From: Minisyncoccia bacterium
GTDB taxonomy: Bacteria; Patescibacteriota; Minisyncoccia; Phycocordibacterales; DATGWK01
Assembly (NCBI GenBank): GCA_038259265.1
Contig: JBBSOY010000003.1
Location: forward strand, 1-55,853
Length of the DNA: 55,853 bases
Reading direction: 5' to 3'
The translations under genes and the position numbers were made by a program. Positions within the stretch are counted from its first letter, which is position 1, and the number at the start of each line of letters is the position of its first letter. Below are positions 1 through 55,853 of this stretch, piece after piece. Below the pieces are notes generated by a model. That model searched no databases. It was not told the origin of the DNA and worked only from the letters and a program-made list of their open reading frames with translations.

Positions 1-78
1 GGGCAGGATTTGAACCTGCGTAGCCCATTGGGCGAGAGATTTACAGTCTCTTGCAATTGACCGCTCTGCCACCTACGC
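1..78 (-). tRNA. tRNA-Tyr(GTA), 3' end cut off by the window edge
   Basis: Reverse complement reads GCGTAGG TGGCAGAGCGGTCAATTGC AAGAGA CT GTA AA TCTCT, then a long variable arm, then GCAGG TTCAAAT CCTGC. Confidence 0.93.
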
Positions 79-155
79 ATATACATTCGCTCATATACTG
101 ATGGTATATGGGCGCTGCCTCGCAATTGTATTTGAAAAACGGCTTATTATCAAGA

Positions 156-181
156 AAATACCCCTTTGTGAGGGATATTTT
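156..181 (-). terminator. probable intrinsic terminator after clpB
   Basis: Imperfect inverted repeat aaaatacccct-ttgtg-agggatatttt with A/T tails, about 30 nt past the clpB stop. Confidence 0.55.
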
Positions 182-209
182 CGCTACAATTTAGATTAAG
201 ACCAGAATC

Positions 210-2900
210 TTACTTCACCCCAACCTCCGACGGCATGATCGCCTCTTCGATCAGACTGCCCTTTCGGCCTTTTTTGACATCGAAAGTGAATTCATTGTTT
301 TTGACGTCGACAGTCACGACACCGCCTTTCAAAATGCCTTTTGAAATAATAAGCGATGCTACCTGATTCAAAATTTTATTCTGAATGAGGCGGCGAAGCG
401 GACGCGCACCGTACTGCGGATTGTAGCCTTCTTTAGACAGGAATTCGAGCGCGGCCGGAGTGACTTCAAGTGTAATTTCTTTCTGAGCAAGTCGCTCTTT
501 GACGAAATCAACCTGGATTTTGGCGATGTTTGAAATCGCATCCTGCTTCAACACATCGAAAATAATAATGTCGTCCAAACGATTCAAAAATTCGGGCTTG
601 AAATATTCCTTGAGCGCATTCATGAGGCGATTTTTGGTTTCTTCATACGTATCTTTGTCGGAAACTTCACCTGCAAAACCGATTTTTTGCATGCGGTCGA
701 TAAACTGAGCACCGATGTTTGAGGTCAAAACAATGACGGCGTTTTTGAAGTTGACGGTGCGACCTTTCGCATCTGTCAGACGACCGTTGTCCAAAACCTG
801 CAGCAGAATATTGAAGACTTCCGGATGGGCTTTTTCGATTTCGTCGAAAAGGATGACGGCGTACGGACGATGGCGAACCATTTCGGTGAGCGAACCGCCT
901 TCTTCGTAGCCGACATAGCCCGGAGGCGCACCGATGATTTTTGACACTGCATGTTTTTCCATAAATTCCGACATGTCGATGCGAATCAATGCCTTATCAT
1001 CGTCGAACATAAATTCAGCCAGCGCTTTAGTGAGCTCAGTTTTTCCAACCCCAGTCGGACCCATAAAGAGAAATGAACCGATCGGCCGATTGGGATCGGA
1101 AATGCCGGCACGAGAACGCTTGATAGTATCGGAAATAATCTGCACCGCCTGATCCTGCCCAACTATTCGTCGCTTCAAGAATTCTTCCATGCGGTTGAGC
1201 TTCTCGGCTTCGGCTTCGAGCATACGGTCGGTTGGCACGCCGGTCCAACGCGAAACGATTTCGGCAATATCAGACTCGTAAATTTCTTCTCGTAAAATAC
1301 TACGCGAGCTTTGGAGCTTGCGAAGCTTCTTGGTTTTTGTGTCAATCTCTTTCTCGAGCTCTGGAATTTTACCGTAGCGAATTTCCGCAACCTTCGCAAG
1401 ATCGATCCGCACCTCGGCACTGTCGGCTTCGTGACGCAGTCGTTCAATATCTTTTTTATGATTTTTTATATCAAGCACCGTTTCCTTTTCATTTTTCCAT
1501 TTGAGTTCAATTTCCGACGTCTGCTCTTTCAGATCGGCAATTTCTTTGTCGATGTCTTTCAAACGGGCCTTGGTTTTCGGACTCTTGGTAGTTTTTACTT
1601 CTTTCGAAAGCGCTTCTTTTTCAATCTCCAAGCGCATAATTTTAGAATGGGCTTCTTCCAGTACCGGCGGCATGTTTTCCAAAGAAATTCGGCGGAATGA
1701 TGCGGCTTCGTCGATCAAGTCGACGGCCTTGTCGGGCAAAAATCGGTCGGTGATGTATCGGCTGCTTAAATTGACGGCGGCGCGAATCGCATCGTCGGTA
1801 ATATGCACACCGTGGAACAGTTCGTATTTGTCTTTCAAACCGCGCAAAATGGCGATCGCGTCTTCGACAGACGGCTCATTTACAAAAACCGGCTGAAAGC
1901 GGCGGGTCAAAGCCGGATCTTTTTCAATATATTTTTGGTATTCCTTCAGAGTGGTCGCACCAATGGCCCGAAGCTCGCCGCGTGCGAGCGGCGGCTTCAA
2001 CATATTCGACGCATCGATCGAACCTTCCGCGGCACCAGCACCGACAATGGTATGAATTTCATCAATAAACAAAATCACCCGACCTTCGGAACGTTCGATT
2101 TCTTTAAGAATATTTTTGAGACGCTCTTCGAACTCGCCGCGATATTTTGTACCAGCTATAAGCAATCCGAGGTCGAGCGAGACAAGTTCTTTGCCTTTCA
2201 AAGATTCCGGCACATCGCCTTGTGAAATTTTAATGGCCAACCCTTCAGCAATTGCCGTTTTTCCAACACCGGCTTCGCCGATTAAAATCGGATTATTTTT
2301 TTTACGTCGCGACAAAATCTGAATGATGCGAGAAATTTCATTGTCACGACCGATGACCGGGTCAAGTTTATTTTCCTGCGCAAGCTTGGTGAGGCTGCGG
2401 GTGTATTTTAAAATTGATTTCGGTTTTTTTGGCTGCGACGGTCCTTCGGTCTTCGTCTGTTTGAGTTCCTCCAACACTTTCAAAACTTTTTCCTGGGTAA
2501 TTTTAAATTTAGACAAAAGTTCTCGCGCCGCACCCTGACCTTCGAGAATCGCCACGAACAAATGCTCGGTCGAAACAAACTCGTCTTGCAAGCTGGCAGC
2601 AATTTTCGAACTGTTTTCAATACTTTGCGCAAGTTCTGGCGTGAGGTAAATTTGGTATGACGGCGTGACGGTCGCGCCCGCTTCAGAATTCTCGATCGCT
2701 TCAAGAATCGAGTCGGTCAAAAGAATCGTATCGGTGTCGAGCTTTTCGACAATCGACGTAACCATGCTTTCCTCCTGCAAAATGAGCGCCGCGAGCAAAT
2801 GCATCGGGTTCACGTGGTTTTGGCCGCGCTCAATAGCAAGCTCGTGGGCTTTGCGAATGGCTTCTTTGGCTTTTGTGGTGAAGTGACTGAATGGGGGCAT
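210..2900 (-). CDS. clpB: ATP-dependent chaperone/disaggregase ClpB
   Basis: Clp N-domain, two AAA+ modules ([12 protein letters not shown] and [12 protein letters not shown]), GAR sensor and a long coiled-coil middle domain; 896 aa. Confidence 0.95.
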
Positions 2901-2923
2901 AGGTTAGTTTTATATTAGAATTT

Positions 2924-3790
2924 TTAAATGGTGACGGAATCGAAATACGTGGGATTCTCGCGTTTAATTTCGTTAATGGCAGTATAAAGGGTTTCGATAT
3001 TTTGTGTAGCAGTATAATTTTCAAAACCGACAAGCAGGCCGCTAAGGTTAAGGAGAATTGAACCAGGAGCACTGTCTCGAAGTGGCGTATCGGTTTCCAA
3101 AGAAACGACGCTGGATGAAGTGGTGCTTGCATTTTCGGCACCATTCCGAGCATCAGCAAGATTCACAGAGCTCAACCGGCCAATCGTCACTGCTTCTTTA
3201 TCTTTTCCACCCATTGCGATAACTGTTTGACCAAGCTGCTGCGCATCTGAATTACCAAGTGTTGCGGGAACATAGGTTCGGGAAGCGGCGGATTCAGAAG
3301 GGACCAAAAAGACAGCATTTGTTTTTTCGCTTGTTTCTGCAACTTTCATCGGCACGGACTCACCCCCAGAAAAGAAAACGGCACTGTATGAATTTTCAGA
3401 ATCGTCGCGGATTACCCGTTTGTCGGCCAGTATTGTGCCATTGCTTTTCACCACCACACCAACACTTTCAAATTCCGGATCGCCTCTGGAAGAATTTTTA
3501 TAAATACGAACCAAACTGCTGCGGCTTTTGCTGATTGCGTCGATAACGAGCTCTTCTTCCTTGACCACCACGGTGACTTCTCGCGTCACAATGCCGGGCT
3601 TTGAATCTTTTTCGGTCGGCTGCGGCGTAATGGTTTCAACCGTTCGTTCCACCACTCTATTGATAGTCTGCGTAACAGTCTGCGGTGCTTCTTGGAGCAA
3701 GGAAACAGTAATAATTCCCGTACCGATCGAGGTAACGAAACTTGTGAGCAAACAAAGCAGGACGATTTGGGATTGAGTGAGGTTCTCCAT
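2924..3790 (-). CDS. membrane-anchored trypsin-like (S1C/HtrA-like) domain protein, catalytic residues apparently lost
   Basis: N-terminal TM helix. HtrA-like segments GVVVKSNGTILAD, LGNSDAQQLGQTVIAMG and GSILLNLSGLLVG. No PDZ domain. Start placed at ATG 3790 (MENLTQ). Confidence 0.75.
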   Translation of the reverse strand: MENLTQSQIVLLCLLTSFVTSIGTGIITVSLLQEAPQTVTQTINRVVERTVETITPQPTEKDSKPGIVTREVTVVVKEEELVIDAISKSRSSLVRIYKNSSRGDPEFESVGVVVKSNGTILADKRVIRDDSENSYSAVFFSGGESVPMKVAETSEKTNAVFLVPSESAASRTYVPATLGNSDAQQLGQTVIAMGGKDKEAVTIGRLSSVNLADARNGAENASTTSSSVVSLETDTPLRDSAPGSILLNLSGLLVGFENYTATQNIETLYTAINEIKRENPTYFDSVTI

Positions 3791-3872
3791 TGCCGTAATA
3801 ATAAAACAAGTTTCCCCCTTTGGCAAAAGATTTTTAAAAACGTATACTTATATCACTTTCACGATACTCATA

Positions 3873-4367
3873 ATGACCTCTACAATCTCAAATCAAAGCC
3901 TTTTTTTACTTTTCGGCACCCTGGCTGTGCTTGTACTTTTGAATATTTTTGGGCTTATTTTTTTACATTTTAAAATTAAAAAATTGCTCGGCGGAACGTC
4001 GGCTTCAAGCATCGAGGATAGTCTGGTGCTCATCCGCACAGAGCAAGAAAAAATGGCGGCATTCAAAAAGGAGGTCAACCGCTATCTCGAAACTGTCGAA
4101 ACCCGCGTTCGCCGCAGCATTCAAAACGTCGAAACAATTCGCTTCAACCCGTTCAAAGGCACGGGCGACGGTGGAAATCAGAGTTTTTCTACAGCTTTTG
4201 TTTCAGAAAATGGTGACGGTGTGGTCGTTTCGGGCCTCTACAGTCGCGATCGCGTCAGCATTTTTAGCAAACCAATTAAAAAATTCGAGGCCGAATACGA
4301 ACTTACCCAAGAAGAACACGATGTTTTAAAAGAATCAGAGAAAAAACTCTCAAACAGGGCAAAATAG
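3873..4367 (+). CDS. DUF4446-family protein
   Basis: TM helix, coiled coil and the RFNPF..GGNQSFS..GDGVVVS.LYSR..FSKPI motif. Start placed at ATG 3873. Confidence 0.8.
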   Translation: MTSTISNQSLFLLFGTLAVLVLLNIFGLIFLHFKIKKLLGGTSASSIEDSLVLIRTEQEKMAAFKKEVNRYLETVETRVRRSIQNVETIRFNPFKGTGDGGNQSFSTAFVSENGDGVVVSGLYSRDRVSIFSKPIKKFEAEYELTQEEHDVLKESEKKLSNRAK

Positions 4368-4420
4368 CGTGTCAGTATACTGTTGGCCTCGACTAGGTTA
4401 TATTGAGGCTACGTAAAATT

Positions 4421-6043
4421 ATGTCGAAAAAAGACCTCATACAAAAAAATAGCGCAGGTGTAGCACCAGGCAGTGCAACGAACACGCCGGCACAACCCCA
4501 CACCGAGCGGCCGCCTGTCGTGGTGGTCATGGGTCACATCGACCATGGCAAGTCTACCCTGCTCGACTATATTCGAAAGACAAAAGTCGTGGACGGCGAA
4601 GCGGGTGGCATTACCCAGCATGTTTCGGCATATGAAATTGAGTACGACGCTTCAGAACAAGCTGGCGCAACAGGCGAACACACTTCGCCAAGCGACCACA
4701 AAAAGCGTCGAGTAACTTTTCTTGATACACCGGGCCACGAAGCCTTTCAAACCCTTCGGTCGCGCAGCACCCAGGTTGCCGATGCGGCAATTCTTGTCGT
4801 ATCAGTCGACGACGGTGTAAAGCCGCAAACACTCGAAGCGCTTTCAATAATTAAAGAACAAAATATTCCTTTTGTGGTGGCTATCAATAAAATCGACAAG
4901 CCCAACACTGATATCGAAAAGACGAAGCTCAGTCTCGCAGAAAAAGAAATATACGTTGAAGGATATGGAGGCACTGTTTCTTGCGTACCCATTTCCGCAA
5001 AAACAGGCGAAGGCATCAAAGAACTTTTGGAAGTGGTTTTTTTGGCCACAGATCTTCAAGAATTGACCGGCGATCCGTCGGCCCAAGCGCAGGGCATCAT
5101 CATCGAAAGCCAGCTTGATTCGCGCAAAGGCGTGAGCGCAACGATCATCATCAAAGACGGCACGCTGCGCGTCGGCCAGTTTATTGCCGCCGGCTGCAGC
5201 CAAGCACCTGTTCGAGCGATCCAAAACGACCTTGGTGAAAAATTAGATGTAGCGACGTTTTCGGCGCCGGTCACCGTGGTCGGCTGGAGCGAACTCGTGC
5301 CGGCCGGCGCCGAATTCAATACCTTCAATACCAAAGAAGAGGCGCTCGCTTCATGCCAGGCGTATAAGGCCAGCGAGGCAGCCGCGGCAGCTGCAAAAAA
5401 CAGCGGTGGCCGGACGGAATTCATTCCCCCATCTGAAATCCCAATGATTCCCGTCATCATCAAAGCCGACACTCTTGGCAGTCTCGAAGCTATCATGTTT
5501 GAACTCAAAAAAATCGGCAATGAGCGCATTGGTATGAAAATCATTGCTCAAGGTATTGGCACAATCGGCGAAAGCGATGTGAAGGGTGCAAACACAAGCA
5601 ACAAAGCTTTCATTTTTGGCTTCAATGTAAAAATCGACAATGCTGCAAAAATCCTGGCCGAACGTGATTCAGTGTCAATCGAACTTTTTTCCATAATTTA
5701 CAAACTCAAAGAACGAATCGAAGCCCTTCTTCTTGAACAAACGCCGAAAATGATGGTGGAAGAAATCACTGGCAGCGCCAAAATCCTCCGCACATTCAGC
5801 CGCCAGAAAGACCGCCAGATCATCGGCGCCCGGCTCGAAGAAGGCTCTATTTCTGTAGGCGAAACTGTCAAAATCATCCGCCGTGAAGTTGAAATCGGTC
5901 TGGGCCGGGTCAAAGGCATGCAGCAAGCCAAAAAAGACGTCAGCGAGGTCAAAGCCGGTCTCGAATTTGGCTCACTTGTCGAATCAAAGTTTGAAATTGC
6001 TGTGGGCGACGTCCTCCGTGCTTTCAAAACCGTCGAAAAATAA
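4421..6043 (+). CDS. infB: translation initiation factor IF-2 (short form)
   Basis: RPPVVVVMGHIDHGKST, GGITQH, DTPGH and NKID motifs; IF2 C-terminal domains present; N-terminal domain absent. Confidence 0.97.
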   Translation: MSKKDLIQKNSAGVAPGSATNTPAQPHTERPPVVVVMGHIDHGKSTLLDYIRKTKVVDGEAGGITQHVSAYEIEYDASEQAGATGEHTSPSDHKKRRVTFLDTPGHEAFQTLRSRSTQVADAAILVVSVDDGVKPQTLEALSIIKEQNIPFVVAINKIDKPNTDIEKTKLSLAEKEIYVEGYGGTVSCVPISAKTGEGIKELLEVVFLATDLQELTGDPSAQAQGIIIESQLDSRKGVSATIIIKDGTLRVGQFIAAGCSQAPVRAIQNDLGEKLDVATFSAPVTVVGWSELVPAGAEFNTFNTKEEALASCQAYKASEAAAAAAKNSGGRTEFIPPSEIPMIPVIIKADTLGSLEAIMFELKKIGNERIGMKIIAQGIGTIGESDVKGANTSNKAFIFGFNVKIDNAAKILAERDSVSIELFSIIYKLKERIEALLLEQTPKMMVEEITGSAKILRTFSRQKDRQIIGARLEEGSISVGETVKIIRREVEIGLGRVKGMQQAKKDVSEVKAGLEFGSLVESKFEIAVGDVLRAFKTVEK

Positions 6044-6098
6044 CATTCAATACTATTATTGCGTCAACCATCGGCGCATTTCTAATCTCAATTTTCAC

Positions 6099-6509
6099 AT
6101 GTCCATTCGCCAAGAAAAAATTCAATCTCTACTCGCCCGCCATGTTGGCGAATTTTTAAGCCATGAAGCCGGTTCAATGTCGCTCATCACAGTCACTCGG
6201 GTCATTTTTAATGAAAAAACTAAAAAAGCCGATGTCTTTATTACGGTTTTGCCAGAAACCCAAGAAAAAACAGCACTCGCTTTCGCAAAACGAAAAAGCT
6301 CTGACCTTCGCGAATATGTCAAAGAAAAAGCCAATATGGGCGTCTTGCCAGTCTTTAGTTTTGTCATCGACATCGGCGAAAAGAACCGCCAGATGGTCGA
6401 CGCTATTTCAGCACAAGACGCTCTCCGGGCCGAAGCCAAAGAAGCAAGCACTTCCGATACCCAGTCTGGAGCCTTCTCTGACCTACGCTCTGACGATTCT
6501 CAAGCTTAG
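6099..6509 (+). CDS. rbfA: ribosome-binding factor A
   Basis: Follows infB; ITVTRV..ADVFIT..P.FSF..D KH-type pattern. Start placed at ATG 6099. Confidence 0.85.
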   Translation: MSIRQEKIQSLLARHVGEFLSHEAGSMSLITVTRVIFNEKTKKADVFITVLPETQEKTALAFAKRKSSDLREYVKEKANMGVLPVFSFVIDIGEKNRQMVDAISAQDALRAEAKEASTSDTQSGAFSDLRSDDSQA

Positions 6510-6533
6510 TTTTTTATTGTATATTTAGCCCAC

Positions 6534-6605
6534 GGCCGCGTAGAAAAGTGGGAATTCGGAAGTTTGCAAAACTTCTATGAGCAGGTTCGATTCCTGTCGC
6601 GGCCT
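6534..6605 (+). tRNA. tRNA-Cys(GCA)
   Basis: GGCCGCG acceptor stem, GAAGT-TT GCA AA-ACTTC anticodon arm, GCAGG TTCGATT CCTGT T-arm, U73. Confidence 0.93.
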
Positions 6606-6671
6606 CCGCAGATCAGATATTGAGAGCAATGGAGAAAATTTAATCATCTTAGCTTTATTTGACAAATGCAT

Positions 6672-6753
6672 GCCCGGGTGGCGTAATTGGTAGCCGCGAT
6701 CGACTTAAGATCGATTTCCGTAAGGAGTGCGAGTTCGAGTCTCGCCCTGGGCA
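6672..6753 (+). tRNA. tRNA-Leu(TAA)
   Basis: ATCGA-CT TAA GA-TCGAT anticodon arm, long variable arm, GCGAG TTCGAGT CTCGC T-arm. Confidence 0.95.
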
Positions 6754-6761
6754 CAACGAAG

Positions 6762-7474
6762 ATGCGTAAAAAATATACATTCCTTTAACCTTAGCCGTTA
6801 TCCTCACATTGATGGCTATTGTGGCAATTAATTTATACGTACCAAAATATGCAGAAAATGAAGTTGTGGGAAATGTAAACGATACCTATTCTCCAATCTC
6901 ACAAACCACCATACCGCAAGACATTGTGAACGAATCTGAATTTCCAGACCATAACCTTCAAACCGGAAATAATATTTATAAAAACATACAGTATGGTTTT
7001 ACATTTGAATACCCAACCACATTGTCAATAGAAGAATGGAGCGAGAAAGATACAGGTATTCTGCATTTATACATATATGATTCCAAAAATGCCTATGGGT
7101 TTGAAGGTGGGACAATTGAACCAATCTCTATTAGTATCGAACCTGATAAATACAGGGGGCAGATCTTTGAATATTTGAAACTTAACTTATATGGTGAGAG
7201 TAACGATGACCATATCAAATTTATAAAAGGTACGACGACTATTGCACAAACTGTTGCATATATACTGAGTAACGAACACAGAATTGCAACTGGAGATGCT
7301 ATTTTTCCTTGGGAAGAAAAAGTATTTTTTGCGAATGGAAATGCTTTTATTCTAGACAACAAAGCGATTCTTGTGGGTGGATATAATAGATTAGACGAAA
7401 CTGATGCTGCTACAATAACCACGAGTATTAATAAAAGTTTTGAAACAATTACTAAGACCTTTTCCTTTATATAA
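6762..7474 (+). CDS. AT-rich exported/membrane-anchored hypothetical protein with a probable frameshift in the A6 tract at 6768-6773
   Basis: ORF 6809-7474 contains YKNIQYGFTFEYP, a motif typical of PsbP-like CPR exported proteins. Adding one A to the A6 run joins ATG 6762 to give MRKKIYIPLTLAVILTLMAIVAINLYV. Confidence 0.65.
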
Positions 7475-7536
7475 GAACCTTTCATAATTGAATATTCGTG
7501 GTATCATAATTTTTCAAGTAAGCAATGTATTGTATT

Positions 7537-7609
7537 CCGCCCTTAGCTCAGCTGGTAGAGCAGATCCCTCTTAAGGATAAGGTCGCAGGTTCGATCCCTG
7601 CAGGGCGGA
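7537..7609 (+). tRNA. tRNA-Lys(CTT)
   Basis: CCGCCCT/AGGGCGG acceptor stem, GCTC D-stem, CT CTT AA anticodon loop, GCAGG TTCGATC CCTGC T-arm. Confidence 0.95.
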
Positions 7610-7671
7610 CACGTGAAAAGGAGTGCGGCAAGTTTGAGAAGGGTTTGGGGTATGTGTAAGTAAGGTCACCT

Positions 7672-7756
7672 GCCGAGGTGGCGAAATTGGCAGACGCACT
7701 TGCCTTAGGAGCAAGCGGAGTAATCCATGGAGGTTCAAGTCCTCTCCTCGGCACCA
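7672..7756 (+). tRNA. tRNA-Leu(TAG)
   Basis: CTTGC-CT TAG GA-GCAAG anticodon arm, long variable arm, encoded CCA. Confidence 0.96.
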
Positions 7757-7799
7757 AAAAAGCACTAGAAACGACAAAAAATGGTTTGGAAATGATTGA

Positions 7800-7827
7800 T
7801 TGACATTTCCTAAAAAGCTGATACAAT
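7800..7827 (+). promoter_or_regulatory. sigma70-type promoter
   Basis: TTGACA-16 nt-TACAAT with extended -10 TG, upstream of ORF 7885. Confidence 0.65.
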
Positions 7828-7884
7828 CACTCGTAGAGTAAACAAACACAACGTTCTTTCACAACAACGCACAAACATCGTGCA

Positions 7885-9090
7885 ATGGAGACAGTCGTGA
7901 ATCAGGAGCTTCGAATTCTCTTGCAGTTCCTTCTCTGGATAATCGGAGGGGGTATCGGTATCATCCTCATTCTTTGGATCTGTGCCCAGTTCGACTTTTT
8001 CGTCACAGGCAATCCAACTGGCCAAGTCAAGGCGATTATGAAGAACGAGACCTTCGAAAGGGCCATCGGGAAAATTCCAGGACACATAGTTACAGAGCGT
8101 GGCCTAGTCATGCGTCTTCCCAAAGGAATGACAAGTGACCCGAATCTCAGTCTGATGAATCGTTTGCTGGGCATCTACTGGATTGGTATTGCGCCAATCT
8201 GCTCCGTCTTCGTCTATTACTTTGAATGGGAGAAGCTTCGGATTATTGCCGGTAGCGGCGAGAGAGAAACTCCGGACGGCAAAAAAATACCTGTTACAGA
8301 TAGTGAGGGTACTGTGGTCGTCCAACGAGGCGAACGAGTCGACTCGATGTTCTACAGATATCCCTACCCGATGACTGCCGTAGCTGCCGAAATCATAGGC
8401 AACTATATGTACGACATCTCTACACTTGCAACTATCGAGCTGGTGAACCTTGAGCAAGCCTTATTCATCGTCCTCCCGACAGGTTCATGGCTCACGGAAG
8501 CAAAAGCTGCAGTCCTTGCCGCTATCCGTTACTATGCGAGCAGTCGAACGGTAGATGAGCTACGACAGAACATGAAGAAGATGTCGACCGGCACAGCAAC
8601 GGCTGTACCTGGTGCAACAGCGACGTCCGATTTCGAAAAGGAAATCATCGACAGAGTGAATAAAGGAAAGCGAGGACTTATCGCACTTTACGGCGTTAAG
8701 CTCTCAGGCATCCAGCTCATCAAGATCACCTTGCATGATCCGAGCGAAGATAAGGCAATCACAAAAGCCACAACCGCCAAAGCAGTTGCGGAAGCCGAAG
8801 CTGAAGCGACAGTCGCTAAAGCAAAGGGTGCTGCCGAAACAGTGCGGATAGCCGCAGATGCTGATGCCTACAAAATCGACACGTTGGCGGCAGCGAACAC
8901 AGCCAGAGTAACCAGCGTACTTGGAGCTGCAGCGAAGATTCCAGGTGCTATTGGGGTGATTTTTGAGGAAGCCCGGCGTGACGGCATTGTTGGTTCGAAG
9001 GCTCAGACTCTGGTGATTGGCCAAGGCCAAGGCGTCATGGTTACGACACCCCCAGCGTTACCAGCTGCCCCAACCCAGACTGGTCCATAA
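7885..9090 (+). CDS. SPFH/band-7-like membrane protein
   Basis: N-terminal TM helix, a band-7-like middle (AVLAAIR..YGVKLSGIQLIKI) and an Ala/Glu-rich coiled coil AKAVAEAEAEATVAKAKGAAE..ADADA. Confidence 0.6.
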   Translation: METVVNQELRILLQFLLWIIGGGIGIILILWICAQFDFFVTGNPTGQVKAIMKNETFERAIGKIPGHIVTERGLVMRLPKGMTSDPNLSLMNRLLGIYWIGIAPICSVFVYYFEWEKLRIIAGSGERETPDGKKIPVTDSEGTVVVQRGERVDSMFYRYPYPMTAVAAEIIGNYMYDISTLATIELVNLEQALFIVLPTGSWLTEAKAAVLAAIRYYASSRTVDELRQNMKKMSTGTATAVPGATATSDFEKEIIDRVNKGKRGLIALYGVKLSGIQLIKITLHDPSEDKAITKATTAKAVAEAEAEATVAKAKGAAETVRIAADADAYKIDTLAAANTARVTSVLGAAAKIPGAIGVIFEEARRDGIVGSKAQTLVIGQGQGVMVTTPPALPAAPTQTGP

Positions 9091-9113
9091 CAACATCCTA
9101 GGAGACAAACCCC

Positions 9114-9142
9114 AACCCGGCCGAAAACGGCTGGGTTTTTTT
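9114..9142 (+). terminator. intrinsic terminator
   Basis: aacccggccg-aaaa-cggctgggtt followed by a T-tract. Confidence 0.85.
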
Positions 9143-9177
9143 ATACAAAATAAAACATACGTTTCCTTATTCACTAT

Positions 9178-9205
9178 TTGACAAAGCAATAAAATGTGCT
9201 ATTCT
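9178..9205 (+). promoter_or_regulatory. sigma70-type promoter
   Basis: TTGACA-16 nt-TATTCT with extended -10 TG; GGGAG precedes ATG 9245. Confidence 0.6.
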
Positions 9206-9244
9206 TTATATCAGAACGAACCTTACAAACAACGGGAGATTCAC

Positions 9245-10330
9245 ATGTGCATTCGTACTCGCTTAGCAGCGAAATGGATAAGTCTAGCCACTTGGAGTGG
9301 TTGGCAAAAGCCCGCGGCTTGGCACCTCAAATTTGGTGTGTGGCAGATGTCAAAGTGGGCACAATTCAATACCTGGAGAGTTGCAAGGAAAGCAACAACC
9401 CCTCCAAAACCAAAAAAGAAAGGCAGAAAAACGGCAGTTCCCGTTCGGACACGTTCCGTCTGGAAAACACCGCTTGAGGTGTGTGTTAGCGTCCTCGTTC
9501 TGTTTGGAGCATACCTGTGGTTTAGAACCCTCATAATCGCACCACAGACAGATGCCGACATTGAGGCATTCAACTGGTCACCCTACACACTCGGTGGCGG
9601 CCTCATCCTCTTGTTCATCATCGTTGCCTTAATACGAATGAACAAGGGAATGCCAAGCTTTCGGATGATTGGAGGCATTCCAGACAGGATCAAGAAACTG
9701 GAGTGGCTTTGGAAAATATTTCACGGCCGCTTCCTGTACATCTTCTACATCTTCGTGCCCTACTTCCTCATTGTCCATGCCCTCTTCCGAAACCATCTGC
9801 CTGGCTGGCATGCTTGGCTCTGGGTAGATGATAGAAAACTTTTCTGGACAATCCCATCGATAATTTGTATCGCGATTTGGGTCTTCACTTTCAAAAAGAT
9901 TGTACCAGGAATTTTTGCTGTAATCATGATGATCTTCCTTGCTGTAATTACAGTGAGGTCATTCGATCGATCTACCATGATGCAAGGTCATTACAGCAAA
10001 ATGGAACAGGAAAAGGGGGTTGAAGCCGCACACATATCAAAACCTCTTCTCATGTTTACCATCCGCATGTCTGCGTGGCCGGGAAAGTGGACACGGATCG
10101 AGCTCGGTGGCCGTGAAAATACGGATGCTCGAATTTTCCCGGAAGGTACCATCAAGGTACGAGCTACGGACACCAACGGTAATATTGAAACCGCTGATCT
10201 CGGTCCAATTGATCCCAATCACTACATACCCACCCTCTACAGGACACTTACTGGGTACGCCGAGGTTCTTGAAATCAAGGCGTCAGGAGTAGAGCCTGTT
10301 AAGGTCTGCATAAGGTTCTACAGAAGATAG
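9245..10330 (+). CDS. hypothetical multi-pass membrane protein
   Basis: Basic N-terminus, about 5 TM helices and a soluble C-terminal domain. Start moved to 9245 because it has an SD-like GGGAG and ATG 9194 lies inside the promoter. Confidence 0.7.
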   Translation: MCIRTRLAAKWISLATWSGWQKPAAWHLKFGVWQMSKWAQFNTWRVARKATTPPKPKKKGRKTAVPVRTRSVWKTPLEVCVSVLVLFGAYLWFRTLIIAPQTDADIEAFNWSPYTLGGGLILLFIIVALIRMNKGMPSFRMIGGIPDRIKKLEWLWKIFHGRFLYIFYIFVPYFLIVHALFRNHLPGWHAWLWVDDRKLFWTIPSIICIAIWVFTFKKIVPGIFAVIMMIFLAVITVRSFDRSTMMQGHYSKMEQEKGVEAAHISKPLLMFTIRMSAWPGKWTRIELGGRENTDARIFPEGTIKVRATDTNGNIETADLGPIDPNHYIPTLYRTLTGYAEVLEIKASGVEPVKVCIRFYRR

Positions 10331-10350
10331 TAACATCAGTAACCCCATCC

Positions 10351-10379
10351 CGGGAGCCAGAAATGGCTCCCGTTTTTTT
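10351..10379 (+). terminator. intrinsic terminator
   Basis: cgggagcca-gaaa-tggctcccg followed by a T-tract. Confidence 0.85.
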
Positions 10380-10399
10380 ATACAAAGCTTTTACAAAGC

Positions 10400-10424
10400 A
10401 AAAACCGCCAAAGGGGCGGTTTTT
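10400..10424 (-). terminator. terminator of the pilin array (bidirectional)
   Basis: aaaaaccgcc-aaagg-ggcggttttt. Confidence 0.75.
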
Positions 10425-10462
10425 GTCAGTAATTCAAACACTCAACCATTTCAAGATTTCAC

Positions 10463-10759
10463 CTACAAGGAAGGACTTATGTAGTCTGGAGCACCGATAC
10501 CAAAAGTCGACAAAATAACCTTTATAATGCCGTACACGCCGACCATAATAAACATCCCTATAATTCCCCACAACATATTCCTCTTGCCGGTTTCTCGACC
10601 GTCTTCACTCCCCGCCTTGTAGATAAACTCGACAAGACCCCAAAAAAAAGTAATGAGTGCAACCGCAAACATCAGAACAATGATTGGATTCAGGATAAAT
10701 TGATTAACCTTATTCAGGAATGAATGAATGTTAAGAGGTGTGCCGGTGGGTAATGACAT
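10463..10759 (-). CDS. VirB2/TrbC-like (T4SS-type) pilin 7, no obvious signal peptide
   Basis: Two hydrophobic helices joined by a charged loop (FFWGLVEFIYKAGSEDGRETGKRNMLWGIIG). Confidence 0.8.
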   Translation of the reverse strand: MSLPTGTPLNIHSFLNKVNQFILNPIIVLMFAVALITFFWGLVEFIYKAGSEDGRETGKRNMLWGIIGMFIMVGVYGIIKVILSTFGIGAPDYISPSL

Positions 10760-10764
10760 GAACT

Positions 10765-11118
10765 TTACGGTCTGATTTCAACGCCAGGAATATCCTGTTT
10801 GCCTGGATTATCTGTTTCTATATTGAGCGCGTCCCCAACAAAACCTACAAGACCCCACACAGCGACCATCACAAACAATGCGACAATTCCCCAAATCATT
10901 ATTCGCTTCCCCTCATCTTTTGCCCCCTCATCACCTGAGTTAAGAATGAACTTTGCAAGTCCCCAAAAGAAGTACAGAAGGGCCAACGCGGCTACGATTG
11001 GAATAAGAATGTTAATAATTCGCCCAATTGATTTGGCAAGATTCTCCACCTTTGTAAGCTCTTGAGCAAAAGCCAAAGCTGGTGCAAAAAACAGACTTGC
11101 GATTATAACTTTTTTCAT
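10765..11118 (-). CDS. VirB2/TrbC-like pilin 6
   Basis: Signal peptide MKKVIIASLFFAPALAFA; core FFWGLAKFILNSGDEGAKDEGKRIMIWGIVALFV. Confidence 0.85.
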   Translation of the reverse strand: MKKVIIASLFFAPALAFAQELTKVENLAKSIGRIINILIPIVAALALLYFFWGLAKFILNSGDEGAKDEGKRIMIWGIVALFVMVAVWGLVGFVGDALNIETDNPGKQDIPGVEIRP

Positions 11119-11258
11119 TTATTTTTTACAAAACTAATAAATTAGTAAACGTGTAATTTACATTTTTACATCTACATCGTTATTATTTTACCACCTGGAT
11201 TTAACAGTAACAATGCTGCTGTGCACAAATTTTGTCGGCTTCAAGATATTCCCTCTGT

Positions 11259-11597
11259 TTAGAAATCGTGAAAAAGTAACCTTGGAATACCATCTATTTC
11301 AAATTCATTTCTGATGAAAGCCACAATGCCCCAAATTGAAAAGATCACAAACAATGCGACAATTCCCCATTTCATTACTTCTTTGCCTTCTTCACGACCG
11401 CTTTCATCGCCGGCATGAAGGATAAACTTGGCCATACCCCAGAAGAAAAACAGGAGTGCGGCGGCAAAAGCAATTTGGGTTAGCAATTGAATTATACTGC
11501 CTATATCTTGGATATAGCCCTTAACGCCTTCGGCCTGGGCAAAGGTTACCAATGGTAAAAACGCCAAGAAAAAGCCAATGGATCTGATTTTTTGCAT
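11259..11597 (-). CDS. VirB2/TrbC-like pilin 5
   Basis: Signal peptide ending TFA-Q; core FFWGMAKFILHAGDESGREEGKEVMKWGIVALFV. Alternative start at 11612. Confidence 0.85.
   Translation of the reverse strand: MQKIRSIGFFLAFLPLVTFAQAEGVKGYIQDIGSIIQLLTQIAFAAALLFFFWGMAKFILHAGDESGREEGKEVMKWGIVALFVIFSIWGIVAFIRNEFEIDGIPRLLFHDF
11313..11508. repeat. pilin core repeat copy A (196 bp)
   Basis: Matches 11723-11918 except at 11342/11752 and 11400/11810. Confidence 0.95.
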
Positions 11598-11605
11598 ACG
11601 AGGGT

Positions 11606-12016
11606 TTAGCATCGTCGCTGACCTGGCAGACAAGTATCGTCAGGTAGAGGAGCACCAGGAGAATTATCGTTCCAGAAATCGTTCGGTGCTGTTGAATAAC
11701 CACCGGGGAGTAAGTCGTCCTGGATGAAAGCCACAATGCCCCAAATTGAAACGATCACAAACAATGCGACAATTCCCCATTTCATTACTTCTTTGCCTTC
11801 TTCACGACCTCTTTCATCGCCGGCATGAAGGATAAACTTGGCCATACCCCAGAAGAAAAACAGGAGTGCGGCGGCAAAAGCAATTTGGGTTAGCAATTGA
11901 ATTATACTGCCTATATCTCCAATTAATCCCTTAGTGCCGTCAAAAGCGCCAATCGCAATACGGGGCACAAAGAGCACTATTCCAAAAAACACAAGAGTGA
12001 TGAATGCTTTTTTCAT
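11606..12016 (-). CDS. VirB2/TrbC-like pilin 4
   Basis: Signal peptide, the same core as pilin 5, and a unique Pro/Cys C-terminal tail. Confidence 0.85.
   Translation of the reverse strand: MKKAFITLVFFGIVLFVPRIAIGAFDGTKGLIGDIGSIIQLLTQIAFAAALLFFFWGMAKFILHAGDERGREEGKEVMKWGIVALFVIVSIWGIVAFIQDDLLPGGYSTAPNDFWNDNSPGAPLPDDTCLPGQRRC
11723..11918. repeat. pilin core repeat copy B (196 bp)
   Basis: Direct repeat of 11313-11508 at a 410-bp offset, with 2 mismatches. Confidence 0.95.
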
Positions 12017-12058
12017 TATTTTATATTCTACTAATAATACGTTTTTACAGATTGTTTA

Positions 12059-12427
12059 TTACTCAGGCAATATTGGCAAATGTCCCGGTGAAATATTGAA
12101 AAATTCTCCACTAAGAAAAATAATAATCGCGTCTATCGAAACAAGAACAAACAATGCGACAATTCCCCATTTCATTACTTCTTTGCCTTCTTCACGACCG
12201 CTTTCATCGCCGGCATGAAGGATAAACTTTGCTAAACCCCAAACAAAAACAAGTGATGCAAGGGCCATGACAATTGGTATTGCCGTCGAAATTAGATCAA
12301 CAAAGATACACACAATACCGGTAAAATTTTCTGTTGAACCGCCGACACTGCATACAGCGGCAAACGTATGCTGTGGCATCAAAAACGCTGCAATTATTAT
12401 CAATACGCTCGGAATAATTTTTTTCAT
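12059..12427 (-). CDS. VirB2/TrbC-like pilin 3
   Basis: Signal peptide MKKIIPSVLIIIAAFLMPQHTFA, a Cys pair, and the shared KFILHAGDESGREEGKEVMKWGIVALFV core. Confidence 0.85.
   Translation of the reverse strand: MKKIIPSVLIIIAAFLMPQHTFAAVCSVGGSTENFTGIVCIFVDLISTAIPIVMALASLVFVWGLAKFILHAGDESGREEGKEVMKWGIVALFVLVSIDAIIIFLSGEFFNISPGHLPILPE
12147..12229. repeat. pilin core repeat copy C (83 bp)
   Basis: Identical to 11347-11429. Confidence 0.95.
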
Positions 12428-12431
12428 ATTT

Positions 12432-12812
12432 TTAATGACAATATATGAGCGCTGGGGCAATCTGACAAAGAGTGCCCTTAATTGCCTCAGAAATAGCAAC
12501 CGAACCAAGCAAAATTGCTGAGCCAACTATGACCCACTTGAAAATATCTTTGGCTTTTTCAAGCTGACTTTAATTTCCACGGGCCGTCACAAAAAGAAAC
12601 CCAGAATAAATAATGAAGAACACAATAACCACAGCACCGATAGGCAAAACAATTTCATTTAAAATAATTGTGACGATATCAAAAAGACTATTGACGTCGT
12701 TCCCCAGAGGGTTTGGTAATTTAGTGTTCGGTCCAATCGGAACTTCCCCAATTTGAGCAAAACTAATGATAGGTAAAATAAAGGAAATTAAGAGTAGATA
12801 TACGTGTTTCAA
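12432..12812 (-). pseudogene. VirB2/TrbC-like pilin 2 interrupted by an in-frame TAA at 12570-12572
   Basis: Reading through the stop gives ...FLFVTARGN*SQLEKAKDIFKWVIVGSAILLGSVAISEAIKGTLCQIAPALIYCH*, a complete pilin of about 126 aa. Confidence 0.85.
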
Positions 12813-12863
12813 TTTTTTAAGTTTTTAACTATTCGTTCTTTAAATTGTATCAAATTACCATCC

Positions 12864-13370
12864 TTACACAATTTGGTTCTCCGACAACGTGGATGAAGAT
12901 GGCGTCTGACCTAAAAGATTTTTAAAACCATCTCCCCTAAGCAAGGTTTTAGTGATAAGGAAGACGATAAGCCAGGCCGAAAGCACGAACATGAAGCCAA
13001 TCAAGACCTTAACAAAAATTTCTTTAGCCTGATCGATTTGCCCCGAACTGCCACCAGCAGTAATCATGAGCCAGCCAGCCCAGGCAAAAGCAATTGCCGC
13101 CATCGGTATTGAAAGAAGGATCAAAAAATTCATAAAATTCGAAACGAGTTGCACAAGCTCAGGGTATCCACAACCCTTGTCGGTCGTCGTGCCGGTTTGT
13201 GAAGTTCCTGTGCGTTCAAGCTTTGGCCCATCACACGGAATACCGATGGTTTTTTCAGATGTTTGCTGACTCACCTGTGCAAGCACAAAAACAGGCGAAA
13301 CTACGCTTGCAACAAACACAGCAACAAGGAAAAAAAGTTTTATCTGGTTTTTTGAAATTAGTACTTTCAT
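12864..13370 (-). CDS. VirB2/TrbC-like pilin 1
   Basis: Signal peptide ending VLA-Q, Cys-loop PCDG..GCGY, core AFAWAGWLMITAGGSSGQIDQAKEIF..IGF...LSAWLIV. Confidence 0.85.
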   Translation of the reverse strand: MKVLISKNQIKLFFLVAVFVASVVSPVFVLAQVSQQTSEKTIGIPCDGPKLERTGTSQTGTTTDKGCGYPELVQLVSNFMNFLILLSIPMAAIAFAWAGWLMITAGGSSGQIDQAKEIFVKVLIGFMFVLSAWLIVFLITKTLLRGDGFKNLLGQTPSSSTLSENQIV

Positions 13371-13420
13371 TTTTGATGGAATACTACTAGTGTAGTGTTT
13401 GTTTGTATATCTGCAAAACA

Positions 13421-14719
13421 CTATCTCCTCACAGCAGCTTCAAGCTGTTGGTTGGTTCGAGACAAAACCTGGGACACACTTGCTCGACCAGCAGTAAGCG
13501 ACTCAACCATTTCCCGAAAAATTGGGTTAAGAACCATCGGTTCAGGCGACAACCACGACCTCGACTGAACAGCACCATCATAAAAAAAAGACAAATATGC
13601 TTCAGATGGTCGAGCGGCGAGCAGGTCACGCCGAACTGGCGGCAAATTTGTAACCGAGGACATGGTCTGAATACTTGCTGAGCTTGTGAGAGTTGCTGCG
13701 GCTTGAAGTGCACCGGCAACGTTTTTAGAATTTTTTGGAACTGCCAGACCAATCATTCGTCCATATGTAATAATTTTATTGGCATCTTTCGACTGCGGCA
13801 TAGCAGTAATGTCGAAATTAAGATTTGGATTTTTCAAACGAATGTCTGCAAGCTCGGACGCAAAACCAAAATATAAAGCCAAGTCACCGGAAAGAAAAAG
13901 GGTTTTTGATGGCAACAATGATCGATTCCAAGAATAAAAGGGTTTTAGTGGATTAGAAAATTCAGTATAGAAGTTCAGCGCGTTTTCAGACGGAGGTATT
14001 GGGAAATTCAAGCGCTCATTAAAAAAAGTGCCTACGCTACCGTCATTATTTCTGATGGTGATTGGGTTACCCGCTTGCATAATAAGCAAACTCAGAATTT
14101 CATTTGCATTTGTTACATTACCATATTCCCCGAGCGCAATGGCACTTTTTGTTACATTTAAATTTATATCTTTTACAGTGAGCTTTGTAGACAAACCATA
14201 CATTTCTGTCCAGAATTTTGGTGGAACACTTAAACCAGCATTTGAAAATATATCTCGGTTCCAATACATGATCATTGGATCGATAAGAAACGGTAGACCC
14301 AAAACTCCACTAGGAGTGAGGTACAGTTCCCCTTCTTCAACAAATGTACTTTTAAAGGTTCTTTCGGGGTAGGACTCAAATGGTATTACAAAAATCTTAT
14401 CCTGGTGTTTCAAGATGCTGTCCTGCGGCAGGAAAAAAAGATCGGGGCCAACACCAGATGCGAGCGCCTCGATAAATTCTTGGTCAAAGGTCTCCTTTCG
14501 CTTCTCAACGTACGTAATAACGAGTGTTTTGTCATCTGAAATACCAGATTCATTCATAAATCTATCGAAAAGACCAGCATTCATCGTACCCCAGAGCGTC
14601 ACTCGGGCCGTTTCGTTTGAATTCGAACTTTGACCAAAAGAAAAAATGAGCACGCCGATCAGAATAAAAGCGCCGAAGATGCCGGTGAGGATTAACTGAA
14701 ATTTGCTCATGCCTTTCAT
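13421..14719 (-). CDS. membrane-anchored extracellular solute-binding protein (sugar-type SBP fold)
   Basis: N-terminal TM helix; VTLWG, ALASGVGPDLF, GLPFLIDPMIMYWNRDIF and FLSGDLALYFG motifs of SBP family 1. Confidence 0.88.
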   Translation of the reverse strand: MKGMSKFQLILTGIFGAFILIGVLIFSFGQSSNSNETARVTLWGTMNAGLFDRFMNESGISDDKTLVITYVEKRKETFDQEFIEALASGVGPDLFFLPQDSILKHQDKIFVIPFESYPERTFKSTFVEEGELYLTPSGVLGLPFLIDPMIMYWNRDIFSNAGLSVPPKFWTEMYGLSTKLTVKDINLNVTKSAIALGEYGNVTNANEILSLLIMQAGNPITIRNNDGSVGTFFNERLNFPIPPSENALNFYTEFSNPLKPFYSWNRSLLPSKTLFLSGDLALYFGFASELADIRLKNPNLNFDITAMPQSKDANKIITYGRMIGLAVPKNSKNVAGALQAAATLTSSASIQTMSSVTNLPPVRRDLLAARPSEAYLSFFYDGAVQSRSWLSPEPMVLNPIFREMVESLTAGRASVSQVLSRTNQQLEAAVRR

Positions 14720-14801
14720 ATGTTTTGACGCGATCGTCGTTTAGAGACGTTCAACTTGTTTTATTCTACTACACTTTTTATAACTTTTTACGCACGCGTG
14801 T

Positions 14802-15329
14802 TTACACTTTTTTGAACACAAAACCATAATGATGCGAACCAGCGGCAATTTCTTTTTCAAACACAAAACCACTTTTTTCAAAAATTGTTCGGCATTTTTG
14901 CTTGGTCAGCACATCTTTTTTGTCCGGACCGATGCCGCCAAATGAGTCAGCCCAATCGATAATCAAAACTTTGCCGGCAACTTTCATCACGCGAGCTGCC
15001 TCGGCGGCAAAAATTTCTTTTTCGACAATTTGGAACAGCACATCCGCGACTATTGCCCGTTCGATAAAATTTTCGCGGAGCTTGCTGCCGCCTGCATGGT
15101 CAAAATCCGCCCAAATAACTTCGAGGTTTGAAACATGAGCCTTTTCTGCCTCGCGTTTGAGCGTGACGAGCAATTCCTTCTGCACATCGAGCGCAAAAAC
15201 TTGGCCAGACTGCCCCACTGCCCGCGCTGCCAAAAATGCATAATGCCCGGCACCGCTTCCAAAGTCCGCCACCTTTTGCCCCGGCGAAAGATCGAACTGG
15301 TTCAGGTTTTTTATAGGATCAGAGAACAC
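14802..15329 (-). CDS. class I SAM-dependent methyltransferase
   Basis: VADFGSGAG motif I, VFALDVQ motif II, GKVLIIDW; GTG start. Confidence 0.88.
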   Translation of the reverse strand: MFSDPIKNLNQFDLSPGQKVADFGSGAGHYAFLAARAVGQSGQVFALDVQKELLVTLKREAEKAHVSNLEVIWADFDHAGGSKLRENFIERAIVADVLFQIVEKEIFAAEAARVMKVAGKVLIIDWADSFGGIGPDKKDVLTKQKCRTIFEKSGFVFEKEIAAGSHHYGFVFKKV

Positions 15330-15404
15330 GATACGTTAATTTTAACCTACACGTATCAACATTTGAAGGGATTACCTCCGCACACCTCTCTTTATATACA
15401 TTAA

Positions 15405-15478
15405 AAAACCGCAATATGTGTCTTGGAGGCGTTTCGCGAAGCGGGGCTCACGCCGGAAAGACACAGGTAGCGGGTTTT
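15405..15478. repeat. structured palindromic element E1, doubling as gyrA terminator
   Basis: Long hairpin; its 39-nt core at 15422-15460 is 33/39 identical to 27335-27373. Confidence 0.8.
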
Positions 15479-15504
15479 ATTAATTTAGAAAAAATCTACT
15501 GACT

Positions 15505-18000
15505 TTAGAAACAAATGAGAGACGCGATCCGATCCTTGTCACGGAGCTTCATGATGCGCACACCCTGAGTCGAGCGGCCGAGAAGTGGAATTTCTTTCAC
15601 ACCGGTTCGAATGACCTGACTTTTCTGAGAAATTGCCACGAGCTCTTCGGTTTCTTCGGTCACGATCATGCCGGAAATAATGTCGCCAGTTTTGTCGGTC
15701 ACTTTTGCAGTTTTGATACCCGAACCACCGCGATTTTGAATTTTATATTCGTCGATTTCTGTACGTTTACCGTATCCGTTGCTACTAATGATGAGGAGAG
15801 ATGGTTTTACATCGTCTTTTGTAACAACCTGCGCGCTCACAATACTGTCGCCGCGGTCGAGCTTCATAGCCCGCACACCACCGGCACCGCGTCCCATTTC
15901 GCGAATATCAGACTCTTTAAAACGAATCGACTGGCCCTGGCTCGTCACGAGCACTGCGCTGCTGCCTTTGGCTACAAACGAAGCAGAAACAAGTTCATCA
16001 CCCTGCTGGAGTTTGATAGCGATCAAACCACTGCGGCGAACGTCGTGGAAACTGGTGGCGGCCACGCGCTTACCCACGCCATTTTTAGTAATCATAAGCA
16101 AAGAAAGCTCAGAGCCTTTGACCGTCTTTGGCATGACAAGAATTGAGGTCACGTTTTCATCTGCTTCGAGCGAAACGAAATTGTTGAGCGACTTGCCTTT
16201 TGTGGCGCGTTTGCCTTCAGGAAGTTCATACATTTTTATCTGAAAAACCTTGCCTTTGTCTGTAAAGAAAAGCACGTCGCTGTGTGTACTGCCGATCATC
16301 AAATGTGTGACGAAATCTTCGTCTTTGGTTTCGAGATCCACCACGCCGACACCGCCGCGTTTTTGTTTGCGGAATTCTTCGGGCTTGGTGCGTTTTACAT
16401 AGCCACCAGCCGTCAGCACGAGGGCATTTTCTTCTTCGGGCACAAGATCTTCGACCGAAAGAATTCGAGCACCTTGCTTCATAATGATCGTACGGCGATC
16501 GTCGCCATATTTTTCGGCGATTTCATTGGTTTCGGTTCGGATGATTTCAAGAATCTTTTTCTCACTACCCAAAATTTCTCGACACTTTTTTATGAAAAGC
16601 TGCACCTCGGCGAGTTCGTCTTCGAGCTTCTTGCGTTCGAGACCGGCGAGTTTTTGCAAACGCATTTCCAAAATCGCGGTCGCCTGAATGGCGCTAAATT
16701 TGAATTGCTTGATCAAATTTGCATGTGCTTCCGGCGTGTCTTTTGAGGCTTTGATGAGTTTGATGATCGCATCGATGTGGTCGAGCGCTTTGGTGAGGCC
16801 GAGCAAAATATGTTCGCGTTCGAGGGCTTTTTTGAGATCGTATTCGGTTCGGCGACGGATCACAGTCTTTCGGTGGCCGATGAATTCAGCCAACATGCTT
16901 TTTATGGAAAGAGTCTGCGGCACGCCGTCTACGAGCGCGACGAGATTGTAATGAAATGTTTCTTCGAGCTGGGTATGTTTATAGAGCGCGTTTAAAACTT
17001 TTTGCGGATGGCCGCCGCTTTTGAGGTCGATGACCACGCGAATGTCTTTGGTGGATTCATCTCGCAAACCTTTGATGCCTTCGAGTTTTTTGTCGCGGAC
17101 AAGGTCGGCGATTTTAATGATCAAATCTGATTTATTGACGCGATACGGAATGGCGGTAATGACGATTTGGTTGACGCCGGCTTTTGTTTCAACAATTTCC
17201 GCAATGCCACGACACACAACACCGCCGCGACCAGTCGCCGACGCATGATGAATATCTTTTCGGCTAAATGCGACACCGCCGGTTGGAAAATCAGGACCCT
17301 GAATGAATTCCATCAGGTCTTCGGTGGTGGCTTCAGGGTTATCGAGCAAATGAATGACGGCCTGAGACACTTCGCGCAAATTGTGCGAAGGAATGTTTGT
17401 GGCCATACCAACCGCAATGCCCAGTGTTCCGTTCAAAACGAGGTTTGGTACTGCAGACGGCAAAACGGTTGGTTCCTTTCGGGTACCGTCGTAGTTCGCT
17501 CGCCATTCGACGGTTTCTTTTTCAATATCACGCAAAATTTCGCCAGAAAGCCGAGACATTTTAGCCTCTGTGTATCGCATAGCCGCCGCTGGGTCGCCGT
17601 CGATATTTCCAAAATTACCCTGACCAACAATGAGTGGATAGCGCAATTTAAAATCCTGGGCCATTTGGACCATTGAGTCGTACACCGCAACGTCGCCGTG
17701 CGGATGATAGTTACCGAGCACGTCGCCCACGACGACGGCAGATTTTCGAGTCTTCGCAGAAGCGGTCAACCCTTTTTCAAGCATTGAGTACAGAATGCGA
17801 CGATGGACCGGCTTCAAACCGTCGCGCACGTCGGGCAAGGCACGCGCGGTAATAACTGACATCGCATAGTCGAGATACGAATCCTTCATCTCGGTCGTGA
17901 TGTTTCGAGACACGACGTTTACGTGTGGCAAAATAGGCGAACCAGATTCGCCGTCATTTCCACCAGCACCGCCCTTCGGTTTTTTCGAGTCTTTACTCAT
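15505..18000 (-). CDS. gyrA: DNA gyrase subunit A
   Basis: [29 protein letters not shown] (catalytic Tyr), GyrA-box QKRGGVG and beta-pinwheel repeats. Confidence 0.98.
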
Positions 18001-18006
18001 GAGGGT

Positions 18007-18462
18007 CTAATATACCACGGAACTATCGCGGTTTGTAGGTGAGGAATCAGCTCCAGAACGTGGCCCAGATGCGCTCGTTTCGGCCGCTTGAGGTACGATT
18101 TGAATTTGATTTTCGGACTCGTACTGAACCTCTTTAAAATACTGACTGATGGATGCCCATTGAATTTTTACGGTGCTGATAGTTTGGGCCAAATTAACTT
18201 GGAATTTTTGGACGATGCCGGCCTCTGCAACCTGGGCCACCTGACGCTGACCCTGTGTCTGTGTCTGTGTCTGTGTCAGGGTTTGCGTTTGGGAATTTTT
18301 TGAATTGTTGGCCATTACCTCGCCGCGCTGCGGCAGTATACCTGGAAAAATGACCGTCACCCACACACCGAAAATAAGCAGCGTCACCACGAGCGCAGTT
18401 GCAGCCGAAACACCTCGGCGATATGACTCAGATTTATTTCGCAAATTTTCGAGAAAATTCAT
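18007..18462 (-). CDS. hypothetical single-pass membrane protein
   Basis: One TM helix and a Gln/Thr repeat; sits tightly between the MBL-fold gene and gyrA. Confidence 0.7.
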   Translation of the reverse strand: MNFLENLRNKSESYRRGVSAATALVVTLLIFGVWVTVIFPGILPQRGEVMANNSKNSQTQTLTQTQTQTQGQRQVAQVAEAGIVQKFQVNLAQTISTVKIQWASISQYFKEVQYESENQIQIVPQAAETSASGPRSGADSSPTNRDSSVVY

Positions 18463-18505
18463 ATGCGCAACGAAAATATTATTTTAAACTCCTATTTAAT
18501 CTTAT

Positions 18506-19141
18506 TTAAAGCGACGGATTGATGACCACGATGTCTCCTTCTTTGCCTTCAAGGTCCTTGGTCTTTATGGTTAGTTTATCATGCTTCTCGGGCGAATTTT
18601 CACCGCCTTCTTTCAAAAATGTGGCGAGAGCCTTGGCATTGTCGCCGATATCGTAATGCATTGGCACGATGATTTTTGGCTCGAGTGCTACGGCGAATTT
18701 ATAGGCTTCGGCCGGACTCAAAACATCCTCACCAACCGGCACAAACAAAATATCGATCTCTTTTAATTCTTCGAGCACCTTGTTTGGCACTTCGGCAGAA
18801 CTGAGGGCGCCCAAAAAACACAAATTCATATTTTCAAGCGACACGACATAGATGGTATTGAGCCGTTCCTGGCCACCGTAAACTGAATGACTTTTGTAGC
18901 CTCGAATAAAAACACCTTTGGTTTCGTATTCACCGGGACCATTGATAACAAAGGGCATTTTGTCGCCGCGGGATGCGTTTTCGATGCCGTTCAAGTCCAG
19001 ATGGTTTGTACTCACAAGCGCAATATCTGAACCAAAGCTCGTTGATTTGAGTTTTGAGGCTTTCGAAACTGGATTATACGCAATAACAATTTCGCCAAAT
19101 TGGATTTTAAAAGCTTCGCCGCCAAGGTATGAGATGACCAT
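18506..19141 (-). CDS. MBL-fold metallo-hydrolase-like protein
   Basis: ISYLG..FKI, GPGEYE..GVFI.G, IDILFVPVG and EPKIIVPMHY motifs. Confidence 0.85.
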   Translation of the reverse strand: MVISYLGGEAFKIQFGEIVIAYNPVSKASKLKSTSFGSDIALVSTNHLDLNGIENASRGDKMPFVINGPGEYETKGVFIRGYKSHSVYGGQERLNTIYVVSLENMNLCFLGALSSAEVPNKVLEELKEIDILFVPVGEDVLSPAEAYKFAVALEPKIIVPMHYDIGDNAKALATFLKEGGENSPEKHDKLTIKTKDLEGKEGDIVVINPSL

Positions 19142-19209
19142 AGATATTGTAGATATAAGATATAGCGACAGTTACGCAGTTCGGTAATTATTGCACATTT
19201 TTATAAAAT

Positions 19210-19629
19210 CTACAGTGCCTCGATCTTCAGACGTTCGGGTTCGGGTGGTTTTTCAGGCACAATTTCAAAAACCCAGAATCGCGACCAAACAAACGGAATG
19301 TCTCTTTTTTGATACGTAACTTTTACCCGATCGCCTATATGAATGTTTTTTGCCGCCAATTCAGTAGCAAAATAGGACACGTTGCCGACATCGGGTGTTT
19401 CGATGCCGAAAGTATACCCCGCACTGGTTTCGACGCTATTTTGGACACGAAAACCGCGATTTGCTCCGTATGGATACACAAACGACTTTCCGGCAGGTTT
19501 GAATGTACTCGAAACCACAGTACCTGTCGTTTCGCGCATTGGCATCGGCCGCAGAAACGCTACGTAACAAAAGACGATTATCAAAAGGAGAAAACCGATA
19601 TACACAAGCTTAAGTGTGGTGCTGTTCAT
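19210..19629 (-). CDS. hypothetical membrane-anchored protein
   Basis: N-terminal TM helix followed by a beta-rich domain (TGTVV...IGDRVKVTY). Confidence 0.65.
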   Translation of the reverse strand: MNSTTLKLVYIGFLLLIIVFCYVAFLRPMPMRETTGTVVSSTFKPAGKSFVYPYGANRGFRVQNSVETSAGYTFGIETPDVGNVSYFATELAAKNIHIGDRVKVTYQKRDIPFVWSRFWVFEIVPEKPPEPERLKIEAL

Positions 19630-19716
19630 ATTTCAATAGTATACGGCCACTGCTCTGAATGCACAAAGGATGGAACTCCCCGGGTAGCAGACATTCAAAC
19701 CGACCCCTGCTCGACC

Positions 19717-19744
19717 TTTACAAAATCGACCTTTTATCTATAAT
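19717..19744 (+). promoter_or_regulatory. probable rpsA promoter
   Basis: TTTACA-16 nt-TATAAT. Confidence 0.6.
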
Positions 19745-19869
19745 GGCACGACGCATTTATTAATATCGTGCGCCAGAAGCTACCCTTGCGTGCCCTACCC
19801 GCCCCACAGGTACGACCGAGCGAGCCGCAATACTTCTGGCCACACACACCACTGGTGTACTCATATAAC

Positions 19870-21051
19870 ATGCCCACAAAAACAAAGGCGAAGGCCGGTG
19901 CAGAAAGTACAGAAGGCACAGAAGAAACCATAAAGCCGAAGGCTCAGACCGAAGCGGAAAAAGCTATGGAACTCAAAAAAGACACCCCGATGGGTAAGCT
20001 TTTTGCTGATATCCAGAACCCGCCGTCGGTTGGCGACGTTGTCGAAGGCTCGGTCATCAGTTCGGACAAATCTGCCGTATACGTCGACCTTCCACCATTT
20101 GGAACCGGTATCATTTACGGTCGCGAATACATCAACGCCCGTGACATCATTAAAAAAATCAACCCAGGCGACAGCATTGCCGGCAAAGTTGTCTCTGTCG
20201 ACAACGATCAGGGTTATATCGAAATCTCTCTTAAAGAAGCTCGCCAAGCCATCATCTGGAGCGAAGCTGAAGAAGCGATCAAAAACAAAAACGTCTACGA
20301 GCTCCCCGTCGTCGACGCCAACAAAGGCGGACTCATCATTCATTGGCAAGGCATCGTGGGTTTTTTGCCTGCGTCCCAGCTCAACACCTCTCATTACCCT
20401 CGCGTTGCTGACGGCGACAAAGACCGCATCCTCGAAGAATTGAAAAAACTTGTCGGTGAAAAAATCACCGTTTCTATCATTGGCGCCGTGCCAAAGGAAA
20501 GCAAGCTCATTTTCTCGGAGAAAAATCCTGAGTTGAAAAACAAGGAAAAAATCATCGACAAATACGAAGTCGGCGAAGCAGTTGAGGGTGAAATCACCGG
20601 CATCGTCGACTTCGGCCTCTTCATTAAACTCGAAGAAGGTCTCGAAGGTCTCGTACATATTTCCGAAATCGACTGGGGTCTTGTCGACAACATTAAAGCG
20701 ATGTTCAAAGTCGGCGAACGCGTCCGCGCAAAAGTTATCGAAATCAAAGACGGCAAAATTTCCCTTTCTATCAAAGCTCTCCGACCAAATCCATGGCTTG
20801 AAGCAGAAAAGAAATTTAAAAAAGACGAAACCGTTCAGGCCGTTGTTATCAAATTCAACAAACATGGCGCCCTTGCGTCCATCGAAGAAGGTGTGGCAGG
20901 TTTGGTACATATCTCAGAGTTTGGCAACGAAACCAAGATGCGCGAAAAGCTTTCCCTCGGAAAAAGTTACGCTTTCAAAATCTCTTTGTTTGAACCAAAA
21001 GACCAACGCATGACCCTTACGTTTGTAGACACAGACAAAGCAGCGGCGTAG
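19870..21051 (+). CDS. rpsA: 30S ribosomal protein S1 (4 S1 domains)
   Basis: NKGGL..GFLPASQ, FGLFIKL..GLEGLVHISEI and GLVHISE repeats. Start placed at ATG 19870. Confidence 0.93.
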   Translation: MPTKTKAKAGAESTEGTEETIKPKAQTEAEKAMELKKDTPMGKLFADIQNPPSVGDVVEGSVISSDKSAVYVDLPPFGTGIIYGREYINARDIIKKINPGDSIAGKVVSVDNDQGYIEISLKEARQAIIWSEAEEAIKNKNVYELPVVDANKGGLIIHWQGIVGFLPASQLNTSHYPRVADGDKDRILEELKKLVGEKITVSIIGAVPKESKLIFSEKNPELKNKEKIIDKYEVGEAVEGEITGIVDFGLFIKLEEGLEGLVHISEIDWGLVDNIKAMFKVGERVRAKVIEIKDGKISLSIKALRPNPWLEAEKKFKKDETVQAVVIKFNKHGALASIEEGVAGLVHISEFGNETKMREKLSLGKSYAFKISLFEPKDQRMTLTFVDTDKAAA

Positions 21052-21079
21052 TCATTTGTGCACATGTGCAGAAATCGCG

Positions 21080-21105
21080 AAAAAGCGGCTCAGTGCCGTT
21101 TTTTT
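21080..21105. terminator. bidirectional terminator between rpsA and pth
   Basis: aaaaagcggc-tcagt-gccgttttttt between convergent genes. Confidence 0.75.
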
Positions 21106-21119
21106 GTAGTTAAAGGAAC

Positions 21120-21746
21120 TTAGAACTGCGAGTTGAAAACCTGTGTTGCCGCTTCCCGACCTTCGTTGAGCATAATTTCAAGTGCTTCGGTGACTTTTTT
21201 TGAAAGTTTTTTGAGCTCGACGAGTTCAGCTGGTTTAAATTTGCCGAGAATAAATTTACCTACTGCATCTTCGCCGATTGGTTTTTTGAGCTTGCCGCCA
21301 GGAGTCGAACCGGAGATCCCGATGCGAATACGGATATAGCCATCGGTTTTAACGGCCTTTGAGACAGACTCGACTCCCCGGTGGCCGCCTGAACTTTTAT
21401 TAAAAGAAATTTTAGCTCGACCAAGCGGCATATCGAGCTCATCGTGCACAACCACAAGCGTTTCAGCGGCCTTTTTGCTTTTTACAAACCTTGCTACGGC
21501 CAAACCAGACTTGTTCATGAAAGTCTCTGGCAAGAGCACCACGCATTTTTCACTTTCATTCTTTTTTCCGCTACCTTTTCGACCCACCACCATACCCTCG
21601 CTCACAAGTGCGCACGATTTTTTGTCGAAAGTAAATTCTGGCAACTCATTTTTCTTGGCAAAATCCGAAACGAACATTCGGCCGACATTGTGTCGCGTAT
21701 TTTCGTATTCTTCTCCTGGATTCCCGAGTCCAACAATGACGTACAT
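21120..21746 (-). CDS. pth: peptidyl-tRNA hydrolase
   Basis: IVGLGNPG..YENTRHNVG, PETFMNKSG, VVHDELD and GGHRG motifs. Confidence 0.96.
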   Translation of the reverse strand: MYVIVGLGNPGEEYENTRHNVGRMFVSDFAKKNELPEFTFDKKSCALVSEGMVVGRKGSGKKNESEKCVVLLPETFMNKSGLAVARFVKSKKAAETLVVVHDELDMPLGRAKISFNKSSGGHRGVESVSKAVKTDGYIRIRIGISGSTPGGKLKKPIGEDAVGKFILGKFKPAELVELKKLSKKVTEALEIMLNEGREAATQVFNSQF

Positions 21747-21929
21747 GTCCAAAAGTCTACCATTTCGTAGAAAAATTACTAAAAACACTTTTCGGTGCTC
21801 TGAATTACACCACTCGGAACGATTAGTCGAAGTGGAGAGCGGCACGATTCAAACTGACGAGTAATTTTTTCTTAATTTTTCATAAAGACATGTTGAATCC
21901 TCTTGTGTCAAACATAAAAAAGGAATACA

Positions 21930-22544
21930 ATGATCGCCATGAATGAACGTTCTCTTGATAATCGCGACATCTCCGCTGCAGAAACTATCGAGCAGCGTCC
22001 GCGAGGAAATTTCTGGATTGAAATTATCAAATTTACGCTCATTACCCTCCTCATCGTCGTACCGTTTCGCATCTACATCGCGCAGCCATTCATTGTTTCT
22101 GGCGCTTCCATGGACGAAACGTTTGCCGACGGAGAATACCTCATCGTCGACCAGCTTTCCCGACGTCTCGAAGACCCACAGCGCGAATCTGTCGTCATTT
22201 TCAAATACCCAAAAGACACGAGCAAATTTTTTATAAAAAGAATCATTGGTTTGCCCGGCGAAACGGTCATGGGACGTGACGGCATCATCACTATCATAAA
22301 TGAAGCGCATCCAGACGGCCTCACCCTACACGAGCCATACGTTTCCGACGAAAATAAAAAAGAGGACACCTTTACCACGACGCTCAAAGACAATGAATTT
22401 TTCGTGATGGGCGACAACCGCGCCGGCAGTTTCGACTCGCGGGCATGGGGGCCGGTGCCAGCAGAGCTCATTGTCGGCCGACCCATTATGCGTCTGTTGC
22501 CAGCCCACAGACTCCATGTCCTGCCCGGCGACTTCAGCGAATAG
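21930..22544 (+). CDS. lepB: signal peptidase I
   Basis: VSGASM (catalytic Ser), FIKRIIGLPGE (catalytic Lys) and MGDNR..S.DSR motifs. Confidence 0.96.
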   Translation: MIAMNERSLDNRDISAAETIEQRPRGNFWIEIIKFTLITLLIVVPFRIYIAQPFIVSGASMDETFADGEYLIVDQLSRRLEDPQRESVVIFKYPKDTSKFFIKRIIGLPGETVMGRDGIITIINEAHPDGLTLHEPYVSDENKKEDTFTTTLKDNEFFVMGDNRAGSFDSRAWGPVPAELIVGRPIMRLLPAHRLHVLPGDFSE

Positions 22545-22591
22545 ACCCGACGATAAACCCCGATTCTTTAACAATTAATTCCTCGACAACA

Positions 22592-23812
22592 ATGCCAGCT
22601 GCCACTTCAAAATCAGGTTCGGTGCGTGGGCCTTCCTATATCCTTAAAGATCTCGACAAAACTTCCGAAATCGGGCTTTTTTATGGCTTTCAGCCGGTCA
22701 AAACACCAAAAATTGAAAAGGTCGACATCGACCAGGCAGCTGACCTCGTTTCAAACCGGTCCGAAAACCTCAAAGTGGCCTTTCCTCGCGTCGAAGAAAA
22801 AATTTCGCTCCTTCGAACTTTTCAAACCTGGAATCTGCAAACCGATGTGCAGCCAGTCATGCTCCAGTACAAACGGCCGGTGTCCCAGCTTTCTATTCGC
22901 CGCACGGCAGACGAATCCCACCACAGCCTCGACATGATCGGTTCTTTTGACAGTATTTCCGAAGCGATTGCCATCCGCACTGCCATCGCCATTCTCGCCG
23001 ACCACGGACACAAAAACATCATCGTCGACATTAACAGCATTGGCGACAAATATTCTATTATTCAATTTGAAAAAGAGCTCATTAATTTCACTCGAAAATA
23101 CGGCGGCGATCTTTCTGCGGACATAAAACTGCAGCTCAAAAAAGATCCGTTCGATGTGTGGAAAATAGAAGACGAAAAATGGCGTGAGATCCGCGAAAAG
23201 GCGCCGCAGTCGCTCAGTTTTCTTTCTGAAAGTGGTGTTGAACATTTCGGCCGAGTGCTCGAATATCTCGAAACGCTCGACATTCCCTATCGCATCAACA
23301 ACAGCCTTGTCGGCAACCGAAATTATTGCTCGCATACCGTATTTGAAATTAAAAGCGTACCCGAAAAAGAAGGTGAAGCAGAAGAAACATTTGCGATCGG
23401 CACCCGCCACAACTATTTAGCCAAAAAAGTTGGGTTCAAACAAGACACTCCGATGGTGAGCGTCAATATAAATTTCAAAAAAATCGCGCCGGTGCCAAAA
23501 CTTTTTTTCAAAAACAAACCGCAACCAAAATTCTTCTTCATCCAATTCGGAACAATCGCCAAACTCAAAAGCCTTTCGGTCATCGAATCCCTTCGCCAAG
23601 CTCAGATTCCTGTTCATCATCAGCTAAGCAGCGACAAATTCATGGGTCAGCTTGCCGCGGCCGAAACACTCAAAACCCCTTTTGTGATTATCATGGGTCA
23701 AAAAGAAGCCATGGAAAATACGGCCGTCGTCCGCCACGTCTCGACCCGCTCCCAAGAAGTCGTCTTGCTCCCCGACCTCGCTCATTATTTGACCCGACTG
23801 AACGTCGCATAA
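22592..23812 (+). CDS. degenerate histidyl-tRNA synthetase-like protein
   Basis: HisRS-like segments YGF..VKTP..E, IVDINSIGD, HF..VLEYL..L.IPY.IN..LV..NY.SHTVFE and a C-terminal anticodon-binding domain. Motif 2 is missing. Confidence 0.75.
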   Translation: MPAATSKSGSVRGPSYILKDLDKTSEIGLFYGFQPVKTPKIEKVDIDQAADLVSNRSENLKVAFPRVEEKISLLRTFQTWNLQTDVQPVMLQYKRPVSQLSIRRTADESHHSLDMIGSFDSISEAIAIRTAIAILADHGHKNIIVDINSIGDKYSIIQFEKELINFTRKYGGDLSADIKLQLKKDPFDVWKIEDEKWREIREKAPQSLSFLSESGVEHFGRVLEYLETLDIPYRINNSLVGNRNYCSHTVFEIKSVPEKEGEAEETFAIGTRHNYLAKKVGFKQDTPMVSVNINFKKIAPVPKLFFKNKPQPKFFFIQFGTIAKLKSLSVIESLRQAQIPVHHQLSSDKFMGQLAAAETLKTPFVIIMGQKEAMENTAVVRHVSTRSQEVVLLPDLAHYLTRLNVA

Positions 23813-23861
23813 GCCAATGTGCCTATTTGGACACCAGTATCAGTCATGGGCGAGGGCTTAC

Positions 23862-23890
23862 TTGATGCCAAAAAAAGACTGTGGTAGTAT
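23862..23890 (+). promoter_or_regulatory. probable rpsU promoter
   Basis: TTGATG-17 nt-TAGTAT with extended -10 TG, ending 9 nt before the ATG (very short leader). Confidence 0.45.
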
Positions 23891-23899
23891 TCTCTGACT

Positions 23900-24139
23900 A
23901 TGATAAACGTTGAAGTTGAGCGAGGAAACAATGAAAACAGCGTAAGCGTCATCAAGCGCTTTACCCGCCGAGTCCAGGGCTCCGGTGTTTTGACCCGCGT
24001 CCGAAAAAACCGCTTCACAGAACGAAAGCGATCAGAATACGTTACAAAAAAGCATGCGCTCAAACGCATCGATCGCCAGAAAAAGATGGCCGAACTCGTT
24101 AAAATGGGCAAGGTTCAAGAACGAACTTACGGTCGCTAA
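23900..24139 (+). CDS. rpsU: 30S ribosomal protein S21
   Basis: VEVER..NENSVSVIKRFTRRVQGSGVL..VRKNRF.ERKRS; small and basic. Confidence 0.85.
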   Translation: MINVEVERGNNENSVSVIKRFTRRVQGSGVLTRVRKNRFTERKRSEYVTKKHALKRIDRQKKMAELVKMGKVQERTYGR

Positions 24140-24555
24140 TGTCTCGTTTTTCAGACTCCTTTTTTGATATTCGCACGACACTCAAGGGCAAACCGTCAGG
24201 TTTGCCCTTTCTCCGTATGAAGGAGATGAAAGAAAAGGTGATCGGCTCAAAATACGAGCTGAGCCTTGTGTTTGTCGGCAAAAAGCGCATCCGAACGCTC
24301 AACCGCATATATCGCAACAAAGACTCCGCTACTGATGTGTTGAGTTTTCCAAACACAACCTCGTCCGGCGAAATTTTTATCTGTCCAGAAAAAGCCTATT
24401 CAAAAGCAAAACTTTTCAAGCGCCCACCTCGCCAGCACCTCGCCTTTTTATATATCCACGGATTATTGCATTTAAAAGGACTCGACCACGGTCCAAACAT
24501 GGAGAAAGAGGAAAAAAGATTCTCGGCACAATTCGGAATCGAAATTTCAGAATAA
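24139..24555 (+). CDS. ybeY: rRNA maturation endoribonuclease YbeY
   Basis: LNRIYRNKD.ATDVLSF, GEIFIC and HGLLHL.G.DH motifs; TAATG overlap with rpsU. Confidence 0.95.
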   Translation: MSRFSDSFFDIRTTLKGKPSGLPFLRMKEMKEKVIGSKYELSLVFVGKKRIRTLNRIYRNKDSATDVLSFPNTTSSGEIFICPEKAYSKAKLFKRPPRQHLAFLYIHGLLHLKGLDHGPNMEKEEKRFSAQFGIEISE

Positions 24556-24675
24556 CGCTCGCTCGCTTTTGCACAATTGGTGGCTTTGTTCGAATCTTTT
24601 TGCTGTTTTTTGTGCTACATTATTTTAAGCTGTGCAAAAAACGGTAATTTTCGTGGCAAATTTTTTATATTTGAA

Positions 24676-25866
24676 ATGGCAAAAAAAATAGCAGTTGGAA
24701 TTGATATTGGCACATACCAGATTAAAGTCGTGGTTGCAGAAAGCGCAGGCCCTGGTGCTGCCAACCGCGAATTTCCGCGCGTTTTGGGCACGGGTTCAAC
24801 AGAATCCAAAGGCATGCGCCATGGCTACATCACCAATCCCGAAGAAATCGTCAAAAGTTTGGTCAGCGCAGTTTCTCAAGCAGAAAAAACAAGCGGCTTT
24901 CGCATAAACCGAGCTTTTCTCTCTGTTGGCGGCATTGGTTTGGGCAGTGTTACTTCAAACGGCTCGATTATTGTCTCGCGCGGCGACTCAGAAATCGATG
25001 AACTCGACGTGCAAAAGCTCCATGAAATTTGCGAGAAAGAAATTCCTGCGGCGATCAGCACAAACCGAAAAATAATTCATCCGATTCCTCTTCAGTACAA
25101 AATCGACAACAAACCAGTGCTCGGCAGCAGCCCGATCGGCCTGCGCGGCAACAAGCTCGAATGCCGCATGCTTTTCATTACCTGCCTCGAACATCATTTG
25201 CATTCACTCATTGAAGCCGTCGAAGAAGCCGGGGTTGAGGTCATCGACGTCATGGCGTCACCAATGGCAGCGAGCCTTGTAACGCTCAACAAAAGCCAGA
25301 AAATCGCCGGCTGCGCACTCGCAAACATCGGCGCTGAAACTCTGACCCTTGTGACGTTTGATGAAAGCAAACCGCATTCGCTCGAAGTTTTTTCCGTTGG
25401 CTCGACCAACATCACAAACGACATTGCGCTTGGTTTTAAAATCGACCTGGACGAAGCCGAGCACATGAAAGTCGGCGGCATCACAACGTTTAATTTTCCA
25501 CGCAAAAAATTGGACGACATTATCGACGCTCGACTCGAAGACATGTTCGAACTCATCAGCAATCATTTGAAAAAAATAGGTCAAGCCGAACTTTTACCTG
25601 CAGGCATCATTTTGACCGGCGGTGGCGCAAGTCTGAGTCATATCGACGAAATCGCCAAGCGATCTCTGCAATTACCCGCAAAAGTCGCTGTCGTTCACAC
25701 AGGTGACCCGTCAAAAAGCCCATTCAAAGACAGCGCCTGGTCAGTGGCGTATGGACTCTGCGTGTGGGGACTTTCCACAGACGACTCGGGTTCGGTAAAT
25801 TTCAGCAAAACCGCAAAAAAAGTGAAGGGCAAAGTTACATCTTTCATAAAGCAGTTTTTGCCATAA
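24676..25866 (+). CDS. ftsA: cell division protein FtsA
   Basis: GIDIGT, NITNDIA, GIILTGGGA and a C-terminal amphipathic helix; directly upstream of ftsZ. Confidence 0.96.
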   Translation: MAKKIAVGIDIGTYQIKVVVAESAGPGAANREFPRVLGTGSTESKGMRHGYITNPEEIVKSLVSAVSQAEKTSGFRINRAFLSVGGIGLGSVTSNGSIIVSRGDSEIDELDVQKLHEICEKEIPAAISTNRKIIHPIPLQYKIDNKPVLGSSPIGLRGNKLECRMLFITCLEHHLHSLIEAVEEAGVEVIDVMASPMAASLVTLNKSQKIAGCALANIGAETLTLVTFDESKPHSLEVFSVGSTNITNDIALGFKIDLDEAEHMKVGGITTFNFPRKKLDDIIDARLEDMFELISNHLKKIGQAELLPAGIILTGGGASLSHIDEIAKRSLQLPAKVAVVHTGDPSKSPFKDSAWSVAYGLCVWGLSTDDSGSVNFSKTAKKVKGKVTSFIKQFLP

Positions 25867-26078
25867 TTCAAAATATTTCAGTCATTTCCACCCAAAAAAT
25901 GAGTGCTTTGGGGGCGATTCGCCAAATCAAAAAAGCGCACTCTTTTGCTGCTTTGTAAAGTGTTTTCTTTTGATTTTTCCCTGTGGTATCATGGGGCATC
26001 GTTTCGTGGGACTTTATTTATTCTTGAGCGAATCTTTATTGACCATTTATCCGCCCGTAATCATCTCAACCAACCCCT

Positions 26079-27308
26079 ATGCCCCAAATCAAACCAGAAG
26101 TTGAAGCATTTGCACGAATCAAAGTCCTCGGTGTTGGCGGTTCCGGAAAAAATGCCCTGAACCACATGGTTAACTCCAAGGTTCGCGGCGTTGAATTCGT
26201 CTGCATCAACACAGACGCCCAAGACCTCCACAATTCCCTCGCCAAAAAGAAAATTCATATTGGAAAAAATCTCACCCGCGGTTTGGGTACCGGCATGAAC
26301 CCAGAACTCGGCCGACGTGCTGTCGACGAAGCTCAGGAAGAAGTGCGCGAAGCCATCCAGGGCGCCGACATGGTGTTCATTGCCTGCGGTGCTGGTGGCG
26401 GAACGGGTTCAGGTGCCGCTCCACGGATTGCTCAGATTTCAAAAGAACTCGGCGCACTCACGGTCGCCGTCATTACCAAACCATTCTTTTTTGAAGGCCT
26501 CCAGCGAATGCGAATCGCCGAACAAGCAATCGAAGATTTGCGAAACGTTGTCGATGCCATGATCGTCATTCCAAACGACCGACTTTTGAGCATCATTAGC
26601 AAAGAAACTTCCGCTCGCAGTGCGTTTTCAATGTGCGACGAGGTGCTCCGACAAGCCGTTGAGTCCATTTCAGATCTCATCACCACTCCCGGCATCATCA
26701 ACATCGACTTCGCCGACATCAAAGCCATCATGGAAAACGCCGGTCCAGCACTCATGGGTATCGGCAGCGCGAGCGGCGACAAACGCGCCGAAGAAGCCGC
26801 AAAAATGGCCATCAATTCTCCCCTCCTCGAACTTTCTATTGCCGGTGCAAAAGGTGTTCTGTTCTCAATTTCCGGTGGTGACGACGTCACCATGTTTGAA
26901 ATCCAGGACGCGGCGAAAATCATCACCGACTCCGTCGATCCAAACGCCCGCATCATTTTCGGCACAATCCGCAGCGACAGGGTCAAAAAAGGCGAGCTCA
27001 GCATCACGGTCATTGCCACAGGATTCCCCGAAGCCATGGTTCGAAAATCCCTTTTTCATCACGAAGGACCAGAAAAAGATACGGGCCTCGGTCGCATGAT
27101 CGACGACACCGAAAAGAAGGGTAAAATTTATAATTCAATCGCAACACCCACCGCCGGTACCACAATTTCAGGCCAAACTTCTAGCCCATCAAAAATAGAC
27201 GGAGACACCCCTGAAAAGAAACCATTTGCGCCGATCGAAGCCAGCGAAGGTGACGACGATGAATGGAGCGCCGTTCCCGCCTTCCTCCGCCGATCTAAAC
27301 TAAAGTAA
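26079..27308 (+). CDS. ftsZ: cell division protein FtsZ
   Basis: GVGGSG, GGGTGSG tubulin signature, INIDFAD and the C-terminal VPAFLRR peptide. Confidence 0.98.
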   Translation: MPQIKPEVEAFARIKVLGVGGSGKNALNHMVNSKVRGVEFVCINTDAQDLHNSLAKKKIHIGKNLTRGLGTGMNPELGRRAVDEAQEEVREAIQGADMVFIACGAGGGTGSGAAPRIAQISKELGALTVAVITKPFFFEGLQRMRIAEQAIEDLRNVVDAMIVIPNDRLLSIISKETSARSAFSMCDEVLRQAVESISDLITTPGIINIDFADIKAIMENAGPALMGIGSASGDKRAEEAAKMAINSPLLELSIAGAKGVLFSISGGDDVTMFEIQDAAKIITDSVDPNARIIFGTIRSDRVKKGELSITVIATGFPEAMVRKSLFHHEGPEKDTGLGRMIDDTEKKGKIYNSIATPTAGTTISGQTSSPSKIDGDTPEKKPFAPIEASEGDDDEWSAVPAFLRRSKLK

Positions 27309-27317
27309 TTAATTATC

Positions 27318-27390
27318 AAAACCCTCGGGTGTTGCTTGGAGGAGCTTCGCGTAGCGGGGCCCGCTCCGGAAAGCAATGCTCGAGGGTTTT
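27318..27390. repeat. structured palindromic element E2, doubling as ftsZ terminator
   Basis: 20-bp outer stem (3 G-T pairs) enclosing the 39-nt core shared with E1. Confidence 0.8.
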
Positions 27391-27409
27391 GTGTTAAAAT
27401 ATTCTGACT

Positions 27410-28357
27410 ATGATATACGATCTTGCAATCTGTGGTGGTGGGCCGGCGGGGGTGGCTGCTGGGGTGTACGCGTCGAGAAAAAAACTTTCAACTGTTTTCA
27501 TTACCCCAAATTTTGAAAGCCAGAGCACTGTTTCTGAGGAAATACAGAACTGGATCGGCACAGTTGCGCTCAGTGGTTCGGACCTTGCCGACAATTTAAA
27601 AAAGCATCTTCTGGCCTATGCCAAAGATATTGTAAACGTGCGTGAGGGCGAAATGGTCATGAAAGTTTCCAAAGTCGAAAGTCGAGCAACCGCAGAAAAT
27701 CCTGCGGGGCATTTTTTGATCACAACAGATGCCGGCGCGTATGAAGCTCGAACTGTTTTAATTTCCACTGGAAGCGTTCGTCGTAAGCTCAACATTCCAG
27801 GTGCCAAAGAATTTGAAAATAAAGGCCTCACCTACTGCGCGTCGTGCGACGGTCCACTTTTTGATGGCAAAGATGTGGTCGTTGTTGGCGGAGGCAATGC
27901 CGGTTTTGAAACGGCCGCCCAACTTTTGGCCTACTGCAAAAGTGTCACTCTTTTAAACCGCAGCGATGTGTTGCGTGCCGACCCGGTGACCGTTGAAAAA
28001 GTTTCAGCTAACCCAAAAATGAAAGTCATCATGAATGCCGTGCCGGCAAATGTCGAAGGCGACAAACTTGTAACATCTTTTACATATACAGAAGAAAAAA
28101 CTGGCATGAGCATGAAATTACCTGTCCAAGGCGTCTTCGTGGAAATAGGTCTCATCCCAAACACCGGCTACGTCAAAGATGTTGTTGAACTCAACAAATA
28201 CGGTCAAATTCCTGTCGACCCTCGAACTCAAATGACCGCTGTGCCAGGCATCTGGGCTGCGGGCGATTGCACCGATGGTCTGTACCACCAAAACAACATT
28301 GCTGCCGGCGATGCAGTGAAAGCCCTCGAAGACATTTACCTCCATTTGCACGCCTAA
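27410..28357 (+). CDS. trxB: thioredoxin-disulfide reductase (AhpF C-terminal-like)
   Basis: GGGPAG FAD motif, YCASCDG redox CxxC, VGGGNAG and GIWAAGD. Confidence 0.9.
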   Translation: MIYDLAICGGGPAGVAAGVYASRKKLSTVFITPNFESQSTVSEEIQNWIGTVALSGSDLADNLKKHLLAYAKDIVNVREGEMVMKVSKVESRATAENPAGHFLITTDAGAYEARTVLISTGSVRRKLNIPGAKEFENKGLTYCASCDGPLFDGKDVVVVGGGNAGFETAAQLLAYCKSVTLLNRSDVLRADPVTVEKVSANPKMKVIMNAVPANVEGDKLVTSFTYTEEKTGMSMKLPVQGVFVEIGLIPNTGYVKDVVELNKYGQIPVDPRTQMTAVPGIWAAGDCTDGLYHQNNIAAGDAVKALEDIYLHLHA

Positions 28358-28415
28358 GCAGTCAACGTTTTTTAAACTTAATTTAAGCTTTTAAATTTTA
28401 TTGTTTTCAAAAAGT

Positions 28416-28449
28416 AAAACCGCCAGAGGTCCGAAGGACATGGCGGTTT
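28416..28449. terminator. bidirectional terminator
   Basis: aaaaccgcca-gaggtccgaaggaca-tggcggttt between convergent genes. Confidence 0.7.
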
Positions 28450-28852
28450 AGGGTGTTTGTTTCTCCATAAAAGAACTGTTGATTTTGTAGATCAGTGGCA
28501 TGATGCCTAATGCCCTACAAACCATGAGACGAGTGTTGCCACTCACGAGGTGCCTACGACCATCTGCCAGACACAGAACAATTGGCGCCGGCATGTTATG
28601 CTCAGCGATCAATCCACTGGTCACAGCATCACAATCGCGACCATACAGTGCAGACAGTGTCCGCACCTGGTCCATTGTGGTCGTGCCCCATGAATCCGTA
28701 TTCTCAAGACTCTTCCAGCTTTCAAGGTCGAGACTTTCCAGACTTCCGGCATCAAAAAGTGCCCTGACTTCGGAAAGCTCAACACCAAGCAACTTGGCAA
28801 CTCTTGCGAATTCGCCTTTTTCCTCCTCAATGGAAGGAATGATCCACTTCAT
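28448..28852 (-). CDS. stand-alone ParB/Sulfiredoxin-like domain protein
   Basis: PAPIVL...HLVSGNTRLMVCRALG matches the ParB/Srx GxxR signature. SD-like AAAGGA precedes ATG 28852. Confidence 0.7.
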   Translation of the reverse strand: MKWIIPSIEEEKGEFARVAKLLGVELSEVRALFDAGSLESLDLESWKSLENTDSWGTTTMDQVRTLSALYGRDCDAVTSGLIAEHNMPAPIVLCLADGRRHLVSGNTRLMVCRALGIMPLIYKINSSFMEKQTP

Positions 28853-28897
28853 GATCGGTCCTTTCAAAGAGGTTAAGGGCTTGTTACTTCTGTATTA

Positions 28898-28925
28898 ATG
28901 ATACAACCAATACGTAAAATGTCAA
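28898..28925 (-). promoter_or_regulatory. sigma70-type promoter for the ParB-like gene
   Basis: Minus strand TTGACA-16 nt-TATCAT, starting right at the tRNA-Val 3' end. Confidence 0.65.
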
Positions 28926-28926
28926 G

Positions 28927-28999
28927 TGGGCGATAGAGGACTCGAACCTCTGGCATCAACAACGTCAATGTTGCGCTCTACCAACTGAGCTAATCGCCC
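28927..28999 (-). tRNA. tRNA-Val(GAC)
   Basis: GGGCGAT acceptor stem, CAACA-TT GAC GT-TGTTG anticodon arm, AGAGG TTCGAGT CCTCT T-arm. Confidence 0.95.
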
Positions 29000-29095
29000 C
29001 GGACCTTTGTCCGTGTAATGTACCTAAAAAACTCCCTAAACTCAAGCTGGCGCTGGCGTCGGCGCCTCTTTGAACAAGTGCACCTGTCTGCTTCC

Positions 29096-29527
29096 CTATC
29101 TCCACATTCCCAAAATCAAACCAAAAATTATGAAGAGAATAAGATTGTAGCCGGACTGAACGAGAAATCGCGCCCATTTTGCTTTGCCGGTTTCGCCGGT
29201 CCATAAAGAAGTCGAAGCAATCGTCGTCATGATAAAACCAATCCAAATACCAAACGCAGTATGAATGCCGCTTACCTGCTGGAACTGGAGCCAAGCGCCG
29301 ATAAAGTACGCGAGCACGTACGCCTGAAAAAGCGCCAACACAAACTGCACACCATACATGGGTCCCGCTTTCTTCTGCATTTCTTTGCACTGTTCCGCGT
29401 TCATTGCATCAACACCGTTTAGTTTCATCCAGAGTTTGCCAAAGATCGGACCGTACCAAATGAAGCCCAAGACCATCGCCACGATTCCGCAGACAAGCAC
29501 CGCCCAATAATTAATTATGATGTCCAT
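29096..29527 (-). CDS. DUF1761-family membrane protein
   Basis: INYWAVLV..VLGFIWYGPIFGKLW signature; 4 TM helices. Confidence 0.88.
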   Translation of the reverse strand: MDIIINYWAVLVCGIVAMVLGFIWYGPIFGKLWMKLNGVDAMNAEQCKEMQKKAGPMYGVQFVLALFQAYVLAYFIGAWLQFQQVSGIHTAFGIWIGFIMTTIASTSLWTGETGKAKWARFLVQSGYNLILFIIFGLILGMWR

Positions 29528-29595
29528 GTTTTTAATTTAAAATGTGTAACGTTTCAAGTATAGCAAAAGCAACATTCTTAACCTGGCACATATTG

Positions 29596-29682
29596 CGGAA
29601 GTGAGAGGATTCGAACCCCTGATGCCCTTGCGAGCATGCCGCTTTTCGAAAGCGGTGCATTCGACCACTCTGCCACACTTCC
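29596..29682 (-). tRNA. tRNA-Ser(CGA)
   Basis: GGAAGTG acceptor stem, CCGCT-TT CGA AA-AGCGG anticodon arm, long variable arm, G73. Confidence 0.96.
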
Positions 29683-29892
29683 AGTCGGGCGCGCCGCCGA
29701 TTACTTCAAAAGGTTAAATGAAGTCGAACGAGGCGCTACGATGCTTAGCATTTATATCATTTTTTGGCCGCTTTTACACGGTTTTTACATTCGTTTGGCC
29801 TGATTTTGCTTGGTTTTTACACTTTTTCAGAAAAGTGTTACACTATTTCGGCTTCGATATGCACGGCTTCGGCTCTGCATAAAAAAGCATTT

Positions 29893-29967
29893 GGCCCTAT
29901 CGTCTAACGGTTAGGACAGTGCCCTTTCAAGGCGCAAACCCGGGTTCGATTCCCGGTAGGGTCACCA
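29893..29967 (+). tRNA. tRNA-Glu(TTC)
   Basis: GTGCC-CT TTC AA-GGCGC anticodon arm, CCGGG TTCGATT CCCGG T-arm, encoded CCA. Confidence 0.96.
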
Positions 29968-29977
29968 ATTGCAACAG

Positions 29978-30361
29978 ATGGACGGATATTTTTCTATTTT
30001 AATAAATGAGGATTCCCGGCAGAAGTTGTTGGAAAATTTTCCACCTCAGCATCCGAAAGTATTCGCTCATCACATGACGATTGCTTTCAAACCGCCACTT
30101 TCTCAATACGAAACACTCGCACAATATATCGGCCAGACAATTGAAATGCGCGTGTATGGATATGCAAAAGATGAAAAAGCCGAAGCGGTTTTAGTGGAGA
30201 CAGACATTTTTATGGATCGAGAGTATCACATCACCCTCAGCACAAACAGCGTGGCGCCTTTCTATAGCAACACCTTTATTCAAAGAGATTTTAAAACATT
30301 AGAGACGAAGTTGGCCCTCCGGGGAATATTTGAGTTTGTTGATCATACAAAATTGAAGTAA
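29978..30361 (+). CDS. 2H phosphoesterase-family protein
   Basis: Two HxT motifs (HMTI and HITL) about 50 aa apart. Confidence 0.72.
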   Translation: MDGYFSILINEDSRQKLLENFPPQHPKVFAHHMTIAFKPPLSQYETLAQYIGQTIEMRVYGYAKDEKAEAVLVETDIFMDREYHITLSTNSVAPFYSNTFIQRDFKTLETKLALRGIFEFVDHTKLK

Positions 30362-30392
30362 CGGCGAGGATTTTGCATGTGCATGGCGCGTG

Positions 30393-30420
30393 TTGACATT
30401 TCTATATTGTTTGTTATAGT
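30393..30420 (+). promoter_or_regulatory. sigma70-type promoter
   Basis: TTGACA-16 nt-TATAGT with extended -10 TG. Confidence 0.7.
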
Positions 30421-30466
30421 TATTCCAGAGTCACAAACAGCACAAACATCCTTCAAGGGGAAAACC

Positions 30467-30664
30467 GTGAATAGAGTTTATTTTGCGTTTGCAATGCTGG
30501 TATTTCTTGGAAGCACACTTGCCATCTGGGATGGCTTGTACGGAATCCGGCACCCCATGAAATCGATAGCGCACGGAAACCAACTACAGGTTGGAATGGG
30601 CGCCTTCGACCTGATACTGAGCGTCGTGGTAATTGGAATGGTGTGCGCACAAGAGCAAGGCTAG
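30467..30664 (+). CDS. small two-TM hypothetical protein (65 aa)
   Basis: GTG start after AAGGGG; two hydrophobic helices; has its own promoter and terminator. Confidence 0.65.
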   Translation: MNRVYFAFAMLVFLGSTLAIWDGLYGIRHPMKSIAHGNQLQVGMGAFDLILSVVVIGMVCAQEQG

Positions 30665-30686
30665 CTAAACGATCGACGAAAAAACC

Positions 30687-30714
30687 AAGCCCCCGACAAT
30701 CTGGTCGGGGGCTT
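30687..30714 (+). terminator. intrinsic terminator
   Basis: aagcccccgac-aatctg-gtcgggggctt. Confidence 0.75.
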
Positions 30715-30778
30715 CTTCATCTCACAATTTTCACATACCTTTTGCACATTTTTATTTTATAGTATATTTTTAGCATCT

Positions 30779-31120
30779 ATGACTCGCGTTCATATTAAAA
30801 ACGAAATCCGAGGCTACTTTCATTTCATTCGCACCCAGGGTGTGGCAGGTTTTGCGATTGGCTTCATTTTAGGTCGAGCAATTTCAGACCTCGTCGGCTC
30901 GCTCGTCACAGACATCATCAACCCCCTCATCGGCCTCGCCTTCACCCGTTTTGGCAACCTCACCGAACTCTCTGTCAAAATCGGCGCTTCGACTATTACA
31001 TACGGAAAATTCATCAGCCTTTTTATAAATTTTTTCATCCTCGCTGCCATCGTTTATTTCGGCATCACTAAACTTTCTCAAAAATTAGACCAACCAAAAG
31101 ACGTTCCGCCTGCAAAATAA
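30779..31120 (+). CDS. mscL: large-conductance mechanosensitive channel family protein
   Basis: F..FI....VAGFAIGFILG.A...LV.SLV.DIINP.IG and YG.FI...INF.ILA..VYF patterns. Confidence 0.92.
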   Translation: MTRVHIKNEIRGYFHFIRTQGVAGFAIGFILGRAISDLVGSLVTDIINPLIGLAFTRFGNLTELSVKIGASTITYGKFISLFINFFILAAIVYFGITKLSQKLDQPKDVPPAK

Positions 31121-31133
31121 ACATCATTTTTGC

Positions 31134-31161
31134 TTGACAAAAGCCTCTTTTTTGCTATTCT
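31134..31161 (+). promoter_or_regulatory. sigma70-type promoter with no clear downstream CDS
   Basis: TTGACA-16 nt-TATTCT with extended -10 TG. Confidence 0.55.
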
Positions 31162-31451
31162 AATTATGAAGATGTTCTTTGAGAAGAAAAGTTCTGACGA
31201 GTGATGACCGAGAATGGCCTTCCAGATTTCCAACCGATTTCCTACAATCGTTTACACCCTACAATCCGCCCTTCTCTCTCATCCTCCTCACACTTTTCCT
31301 CTCCATCACCACCCATCCCATCCCCCGCTTCCACTCTGGACGCGGTTATTTTTTGTCTTTTTTTGCCATTTCGAACTTCATGAGCCGCTATGATATACTC
31401 ATGAACAGCCAGTTTTTCTTTTATTATTTAAAATAAGACTCAAAACAACAC

Positions 31452-31628
31452 ATGAACCATCCAGAAGAAGTTCCAATGCCAATGGAGCCAACACTGCCAA
31501 ACACTCCCGGCTCGAACACAGAAGACATGAGCGACAAGGTGTTGAGAAATGGCCGAAAAATTCTTTCTCTCGTAGCCCTCGTGACTTCATTTGTCGCGCT
31601 CTACAAAAAGTTTTTTGGGAAGAAGTAA
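31452..31628 (+). CDS. small C-terminally anchored protein (58 aa), below the ORF-track cut-off
   Basis: Hand translation gives MNHPEEVPMPMEPTLPNTPGSNTEDMSDKVLRNGRKILSLVALVTSFVALYKKFFGKK; A-rich leader; fills the gap before the glutaredoxin gene. Confidence 0.6.
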   Translation: MNHPEEVPMPMEPTLPNTPGSNTEDMSDKVLRNGRKILSLVALVTSFVALYKKFFGKK

Positions 31629-31664
31629 TCGAATTAAGTAGAATTAGAAAATAAATCAAAAAAT

Positions 31665-31907
31665 ATGAAAAAAGTCACTATATTTTCAACTCCAATCTGC
31701 AAGTACTGCAAACACGCTAAAGAATACTTCGCTGCCAACAATGTCCCCTTTGAAGAATTTAACGTTGCAGCCAACGTCGAAAAGCGCAATGAAATGTTTG
31801 AAAAAAGCGGTCAGATGGGCGTACCGGTCATCATCATCGGCGAAACAGACGTTGTTGTTGGTTTCAACAAGCCAGTGATCATGGAACTCCTCGGTTTGAA
31901 GGCGTAG
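31665..31907 (+). CDS. glutaredoxin / NrdH-like redoxin
   Basis: STPICKYC, GQMGVPVI and VVGFN motifs. Confidence 0.93.
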   Translation: MKKVTIFSTPICKYCKHAKEYFAANNVPFEEFNVAANVEKRNEMFEKSGQMGVPVIIIGETDVVVGFNKPVIMELLGLKA

Positions 31908-31960
31908 CATTTACGCTAGGAGAATCTCAAAAAATTCCTCGGTATTGTCTTTCGGACCTT

Positions 31961-32032
31961 GCCGCCGTAGTTCAACGGATAGAACAGTCCCGTCCTAAGG
32001 GATAGATGTAGGTTCAATTCCTGCCGGTGGCA
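31961..32032 (+). tRNA. tRNA-Arg(CCT)
   Basis: GTCCC-GT CCT AA-GGGAT anticodon arm, GTAGG TTCAATT CCTGC T-arm. Confidence 0.94.
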
Positions 32033-32108
32033 CAGTATTAGTCTGTGGTCGGACAGAAAAGACTTGAGAATGCTTGTTTTTTCTCGTTTTTCTGTTAGAA
32101 TTTTCGTC

Positions 32109-32369
32109 ATGGATTTTCACGATAAGGACTTCCTTAACAGGTTGATGGCGCTCACTGAAGAGAACAACGCCATGCTTCACAAAATTCGTCGAGCGACCCG
32201 GTTGGCGCTTTTCGGCCGAATTCTGTACTGGTTTGTCGTTATCGGCTTGTCCATCGGCGCGTTTTACTACCTCCAGCCGTACATCGACCGGATTTTGTCG
32301 GTATACACCGGCTTCAACAACAACGTAAATTCGTTTCAGGGCTTCATGTCATCGTTTGGAAAGCAATAA
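32109..32369 (+). CDS. small hypothetical membrane protein
   Basis: L.EENN.ML.K.RR...YW...IG..IGAFYYLQPYID pattern; one TM helix. Confidence 0.75.
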   Translation: MDFHDKDFLNRLMALTEENNAMLHKIRRATRLALFGRILYWFVVIGLSIGAFYYLQPYIDRILSVYTGFNNNVNSFQGFMSSFGKQ

Positions 32370-32409
32370 GCATATAAAAGTGGCTGTTTTTGGAAAGTAA
32401 CGTAGCAAT

Positions 32410-32482
32410 GCCGAGGTAGCTCAGTTGGTAGAGCATATCCCTGAAGAGGATGGGGTCGCCGGTTCGAGCCCGGCTCTCGGCA
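32410..32482 (+). tRNA. tRNA-Phe(GAA)
   Basis: GCCGAGG acceptor stem, TATCC-CT GAA GA-GGATG anticodon arm, GCCGG TTCGAGC CCGGC T-arm. Confidence 0.95.
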
Positions 32483-32525
32483 CAATAAAGTGCTAAAATA
32501 TACGTATACAAACTAAAGAAAAAAT

Positions 32526-32774
32526 ATGTCAGCACACGAAAAACAACAGGAGGTCCAAAGAAAAATAGACGGGCTACGACGTCATCTTGAAGAACAAGAA
32601 CGAAAATTAGCTGACGAACGCAAAGAAATCCAAAAAACTGAAGCAGAAATGACGAGGCATCTCCAAGAGATTTCAAAGTGGAATATGGATATTCAGAGAG
32701 AAGAAAGGAAACTCGAACAACTTCGACAAGAAGAACAAAGAGAATTGCAAGAAAAAAACAAACACGCAGCATAG
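32526..32774 (+). CDS. small charged coiled-coil protein
   Basis: 82 aa, E/Q/R/K-rich, with an internal EEQERKL/EERKL repeat; followed by a terminator. Confidence 0.7.
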   Translation: MSAHEKQQEVQRKIDGLRRHLEEQERKLADERKEIQKTEAEMTRHLQEISKWNMDIQREERKLEQLRQEEQRELQEKNKHAA

Positions 32775-32798
32775 ATACACGAAAATCACCGAGCTGAC

Positions 32799-32830
32799 AA
32801 AAAACCGCCGGAGAAATCCGGTGGTTTTTT
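32799..32830. terminator. bidirectional terminator
   Basis: aaaaaaccgccgga-gaaa-tccggtggtttttt. Confidence 0.85.
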
Positions 32831-32855
32831 AATGCTTGTGCAAACGCATGCCCAC

Positions 32856-33326
32856 CTACCCGTTATTTTTGACCCGGAGTTTGGACTGGCGGTGTTTGTC
32901 GAGCTTGGGCAAACGAACGATGAGCAAACCATGCTTTTCGACGGCTTCGGCTTCTTCGATTTCAACTTCTTGTGGCAAAAGAATTGTTCGGCTGAAGCTA
33001 CCCCAGTACAGTTCTTTATGAAAATAGTTGTCTTCGCTGATAGTGCGCTCGATTTCCCGCTTGCCTTTTACCGTCACCATGTCGCGAGTGATTGTGATGT
33101 CGAGGTCTTCAGGACGAACACCGGGCACCATGGTTTTGATGACGATGTCGGTCGGTGTTTGGTAGACGTCGATCATGAGTTCGCCAACGCCGGGTTCGAT
33201 GTCGGAAGGAGTTTCGTCGTCATCCTCAGCCTTTACACCGAGACTCACTGTTTCTTCGTCTTCCATGTCGTCTGGAACGCGAATCGCACCAGTCAGCCTT
33301 TCAAAAAATGATCTTTTTTCCCTCAT
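32856..33326 (-). CDS. Hsp20/alpha-crystallin small heat-shock protein
   Basis: IDVYQT..PGVRPEDLDI..ELYWGSFSRTILLP..A...HGLLIVRLPK. Confidence 0.95.
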   Translation of the reverse strand: MREKRSFFERLTGAIRVPDDMEDEETVSLGVKAEDDDETPSDIEPGVGELMIDVYQTPTDIVIKTMVPGVRPEDLDITITRDMVTVKGKREIERTISEDNYFHKELYWGSFSRTILLPQEVEIEEAEAVEKHGLLIVRLPKLDKHRQSKLRVKNNG

Positions 33327-34030
33327 AATATTTTAATTGGATTTAATCTTTTTATTTTTTCGAAAAACAACAGCAGGCCGACGACAGAGAACCAGAGTAC
33401 CAGGAAAGTGACGAATAAATTGTTTCCGCTATTGCTCATTATAGATAAGTTAAAGATCGTATGCAATACAGTTGCAAGAAGAATGCCGATGAAGATCATG
33501 CGGCGGCGGATTTTTTTATCTTTGTAAAAACAAAAAGCCAAACTGAGGCCGACAACGGCTGAGCCCATCACGTGCAGGACGCTTGCACCGATAAAACGCA
33601 TGTTGCCGGTAACAATGCTGTCGATGACGGTGCCATTGGCAAGTGGATCAAAAAGAAATAGCGCATTTTCGAGCGCTGCAAAGCCGAGCGCAGCTGTCAC
33701 TAAATAAATAACGGCGTCGATTGGCTCATCGAACGCTTTGCTGCGAAGCGCCACCATGTAGGCGGCGGCAAACTTGAGTGTCTCTTCGATCAATGCCAGA
33801 AAAAAGAAAAGAATGACTGTATTATTTTTGAAATGCGCAGAAATATAGTGATATGCAATTTGTTCGAGAGGCAAAACAAATGCGATCGCAATGATTCCTG
33901 CAATAAAAGTCACCACAATGAGCCCTCGAGGTTCGGGGTTCGCACTATCTTCCTGCAACCAAAACCAAAGCCAAAGAGCCGCGGGTACGAGACCGCCAAA
34001 AAACGCATAGAAAAAATCTTGCAACAACAT
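33323..34030 (-). CDS. PrsW-family intramembrane glutamic protease
   Basis: NPEP, IEETLK, FDEPID, GFAALEN, H..G and LHT.FN motifs; multi-TM. Confidence 0.92.
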   Translation of the reverse strand: MLLQDFFYAFFGGLVPAALWLWFWLQEDSANPEPRGLIVVTFIAGIIAIAFVLPLEQIAYHYISAHFKNNTVILFFFLALIEETLKFAAAYMVALRSKAFDEPIDAVIYLVTAALGFAALENALFLFDPLANGTVIDSIVTGNMRFIGASVLHVMGSAVVGLSLAFCFYKDKKIRRRMIFIGILLATVLHTIFNLSIMSNSGNNLFVTFLVLWFSVVGLLLFFEKIKRLNPIKIL

Positions 34031-34041
34031 TGTCCCTCAGA

Positions 34042-36213
34042 TTATATCAGAGGCCACGGCTCGATCATAAGTATATTATTTTCCTTTTTGGGAATATTGG
34101 CCCAGATCTCTTCGGTCAAAAACGGCATATATGGATGCAGGATTGTGACAACATGACGAAGAATCGCCAGAAGCGTTTGTTGCCTCGAAGTTTTTGCTTC
34201 AACATGTTCACCCGCCAAAATTCCCTTACTTTCCTCCAAAATTTCTGCTGCAAAACGATCCCATACATAGTGATACATTTTTTCGGCAGCCAAATGAAAA
34301 CGAAACTCGTCGAGGTCTGAAGTGATGTCTGCGGTTATGGTCACAAGTTCTGCCAAAAGGGCTTGGTCGTCCTGAGTACAGTCGGGCATTCGTGAAATTG
34401 CGGCAAGACTCTGCGCCTGCACGCCCTCGGTATTTGAAAGCACAAAACGTGTAACATTCCAAAGCTTATTGGCAAAATTTTTATAGCCTTTTATTTTATT
34501 TTCTGAAAGAGAGGTGTCGCTGCCAGGTGGATTGCCGATAATGAGCGACATTCGCAGCGCATCGGTGCCGTATTTTTCGGTCATGTCGAGCGGATTCACG
34601 ACATTGCCTTTGCTTTTGCTCATTTTGTTGCCTTTTGCATCATTCACAAGACCGTGCATGTAGACGTCACGAAACGGAACGTCGCCGGCGAGGTACAAAC
34701 CAAAAATCACCATGCGCGGCACCCATTTAAAAATAAGGTCGTAGCCGGTTTCCATGACATGTGTCGGGTAAAATGTTTTAAAATCGGGACTGTCGGGAAA
34801 ACCAAGGGTAATGAGCGGCCACTGCCCAGACGAAAACCACGTGTCAAAAGTGTCGGTGTCTGCAACAGTTTCTGTGCCGCATTTTGGACACACCGAGGAC
34901 ACATCAGTCGAATGACTCGCTGAAATTTGCTGCGCATCTGGAAACGCATAGTCGCAACCCGTACAAATTCTGGCCGGAATCGGAATGCCCCAGACAATTT
35001 GACGAGAAATGTTCCAGTCGAGCGTATTGGTCATCCAATAATTAAAAATTTTTCGATAGTTGTCTGGATGAAATGCAATATTGCCTTCTTCCACAGCCTT
35101 GAGGGCCTGCTCGGCAAGCGGTTTCATTTTCACATACCATTGCGGCAGCTGGCGCGGCTCGATCGTCGTACTGCATTTGTAACAAACGGGCACGGGATGA
35201 ACATAGCTTTCGGTTTTTTCGATCAAACCCAGAGCTTCGAGATCGGCCACGACACGCTTTCGAGCTTCAGCAATTTTCAACCCGGCGTATATGCCTGTTT
35301 TTTCATTTAATTTTCCGAACTTGTCGAACACTTGGACCGACGGCAGACCATGGCGCGCGGCGAGTTCGAAATCATTTTTGTCGTGCGCGGGGGTAATCTT
35401 CAAAGCGCCGGTGCCGAAGTCCTTTTCAACCACGTCATCACCGACAACCTGCAAGTTCATAGGACCGATCGGAGTTTGAACCTCGATTGTTTGGCCGATG
35501 TACTGCTCGTACCGTGAATCTGTCGGGTTAACAGCTACCGCAACATCGCCAAACATCGTTTCAGGGCGAACAGTTGCCACGACAAGCGGACCATATTTTA
35601 AATAATAGAGCGTATCGGTAATTTCTTTGGATTCAGTTTCGACGTCCGAAAGCGACGTCTGGTGTTTTGTGCACCAATTGACCATTCGGTTGGCTCGGTA
35701 CACCAGACCATCGTCGAACATTTTTTTAAAAGTCTGCTGAACTTTTTTCGTGACGTCAGGGTCGAGGGTAAATTTTTCTCGGGACCAGTCGCACGATGCG
35801 CCGAGCCTTCGAATCTGATTTTCCATGATCGCCTTATTTGCAATCGTAAAGTCGTAAATTTCAGAATACAGTTCCTTCGGATCCATCTTAAAACGGGACC
35901 GACCCTCTTTTTCAAGTTTTTTTTCGTATACGATCTGAGTTTCAAAGCCAGCATGGTCTGCGCCTGGAACCCATAATGTTTTAAAACCCTGCATGCGCTT
36001 GAAACGAATCATGATGTCTTCGAGTGTAATAAAAAGAGCGTGGCCAACATGCAAGTTGCCGTTGGCATTTGGCGGCGGCATGATTATAGTGAAAGGTTTT
36101 TTGTGGGTTTTTGGAAGATTGTCTGGATTAAAAAAACCTGAATTTTCCCACGTTGTATACACAGCGGTTTCTGTCGAGGTATGGTCGTACGGTTTTGTGA
36201 ATTTTTCGTTCAT
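34042..36213 (-). CDS. valS: valine--tRNA ligase
   Basis: PPPNANG.LHVGH, GADHAG, DWNISRQ..WG, DTWFSS and KMSKS motifs. Start placed at ATG 36213. Lacks the C-terminal coiled coil. Confidence 0.97.
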   Translation of the reverse strand: MNEKFTKPYDHTSTETAVYTTWENSGFFNPDNLPKTHKKPFTIIMPPPNANGNLHVGHALFITLEDIMIRFKRMQGFKTLWVPGADHAGFETQIVYEKKLEKEGRSRFKMDPKELYSEIYDFTIANKAIMENQIRRLGASCDWSREKFTLDPDVTKKVQQTFKKMFDDGLVYRANRMVNWCTKHQTSLSDVETESKEITDTLYYLKYGPLVVATVRPETMFGDVAVAVNPTDSRYEQYIGQTIEVQTPIGPMNLQVVGDDVVEKDFGTGALKITPAHDKNDFELAARHGLPSVQVFDKFGKLNEKTGIYAGLKIAEARKRVVADLEALGLIEKTESYVHPVPVCYKCSTTIEPRQLPQWYVKMKPLAEQALKAVEEGNIAFHPDNYRKIFNYWMTNTLDWNISRQIVWGIPIPARICTGCDYAFPDAQQISASHSTDVSSVCPKCGTETVADTDTFDTWFSSGQWPLITLGFPDSPDFKTFYPTHVMETGYDLIFKWVPRMVIFGLYLAGDVPFRDVYMHGLVNDAKGNKMSKSKGNVVNPLDMTEKYGTDALRMSLIIGNPPGSDTSLSENKIKGYKNFANKLWNVTRFVLSNTEGVQAQSLAAISRMPDCTQDDQALLAELVTITADITSDLDEFRFHLAAEKMYHYVWDRFAAEILEESKGILAGEHVEAKTSRQQTLLAILRHVVTILHPYMPFLTEEIWANIPKKENNILMIEPWPLI

Positions 36214-36294
36214 TTTTTGATTTTTATAATCATAGCATGCGCCATTGTCCAGCGAACCATTCTTGCCTGCCCGACTCGTGAGCAATATTTAGAT

Positions 36295-36323
36295 TTGACA
36301 AAATATTTAATATATTGTATCAT
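36295..36323 (+). promoter_or_regulatory. sigma70-type promoter of the surface-protein gene
   Basis: TTGACA-17 nt-TATCAT, about 280 nt upstream of ATG 36602. Confidence 0.6.
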
Positions 36324-36601
36324 TTAAACATGGCTTAAAAGACATCTGGGAGTGGGTTTAAAAGACAATAAATGTCCTTTAGAAATGAGCGAGGTCCTAT
36401 ACAGAATTCTAAAGGACAAAACTTTAATAGGCAATTATTTCGTGTTTATGTCAATCCGGGTTTTTGACCTTCAAAAAATGAAAAAGGTACAAAACTAAAA
36501 AACACTTGACTTGTACGAATTAGATACTTATTATGTTGGCACACGTAAAAAAAAGGAGCAGGAATTAATTAATAAAATTTAGAAAAACAGTTATACAATT
36601 T

Positions 36602-39600
36602 ATGAAAAATCAGACAAATATTTTCGGTAAAAACAGCATTGCAGCCAAACTGGTTACGGCCATTGTTTTGGTTTCAATAATCATTCCAAACGCTTTCCTT
36701 ATTTCCATTCCAACAGTGTTAGCTCAAGGAATCCAGGAACTTGCAAAAAGTCATACTACAGATGCATCAGCTTCAGATTCTTTGGACTCTGTTGATTCTT
36801 CGTCTTCGTCTTCAGACTCTTCTTCTGACGAATCCTCAAGCGAAAGCGCAAGCGCATCTGACACTGCTGCTCCCGCAGTCAGCCAGAGCGAAGTTATGGG
36901 TCCCCCAACTCCACCGGCACCCACAGAAACCCCAGCGTCTGAAGGGTCTGAAACTGCGCCTACTGCAGCAAACGAAACCACTCCAGTCGTCACTGAAATC
37001 ACGCCCGACGAAACTCCTGTCGTTGTAGCAGACGAACCCGCAACAATTTCTCCGGATGCCACCGACACAAACACCGATTCTTCTGGTGGCGGTTCTGCTG
37101 CAAACACCGACGGCGAACGTGTTTCAAACGTTACAAGCAACCCAGGCGTTATCCGAATCTGTACTATGTTTGTTGATTCAAACAACAACATCATGACAAG
37201 CAATGCCGGTTTGCCCGCAGGTACATTTCAGGTTGGTCTTACCGATGCAGTTGGTAATCCAATCGCCCGATCTTCTATTTCAGCTCATGCGTTTATCCCA
37301 AATGCACACATCATCGAAAGCACCGACGACGCAATCTGCGAAACTGTCTACAACCTTCCCGTAGACAACAGCACCGATGGAACATATGCCGGCTATACTT
37401 ACACCCCTTCAGAATTTTCAGTTGGCGTCCCAGGCTATTGGAAAGAAACAAAGTACAACGACCAATCTGACACTCAGGTGACTTCGACAAACGACTTTTA
37501 CGAACTTTCTTCTACAAACGGAAACTCTGACGGCTTTATCAGCCTTTCTCCAAGCCGACCAAGCCGAACCCTCGTCGTTCTTCACATGTTCGCCGATGTT
37601 CCACTTCCTTGCGTCGCCGGTTCAGAGTTGGATCAAGACCAGTTCTTCAATGCAATTTACAGCGGATACATTACTCGCGATGCAATCACCTTCTCAAATA
37701 CAAACGGAGCTGGCGGCGTTGCAACTTTCCACATGACCAACACAACTGGTTGTACCGCGCCTATCAGCCTTGCGAGCTATAAAATGTTCGACAACGTTGT
37801 CGTTCATCAGCAGCTGTTCGAAAAAACAGATGTCGTACTCGCAACATCTTCAACATCTATTACGGTCAACCTTCCAGATTGTAAGGCCCAGGTAGATGCC
37901 TTCACCGGCCCTGCAGCTTCAGAATTCGTTACTGGCGCTACGTATTTGTACCCAGAAAATCCTTTCATTCTTGCAGCAGGAATTAGCGGCGGTTCTTTCT
38001 GTGGAACAACACCTCCACCACCAGCGGCTTGTGCAGTACCAAACGCTCTTGGTGATGTAACTCCAGAAACTATCCGTACAAACACTAATAACGAAACAAC
38101 TCTTCAGTCGATCCTTACAAACAACGGATACGCAATCAACGCCGTTGCCGACCAGCAGAACTATCAGATCTGGAATGCAAGCGAAAATGCCGTCACCATG
38201 AACGCAACATTTATCGATGGCGTCTCAGCACTCAACGGCACGTTTGGTTACTATCTCGCAGACACAGGCATCGCAAGTTTCGTTCCACTCTTTAGTACTG
38301 GTTCAAACCGACTCTATCCTACCGTTGGCACAATCAACCGAGGTCAAAATATGTCCTTTACAGTTCCTGCAGACGAAAAAATCGGTTTCGCTCTTGCCTC
38401 TGAAGCAAGTGGTGGAAATGTCTACTTCTCTATTACGGAAAATGCTTTGACCATGAGTGACACCGACACGGTCGTTACCTACAACGCAGGCAACAACAGC
38501 TACATTCTTGGCTTCGAAGACAACACTTCTGACACATCAGACTTTGACTACAACGACGTTGTCATCGACCTCCGAATTACCGACTGTGGTAATGGCCCAA
38601 CCGGTCCTTCAAACAGCGCTCCAGTACTTACCCTTCTTGGAGATAACCCAATGAACATCATTGTTGGTTCAACCTTTACCGACCCAGGTGCAACCGCAAC
38701 CGACACCGAAGACGGTGACCTCACTTCCCAGATTTCAAAAACTGGTGAAGTTGATGCGAACACAATCGGCACATACACCATTACCTACACAGTTTCAGAT
38801 TCTCAGGGTTTGACCGATACAGAAACTCGAGTTGTGAATGTTGTAGCAGAAGACACCACTGATACACGAGGTGGTGGCGGTGGCCGAAGCGGCGGTGGTG
38901 GCCGACGTTCAAGCGGTGGCCAAATTCTCGGTGCAGAAACAGGTCCAACTGCATGTATTTACCTCAACGATCATTTGCGACGCGACTGGGACAATGACAC
39001 CATCGAAGTTTTGAAACTTCAGTACTTCCTCCGCGATCTCGAAGGTTTCAGCACCCTCAATGCAACTGGTGTCTTTGATGACGCAACATTCGACGCGGTC
39101 GAATCGTTCCAGAACCGATACTTCGGTGACATTCTCGCACCATGGGGTCACACTGCACCAACAGGCTTCGTATATATCCTCAGCAAAAAGAAAGTAAACG
39201 AAATCTTCTGCCGATCTGCATTCCCTGTTACTGCTCTCGAAGCCCAGGAAATCGCAAGCTTCAAAGCATTCATGGAAAACCTAAAGTCTGCAGGCATCGA
39301 TGTTTCAAGTGATTCAATGACTGCACCAGCGGGTTCTGACATGAGCGATGAAACGATGACAGTTCCTGAAGACGGCCTCGTTGGTTCTCTTGTCTCAACT
39401 TCAACTATGGCGAAAATCAATCGCGACCGAATCGACTTGGGCAACATCAAACAGGTTGCCGCTGCAGTCTTCAGTATTCCAAAGGACAAAGGCATGATCC
39501 TCCAGAGTTTGTACTTCCTTTTGATCGCCTTGATCGCGGTGTACCTCTTTACAGAAATCATCGTTGGCAGCCGCGACACAAGCCGACTCTCGAAATATCA

Positions 39601-39793
39601 GATCTGGGCGCGAAAAGCGACTGGCTACACAATCGGCCTTATCCTCGCAACAATCGCCGCTATCTGGTACCAGGTGTTTAGCATCGTCGTACCGCTCCTC
39701 GTCTTGGCCATTGTTTCTGCAGTCTTCCTCGCTTGGAGCCTCAGCAAGAAATCACAGGTAGACGAAGCAATCATTCTTCCTCCACGAAACTAA
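36602..39793 (+). CDS. large cell-surface protein (DUF4114-like, DUF5011/Ig-like, peptidoglycan-binding-like, C-terminal TMs)
   Basis: Signal peptide, S/D/T/P-rich linker, GFED..DFDYNDVV, PVLTLLGDNP..FTDPGATATDTEDGDLT, VLKLQYFL..TGVFDDAT..AV..FQ and 3 C-terminal TM helices. Confidence 0.85.
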   Translation: MKNQTNIFGKNSIAAKLVTAIVLVSIIIPNAFLISIPTVLAQGIQELAKSHTTDASASDSLDSVDSSSSSSDSSSDESSSESASASDTAAPAVSQSEVMGPPTPPAPTETPASEGSETAPTAANETTPVVTEITPDETPVVVADEPATISPDATDTNTDSSGGGSAANTDGERVSNVTSNPGVIRICTMFVDSNNNIMTSNAGLPAGTFQVGLTDAVGNPIARSSISAHAFIPNAHIIESTDDAICETVYNLPVDNSTDGTYAGYTYTPSEFSVGVPGYWKETKYNDQSDTQVTSTNDFYELSSTNGNSDGFISLSPSRPSRTLVVLHMFADVPLPCVAGSELDQDQFFNAIYSGYITRDAITFSNTNGAGGVATFHMTNTTGCTAPISLASYKMFDNVVVHQQLFEKTDVVLATSSTSITVNLPDCKAQVDAFTGPAASEFVTGATYLYPENPFILAAGISGGSFCGTTPPPPAACAVPNALGDVTPETIRTNTNNETTLQSILTNNGYAINAVADQQNYQIWNASENAVTMNATFIDGVSALNGTFGYYLADTGIASFVPLFSTGSNRLYPTVGTINRGQNMSFTVPADEKIGFALASEASGGNVYFSITENALTMSDTDTVVTYNAGNNSYILGFEDNTSDTSDFDYNDVVIDLRITDCGNGPTGPSNSAPVLTLLGDNPMNIIVGSTFTDPGATATDTEDGDLTSQISKTGEVDANTIGTYTITYTVSDSQGLTDTETRVVNVVAEDTTDTRGGGGGRSGGGGRRSSGGQILGAETGPTACIYLNDHLRRDWDNDTIEVLKLQYFLRDLEGFSTLNATGVFDDATFDAVESFQNRYFGDILAPWGHTAPTGFVYILSKKKVNEIFCRSAFPVTALEAQEIASFKAFMENLKSAGIDVSSDSMTAPAGSDMSDETMTVPEDGLVGSLVSTSTMAKINRDRIDLGNIKQVAAAVFSIPKDKGMILQSLYFLLIALIAVYLFTEIIVGSRDTSRLSKYQIWARKATGYTIGLILATIAAIWYQVFSIVVPLLVLAIVSAVFLAWSLSKKSQVDEAIILPPRN

Positions 39794-39848
39794 TTCGCAG
39801 GACTGAGAATCGCAATAAAAAATTAAATAAAAATTATTAGGGTTCTTT

Positions 39849-39879
39849 AGAAAAACACCGGCCTGTCCGGTGTTTTTCT
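39849..39879. terminator. bidirectional terminator
   Basis: agaaaaacaccgg-cctgt-ccggtgtttttct. Confidence 0.85.
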
Positions 39880-39918
39880 TTTTCTGTAAAATTTGGGAGA
39901 AGCGGAGTAAAAAATGTA

Positions 39919-41154
39919 TTACAGCTGAACGTTTCCCTGCGCAATAATTCCCTGTTCATAATCCTCACCCGGCAGATTTTTTGAAGAAGGATTTTTGATG
40001 TGTCGAACATATGCAGCGAGAGCGATCATAAGCGCATTGTCGGTTGAAAGACCCTTTCCTGGAATGAGGAGTTGCACTGCGCCCTGTTCATTTCCCTGTT
40101 CGTTTAATTCGGTTACCAATTTTTCAAAAGCTTCCCGGATGGCCGTGTTTGCAGTTACACCTCCAGCCAAGATAAGGGTTCGGGGTGCGAATTCTTCGAT
40201 CGCCCGGCGAGTTTTTGTGACAAGCGTTTCAATGACCGCATCTTCAAATGCCACTGCGATTTGTTTTTTTGTTTCCACATCGAGCTCCGCCGGTCCCGTC
40301 TTTGCAAGATCACGGATCGTATACAACACCGAGGTCTTTAGACCGGAAAAAGAAAAATCATAATCGCCTGAGTTGATCATCGGCCGCGGAAAAGTAAAAG
40401 GATTTTTTAAATTTTTTATTCGAGCTGGGTCGTCAGTACGAGCTTCGGCAGCAAGAGCGCTGATCTGCGGCCCGCCTGGATATGGCAAGCCAAGCATGCG
40501 AGCAACTTTGTCGAACGCCTCGCCGACAGCGTCGTCGCGAGTTTGACCAATCACCTTGTACTGAAGCCAGTCAGGCATGAAAACGATTTCCGTATGACCA
40601 CCTGAAATAAGGAGTGCTACGGCGGGAAATTCAACACCAGACGCGGTTTCGGACGAATTCAATAGGACCGAAGCAATATGACCTTCCATATGGTTAATTG
40701 GCATGAGCGGTAAACCCCAGACTTCTGCCAAAACCTTGCCGGCATTGATACCGACCCACAGAGCTGGTTCGAGCCCCGGCCCAAACGTGACGGCGATCAG
40801 GTCGAGCGCTGGCTTTTCTGATGTTTCAAAAAGTTCAATCAGCGATGCGGCGAGCTCGGGTTCTCGGACCAAATCATTTTTTATTTTTTCAACTACGGCG
40901 GCATCGAGGGTATTTTTTTTCACCTTTAAAAGTCCCGCTTCTTGCAGCGCTTTTTTCAAAAGCGGTCCCAGGTTTTTCGAATGTTCGCGCTTGGCCAGAT
41001 TTGGGAAAACACCGCCATATTGTTCGTGGAGTTTGATTTGCGACAAAACAAGATTTGAAAGAACCGTAAAAGATGGCGCGGCCAAGCCACCTGACGCTTC
41101 GATGATACTGACCGCAGTTTCATCGCAACTGGTTTCAATTGATAAAATTTTCAT
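39919..41154 (-). CDS. tsaD: tRNA t6A threonylcarbamoyltransferase TsaD
   Basis: IETSCDET, GPGL, NHMEGH, SGGHT, DDAVGEAFDKVAR, FSFSGLKT and TDNALMIA motifs. Confidence 0.97.
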   Translation of the reverse strand: MKILSIETSCDETAVSIIEASGGLAAPSFTVLSNLVLSQIKLHEQYGGVFPNLAKREHSKNLGPLLKKALQEAGLLKVKKNTLDAAVVEKIKNDLVREPELAASLIELFETSEKPALDLIAVTFGPGLEPALWVGINAGKVLAEVWGLPLMPINHMEGHIASVLLNSSETASGVEFPAVALLISGGHTEIVFMPDWLQYKVIGQTRDDAVGEAFDKVARMLGLPYPGGPQISALAAEARTDDPARIKNLKNPFTFPRPMINSGDYDFSFSGLKTSVLYTIRDLAKTGPAELDVETKKQIAVAFEDAVIETLVTKTRRAIEEFAPRTLILAGGVTANTAIREAFEKLVTELNEQGNEQGAVQLLIPGKGLSTDNALMIALAAYVRHIKNPSSKNLPGEDYEQGIIAQGNVQL

Positions 41155-41213
41155 TTCATTCTATTTCATTTTGATTCGACTCTTTTCGACTCGATTCGAA
41201 TCATTTCAATGAG

Positions 41214-41287
41214 TGGTGCGGGATACCGGAATCGGACCGGTGTCTGATCCTTGGGAAGGATCCATTCTGCCACTAAACCAATCCCGC
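41214..41287 (-). tRNA. tRNA-Gly(CCC)
   Basis: GCGGGAT acceptor stem, GATCC-TT CCC AA-GGATC anticodon arm, T-loop TCCGATT, A73 and CCA. Confidence 0.93.
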
Positions 41288-41328
41288 GCAACACCGCAAT
41301 ACACAGCACCCCATATGTGCCACGAGCC

Positions 41329-41721
41329 TTACTCTAGCCCAAAGACTGAGAGAAATCTAGACTTGGTTTTTTGCCAAAAAGTCGGCTCGGGTGGAGGCGG
41401 TGGCGGCGCTTCTTTTTCATTTCGAACGATTACCACCATCGTTTCGCCATTTTTTGTCATGCCAAATTTATCGCGAATTTCCTGGTCCCGGCCGTAGTCG
41501 CTCTGCAAATACGCCACGTTTTTTTCAAGCTGTCGTTTGTGAACTTCGAGGTCGGCTAATTCGACCTGGGCGACGCTCAGATTCTTCTTGCTTTCAAAAC
41601 TTTTTTTAAAAATGCTCCACGTTGGCCGCACGAGGACGAGCAGCAGCAAAACCAGGCCAAAAATTGAGACTTTTGAGTAGAGGCGCTTACGAGCTTTTTG
41701 GCGCTTTTTCAGATATTCCAT
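41329..41721 (-). CDS. septum formation initiator (FtsB/DivIC-like)
   Basis: Basic N-terminus, one TM helix, a coiled coil and EIRDKFGMTKNGE. Start placed at ATG 41721. Confidence 0.8.
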   Translation of the reverse strand: MEYLKKRQKARKRLYSKVSIFGLVLLLLVLVRPTWSIFKKSFESKKNLSVAQVELADLEVHKRQLEKNVAYLQSDYGRDQEIRDKFGMTKNGETMVVIVRNEKEAPPPPPPEPTFWQKTKSRFLSVFGLE

Positions 41722-41763
41722 ACTGTTTAGTATACAGCCAACCCGTGGTATCATGTACGCATT

Positions 41764-41874
41764 ATGTTGTGGGACAAACGAAATCATAAAATCATCAAAG
41801 TCGTTTGGAGCGTCTTGGCGGTACTCATTGCCGTCAGTATGGTCCTTTTGTACATGCCGTTTTTGCGCCAGTAA
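41764..41874 (+). CDS. 36-aa single-TM small protein
   Basis: Hand translation gives MLWDKRNHKIIKVVWSVLAVLIAVSMVLLYMPFLRQ. Confidence 0.55.
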   Translation: MLWDKRNHKIIKVVWSVLAVLIAVSMVLLYMPFLRQ

Positions 41875-41984
41875 TTTATTTGACTCTTGGCGGCCTCAGT
41901 GATTCAATTAACCAAGAAATGGCGAATGTAAGTAGCCACTAGTTCCTTGTTTTGAGTGTTCTGCTTTTTTGAAGGAGTCGTAAA

Positions 41985-42533
41985 ATGGGTCCTCTTTTTC
42001 CTGTCGGTTTGAATCGTCGTGGTGGGGCGATGCTTGGCATGTTGCTGTGTCTTTTGATCATCCCGGTCATCGCGTTTTCCGGAAAGGTCGGCAGCCCGCC
42101 GGCTGAGCCGAAGCTACCTGCAGAGCCAGCTCAAATCGCCGATGACACGGCGTGGATTGTCGTCGAGACTGGGAGCAACCCCAACTACAGCGAAAATGGC
42201 CACCGGGGCGACTACGTCGTTGTCGAGCCTCTTCCTGGGCATGACCTCGTCTACAAGCTCCCGCCCGGCATCTACCGCATCGACGGAATCGAGACGGACG
42301 AGTTTGGAAACCGAACGGCGCTTCTCACCCCGAGCGATCCCTCCACCCTTGGCGCAAATGAAATCCGTATTACAGAGGACGTTCTTGTCCGCGAGGCCAG
42401 ACACCAACGTGTCTTCGTGGTCGGCTCCGACATGCTAAGCTTCGAGGACGTCAAGTTGCAATTGGTTCATAAGCCCTACGCGACTCTGGAAACACACGCC
42501 ATAGGGAGCAGCACTTGTCTCGACCAAAATTGA
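41985..42533 (+). CDS. hypothetical exported protein (GC-richer than neighbours)
   Basis: GAAGGAG SD, a signal-peptide-like segment and a soluble domain; TTGACT at 41880 upstream. Confidence 0.65.
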   Translation: MGPLFPVGLNRRGGAMLGMLLCLLIIPVIAFSGKVGSPPAEPKLPAEPAQIADDTAWIVVETGSNPNYSENGHRGDYVVVEPLPGHDLVYKLPPGIYRIDGIETDEFGNRTALLTPSDPSTLGANEIRITEDVLVREARHQRVFVVGSDMLSFEDVKLQLVHKPYATLETHAIGSSTCLDQN

Positions 42534-42643
42534 TTGCGTTCGTCATCGTCACGCTCGTTCTTTTCCTCGGATTTCTTACCCTTATGACCCGACCGCTCTT
42601 TGACCAGAGCCCGGGCAACCCCTACCAACTCACACATCTATAA
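42515..42643 (+). CDS. 42-aa single-TM ORF (or frameshifted C-terminal anchor of the preceding gene)
   Basis: TTG after AGGGAG gives MSRPKLIAFVIVTLVLFLGFLTLMTRPLFDQSPGNPYQLTHL, ending 7 nt before a terminator. Confidence 0.45.
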   Translation: MSRPKLIAFVIVTLVLFLGFLTLMTRPLFDQSPGNPYQLTHL

Positions 42644-42650
42644 TCCTCCT

Positions 42651-42678
42651 AAACACCACCCCCGCGGGTGGTGTTTTT
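42651..42678 (+). terminator. intrinsic terminator
   Basis: aaacaccaccc-ccgc-gggtggtgttttt. Confidence 0.8.
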
Positions 42679-42709
42679 ATATTTACTCCGCTAGTCAGAA
42701 TAATTTCAA

Positions 42710-42840
42710 AATGACATCTTTGAAGGAGGCTTTCGGAACCCGATCAACCACCAAGATGTGAAAAGATAGTCTGCTCGGGTGAGAGTAAGCATAAAATCTC
42801 CGGAAGGAGATTTTATGCTTACTCCGAAAAAGATGTCATT
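42710..42840. repeat. composite palindromic element E3 downstream of lepA
   Basis: 12-bp terminal inverted repeat, internal acccga/tcgggt stem and a perfect 19-bp hairpin at 42783-42824. Confidence 0.8.
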
Positions 42841-42846
42841 GTAAAA

Positions 42847-44667
42847 TTATTCCGACTGGACCATTTTCAAAAAAACGTCGTGCGGGATGTCGACCGAGCC
42901 TTCGGCTTTCATGCGTTTCTTGCCCTCTTTCTGCTTTTCCCAAAGTTTCATTTTTCGGGTGCGGTCGCCGCCGTACATGTGCTGGGTGACGTTTTTCTTC
43001 ATGGCAGGAATGGTACGAGATGCAATGATGCGACCGAGGGCTTTGGCTTGAACTTTTGCTGCAAACATTTGCTGAGGGATGAGCTTGTAGAGTTTTTCAA
43101 CAATTTCTTTTGATTCCCTTTCCACAGTATGAGTTGAAACAATCCGCGCAAACGCCGGCACGGGATCTTCGGCAACGAGAACCTCTATTTTTGACACATC
43201 GGCTGGACGCATACCCATGGCTTCGTATGAAAGCGAGGCATAGCCTGAAGAAATACTTTTTACTTTGTTGAAAAAATTACGCATGAGTTCGCGAAGCGGC
43301 ATTTCGGCCGTAAGCGAGGTGCGACTGTCTCCAAACGTTTCGGTTTCGCCGACGATCCCTTCATGTTCAAAAATGAGCTGGATCATTGGCCCCACATAGT
43401 CGGGCGGCACAATGACTGTGACTTTTGCCCATGGTTCGCGAACCTGCAAAATTTCATGAGTGTCGGGAAAAAATGACGGGGAGAAAATGGTGACGGTTTT
43501 ACCGTTTGAAAGGTCGAGTTCGTAGTTGATGCTTGGCGTCGTGACAACAAGCTCGAGGTTTGACTCGCGTCGCAAACGTTCGGACACAATTTCCAAATGG
43601 AGCATGCCGAGAAAGCCACAGCGATAGCCTTTACCCAAAATGCCCGAGGACTCTTCTTCATACGAAAGCGACGAGTCGGTTAGTTTGAGCCGACCGAGGG
43701 CTTGTTTGAGAAGCGGAAAATCGTCCTGACTTTCCGTATACACCGAAGACCACACAACTGGCCGCGGGTTTTGGTAGCCCGGCAATGGAGGGGCGGTGTC
43801 GCGCGCCATGGCCACTGTGTCGCCGACCGAGGCGACACCCGGCTCTTTTATGCCGGTGACGATGTAGCCGATCTCGCCGGCATGGATCGAATCCATCGGT
43901 GTTTCTTCTGGCGTAAAAACTCCGACTTCAATAGCTGTAAACACCTTGCCAGACACACAAAATTTAAGCGACATATTTTTTGAAATTGAACCCGACAAAA
44001 CACGGACGTACACAATGACACCTGTATGCGTGGAATATTGAAAATCGAAAACGAGCGAACGCAGTTGTGCACCTGGTTCAACAATGACCTGAGGCGGCGG
44101 AACCCGGGTCACGACTGCTTCGAGCAAACCCGCGGCACCCTGGCCGGTTTTGCCGGACACTTCAACGATGTCTTCGTTTGTGCAGTCCAACAAGCGAATC
44201 ATTTCATGCTTCACGTCTTCGACCCGCGCTAGTGGCGAATCAATTTTTGAAACAACAGGGATGATGGTGAGACCCTGTTCGCGCGCCATGCTGAGTGTGG
44301 TTAGAGTTTGCGCCTGGACACCCTGGGTCGCATCGACAAGCAGAATAGTTCCTTCGACCGCCTTGAGCGCTCGCGACACTTCGTATGAAAAATCGATATG
44401 ACCCGGCGTGTCGATGAGGTTTAAAATATATTCCTGCCCTGCCGCGCCAGTTTTTGAATTTCCCGGCGAATGATATTTCATTCGAACCGGCTGCATTTTG
44501 ATCGTAATACCCCGTTCGCGTTCGAGCTCCATGCTGTCCAAGACCTGCTCTTTCATTTTTCGGCTTTCGATCGTACCGGTGATTTCGAGCAGGCGGTCAG
44601 CCAGGGTCGACTTTCCGTGGTCGACGTGCGCGATGATTGAAAAATTTCTGATTTTTGAAATATCCAT
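42847..44667 (-). CDS. lepA: elongation factor 4 (LepA)
   Basis: IRNFSIIAHVDHGKSTLADR, ERERGITIK, DTPGH, GFLGMLH and YGGDRTRKMKL.EKQKEGKKRMK motifs. Confidence 0.98.
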   Translation of the reverse strand: MDISKIRNFSIIAHVDHGKSTLADRLLEITGTIESRKMKEQVLDSMELERERGITIKMQPVRMKYHSPGNSKTGAAGQEYILNLIDTPGHIDFSYEVSRALKAVEGTILLVDATQGVQAQTLTTLSMAREQGLTIIPVVSKIDSPLARVEDVKHEMIRLLDCTNEDIVEVSGKTGQGAAGLLEAVVTRVPPPQVIVEPGAQLRSLVFDFQYSTHTGVIVYVRVLSGSISKNMSLKFCVSGKVFTAIEVGVFTPEETPMDSIHAGEIGYIVTGIKEPGVASVGDTVAMARDTAPPLPGYQNPRPVVWSSVYTESQDDFPLLKQALGRLKLTDSSLSYEEESSGILGKGYRCGFLGMLHLEIVSERLRRESNLELVVTTPSINYELDLSNGKTVTIFSPSFFPDTHEILQVREPWAKVTVIVPPDYVGPMIQLIFEHEGIVGETETFGDSRTSLTAEMPLRELMRNFFNKVKSISSGYASLSYEAMGMRPADVSKIEVLVAEDPVPAFARIVSTHTVERESKEIVEKLYKLIPQQMFAAKVQAKALGRIIASRTIPAMKKNVTQHMYGGDRTRKMKLWEKQKEGKKRMKAEGSVDIPHDVFLKMVQSE

Positions 44668-44717
44668 TTTTATATTGAAGCCATGAAAATTGTCTTTCTT
44701 TTGCTATACATCTCTTG

Positions 44718-46409
44718 CTAGACGGCGCTCGCGTCGGGGCCGATGATAGGCATGTTGGGTGCCTTTTTAAACTTTTTATGGAGCGCTTTTACTGTTTCTG
44801 TGAGCTCTCGGTTACCGAGGAGTGCGAGGAGAATGATACCGCAGATGGTGCCTACACCGCCAGCGACGACCCCTTGGGTCAACACGCCCAAAAAAGTGTC
44901 GAGCGTAACAAAAATATTGACGATATTGAGAGTGACGTAGGTTACAAAACCCATAGCAATAGCGACCATGGTGGATTCCATAGCCACGCGAGCCAACGCT
45001 TTGGCAATACCGCCGTAATCGCGGTTGAAGGTATACATATGGGCTATCGCCCCGAGAATGCTACCCGTTGAAAATGCCAAGGGCAGCATGAGCACGGCAG
45101 TTCCGGGCACGTCCGAAACTCGAAACACCGCCTCAACGAAGCGCTGAAAACCAGGGTACACCACGACGATATGCGAAAGGAGTGATGAAAAAAAGATCGT
45201 TGCGGCAGCTGTGGAAATATTGATATAAAAAGATTTTTTGGTATTACCAGCAGCATACCGAGCGCGAGTGAAAAGCAAAATGAGACCTTGGGCCGCAAGC
45301 GAAATGACAAAAAGTGCCAAGGCCGCGGCAGTGAGGCGCGTGTCCTGCCAGCTGAAGGCACCCGAACCCAGAATGACTCGAACGATATGGGCGCGCAACA
45401 CAATAAAGAGCGAAATGATCGGCAGCGACATAAAAATAATGTAGCGCGCAGTTGTGCTCAGGAGTTCAACGAACTTGCGGCGATCCCCGCCTGCAAACAA
45501 AGCCGAAAGTGTTGGAAAAGCCGCAAGCGAATAGCTCACCCCGATGATCGAAAGCGGCACAGATTGCAAGTTATACGAAAGACTGAAAACGGAAATGGAA
45601 CCGAGGCCCAAAAAAGACGCGACATAGACCAAGAAAAATTCTGAAACTTCCTGAGCCGACAATGCGAGTGTGCGTGGCATGGCAACGAGCATCACCCTCC
45701 ACACCGTTTTATATTTTTGCCAGGAAACCACAAACTTGGGCATGAGTTTCTGGCGAAATACAAACGGCGCTTGAACCAAAAAATGCCCGACAGCCCCGAG
45801 CACCACACCCCAGACCAAACCCACAACACCAAAACGCGGCACGAGGTAGAGCACGCCAAAAATAATGCCAAGGTTGTAGAGCAGCGGGCTGATGCCGTAA
45901 ATAAAAAAGCGGTTGTAGTACTGAGTCACGCTTGCGAATAAATTTGAAAGACCGAGAAAAAGCGGTGACAAAAGCAAGATGCGGGTGAGCAGAATTATTT
46001 GGCTGCGATATGGCTCTTCGGCGAAACCGGGAAAAAGCGAGGACGCAAAATGTGGAATGAGAAAAAAAGCGATGGTCGACACCACTGCCATCACAATGAG
46101 AAACACCGAAAACATCACACTCAAAAATTCCCGACCAGAATCTTTGCCGACTCGAATTTTTTCTGAAAAAAACGGGATGATAATGGAAGCCGAAAAAAAC
46201 GAAGCGACAATGACAAACAGAAAATCTGGGATTCGGAAAGCGGCATAATAGAGGTCGAGAGTCGTGCCCGCACCAAAGGTATGAGCAAGCAAGCGGTCGC
46301 GAAGCAATGCGAGCACCTGAGACATGATGGCAAAAGCGCCCAAAAGATATGCGGCCTCGTGCAAGCCGTTTATTTCTCGTCCAAGAAAATTAAAGAACTT
46401 TCTGACCAT
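44718..46409 (-). CDS. murJ: lipid II flippase MurJ
   Basis: L.LLRDRLLA..FGAG..LD.YYAAFRIPD motif; about 14 TM helices. Confidence 0.93.
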   Translation of the reverse strand: MVRKFFNFLGREINGLHEAAYLLGAFAIMSQVLALLRDRLLAHTFGAGTTLDLYYAAFRIPDFLFVIVASFFSASIIIPFFSEKIRVGKDSGREFLSVMFSVFLIVMAVVSTIAFFLIPHFASSLFPGFAEEPYRSQIILLTRILLLSPLFLGLSNLFASVTQYYNRFFIYGISPLLYNLGIIFGVLYLVPRFGVVGLVWGVVLGAVGHFLVQAPFVFRQKLMPKFVVSWQKYKTVWRVMLVAMPRTLALSAQEVSEFFLVYVASFLGLGSISVFSLSYNLQSVPLSIIGVSYSLAAFPTLSALFAGGDRRKFVELLSTTARYIIFMSLPIISLFIVLRAHIVRVILGSGAFSWQDTRLTAAALALFVISLAAQGLILLFTRARYAAGNTKKSFYINISTAAATIFFSSLLSHIVVVYPGFQRFVEAVFRVSDVPGTAVLMLPLAFSTGSILGAIAHMYTFNRDYGGIAKALARVAMESTMVAIAMGFVTYVTLNIVNIFVTLDTFLGVLTQGVVAGGVGTICGIILLALLGNRELTETVKALHKKFKKAPNMPIIGPDASAV

Positions 46410-48898
46410 TAGTTATTCGTTTCTTCGACTGGCAAGGTTTTTCGCTTTTCCGGAGCAGTGTCCGCAGATGCAGCTGAGGCATTTGCACCAGCAGTTTCTT
46501 CAGTAGCAAACGGATCGCGGCCTGCCCGAAGATTTTCCAAAATGAGCTCGATTTCCTGATTATCTGGATTTGTTTGCTTCAAATCTTCGAATTGAGCGAT
46601 GGCTTCTTGCTGTCGATTAATTTTTTGATAACTCAAACCGAGAAAATATTTCGCATTCGCATACACTGGCACAAGCTGCATTGATTTTTCAAATTCCCGT
46701 GCGGCGCCAGCGAAATCTTTGGATTCATATCTCAGCAAACCGATGCGGAAATAACCGAGCGGGTCGTTTGGAGAAAGTGCGGAGATCTGCTCCGCTGCCT
46801 GAATTGCCGCCGGCAAATCCCCTTTTGCCACATCAATTTGCGACTGCAGGAAAATAGCTTCGACGTAGTTCCATTTGAGCTCAAGAGCTTTGGCAATGTC
46901 GGCAGTAGCCGCATCGTAGTCTGGTAGTGCAGCTTCTGTACGCGCCAGACTGAGATGCAGCGCAGGGTTGCGGGGACTCAGAACAATAGCTTTTTCATAC
47001 GCCGCCTTTGCCGCATCGAGCGTGCCGTCGATACCAACGGGCAAAATTGCTTCATATACCCGAGCCGACGCCAAAGGATTTTCAAAATTATGCGGATCTT
47101 TTTTCTCGGCAAGAAGGGCCGACTCGATACCAGCAGAAAGAACATTTTGAAACTGTGTTTTTTGTTCTTCACTCACTTCTTTTTGGCCAGCCGCCGACGC
47201 GATAATGCCATTGATTCGCAATATATTCAGATCCGACAATGTTCGATAGTACAAATCGTTGTCCGCCAAGGCAATGGCTTTCAAAAGAAATGTTTCGCCC
47301 GCATTCAGATCCTGTTCTGTCCTGACAACCGTCACGGCCTTTTGGAAATAATACGAAGACAAGCCTTTTTGAAATGCACCGTACGCCAAACCAACGCTGC
47401 CCAAAATAATCACCACACATACGGAGATCACCACCAAACTAATCGTCTGATTTTTAGCAAAAGAAAGTCTGACGTTTTGAACAACGCCACCATGGATCGT
47501 CGACGCAATAAACAAACCAGTGAAAAAGAAAGCAAGCGCGATGATCACGACACCCGAGACATAGAAAATGGAGACGAGCCAGAAAAAGAGCGTCATCATA
47601 AAAGACGAAACAACAAAATATCGACTCATTGCATCGGCAGTTTTGGCAGTAAGCGCCCGGAAACCTGAGTACACCAAAACCAAAAAGAAAATGAGCCAAG
47701 CTATAACACCGAGCAACCCGGTTTCTACAAATGACGTGGGGACGTATCCGATTCCCTGGTCAAAGCTGACGTTCCAAAAATCCGAAGCGTTGATGTCGGG
47801 ACGATGCAGCTGCCATTGCTCCGAAAAACGATTCGGACCGGCGCCAGTGAGCGGCGACACAGCAATCGTACTTTTAAAAATCTCGTGGGTTGCAGTCCAA
47901 GACGGTCTGACCTCGAGGTTGTCGATACCAAACTTATTTGAAACAGTTTGACTTAAGTCTCGACCGATCGGCAATAAGAAAAGGATCGAAACAATAACGA
48001 CAACAAGCGTCGTTATGGCAATTTTTCTTCGGGGTGGTTCGAGGCGAGTTGTCGACGCAGTTTCTGGGGCGCTCGCGGTGGCAGCGTCAGAAATGACAGC
48101 TGATTCATCCCGGACGATTTGCATTTTACGCATGTTTTGCGAAGAAATCATCTGTTGAACAAAGAACAAAATTGCGAGCCCGCCGATGACGTACCACAGC
48201 ATCGAAAAATTAACGAGTGCCACAAACATGAGAGATAGCACGAGCACGACCATACCCCCGATTTTATATAACTTCGACAATTTCAAACTTTCAAGCGCGG
48301 CAAGCGACAAAAGTGCGCTCGCACCAAAGAAAATTCCGAGTTCATACCATTTACCAACCGGATTTGAAATTGGAGATGAGAAAATTCCAAATGACAAAAA
48401 ATCGGACCCAATACACAAACGGAGGATTTGAAACAAAGCGAGTATTCCCGCCACTGCCAAAAAAACAAAGTGTATGGTCAAAATTTTTTTCGAGCTATGT
48501 GAGCCAGTAAAGATAACCGAAACAACGTAGGCAAGCACACACATAAGAAGGGTGAAATAAAACGTATTTACCTCGAAACCATACCCAAAGAGCGAGCTGG
48601 CAACGGAGCTGCTCAAAAGCGCGGAAGCAAAATACACGACAGATATGAAGCCGAGCGCGGCCAAGACGAGGCTTTTTGAGAAAAGAAAACTACCCTTTTT
48701 GATGAGCACAATAAGAAAAGAGACCAGAGCAAGAGTAACGCCACCGGACACAAACATGGCCTTGCCAAACTGGGTTGACATGAACGGTGAAAAAATCACA
48801 AACAGCGGAATGAGCGCAACGAAAGCCGCCAACAAGATGAACGGAATATTTTCCAATTTTAAAAACCGCTTCATGCCACCCTCTTGTTGTGCATCCAT
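46409..48898 (-). CDS. multi-TM O-antigen-ligase-like membrane protein with C-terminal TPR repeats
   Basis: About 12 TM helices, PLTGAGPNRF and ETGLLG segments, several TPR repeats; TAATG coupling to murJ. Confidence 0.78.
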   Translation of the reverse strand: MDAQQEGGMKRFLKLENIPFILLAAFVALIPLFVIFSPFMSTQFGKAMFVSGGVTLALVSFLIVLIKKGSFLFSKSLVLAALGFISVVYFASALLSSSVASSLFGYGFEVNTFYFTLLMCVLAYVVSVIFTGSHSSKKILTIHFVFLAVAGILALFQILRLCIGSDFLSFGIFSSPISNPVGKWYELGIFFGASALLSLAALESLKLSKLYKIGGMVVLVLSLMFVALVNFSMLWYVIGGLAILFFVQQMISSQNMRKMQIVRDESAVISDAATASAPETASTTRLEPPRRKIAITTLVVVIVSILFLLPIGRDLSQTVSNKFGIDNLEVRPSWTATHEIFKSTIAVSPLTGAGPNRFSEQWQLHRPDINASDFWNVSFDQGIGYVPTSFVETGLLGVIAWLIFFLVLVYSGFRALTAKTADAMSRYFVVSSFMMTLFFWLVSIFYVSGVVIIALAFFFTGLFIASTIHGGVVQNVRLSFAKNQTISLVVISVCVVIILGSVGLAYGAFQKGLSSYYFQKAVTVVRTEQDLNAGETFLLKAIALADNDLYYRTLSDLNILRINGIIASAAGQKEVSEEQKTQFQNVLSAGIESALLAEKKDPHNFENPLASARVYEAILPVGIDGTLDAAKAAYEKAIVLSPRNPALHLSLARTEAALPDYDAATADIAKALELKWNYVEAIFLQSQIDVAKGDLPAAIQAAEQISALSPNDPLGYFRIGLLRYESKDFAGAAREFEKSMQLVPVYANAKYFLGLSYQKINRQQEAIAQFEDLKQTNPDNQEIELILENLRAGRDPFATEETAGANASAASADTAPEKRKTLPVEETNN

Positions 48899-49034
48899 AA
48901 TAATTTCAGTCGGGTTACCCTTTTTTATAATATAACTTCACTCAGTATTGCAAAAAAAGAGGGGCCAATCAACGAATTACTTTCAACAACTTTTAGCAAA
49001 AAACTTGTTCAACACCTGTAAAAATCTGACAGAC

Positions 49035-49059
49035 AAAAACCCGCTTTAGGCGGGTTTTT
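49035..49059 (-). terminator. terminator after RNase P RNA
   Basis: aaaaacccgc-tttag-gcgggttttt. Confidence 0.8.
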
Positions 49060-49068
49060 GTTATGCAT

Positions 49069-49509
49069 GTTCTGTGTCTATAAGCCGAATTTTGTACTCG
49101 ATGTACCACGTTTTACCGCAACACCTCGAGCGGTACCTATTTATCTGTCTGTCCGGTTACCCGGCAGATCAAGCGGCACTCTCGCATAGATTCAAACTTT
49201 CATTTAAACCTGACGAACGCGGCCTTGCACACGAGTAAGGATTTAGCCGTTGCACTCCGACGGTTGCCCGGCGGCTCATCCGCACATGCTTCGAAATACC
49301 GAAATATTTCAACTCATCTGCGGAGCCGGTTGCTTTCGCATTCCGGCGTCTCTGTTCGCACCTCGTGGATTACTCCAGACGGGCGTTACCCGCTACCCCT
49401 TGCCCTATTTCTGCACCTACCTTGCGGCAAATGCAAAAGCGTGGCTGTGTGTTCGGACTTTCCTCCCCTTTCGTCTTACGACAATCAGAGCAGGTACCCG
49501 ACACAGAAC
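49069..49509 (-). ncRNA. rnpB: RNase P RNA
   Basis: Minus strand has GAGGAAAGTCC near the 5' end and ACAAAATTCGGCTTA near the 3' end; terminal P1 helix GTTCTGTGTC/GACACAGAAC. Confidence 0.95.
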
Positions 49510-49561
49510 TCACATAATAGCACAATATTTTAACTAGAGCAAGCCATTGATTAGAATGCGC

Positions 49562-52500
49562 CTATTCCGTTGGCTGTTTTGGTGATGGAGCAGGTGTCGG
49601 CCCAGGGGCAGGAGCTGGTTCGGGAGCAGGCGGAGGGGTTGGAGCAGGTTGACCCTCACTATTGCCTTCCCCAGCGCCGGTGTCGACGACATCTTTTGCT
49701 GCAGGCTCATCCGGAGAAATTACGGGTGGCTGCTCAATAGTAGGATCTGGAGTTGGGGCAGGATTTGGAGTCGGCGTTGGGTTTGGCACAGGCTCATCTG
49801 GTGTGTCATTTTTTGAGTCATCTTCTTGCGAAGTCTTTGCATTGTCTTCGCAGGTGCCGGGCAGATTTTTCATTTTACCATTTGAAACCTTGAGACAGAA
49901 CGGCTCGCCGGTGACGTCGTCATAGAGGGTGATGCCTGTTGGTTTTTCTGGAGTTCCAACAGTAAGGTTTTCTGCAAAGAGATTTTTAAAATATGCAAAG
50001 CCTTCGGAAATTCTGACACCAAGTGTTTCAAGCACATGCACAATACCGCCTGTTGCCGGAGTTGAAGTGCCAGTTACACCAAGTGCCACCGCTTCTTCTA
50101 CAGCAGCAATCCGCGCTTCGAGAGAATCGATTTTCAATTGTTGTGCCTTTACGCCACCGAGTGTAAACGAAGCGAGCTTGTAAATATCAACATCGCCTGA
50201 TGCGGTCAAAATTTCCGTCGGCGCATTGTCACCGATAATTCCAAGTCTCGTGGTGGTACCGGTATCCGAAAGATAATTAAATGTCGAAAGATTGAGAGTT
50301 TTTATTTTTTCAAGATAGCCCGCGTAGTCTGTGTCGCCAAGTGCTTGAACATTTTTCATACCGCTGCGACCAGCAAATGCAGCGATGGTCATTGCTCGAG
50401 CATCGCCCACAATGTTTAGCTTGTACTGAGCCGAAGTTGTGCCAATACCAACGTTTCCCTTTTCGTCGGTTACAAGCGCATTGCCAGCATAGTAACCAGG
50501 ATTCAAAGAAACCATAACAGAAGATGTTGCTGTCGAGGTGCCTGTTTGAGCCACGTTTTCAATCGCACGGCCAATGATGAAGCCCGATGCGGTGGCTTTC
50601 ATACCAACACCCGGAATATCCGAAGATGTAATCGGATCGCCGACTCGTATTTGTCCATTTAAATTATTCACTGTGACCGGTGCCCGGCCCGCGATGGCAA
50701 CGGCAGTTACATCGCCTTCGTATACACCAAGCACCTGCTGAACGGATTCCGCAACGACACCAAGAAGATTTCGATCATTCCTTTTAGTAGAAAGATCGAC
50801 CATAAATCCACCGTCTGTACTTATTGAAACAAGACTTCCTGGAACATATTCTGCCGCATTTCTCGTAAGATATGCAGACGCGATATTTGCTCCTGAAATA
50901 CCATCGTAGTCTGGAGTGTTATTAAGAAGCAGGTTTGCAAATCCTGGCTCTGACGCCAAATCTTCATTTGATGGATCATCGATCCATACTTTGATATAGC
51001 TAATATCGAAAGTTCTCAGAGTAGAGTTTGCAGTTGTCTGGACACCGAGCTGAATCACTGGCGCCATGACGGTAGCCGATGAAGGAAGATTACCGGAACT
51101 AGAAACGGTACCAACAACATTATTATTAATTAAAAACACTGCATCCTTTGCCGAAACTTCAATTCTTAATTTTTGAAAATCAGTACTTGATGTTGCGATA
51201 CCAGTATCAACATAATATGCATACGAACTCGAAACTCGAGAAATCATTTTCCAGGTTGTAGATGTCGCAGCAAAATATACACCGTTTGCGGGCTCAGTAG
51301 CCGCATCAGCAGATCCTGCCGTATCATCTGAAAATCCAACTAAGTAGAGAGTATTCGGAAGTGGTGCGGCCGTCCTAACAAACGCTTCTATTACTGGATT
51401 ATTTTGCACGGCGGTTACTTTGTTCCAAGTTCTCAAATATACACCCTCACCACTTGCAGCACCGCTTATATTACCAGCTCGAAGGGAGCCGTATCCTGGG
51501 TTTGAGCCAGTATTCTGAACCATGCCTCCGTCGCTGTCGGAATCAATAGAAAACTGACCACAAACATTGGGTGTATCGGCACTTGTACCAGAAACAATGT
51601 TGGCACCAAACTCATCACATCTGAGCTCTCGCCAAGTAGAGTAAATTCTTCCTGACACGACAAACTGATCGCGAAGTCCGGCATTTCCGGAATTTGTGGT
51701 TGTGCCGATCGCAACCCGAGCCCAATCCATGGCACCAGTTGTTGTCGCGCTCACATACAGAAGCGGAAATGCGTCGCCGGCTGTCGATGTGCCCACAAAA
51801 AGCTGCGGCAGGGTGTTGCTATTGTTTATGACCGAAAGTTTTGCATATGGCGTAGTGGTACCGATGCCGACATTTCCATCGGCAATAAAGCCGCCGCCGG
51901 TTCGCAAAACTCCCGCAGAATTTCTGTACAGCGTGGTGTCTCGACCTCCAACCTGCGTCGTCGCAAAATTTGATTCTGATGACCAGCCCATAATACCGCC
52001 TGATGCGAGCAAATAATCCTGTCCGTTCCATCGATGCTGAATGTTGTTTGCAGAGTCGGTGATTTCAAACCAGCCATTGTTTGGATTGGTTCGGAACCGA
52101 ATTTCCCAACCGTTATTTTTCAAAGCAAAGCCAGCTGTTCCGCCGCCAGTCGTATTTTCGTACATTGCCTGGTACATACTTCCCGCACCATCGCCGATCA
52201 CATGAAGTTTGCGACTCGGAGCGTCCGTACCGATACCCACAAAACCTTCGTAGCCCGTGTCGCCGCGAATGGTGAGTTTCGACAAATCACCTGAACCAAT
52301 CTGGGTCGACGAAGCAATGTTGTTTATAATGTACTGACCAAAAGTACTCGTATTATCAAAAGAGGTACTGTTGTTGAATCCAAAAACAAATTCATTGTTG
52401 CCGCTCAAGGAGTTTGCGCTACCGAAGGCATAGCTGCCGTTCCCGCTCACAGAATTCGTATATCCAAACGCTCCAGCGTCGGTCGCGCCGCTCAAAATAT

Positions 52501-55420
52501 TTTGAATACCAAACGCAGAAGTATAGTCACCTGAGAAAATAATATTTCCCAGGCCAATACCAAGCGAGTGATCTGCACCAGCATAATTAAAATTACCAAT
52601 TGCAATACCGGTGTCTTCGGCGCTGTTGGAAATACCAATAGCAATTGCATTGTTACCAGTTCCGTTTGCGGTGTTTTGAAGGCCGATAGCAACGCTTGAA
52701 AAAGCAGCTGAATTATAATTACCGATTGCGATACCATCTGAAACAGTCGAGATATTTTCTACACCAATAGCGCTACTTGAAACACCATACGCAGTGTTAC
52801 GCGCACCAAGCGCCAAAGATTCTGCACCCGACGCCACCTGGTTCACGTCGTTTCGGGTACCCTGAATATCGACCGCATCAGTTCCACGAATCTTTCCGGT
52901 TACATCACCAATAATTGTAGCAAGCGTACCATCTTTTTTAAGAGCGAGCGTGCCGGTCGCGACGATATTGCCACCAATATATGCATCACCAGCAAGCGAA
53001 AATCTTGCAAACGGCGAGGATGTGCCGATGCCAACATTGCCAGTGCTGTAATAAATATCACTACCGACAGTGGTCCACGGAGATGAACCGCCGCTACTAA
53101 TACCGAGCGAAGAAGTCGCGGTGAGGGTGTAGCCACCGCTCGCATTTCCGACCAAAAGCTGGCCGTATGTCGGTGCTGTGGTAAGCCCTGTGCCACCATA
53201 CAGAACGCCAATTGAAGACGTTGCAGAAACAACGCCAGCATTGGCTTGCAGTGGGCCGTTGAGTGTACCGAGGGTGAGTGAAGAAAGGGTTGAAAGACCG
53301 GTGACGTTTAGGGTTGAAGAAAGTGTTGTTGCTCCACTGACAGCAAGTGTACCGGTCGCAGTGAGATTGCCGCCGATGTAGGCACCACCGGCAACTGAAA
53401 GTTTTGCGAATGGCGAACTGGTGCCGATGCCGGTAAAGCCCTCATACCCAGTGTCGCCACGAATTACAATTTTTGATGAATCCCCTGAACCGATCTGGGT
53501 CGACGATGCAACGCTATTATTTATAAACGAACCAAAAGCCGCACCTCCTGTTACGGAAACTGTATTTCCTAAACCAAACGCTTGGCCAAAATTTCCCGAA
53601 ACAGTATTCAAAATACCAACTGCCGATGAAAGCCGACCAATAGTGGCCGTACCTGTAGCTGTTCCTGATACAGCACCGGTAGTGAGATTCAAGGTGCCAC
53701 CCGTTTGGTTATTCAAAAGACCCATTGCAACCACACCTGCAAAGGTGTTACCGAAATTAAAATTACCGACCGCAGCAGAATTTACTCCGTATACATAATT
53801 TCTATAACCCAAAGCAGCCGTGTTTGTGTTTGCGGCAATATTGTAGAGTCCGATAGCAGCACTGTCGCTGCCATATGCTTTGTTGAAAATACCGAATGCA
53901 ACTGACTCTACTCCGGTTGAGATGTTAAAGTTACCCACTGCCGTCGTAGTGTCCTCTGCAACGTTTCCATACCCAAAAGCTGTAGCAATACCATCACCAA
54001 GCGCTGAAACAGTATTGAATCCACCTACTGCGACAGAAATACCACCAATTGAGCCCGAAGCAGAATTATAACTTCCAACCGCAACAGAACTATTGCCTGA
54101 AGCAACCTCAGAGGCATTGTTTCGAGCACTTTGAATATCGAGGGAATTAGTACCGCGTGTGTTACCTGTAACATTTCCAATAATTGTCGAGTTTGATGAG
54201 GCTTTAGACACTTTGAGTACTCCGGTGACTGACACATCATACGCAAATGATGACGTTGCCGTCGTCGAAGTCGCGGTCAAATAATTAACCGTTGGAGAAG
54301 TCGAGGCAGCGAGCGCCGAAGTGCCGCCCGGAGAATACAACCAACCCTGACCAAACGATGTAGCACCGGTGCCACCTTGGTTCACACCAAGCGTGCCACT
54401 GAGGCCAGAAAGAGTGATACCGAGAGACGAGGTTGCAGTAAGGGTGTAGCCGCCGCTCGAGTTTCCGACCAAAAGATTTCCGTACGCAGGTGCTGAGGTG
54501 AGTCCAGTGCCGCCGTACAAAACACCAACGGAAGAAGTGGCGGAAACAACGCCAGCGTTGGCTTGCAGTGGGCCGTTAAGTGATGTGGCGAGTGTGGTAA
54601 CTCCTGCGACATTGAGCGTCGAAGAAAGCGTTGTTGCGCCGGTGACGTTTAGAGTGGATGACAAAGTTGCCGCACCGCTGACTGCGAGCGTACCGGTCGC
54701 AGTGAGATTGCCGCCGATGAAAGCGTTGCCGCCGACCGAAAGCCGCGCAAATGGCGAACTGGTGCCCACTCCCACATTCCCATTCGACAAAATACTAAAC
54801 GCTGGCGCTGCATCAGTACCGTAAAATTCTGCGACTCTGCCCGCGCCAGTCTGGGTCACCGTGAGGAATGTCGTTGCGGTCGATGTCGAATTTACGGCAT
54901 CGCTTCGCAAAAACTGCTCGCTTGAAAGACCGTCAACTTTGTCGGCTTCAAACGCAGCTGGCACGGTGCCCAAAACTTTTCGAGGCGTCATTTCCCCATC
55001 CCATGCAGGCGAACCACTCGAACCACCGATTTCTACACCAAGGTAGAGCGGCTGGTTAAAATCAACATTTGCCAAAGATGTCGAGCTGCCGAGCATGACG
55101 CTAAAGAGTCCGTTTGAAATGGTCACCCGATCGCCCGCATTAGTGCTTCGGTCTTCTGTCCAAATACTTGAGCCGCCGGTCAATGACGTATAAAGATTAA
55201 ACATCATGTGATACGTGCCGTCGGCGACCGCAACGTTGCTACTGTTAGTCAACTTTCCCTGATAGTTGATCTGTTTATTGAAAGACGCAGCTTCTGCGTA
55301 TCTTTCTCCCACTATTCCATGACTCAACACAAAATATTGCGCCACACTCGACACAGCGAAAAGTACAACCAAAAGAGCTTTTGGCAGGACTCGTATTATA
55401 TTTTGCGTAGCTTTTTTCAA
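49562..55420 (-). CDS. giant fibre/adhesin-like surface protein (1952 aa)
   Basis: Signal/TM, INYQGKL N-domain, GNVGIGT.SP repeats, YadA-head-like A(I/F)G..N repeats, chaperone-like (G2- and S74-type) domains and a Pro-rich tail. Confidence 0.85.
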   Translation of the reverse strand: MKKATQNIIRVLPKALLVVLFAVSSVAQYFVLSHGIVGERYAEAASFNKQINYQGKLTNSSNVAVADGTYHMMFNLYTSLTGGSSIWTEDRSTNAGDRVTISNGLFSVMLGSSTSLANVDFNQPLYLGVEIGGSSGSPAWDGEMTPRKVLGTVPAAFEADKVDGLSSEQFLRSDAVNSTSTATTFLTVTQTGAGRVAEFYGTDAAPAFSILSNGNVGVGTSSPFARLSVGGNAFIGGNLTATGTLAVSGAATLSSTLNVTGATTLSSTLNVAGVTTLATSLNGPLQANAGVVSATSSVGVLYGGTGLTSAPAYGNLLVGNSSGGYTLTATSSLGITLSGLSGTLGVNQGGTGATSFGQGWLYSPGGTSALAASTSPTVNYLTATSTTATSSFAYDVSVTGVLKVSKASSNSTIIGNVTGNTRGTNSLDIQSARNNASEVASGNSSVAVGSYNSASGSIGGISVAVGGFNTVSALGDGIATAFGYGNVAEDTTTAVGNFNISTGVESVAFGIFNKAYGSDSAAIGLYNIAANTNTAALGYRNYVYGVNSAAVGNFNFGNTFAGVVAMGLLNNQTGGTLNLTTGAVSGTATGTATIGRLSSAVGILNTVSGNFGQAFGLGNTVSVTGGAAFGSFINNSVASSTQIGSGDSSKIVIRGDTGYEGFTGIGTSSPFAKLSVAGGAYIGGNLTATGTLAVSGATTLSSTLNVTGLSTLSSLTLGTLNGPLQANAGVVSATSSIGVLYGGTGLTTAPTYGQLLVGNASGGYTLTATSSLGISSGGSSPWTTVGSDIYYSTGNVGIGTSSPFARFSLAGDAYIGGNIVATGTLALKKDGTLATIIGDVTGKIRGTDAVDIQGTRNDVNQVASGAESLALGARNTAYGVSSSAIGVENISTVSDGIAIGNYNSAAFSSVAIGLQNTANGTGNNAIAIGISNSAEDTGIAIGNFNYAGADHSLGIGLGNIIFSGDYTSAFGIQNILSGATDAGAFGYTNSVSGNGSYAFGSANSLSGNNEFVFGFNNSTSFDNTSTFGQYIINNIASSTQIGSGDLSKLTIRGDTGYEGFVGIGTDAPSRKLHVIGDGAGSMYQAMYENTTGGGTAGFALKNNGWEIRFRTNPNNGWFEITDSANNIQHRWNGQDYLLASGGIMGWSSESNFATTQVGGRDTTLYRNSAGVLRTGGGFIADGNVGIGTTTPYAKLSVINNSNTLPQLFVGTSTAGDAFPLLYVSATTTGAMDWARVAIGTTTNSGNAGLRDQFVVSGRIYSTWRELRCDEFGANIVSGTSADTPNVCGQFSIDSDSDGGMVQNTGSNPGYGSLRAGNISGAASGEGVYLRTWNKVTAVQNNPVIEAFVRTAAPLPNTLYLVGFSDDTAGSADAATEPANGVYFAATSTTWKMISRVSSSYAYYVDTGIATSSTDFQKLRIEVSAKDAVFLINNNVVGTVSSSGNLPSSATVMAPVIQLGVQTTANSTLRTFDISYIKVWIDDPSNEDLASEPGFANLLLNNTPDYDGISGANIASAYLTRNAAEYVPGSLVSISTDGGFMVDLSTKRNDRNLLGVVAESVQQVLGVYEGDVTAVAIAGRAPVTVNNLNGQIRVGDPITSSDIPGVGMKATASGFIIGRAIENVAQTGTSTATSSVMVSLNPGYYAGNALVTDEKGNVGIGTTSAQYKLNIVGDARAMTIAAFAGRSGMKNVQALGDTDYAGYLEKIKTLNLSTFNYLSDTGTTTRLGIIGDNAPTEILTASGDVDIYKLASFTLGGVKAQQLKIDSLEARIAAVEEAVALGVTGTSTPATGGIVHVLETLGVRISEGFAYFKNLFAENLTVGTPEKPTGITLYDDVTGEPFCLKVSNGKMKNLPGTCEDNAKTSQEDDSKNDTPDEPVPNPTPTPNPAPTPDPTIEQPPVISPDEPAAKDVVDTGAGEGNSEGQPAPTPPPAPEPAPAPGPTPAPSPKQPTE
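53099..54780. repeat. intragenic duplicated module in the giant protein
   Basis: The roughly 110-120 aa module GTSSPFA.LSV.G.A.IGGNLTATGTLAVSGA..LNGPLQANAGVVSATSS..GYTLTATSSLGI occurs at about 54416-54780 and about 53099-53431. Confidence 0.85.
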
Positions 55421-55426
55421 GGTAAA

Positions 55427-55853
55427 TTAAACTCTTACTTTTCTTCGAACCGACACAAACATGAGCGCGAGCAAAACAAGGAGCACAAGAATCGCCCAGA
55501 ACACATCACACATACCGAATGCGAACCCTTCGAAATTCAAACCATTACTCATCACCAAATTCGGCACGGTCGCAATAAGCACACCAGCTGCCGATGCAAG
55601 TCCTTGGTTTTTATAATCAAGAATCGCAAGTGCAAACTGATACGTACCCGGGCGTTCGAAGGCGCCGATGTGTGCCTGATACGCAGTTTTGTCGGCATTC
55701 ACTCGAAGCAAAAACGAGAACGTTTTTGAAGTGTCTGCAGGGTCGTACATGGTGACTGCGATTGTTTTCAGAATCTCCGGCATTTTTTCGTAGTCGATCG
55801 AAATGGTGAGGTTTCGATCGCCACGAATGTCGACACGGCCATCAACAACCGGA
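55427..55853 (-). CDS. hypothetical protein with C-terminal TM anchor, 5' end outside the window
   Basis: The frame stays open to the window edge (PVVDGRVDIRGDRNLTISIDYEKMPEIL...) and ends in a TM helix plus RRKVRV. Confidence 0.75.
   Translation of the reverse strand, partial: PVVDGRVDIRGDRNLTISIDYEKMPEILKTIAVTMYDPADTSKTFSFLLRVNADKTAYQAHIGAFERPGTYQFALAILDYKNQGLASAAGVLIATVPNLVMSNGLNFEGFAFGMCDVFWAILVLLVLLALMFVSVRRKVRV

Follow-up and report, generated by a model that had tools for sequence, protein, structure and literature searches.

The small genes of the locus described here are a chromosomal VirB2-like pilin array of a Paceibacteria-type Patescibacterium, a kind of locus already described for the phylum. 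By best sequence match, the pilins are position-specific orthologues whose order is fixed among relatives, and the gene at their head encodes an orphan, MalE-like solute-binding protein (SBP). We did not find the fixed pilin order, the near-universal occurrence of the orphan SBP or its fixed link to the pilins across a bacterial class in published literature. We lean, with modest conviction, towards explaining the whole as a VirB2-like array assembled into a putative pilus by an unlinked VirB4-type machine, with the SBP alongside.

Locus layout

Within the window (the whole 55,853-nucleotide stretch of DNA analysed), all nine minus-strand open reading frames (ORFs) between 10463 and 15329 were confirmed, all co-oriented. 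They encode a SAM methyltransferase, a membrane-anchored MalE-like SBP and seven T4SS_pilin (PF18895) proteins, and are bounded by the gyrA terminator hairpin on one side and a terminator near 10400 on the other.

15505-18000: gyrA, terminated by the hairpin at 15400-15484
15400-15484, minus strand: long hairpin then U6, the gyrA intrinsic terminator and upstream boundary of the unit; -50.3 kcal/mol
14802-15329, minus strand: class I SAM-dependent methyltransferase, 175 aa, no signal peptide; Methyltransf_31, 48 bits (cut-off 27)
13421-14719, minus strand: SBP, membrane-anchored and MalE-like (SBP_bac_1, Pfam), 432 aa, orphan
12864-13370, minus strand: pil1, T4SS_pilin with leader and N-terminal loop with Cys pair; PF18895, 30.8 bits
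12432-12812, minus strand: pil2, T4SS_pilin with in-frame TAA at 12570-12572 in the inter-helix loop
12059-12427, minus strand: pil3, T4SS_pilin with leader and N-terminal Cys pair; PF18895, 38.1 bits
11606-12016, minus strand: pil4, T4SS_pilin with leader and C-terminal Cys pair; PF18895, 48.3 bits
11259-11597, minus strand: pil5, T4SS_pilin with leader; PF18895, 48.2 bits (start set at the ATG of MQK; the longest ORF begins at 11633)
11119-11258, minus strand: AT-rich 140-nt gap ahead of the last two pilin genes, possible internal promoter
10765-11118, minus strand: pil6, the most canonical T4SS_pilin; PF18895, 45.2 bits
10463-10759, minus strand: pil7, leaderless 98-aa T4SS_pilin, last gene of the array; PF18895, 28.5 bits
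10400-10424, minus strand: terminator-like hairpin CCGCC-CCTTT-GGCGG with T-run, end of the unit; read directly in the sequence

A preliminary description of this DNA had placed a nine-gene unit between a hairpin after gyrA and a terminator at about 10400, and the ORFs, the fold statistics and the directly read terminator bear this out. None of 200 shuffles folds as well as the upstream hairpin (-50.3 kcal/mol, z -3.29); the downstream hairpin is absent from the list of a consensus scanner. Gaps within the unit are short, and a terminator splits it from gyrA, with none between the SBP and the pilins. The 140-nt gap has no significant fold, but the same scanner placed promoter-like sites in or near it at 11213-11185 and 11131-11102, and 57 arrays have a gap at the corresponding place, of median length 101 nt. 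The conserved block that holds the unit also takes in gyrA and an MBL-fold gene, so conserved order alone is no proof of shared function.

Pilin family and fold

Six of the seven small ORFs as called passed the PF18895 cut-off (gathering score 26.6 bits) with 28.5-48.3 bits; pil2 reached 28.5 bits once read through its TAA, and then all seven frames pass. The concentration of the family here exceeds chance: the whole 690-kb genome contains eight PF18895 matches, seven of them in this array, and 1 of 14 control genomes had a match. The cut-off of TrbC/VirB2 (PF04956, 27.9 bits) was not reached, pil7 scoring 14.1 bits, and in a PDB profile search the pKM101 pilin TraM (8cw4) ranked first, weakly (E 0.026). 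The predicted model of pil6 is a helical hairpin (pLDDT 84.5; helix 21-59, loop 60-63, helix 64-97) over whose two-helix core the other six pilins align; fold searches with the pilin model (Foldseek, VIA) returned only generic helical hairpins. The earlier assignment of these proteins to VirB2-like pilins thus holds on the PF18895 profile matches, and of the pilin and TrbC profiles put forward as a check, the former agreed and the latter stayed below its cut-off.

Six pilins have, judged by eye from the translations, K-rich hydrophobic leaders with A-x-A-like ends (AQ, AA, GA, QA), in agreement with the six signal-peptidase-I-type signal peptides described previously, and pil7 has none. The Cys pairs that had been noted in the variable ends of several pilins are present in the translations of pil1, pil2, pil3 and pil4; in pil1, C46 and C67 are invariant across 51 orthologues. 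A leader, two hydrophobic helices, a short polar loop and about 70-100 mature residues are common to the array and to the diderm pilins VirB2, TrbC and TraA, whereas sequence similarity is weak, as the 8cw4 and PF04956 results indicate. The array also differs in its monoderm host and its seven ordered paralogues, where the diderm VirB2/TrbC/TraA type IV secretion systems (T4SS) have one major pilin.

Conserved order of the pilins

We counted positional orthologues over 63 complete arrays, taking the best match of each pilin. The best match of pil1 was array position 1 in 63/63 and that of pil2 was position 2 in 60/63, with pil3 at position 3 in 42/63, pil6 at the penultimate position in 51/63 and pil7 at the last in 53/63; positional matches were weaker for pil3-pil5 than for the end positions. 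Distinct subunits in a fixed order fit different roles in one structure, and the order of these orthologues speaks for a heteromeric assembly rather than simple variation.

An orphan solute-binding protein

The SBP matched the SBP_bac_1 (9e-15) and SBP_bac_8 (1e-14) profiles. Its AF2 model (pLDDT 94.6) has an N-terminal transmembrane helix at residues 6-29, and its top Foldseek matches were oligosaccharide-binding proteins, with E values of 5e-22 to mannotriose-, sucrose- and cyclodextrin-binding proteins. It has the two-lobe fold and the Pfam families of MalE-type proteins of ABC importers (CpMnBP1, 4r9g; Atu4361, 4qsd; Foldseek E ~1e-21, TM ~0.7). Unlike these, it carries an N-terminal transmembrane anchor in a genome without a MalF/MalG-type permease, and is single-copy, near-universal in a reduced-genome phylum and co-oriented with pilins.

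We found no match to the permease family BPD_transp_1 and no second SBP_bac_1 protein in the genome (92% complete), which upholds the earlier description of the SBP as an orphan. BPD_transp_1 was likewise missing from three of five relatives (one record is titled complete genome), with single matches in the other two, and in 11 unlinked loci none adjoined the SBP. The SBP itself was present in 140 of 151 genomes of the class and 134 of 161 of the phylum.

T4SS-like genes elsewhere in the genome

VirB4, VirB11 and VirD4 had been reported as absent from the window, and a scan of its 20 largest ORFs turned up none of them. Contig C19 encodes a PrgI/VirB3-like protein (PrgI, 4e-12), a VirB4-like ATPase (P-loop_TraG, 1.9e-26) and a 327-aa pilin-domain protein, the eighth of the genome, and contig C6 encodes a coupling-protein-like ATPase above both the T4SS-DNA_transf and TrwB_AAD_bind cut-offs. 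These genes count against the independence from T4SS machinery of the filament that had been proposed. The array and VirB4 are on separate contigs here, so the array is not beside virB4, and all five relatives carry VirB4-like genes far from their arrays. VirB6 (TrbL, PF04610) gave no match in the 92%-complete genome, in which C19 ends after 8.3 kb; a genome-wide search of the kind suggested earlier thus recovered VirB4-like genes, but neither PF04610 nor BPD_transp_1.

Linkage of the SBP, pilins and methyltransferase

A pilin gene lies directly downstream of the SBP in 71/71 related loci with enough sequence, and this adjacency is kept at SBP identities down to 44-48%. Pilins were present in 16 of the 20 most distant loci of the class, and in 9 of 20 loci from other classes the SBP was followed by a pilin array without gyrA or a methyltransferase nearby. 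Farther out, the SBP homologue was separated from the pilin arrays in all 10 lineages checked; in such unlinked lineages the SBP lay beside a Wzy_C (O-antigen-ligase family) protein in two and a sortase in one. Five of five complete class genomes lacking the SBP (by single-protein query) keep 4-8 pilin matches and a VirB4-like gene. The adjacency favours the SBP as part of a pilus module, as the preliminary description had it, but the SBP is not obligatory for the pilins; of the proposed methyltransferase-SBP-pilin synteny, the SBP-pilin portion is conserved in the related loci and the methyltransferase portion incompletely so.

The methyltransferase scored above the cut-offs of Methyltransf_31, _25 and _11, reached no NCBIfam model, and has the uncharacterised 3dh0 as its best solved relative. 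Of 75 loci, 58 have it immediately upstream of the SBP and 17, otherwise intact, lack it; it occurs in 16/20 distant class loci and is absent from 9/9 SBP-pilin loci outside the class. Such a distribution, in a generic cytoplasmic class I enzyme, does not support its suggested role as pilin modifier. It is probably a bystander, most likely a housekeeping gene inherited alongside its neighbour gyrA.

Proposed explanation and alternatives

In the explanation that we favour, the pilins would enter the membrane via Sec, six of them losing their leader to signal peptidase I, and the VirB4-type machine of C19 would extract them and assemble a short pilus or an envelope-spanning conduit for host contact. 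Array positions would have different roles: pil6, a candidate major subunit, and pil7, behind their own intergenic gap, would be the likeliest bulk subunits, and pil1, with its invariant disulphide loop, a specialised one. The SBP may well be a tethered glycan receptor beside the apparatus, acting as an adhesin or as a sensor of host-surface sugar, a role to which gene linkage alone points. We put considerably less trust in the bolder proposal that the SBP-led operon is one glycan-guided contact organelle, in which the MalE-like receptor would recognise a host-envelope sugar and then position a heteromeric VirB2-type pilus or trigger its assembly, the unlinked VirB4 machine building it from seven different subunits, none of them redundant. 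If true, the T4SS-like apparatus of Patescibacteria would include a solute-binding protein as an integral and ancestral component.

The SBP and the pilins could instead be neighbours by descent only, in a frozen gene order, with the SBP having a separate envelope job, for example with the cell's own surface glycans or an unrecognised transporter. A conserved block that also holds gyrA and mbl, the unlinking in 10/10 distant lineages, the persistence of pilins in 5/5 SBP-less genomes and the Wzy_C (two lineages) and sortase (one) neighbours would all follow. We consider this unlikely, though a serious contender, given an adjacency of 71/71 down to 44-48% SBP identity that is kept in nine other-class loci whose neighbourhood has lost gyrA and the methyltransferase, and given a unit with short gaps that a terminator cuts off from gyrA, none standing between SBP and pilins. 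An attachment filament that is heteropolymeric and needs no T4SS, its pilins modified by the methyltransferase, would suit a window in which no T4SS ATPase was found and the frequent position of the methyltransferase upstream of the SBP (58/75 loci, 16/20 distant class loci); it is very unlikely in a genome with VirB4-, PrgI- and T4CP-like genes, the enzyme having neither signal peptide nor specific family and being missing from 17/75 loci and 9/9 other-class loci.

For arrays of this kind, PMC12102498 suggests that the paralogues are interchangeable variants widening host range or evading recognition. Stable orthologues at the end positions in 63 arrays, with invariant features of their own (in pil1, for example, a Cys pair common to 51 sequences), make this highly improbable here, although the termini are variable and the middle of the array shows turnover (duplication, and weaker positional matches in pil3-pil5). 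Patescibacteria rely on nutrients from their host, and this dependence, together with an SBP lacking an ABC permease, could be read as an unconventional importer rather than a filament, with the two-helix proteins as a pore or platform in the membrane that receives oligosaccharide captured by the SBP. We give that reading next to no credence: it has no precedent, the family is related to VirB2 pilins, and the pilins also occur without the SBP.

Comparison with published arrays

Tandem VirB2-like pilin arrays have already been published for Patescibacteria (PMC12102498, PMC10633639), and in co-cultures of Paceibacteria, T4SS pilins are reported to rank with the secreted proteins of highest expression (PMC10936435). 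Like the arrays of Quinonero-Coronel et al. 2025 (PMC12102498), ours has tandem PF18895/VirB2-like genes, low identity between copies and VirB4 in the genome; that study reports 2-11 copies per array, and here there are seven in tandem and a VirB4-like gene on C19. Ours differs in being unlinked from virB4, SBP-led and composed of position-specific orthologues, and the terms solute-binding and substrate-binding do not occur in the main text of PMC12102498. In Ca. Southlakia epibionticum (Wang et al. 2023, PMC10633639) the pilin arrays are essential and lie inside the T4SS gene cluster, whereas ours is on another contig from VirB4; the parts of that paper drawn on here mention no binding protein alongside the pilins, and here the SBP heads the array. 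For a Patescibacterium in culture, T4SS-like genes with their pilin arrays are the sole system of this kind whose necessity for epibiotic life has been demonstrated (PMC10633639). The SBP-led locus hints at an unrecognised partner of this host-contact machinery, and the SBP heading the operon offers a testable candidate for the host-recognition component that is still missing. It is soluble and folds confidently, and expression and glycan screening are possible without cultivating the organism.

Individual pilins also show change. pil4 and pil5 are a young duplicate pair: over 219 nt their genes are 95% identical, and the proteins share 70% of their amino acids, above the maximum of 54% reported in PMC12102498. 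pil2 carries a recent nonsense mutation in this genome: across the orthologues the stop column holds E (27), P (29) or Q (3), the C-terminal Cys pair falls downstream of the TAA, and a Logan contig has identical letters in the stop region.

Locus organization and gene identities

The source genome is a 690-kb assembly in 33 contigs (92% complete), and the window represents its contig C3. Within it, nine ORFs run in the same orientation on the minus strand, between a hairpin following gyrA and a terminator near position 10400, as the preliminary description had stated:

15505–18000, minus: gyrA, upstream of the unit
After gyrA, minus: hairpin followed by U6 (−50.3 kcal/mol; z −3.29; none of 200 shuffled sequences folded as well)
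15367–15339, minus: promoter-like site between the gyrA hairpin and the nine ORFs
14802–15329, minus: class I SAM methyltransferase, 175 aa (Methyltransf_31 at 48 bits, cut-off 27)
13421–14719, minus: solute-binding protein (SBP), 432 aa (SBP_bac_1, 9e-15; SBP_bac_8, 1e-14)
Downstream of the SBP, minus: seven small pilin-like genes, pil1 to pil7 in transcription order (pil7, 10463–10759)
~10400–10424, minus: terminal hairpin (CCGCC/GGCGG) with a T-run, at the end of the unit

The terminal hairpin was read directly from the sequence; a consensus terminator scanner listed only the plus-strand site at 10351–10372, which belongs to a convergent gene. No NCBIfam model was reached for the methyltransferase.

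Six of the seven small proteins as called passed the gathering score of the T4SS_pilin family (PF18895), and the seventh, pil2, passed once its frame was read through one TAA. The whole genome holds eight PF18895 matches, seven of them in this array, and just one of 14 control genomes gave a match to the family, so this concentration is far above what chance would produce. Searching with pilin profiles bore out the pilin assignment in part: the array proteins are PF18895 members, but TrbC (PF04956) stayed below its cut-off.

Convergent with the array, at 7885–10330, are an SPFH/Band-7-like protein and a 378-aa membrane protein. Both recur beyond the array in several relatives, so the conserved block exceeds the pilins.

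Pilin sequences and fold

Reading the translations by eye agreed with the signal peptides proposed for six of the pilins and showed the Cys pairs. The products of pil1–pil6 have Lys-rich hydrophobic leaders with A-x-A-like ends (AQ, AA, GA or QA), and pil7 is leaderless. A Cys pair precedes helix 1 in pil1 and pil3 and lies at the C-terminus in pil2 and pil4.

AlphaFold, given 54 orthologues, models pil6 as a leader helix, a helix at residues 21–59, a four-residue loop and a helix at residues 64–97 (pLDDT 84.5). When a profile of the pil6 orthologues was run against 177,635 PDB sequences, the pKM101 pilin TraM (8cw4) ranked first, with an E-value of only 0.026. Foldseek and VIA searches with the model returned generic helical hairpins only, and therefore neither show nor exclude a VirB2 fold. 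Kinship with classical VirB2 is likely, on weak evidence.

Most paralogue pairs within the array are 23–50% identical. The exception is pil4 and pil5, which share 70% of their residues and 95% of their DNA over 219 nt, pointing to a recent duplication or gene conversion. The repeat occupies 11313–11531 and 11723–11941, and a third copy at 12113–12331 shares 68%. Logan contigs from the sole matching DNA run break inside the pil3–pil5 repeats, so copy number in this stretch could be mis-assembled.

A stop codon within pil2

The reading frame of pil2 is interrupted by a TAA at 12570–12572, in the inter-helix loop. In 70 orthologues from array position 2, the residue aligned with the stop is P in 29, E in 27, T in 5, Q in 3, S in 3 and some other residue in 3. 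Because the two nearest relatives (L006 and L007) both have E, encoded by GAA, a single GAA-to-TAA change suffices. The pil2 segment beyond the stop is still well conserved. Recoding of TAA as a sense codon was rejected: the operon's ORFs end at ordinary stop codons, pil2's own frame itself ends in TAA, and the Glu codon in the nearest orthologues also speaks against it. The TAA is thus probably a young nonsense mutation.

A search of sequencing runs with the locus listed one DNA run and no RNA run. The Logan contig from that run agrees with the window over 12316–13500, TAA included; as the run is probably the source sample, this agreement is not independent.

Conserved pilin order among relatives

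We compared the locus with the best 80 of 445 loci encoding an SBP relative (44–74% identity; 78 with a full SBP ORF), 63 of which carry a complete array. These most often comprise six (29 arrays) or seven pilins (20 arrays). The best match of pil1 was at position 1 in all 63 arrays, that of pil2 at position 2 in 60 and that of pil3 at position 3 in 42. At the other end, the best match of pil6 is the penultimate gene in 51 arrays and that of pil7 the last gene in 53, with pil4 and pil5 matching middle positions. The pilins are therefore position-specific orthologues. The Cys pair of pil1 is invariant across 51 orthologue sequences.

Spacing within the arrays is also uneven: across 57 arrays, the gap before the penultimate gene has a median of 101 nt, versus 21 nt between the last two genes. 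The 140-nt gap before pil6 is its counterpart here; it carries promoter-like sites and showed no significant RNA fold.

Some relatives depart from the single-domain arrangement. Two pilin domains are fused in one 258-aa ORF (L134, 5044–5820), and in distant members of the class, pilin modules end ORFs of 650 aa to 1190 aa directly after the SBP (L110, 3159–6734; L091, 7861–9810). A fusion of the SBP itself to the first pilin found no support: the one long frame of this kind (L131) runs across a masked stretch translated as X, other long frames are over-extended at the N-terminus, and a search for longer pil1 relatives yielded three matches, none carrying an SBP domain, which is weak evidence.

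Gene linkage to the pilins is closer for the SBP than for the methyltransferase

The preliminary description had grouped methyltransferase, SBP and pilins as one module. The SBP–pilin part of this synteny held among the best 80 of 445 loci, where a pilin lies directly downstream of the SBP in all 71 with at least 600 nt of downstream sequence. The methyltransferase fared less well: it is directly upstream of the SBP in 58 of 75 loci with at least 700 nt upstream, and in most of the 17 lacking it gyrA abuts the SBP. It is present in 16 of the 20 most distant loci in the class (SBP identity 22–27%) and absent from all nine SBP–pilin loci found in other classes. The protein itself is generic. Its best solved relative is the uncharacterized 3dh0, its atlas neighbours are unnamed Minisyncoccota methyltransferases, and its translation reads without a signal peptide. 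We rate it a gyrA neighbour and not part of the module.

Pilins were also found in 16 of those 20 most distant class loci, downstream of the SBP in 15 and, in one, upstream between gyrA and the methyltransferase. Outside the class we sampled 20 loci, ranked by descending score. In the nine best-scoring, a pilin array follows the SBP, and both gyrA and the methyltransferase are missing from the neighbourhood. The remaining 11 have no pilin beside the SBP as judged with a Paceibacteria-built profile, two of them giving weak pilin-domain matches only, in large opposite-strand ORFs several kilobases away. A whole-genome PF18895 search of 10 of these 11 lineages recovered pilin arrays elsewhere in all 10. 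Adjacency of SBP and pilins thus tracks a large SBP subfamily, not the whole phylum.

Conserved order alone is no proof of shared function, because gyrA and an MBL-fold gene share the same frozen block. A stronger argument is that the SBP and the pilins stay paired in loci that lack the remainder of the block. On the pilin side there is no strict dependence on this SBP: five class genomes, all 100% complete and SBP-less as judged by a single-protein query, each keep four to eight pilin matches and a VirB4-like gene.

In the unlinked lineages the SBP adjoins unrelated genes, and no ABC permease lies beside it in the 11 loci. A Wzy_C (O-antigen-ligase family) membrane protein precedes it in two of these genomes (L125, 8360–9634; L128, 8356–9651) and a sortase in one (L121, 8439–9233), neighbours suggesting that it may help to handle surface glycans or surface proteins.

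A widespread orphan binding protein

The SBP model (pLDDT 94.6) has an N-terminal transmembrane helix at residues 6–29, followed by a short low-confidence linker. Its Foldseek matches are oligosaccharide-binding proteins of ABC importers (E about 1e-21, TM about 0.7) with mannotriose, sucrose, cycloalternan or maltodextrin as ligands, and its sequence profile reaches the same protein group (4qrz, 2.5e-30). In an alignment of 79 sequences many aromatic positions show little or no variation, a pattern that, going by sugar-binding proteins in general, would fit a conserved candidate glycan site.

The SBP had been described as lacking a permease or ATPase nearby, and a search beyond the window agreed: the 92%-complete source genome contains no BPD_transp_1 permease and no second SBP_bac_1 protein. 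BPD_transp_1 is likewise absent from three of five relatives, including a record titled as a complete Campbellbacteria genome, and the other two have a single match each. The SBP occurs in 140 of 151 sampled class genomes (134 of 142 of high quality) and, in a phylum-wide sample, in 134 of 161 (profile, E ≤ 1e-20); it is nearly universal and mostly single-copy. A predicted complex of the SBP with mature pil1 scored 0.00, which carries no weight for or against association.

Type IV secretion genes elsewhere in the genome

No T4SS ATPase was detected among the 20 larger ORFs scanned in the window, as had been noted. The proposal built on this, a filament independent of T4SS machinery, gained no support from a search of the rest of the genome. 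An 8.3-kb contig (C19) carries a co-oriented T4SS-like cluster at 1287–6690. It begins with a PrgI-family protein (4e-12), a 220-aa protein and a VirB4-like ATPase (P-loop_TraG, 1.9e-26; AAA_10), and continues with a 102-aa membrane protein, a 353-aa secreted protein and a 327-aa T4SS_pilin-domain protein with a Cys-rich tail. The contig stops on either side of the cluster, which could therefore extend further. On a further contig (C6), an ORF at 1–1908 scores above the T4SS-DNA_transf, TrwB_AAD_bind and TraG-D_C cut-offs, identifying it as a coupling-protein-like ATPase; it adjoins a DUF4015 putative glycosyl hydrolase. No TrbL/VirB6 match was found in the 92%-complete genome, a result to be read with C19 being short and the reach of the profile in this phylum uncertain. 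All five relatives have a VirB4-like gene, far from the SBP–pilin locus where both share a contig. Viewed across the whole genome, the VirB4-, PrgI- and coupling-protein-like genes thus leave the idea of a T4SS-independent filament unsupported.

Relation to known pilin arrays

According to Quinonero-Coronel et al. 2025 (PMC12102498), who searched with PF18895 and PF04956, 441 VirB2 arrays of 2–11 genes occur in 383 assemblies, with a mean identity of 25% and a maximum of 54%; a role in host-range versatility was suggested. Wang et al. 2023 (PMC10633639) describe a run of predicted pilins, all of them essential, within the T4SS cluster of Southlakia, as restated in a 2025 review (PMC12857230). 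In three Paceibacteria, Kuroda et al. 2024 (PMC10936435) count T4SS pilins among the secreted proteins with the highest expression.

What this region carries is a genuine and typical Paceibacteria copy of this known kind of VirB2-like pilin array; its local peculiarities are the pil2 nonsense codon and the recently duplicated pil4/pil5. Two features seem to be undescribed in searchable papers: distinct pilin orthologues in fixed order, and a near-universal orphan MalE-like protein heading the operon. Neither "solute-binding" nor "substrate-binding" occurs in the main text of PMC12102498, and our literature search, which covered the main text of openly available papers, found none linking these pilins to a binding protein.

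In the most likely working model, the pilins would be inserted by Sec, have their leaders cleaved and be assembled by the unlinked VirB4 machine, with subunits differentiated within one structure. The SBP may then act as a glycan receptor beside that structure.

Two other large proteins are encoded in the window. A 1952-aa ORF at 49562–55420 (minus) has no Pfam match at E ≤ 0.001, and a 1063-aa protein at 36602–39793 combines DUF4114, a bacterial surface Ig-like domain and a PG_binding_1 domain. High expression in co-cultures of Paceibacteria has been reported for proteins with peptidoglycan-binding domains (PMC10936435).
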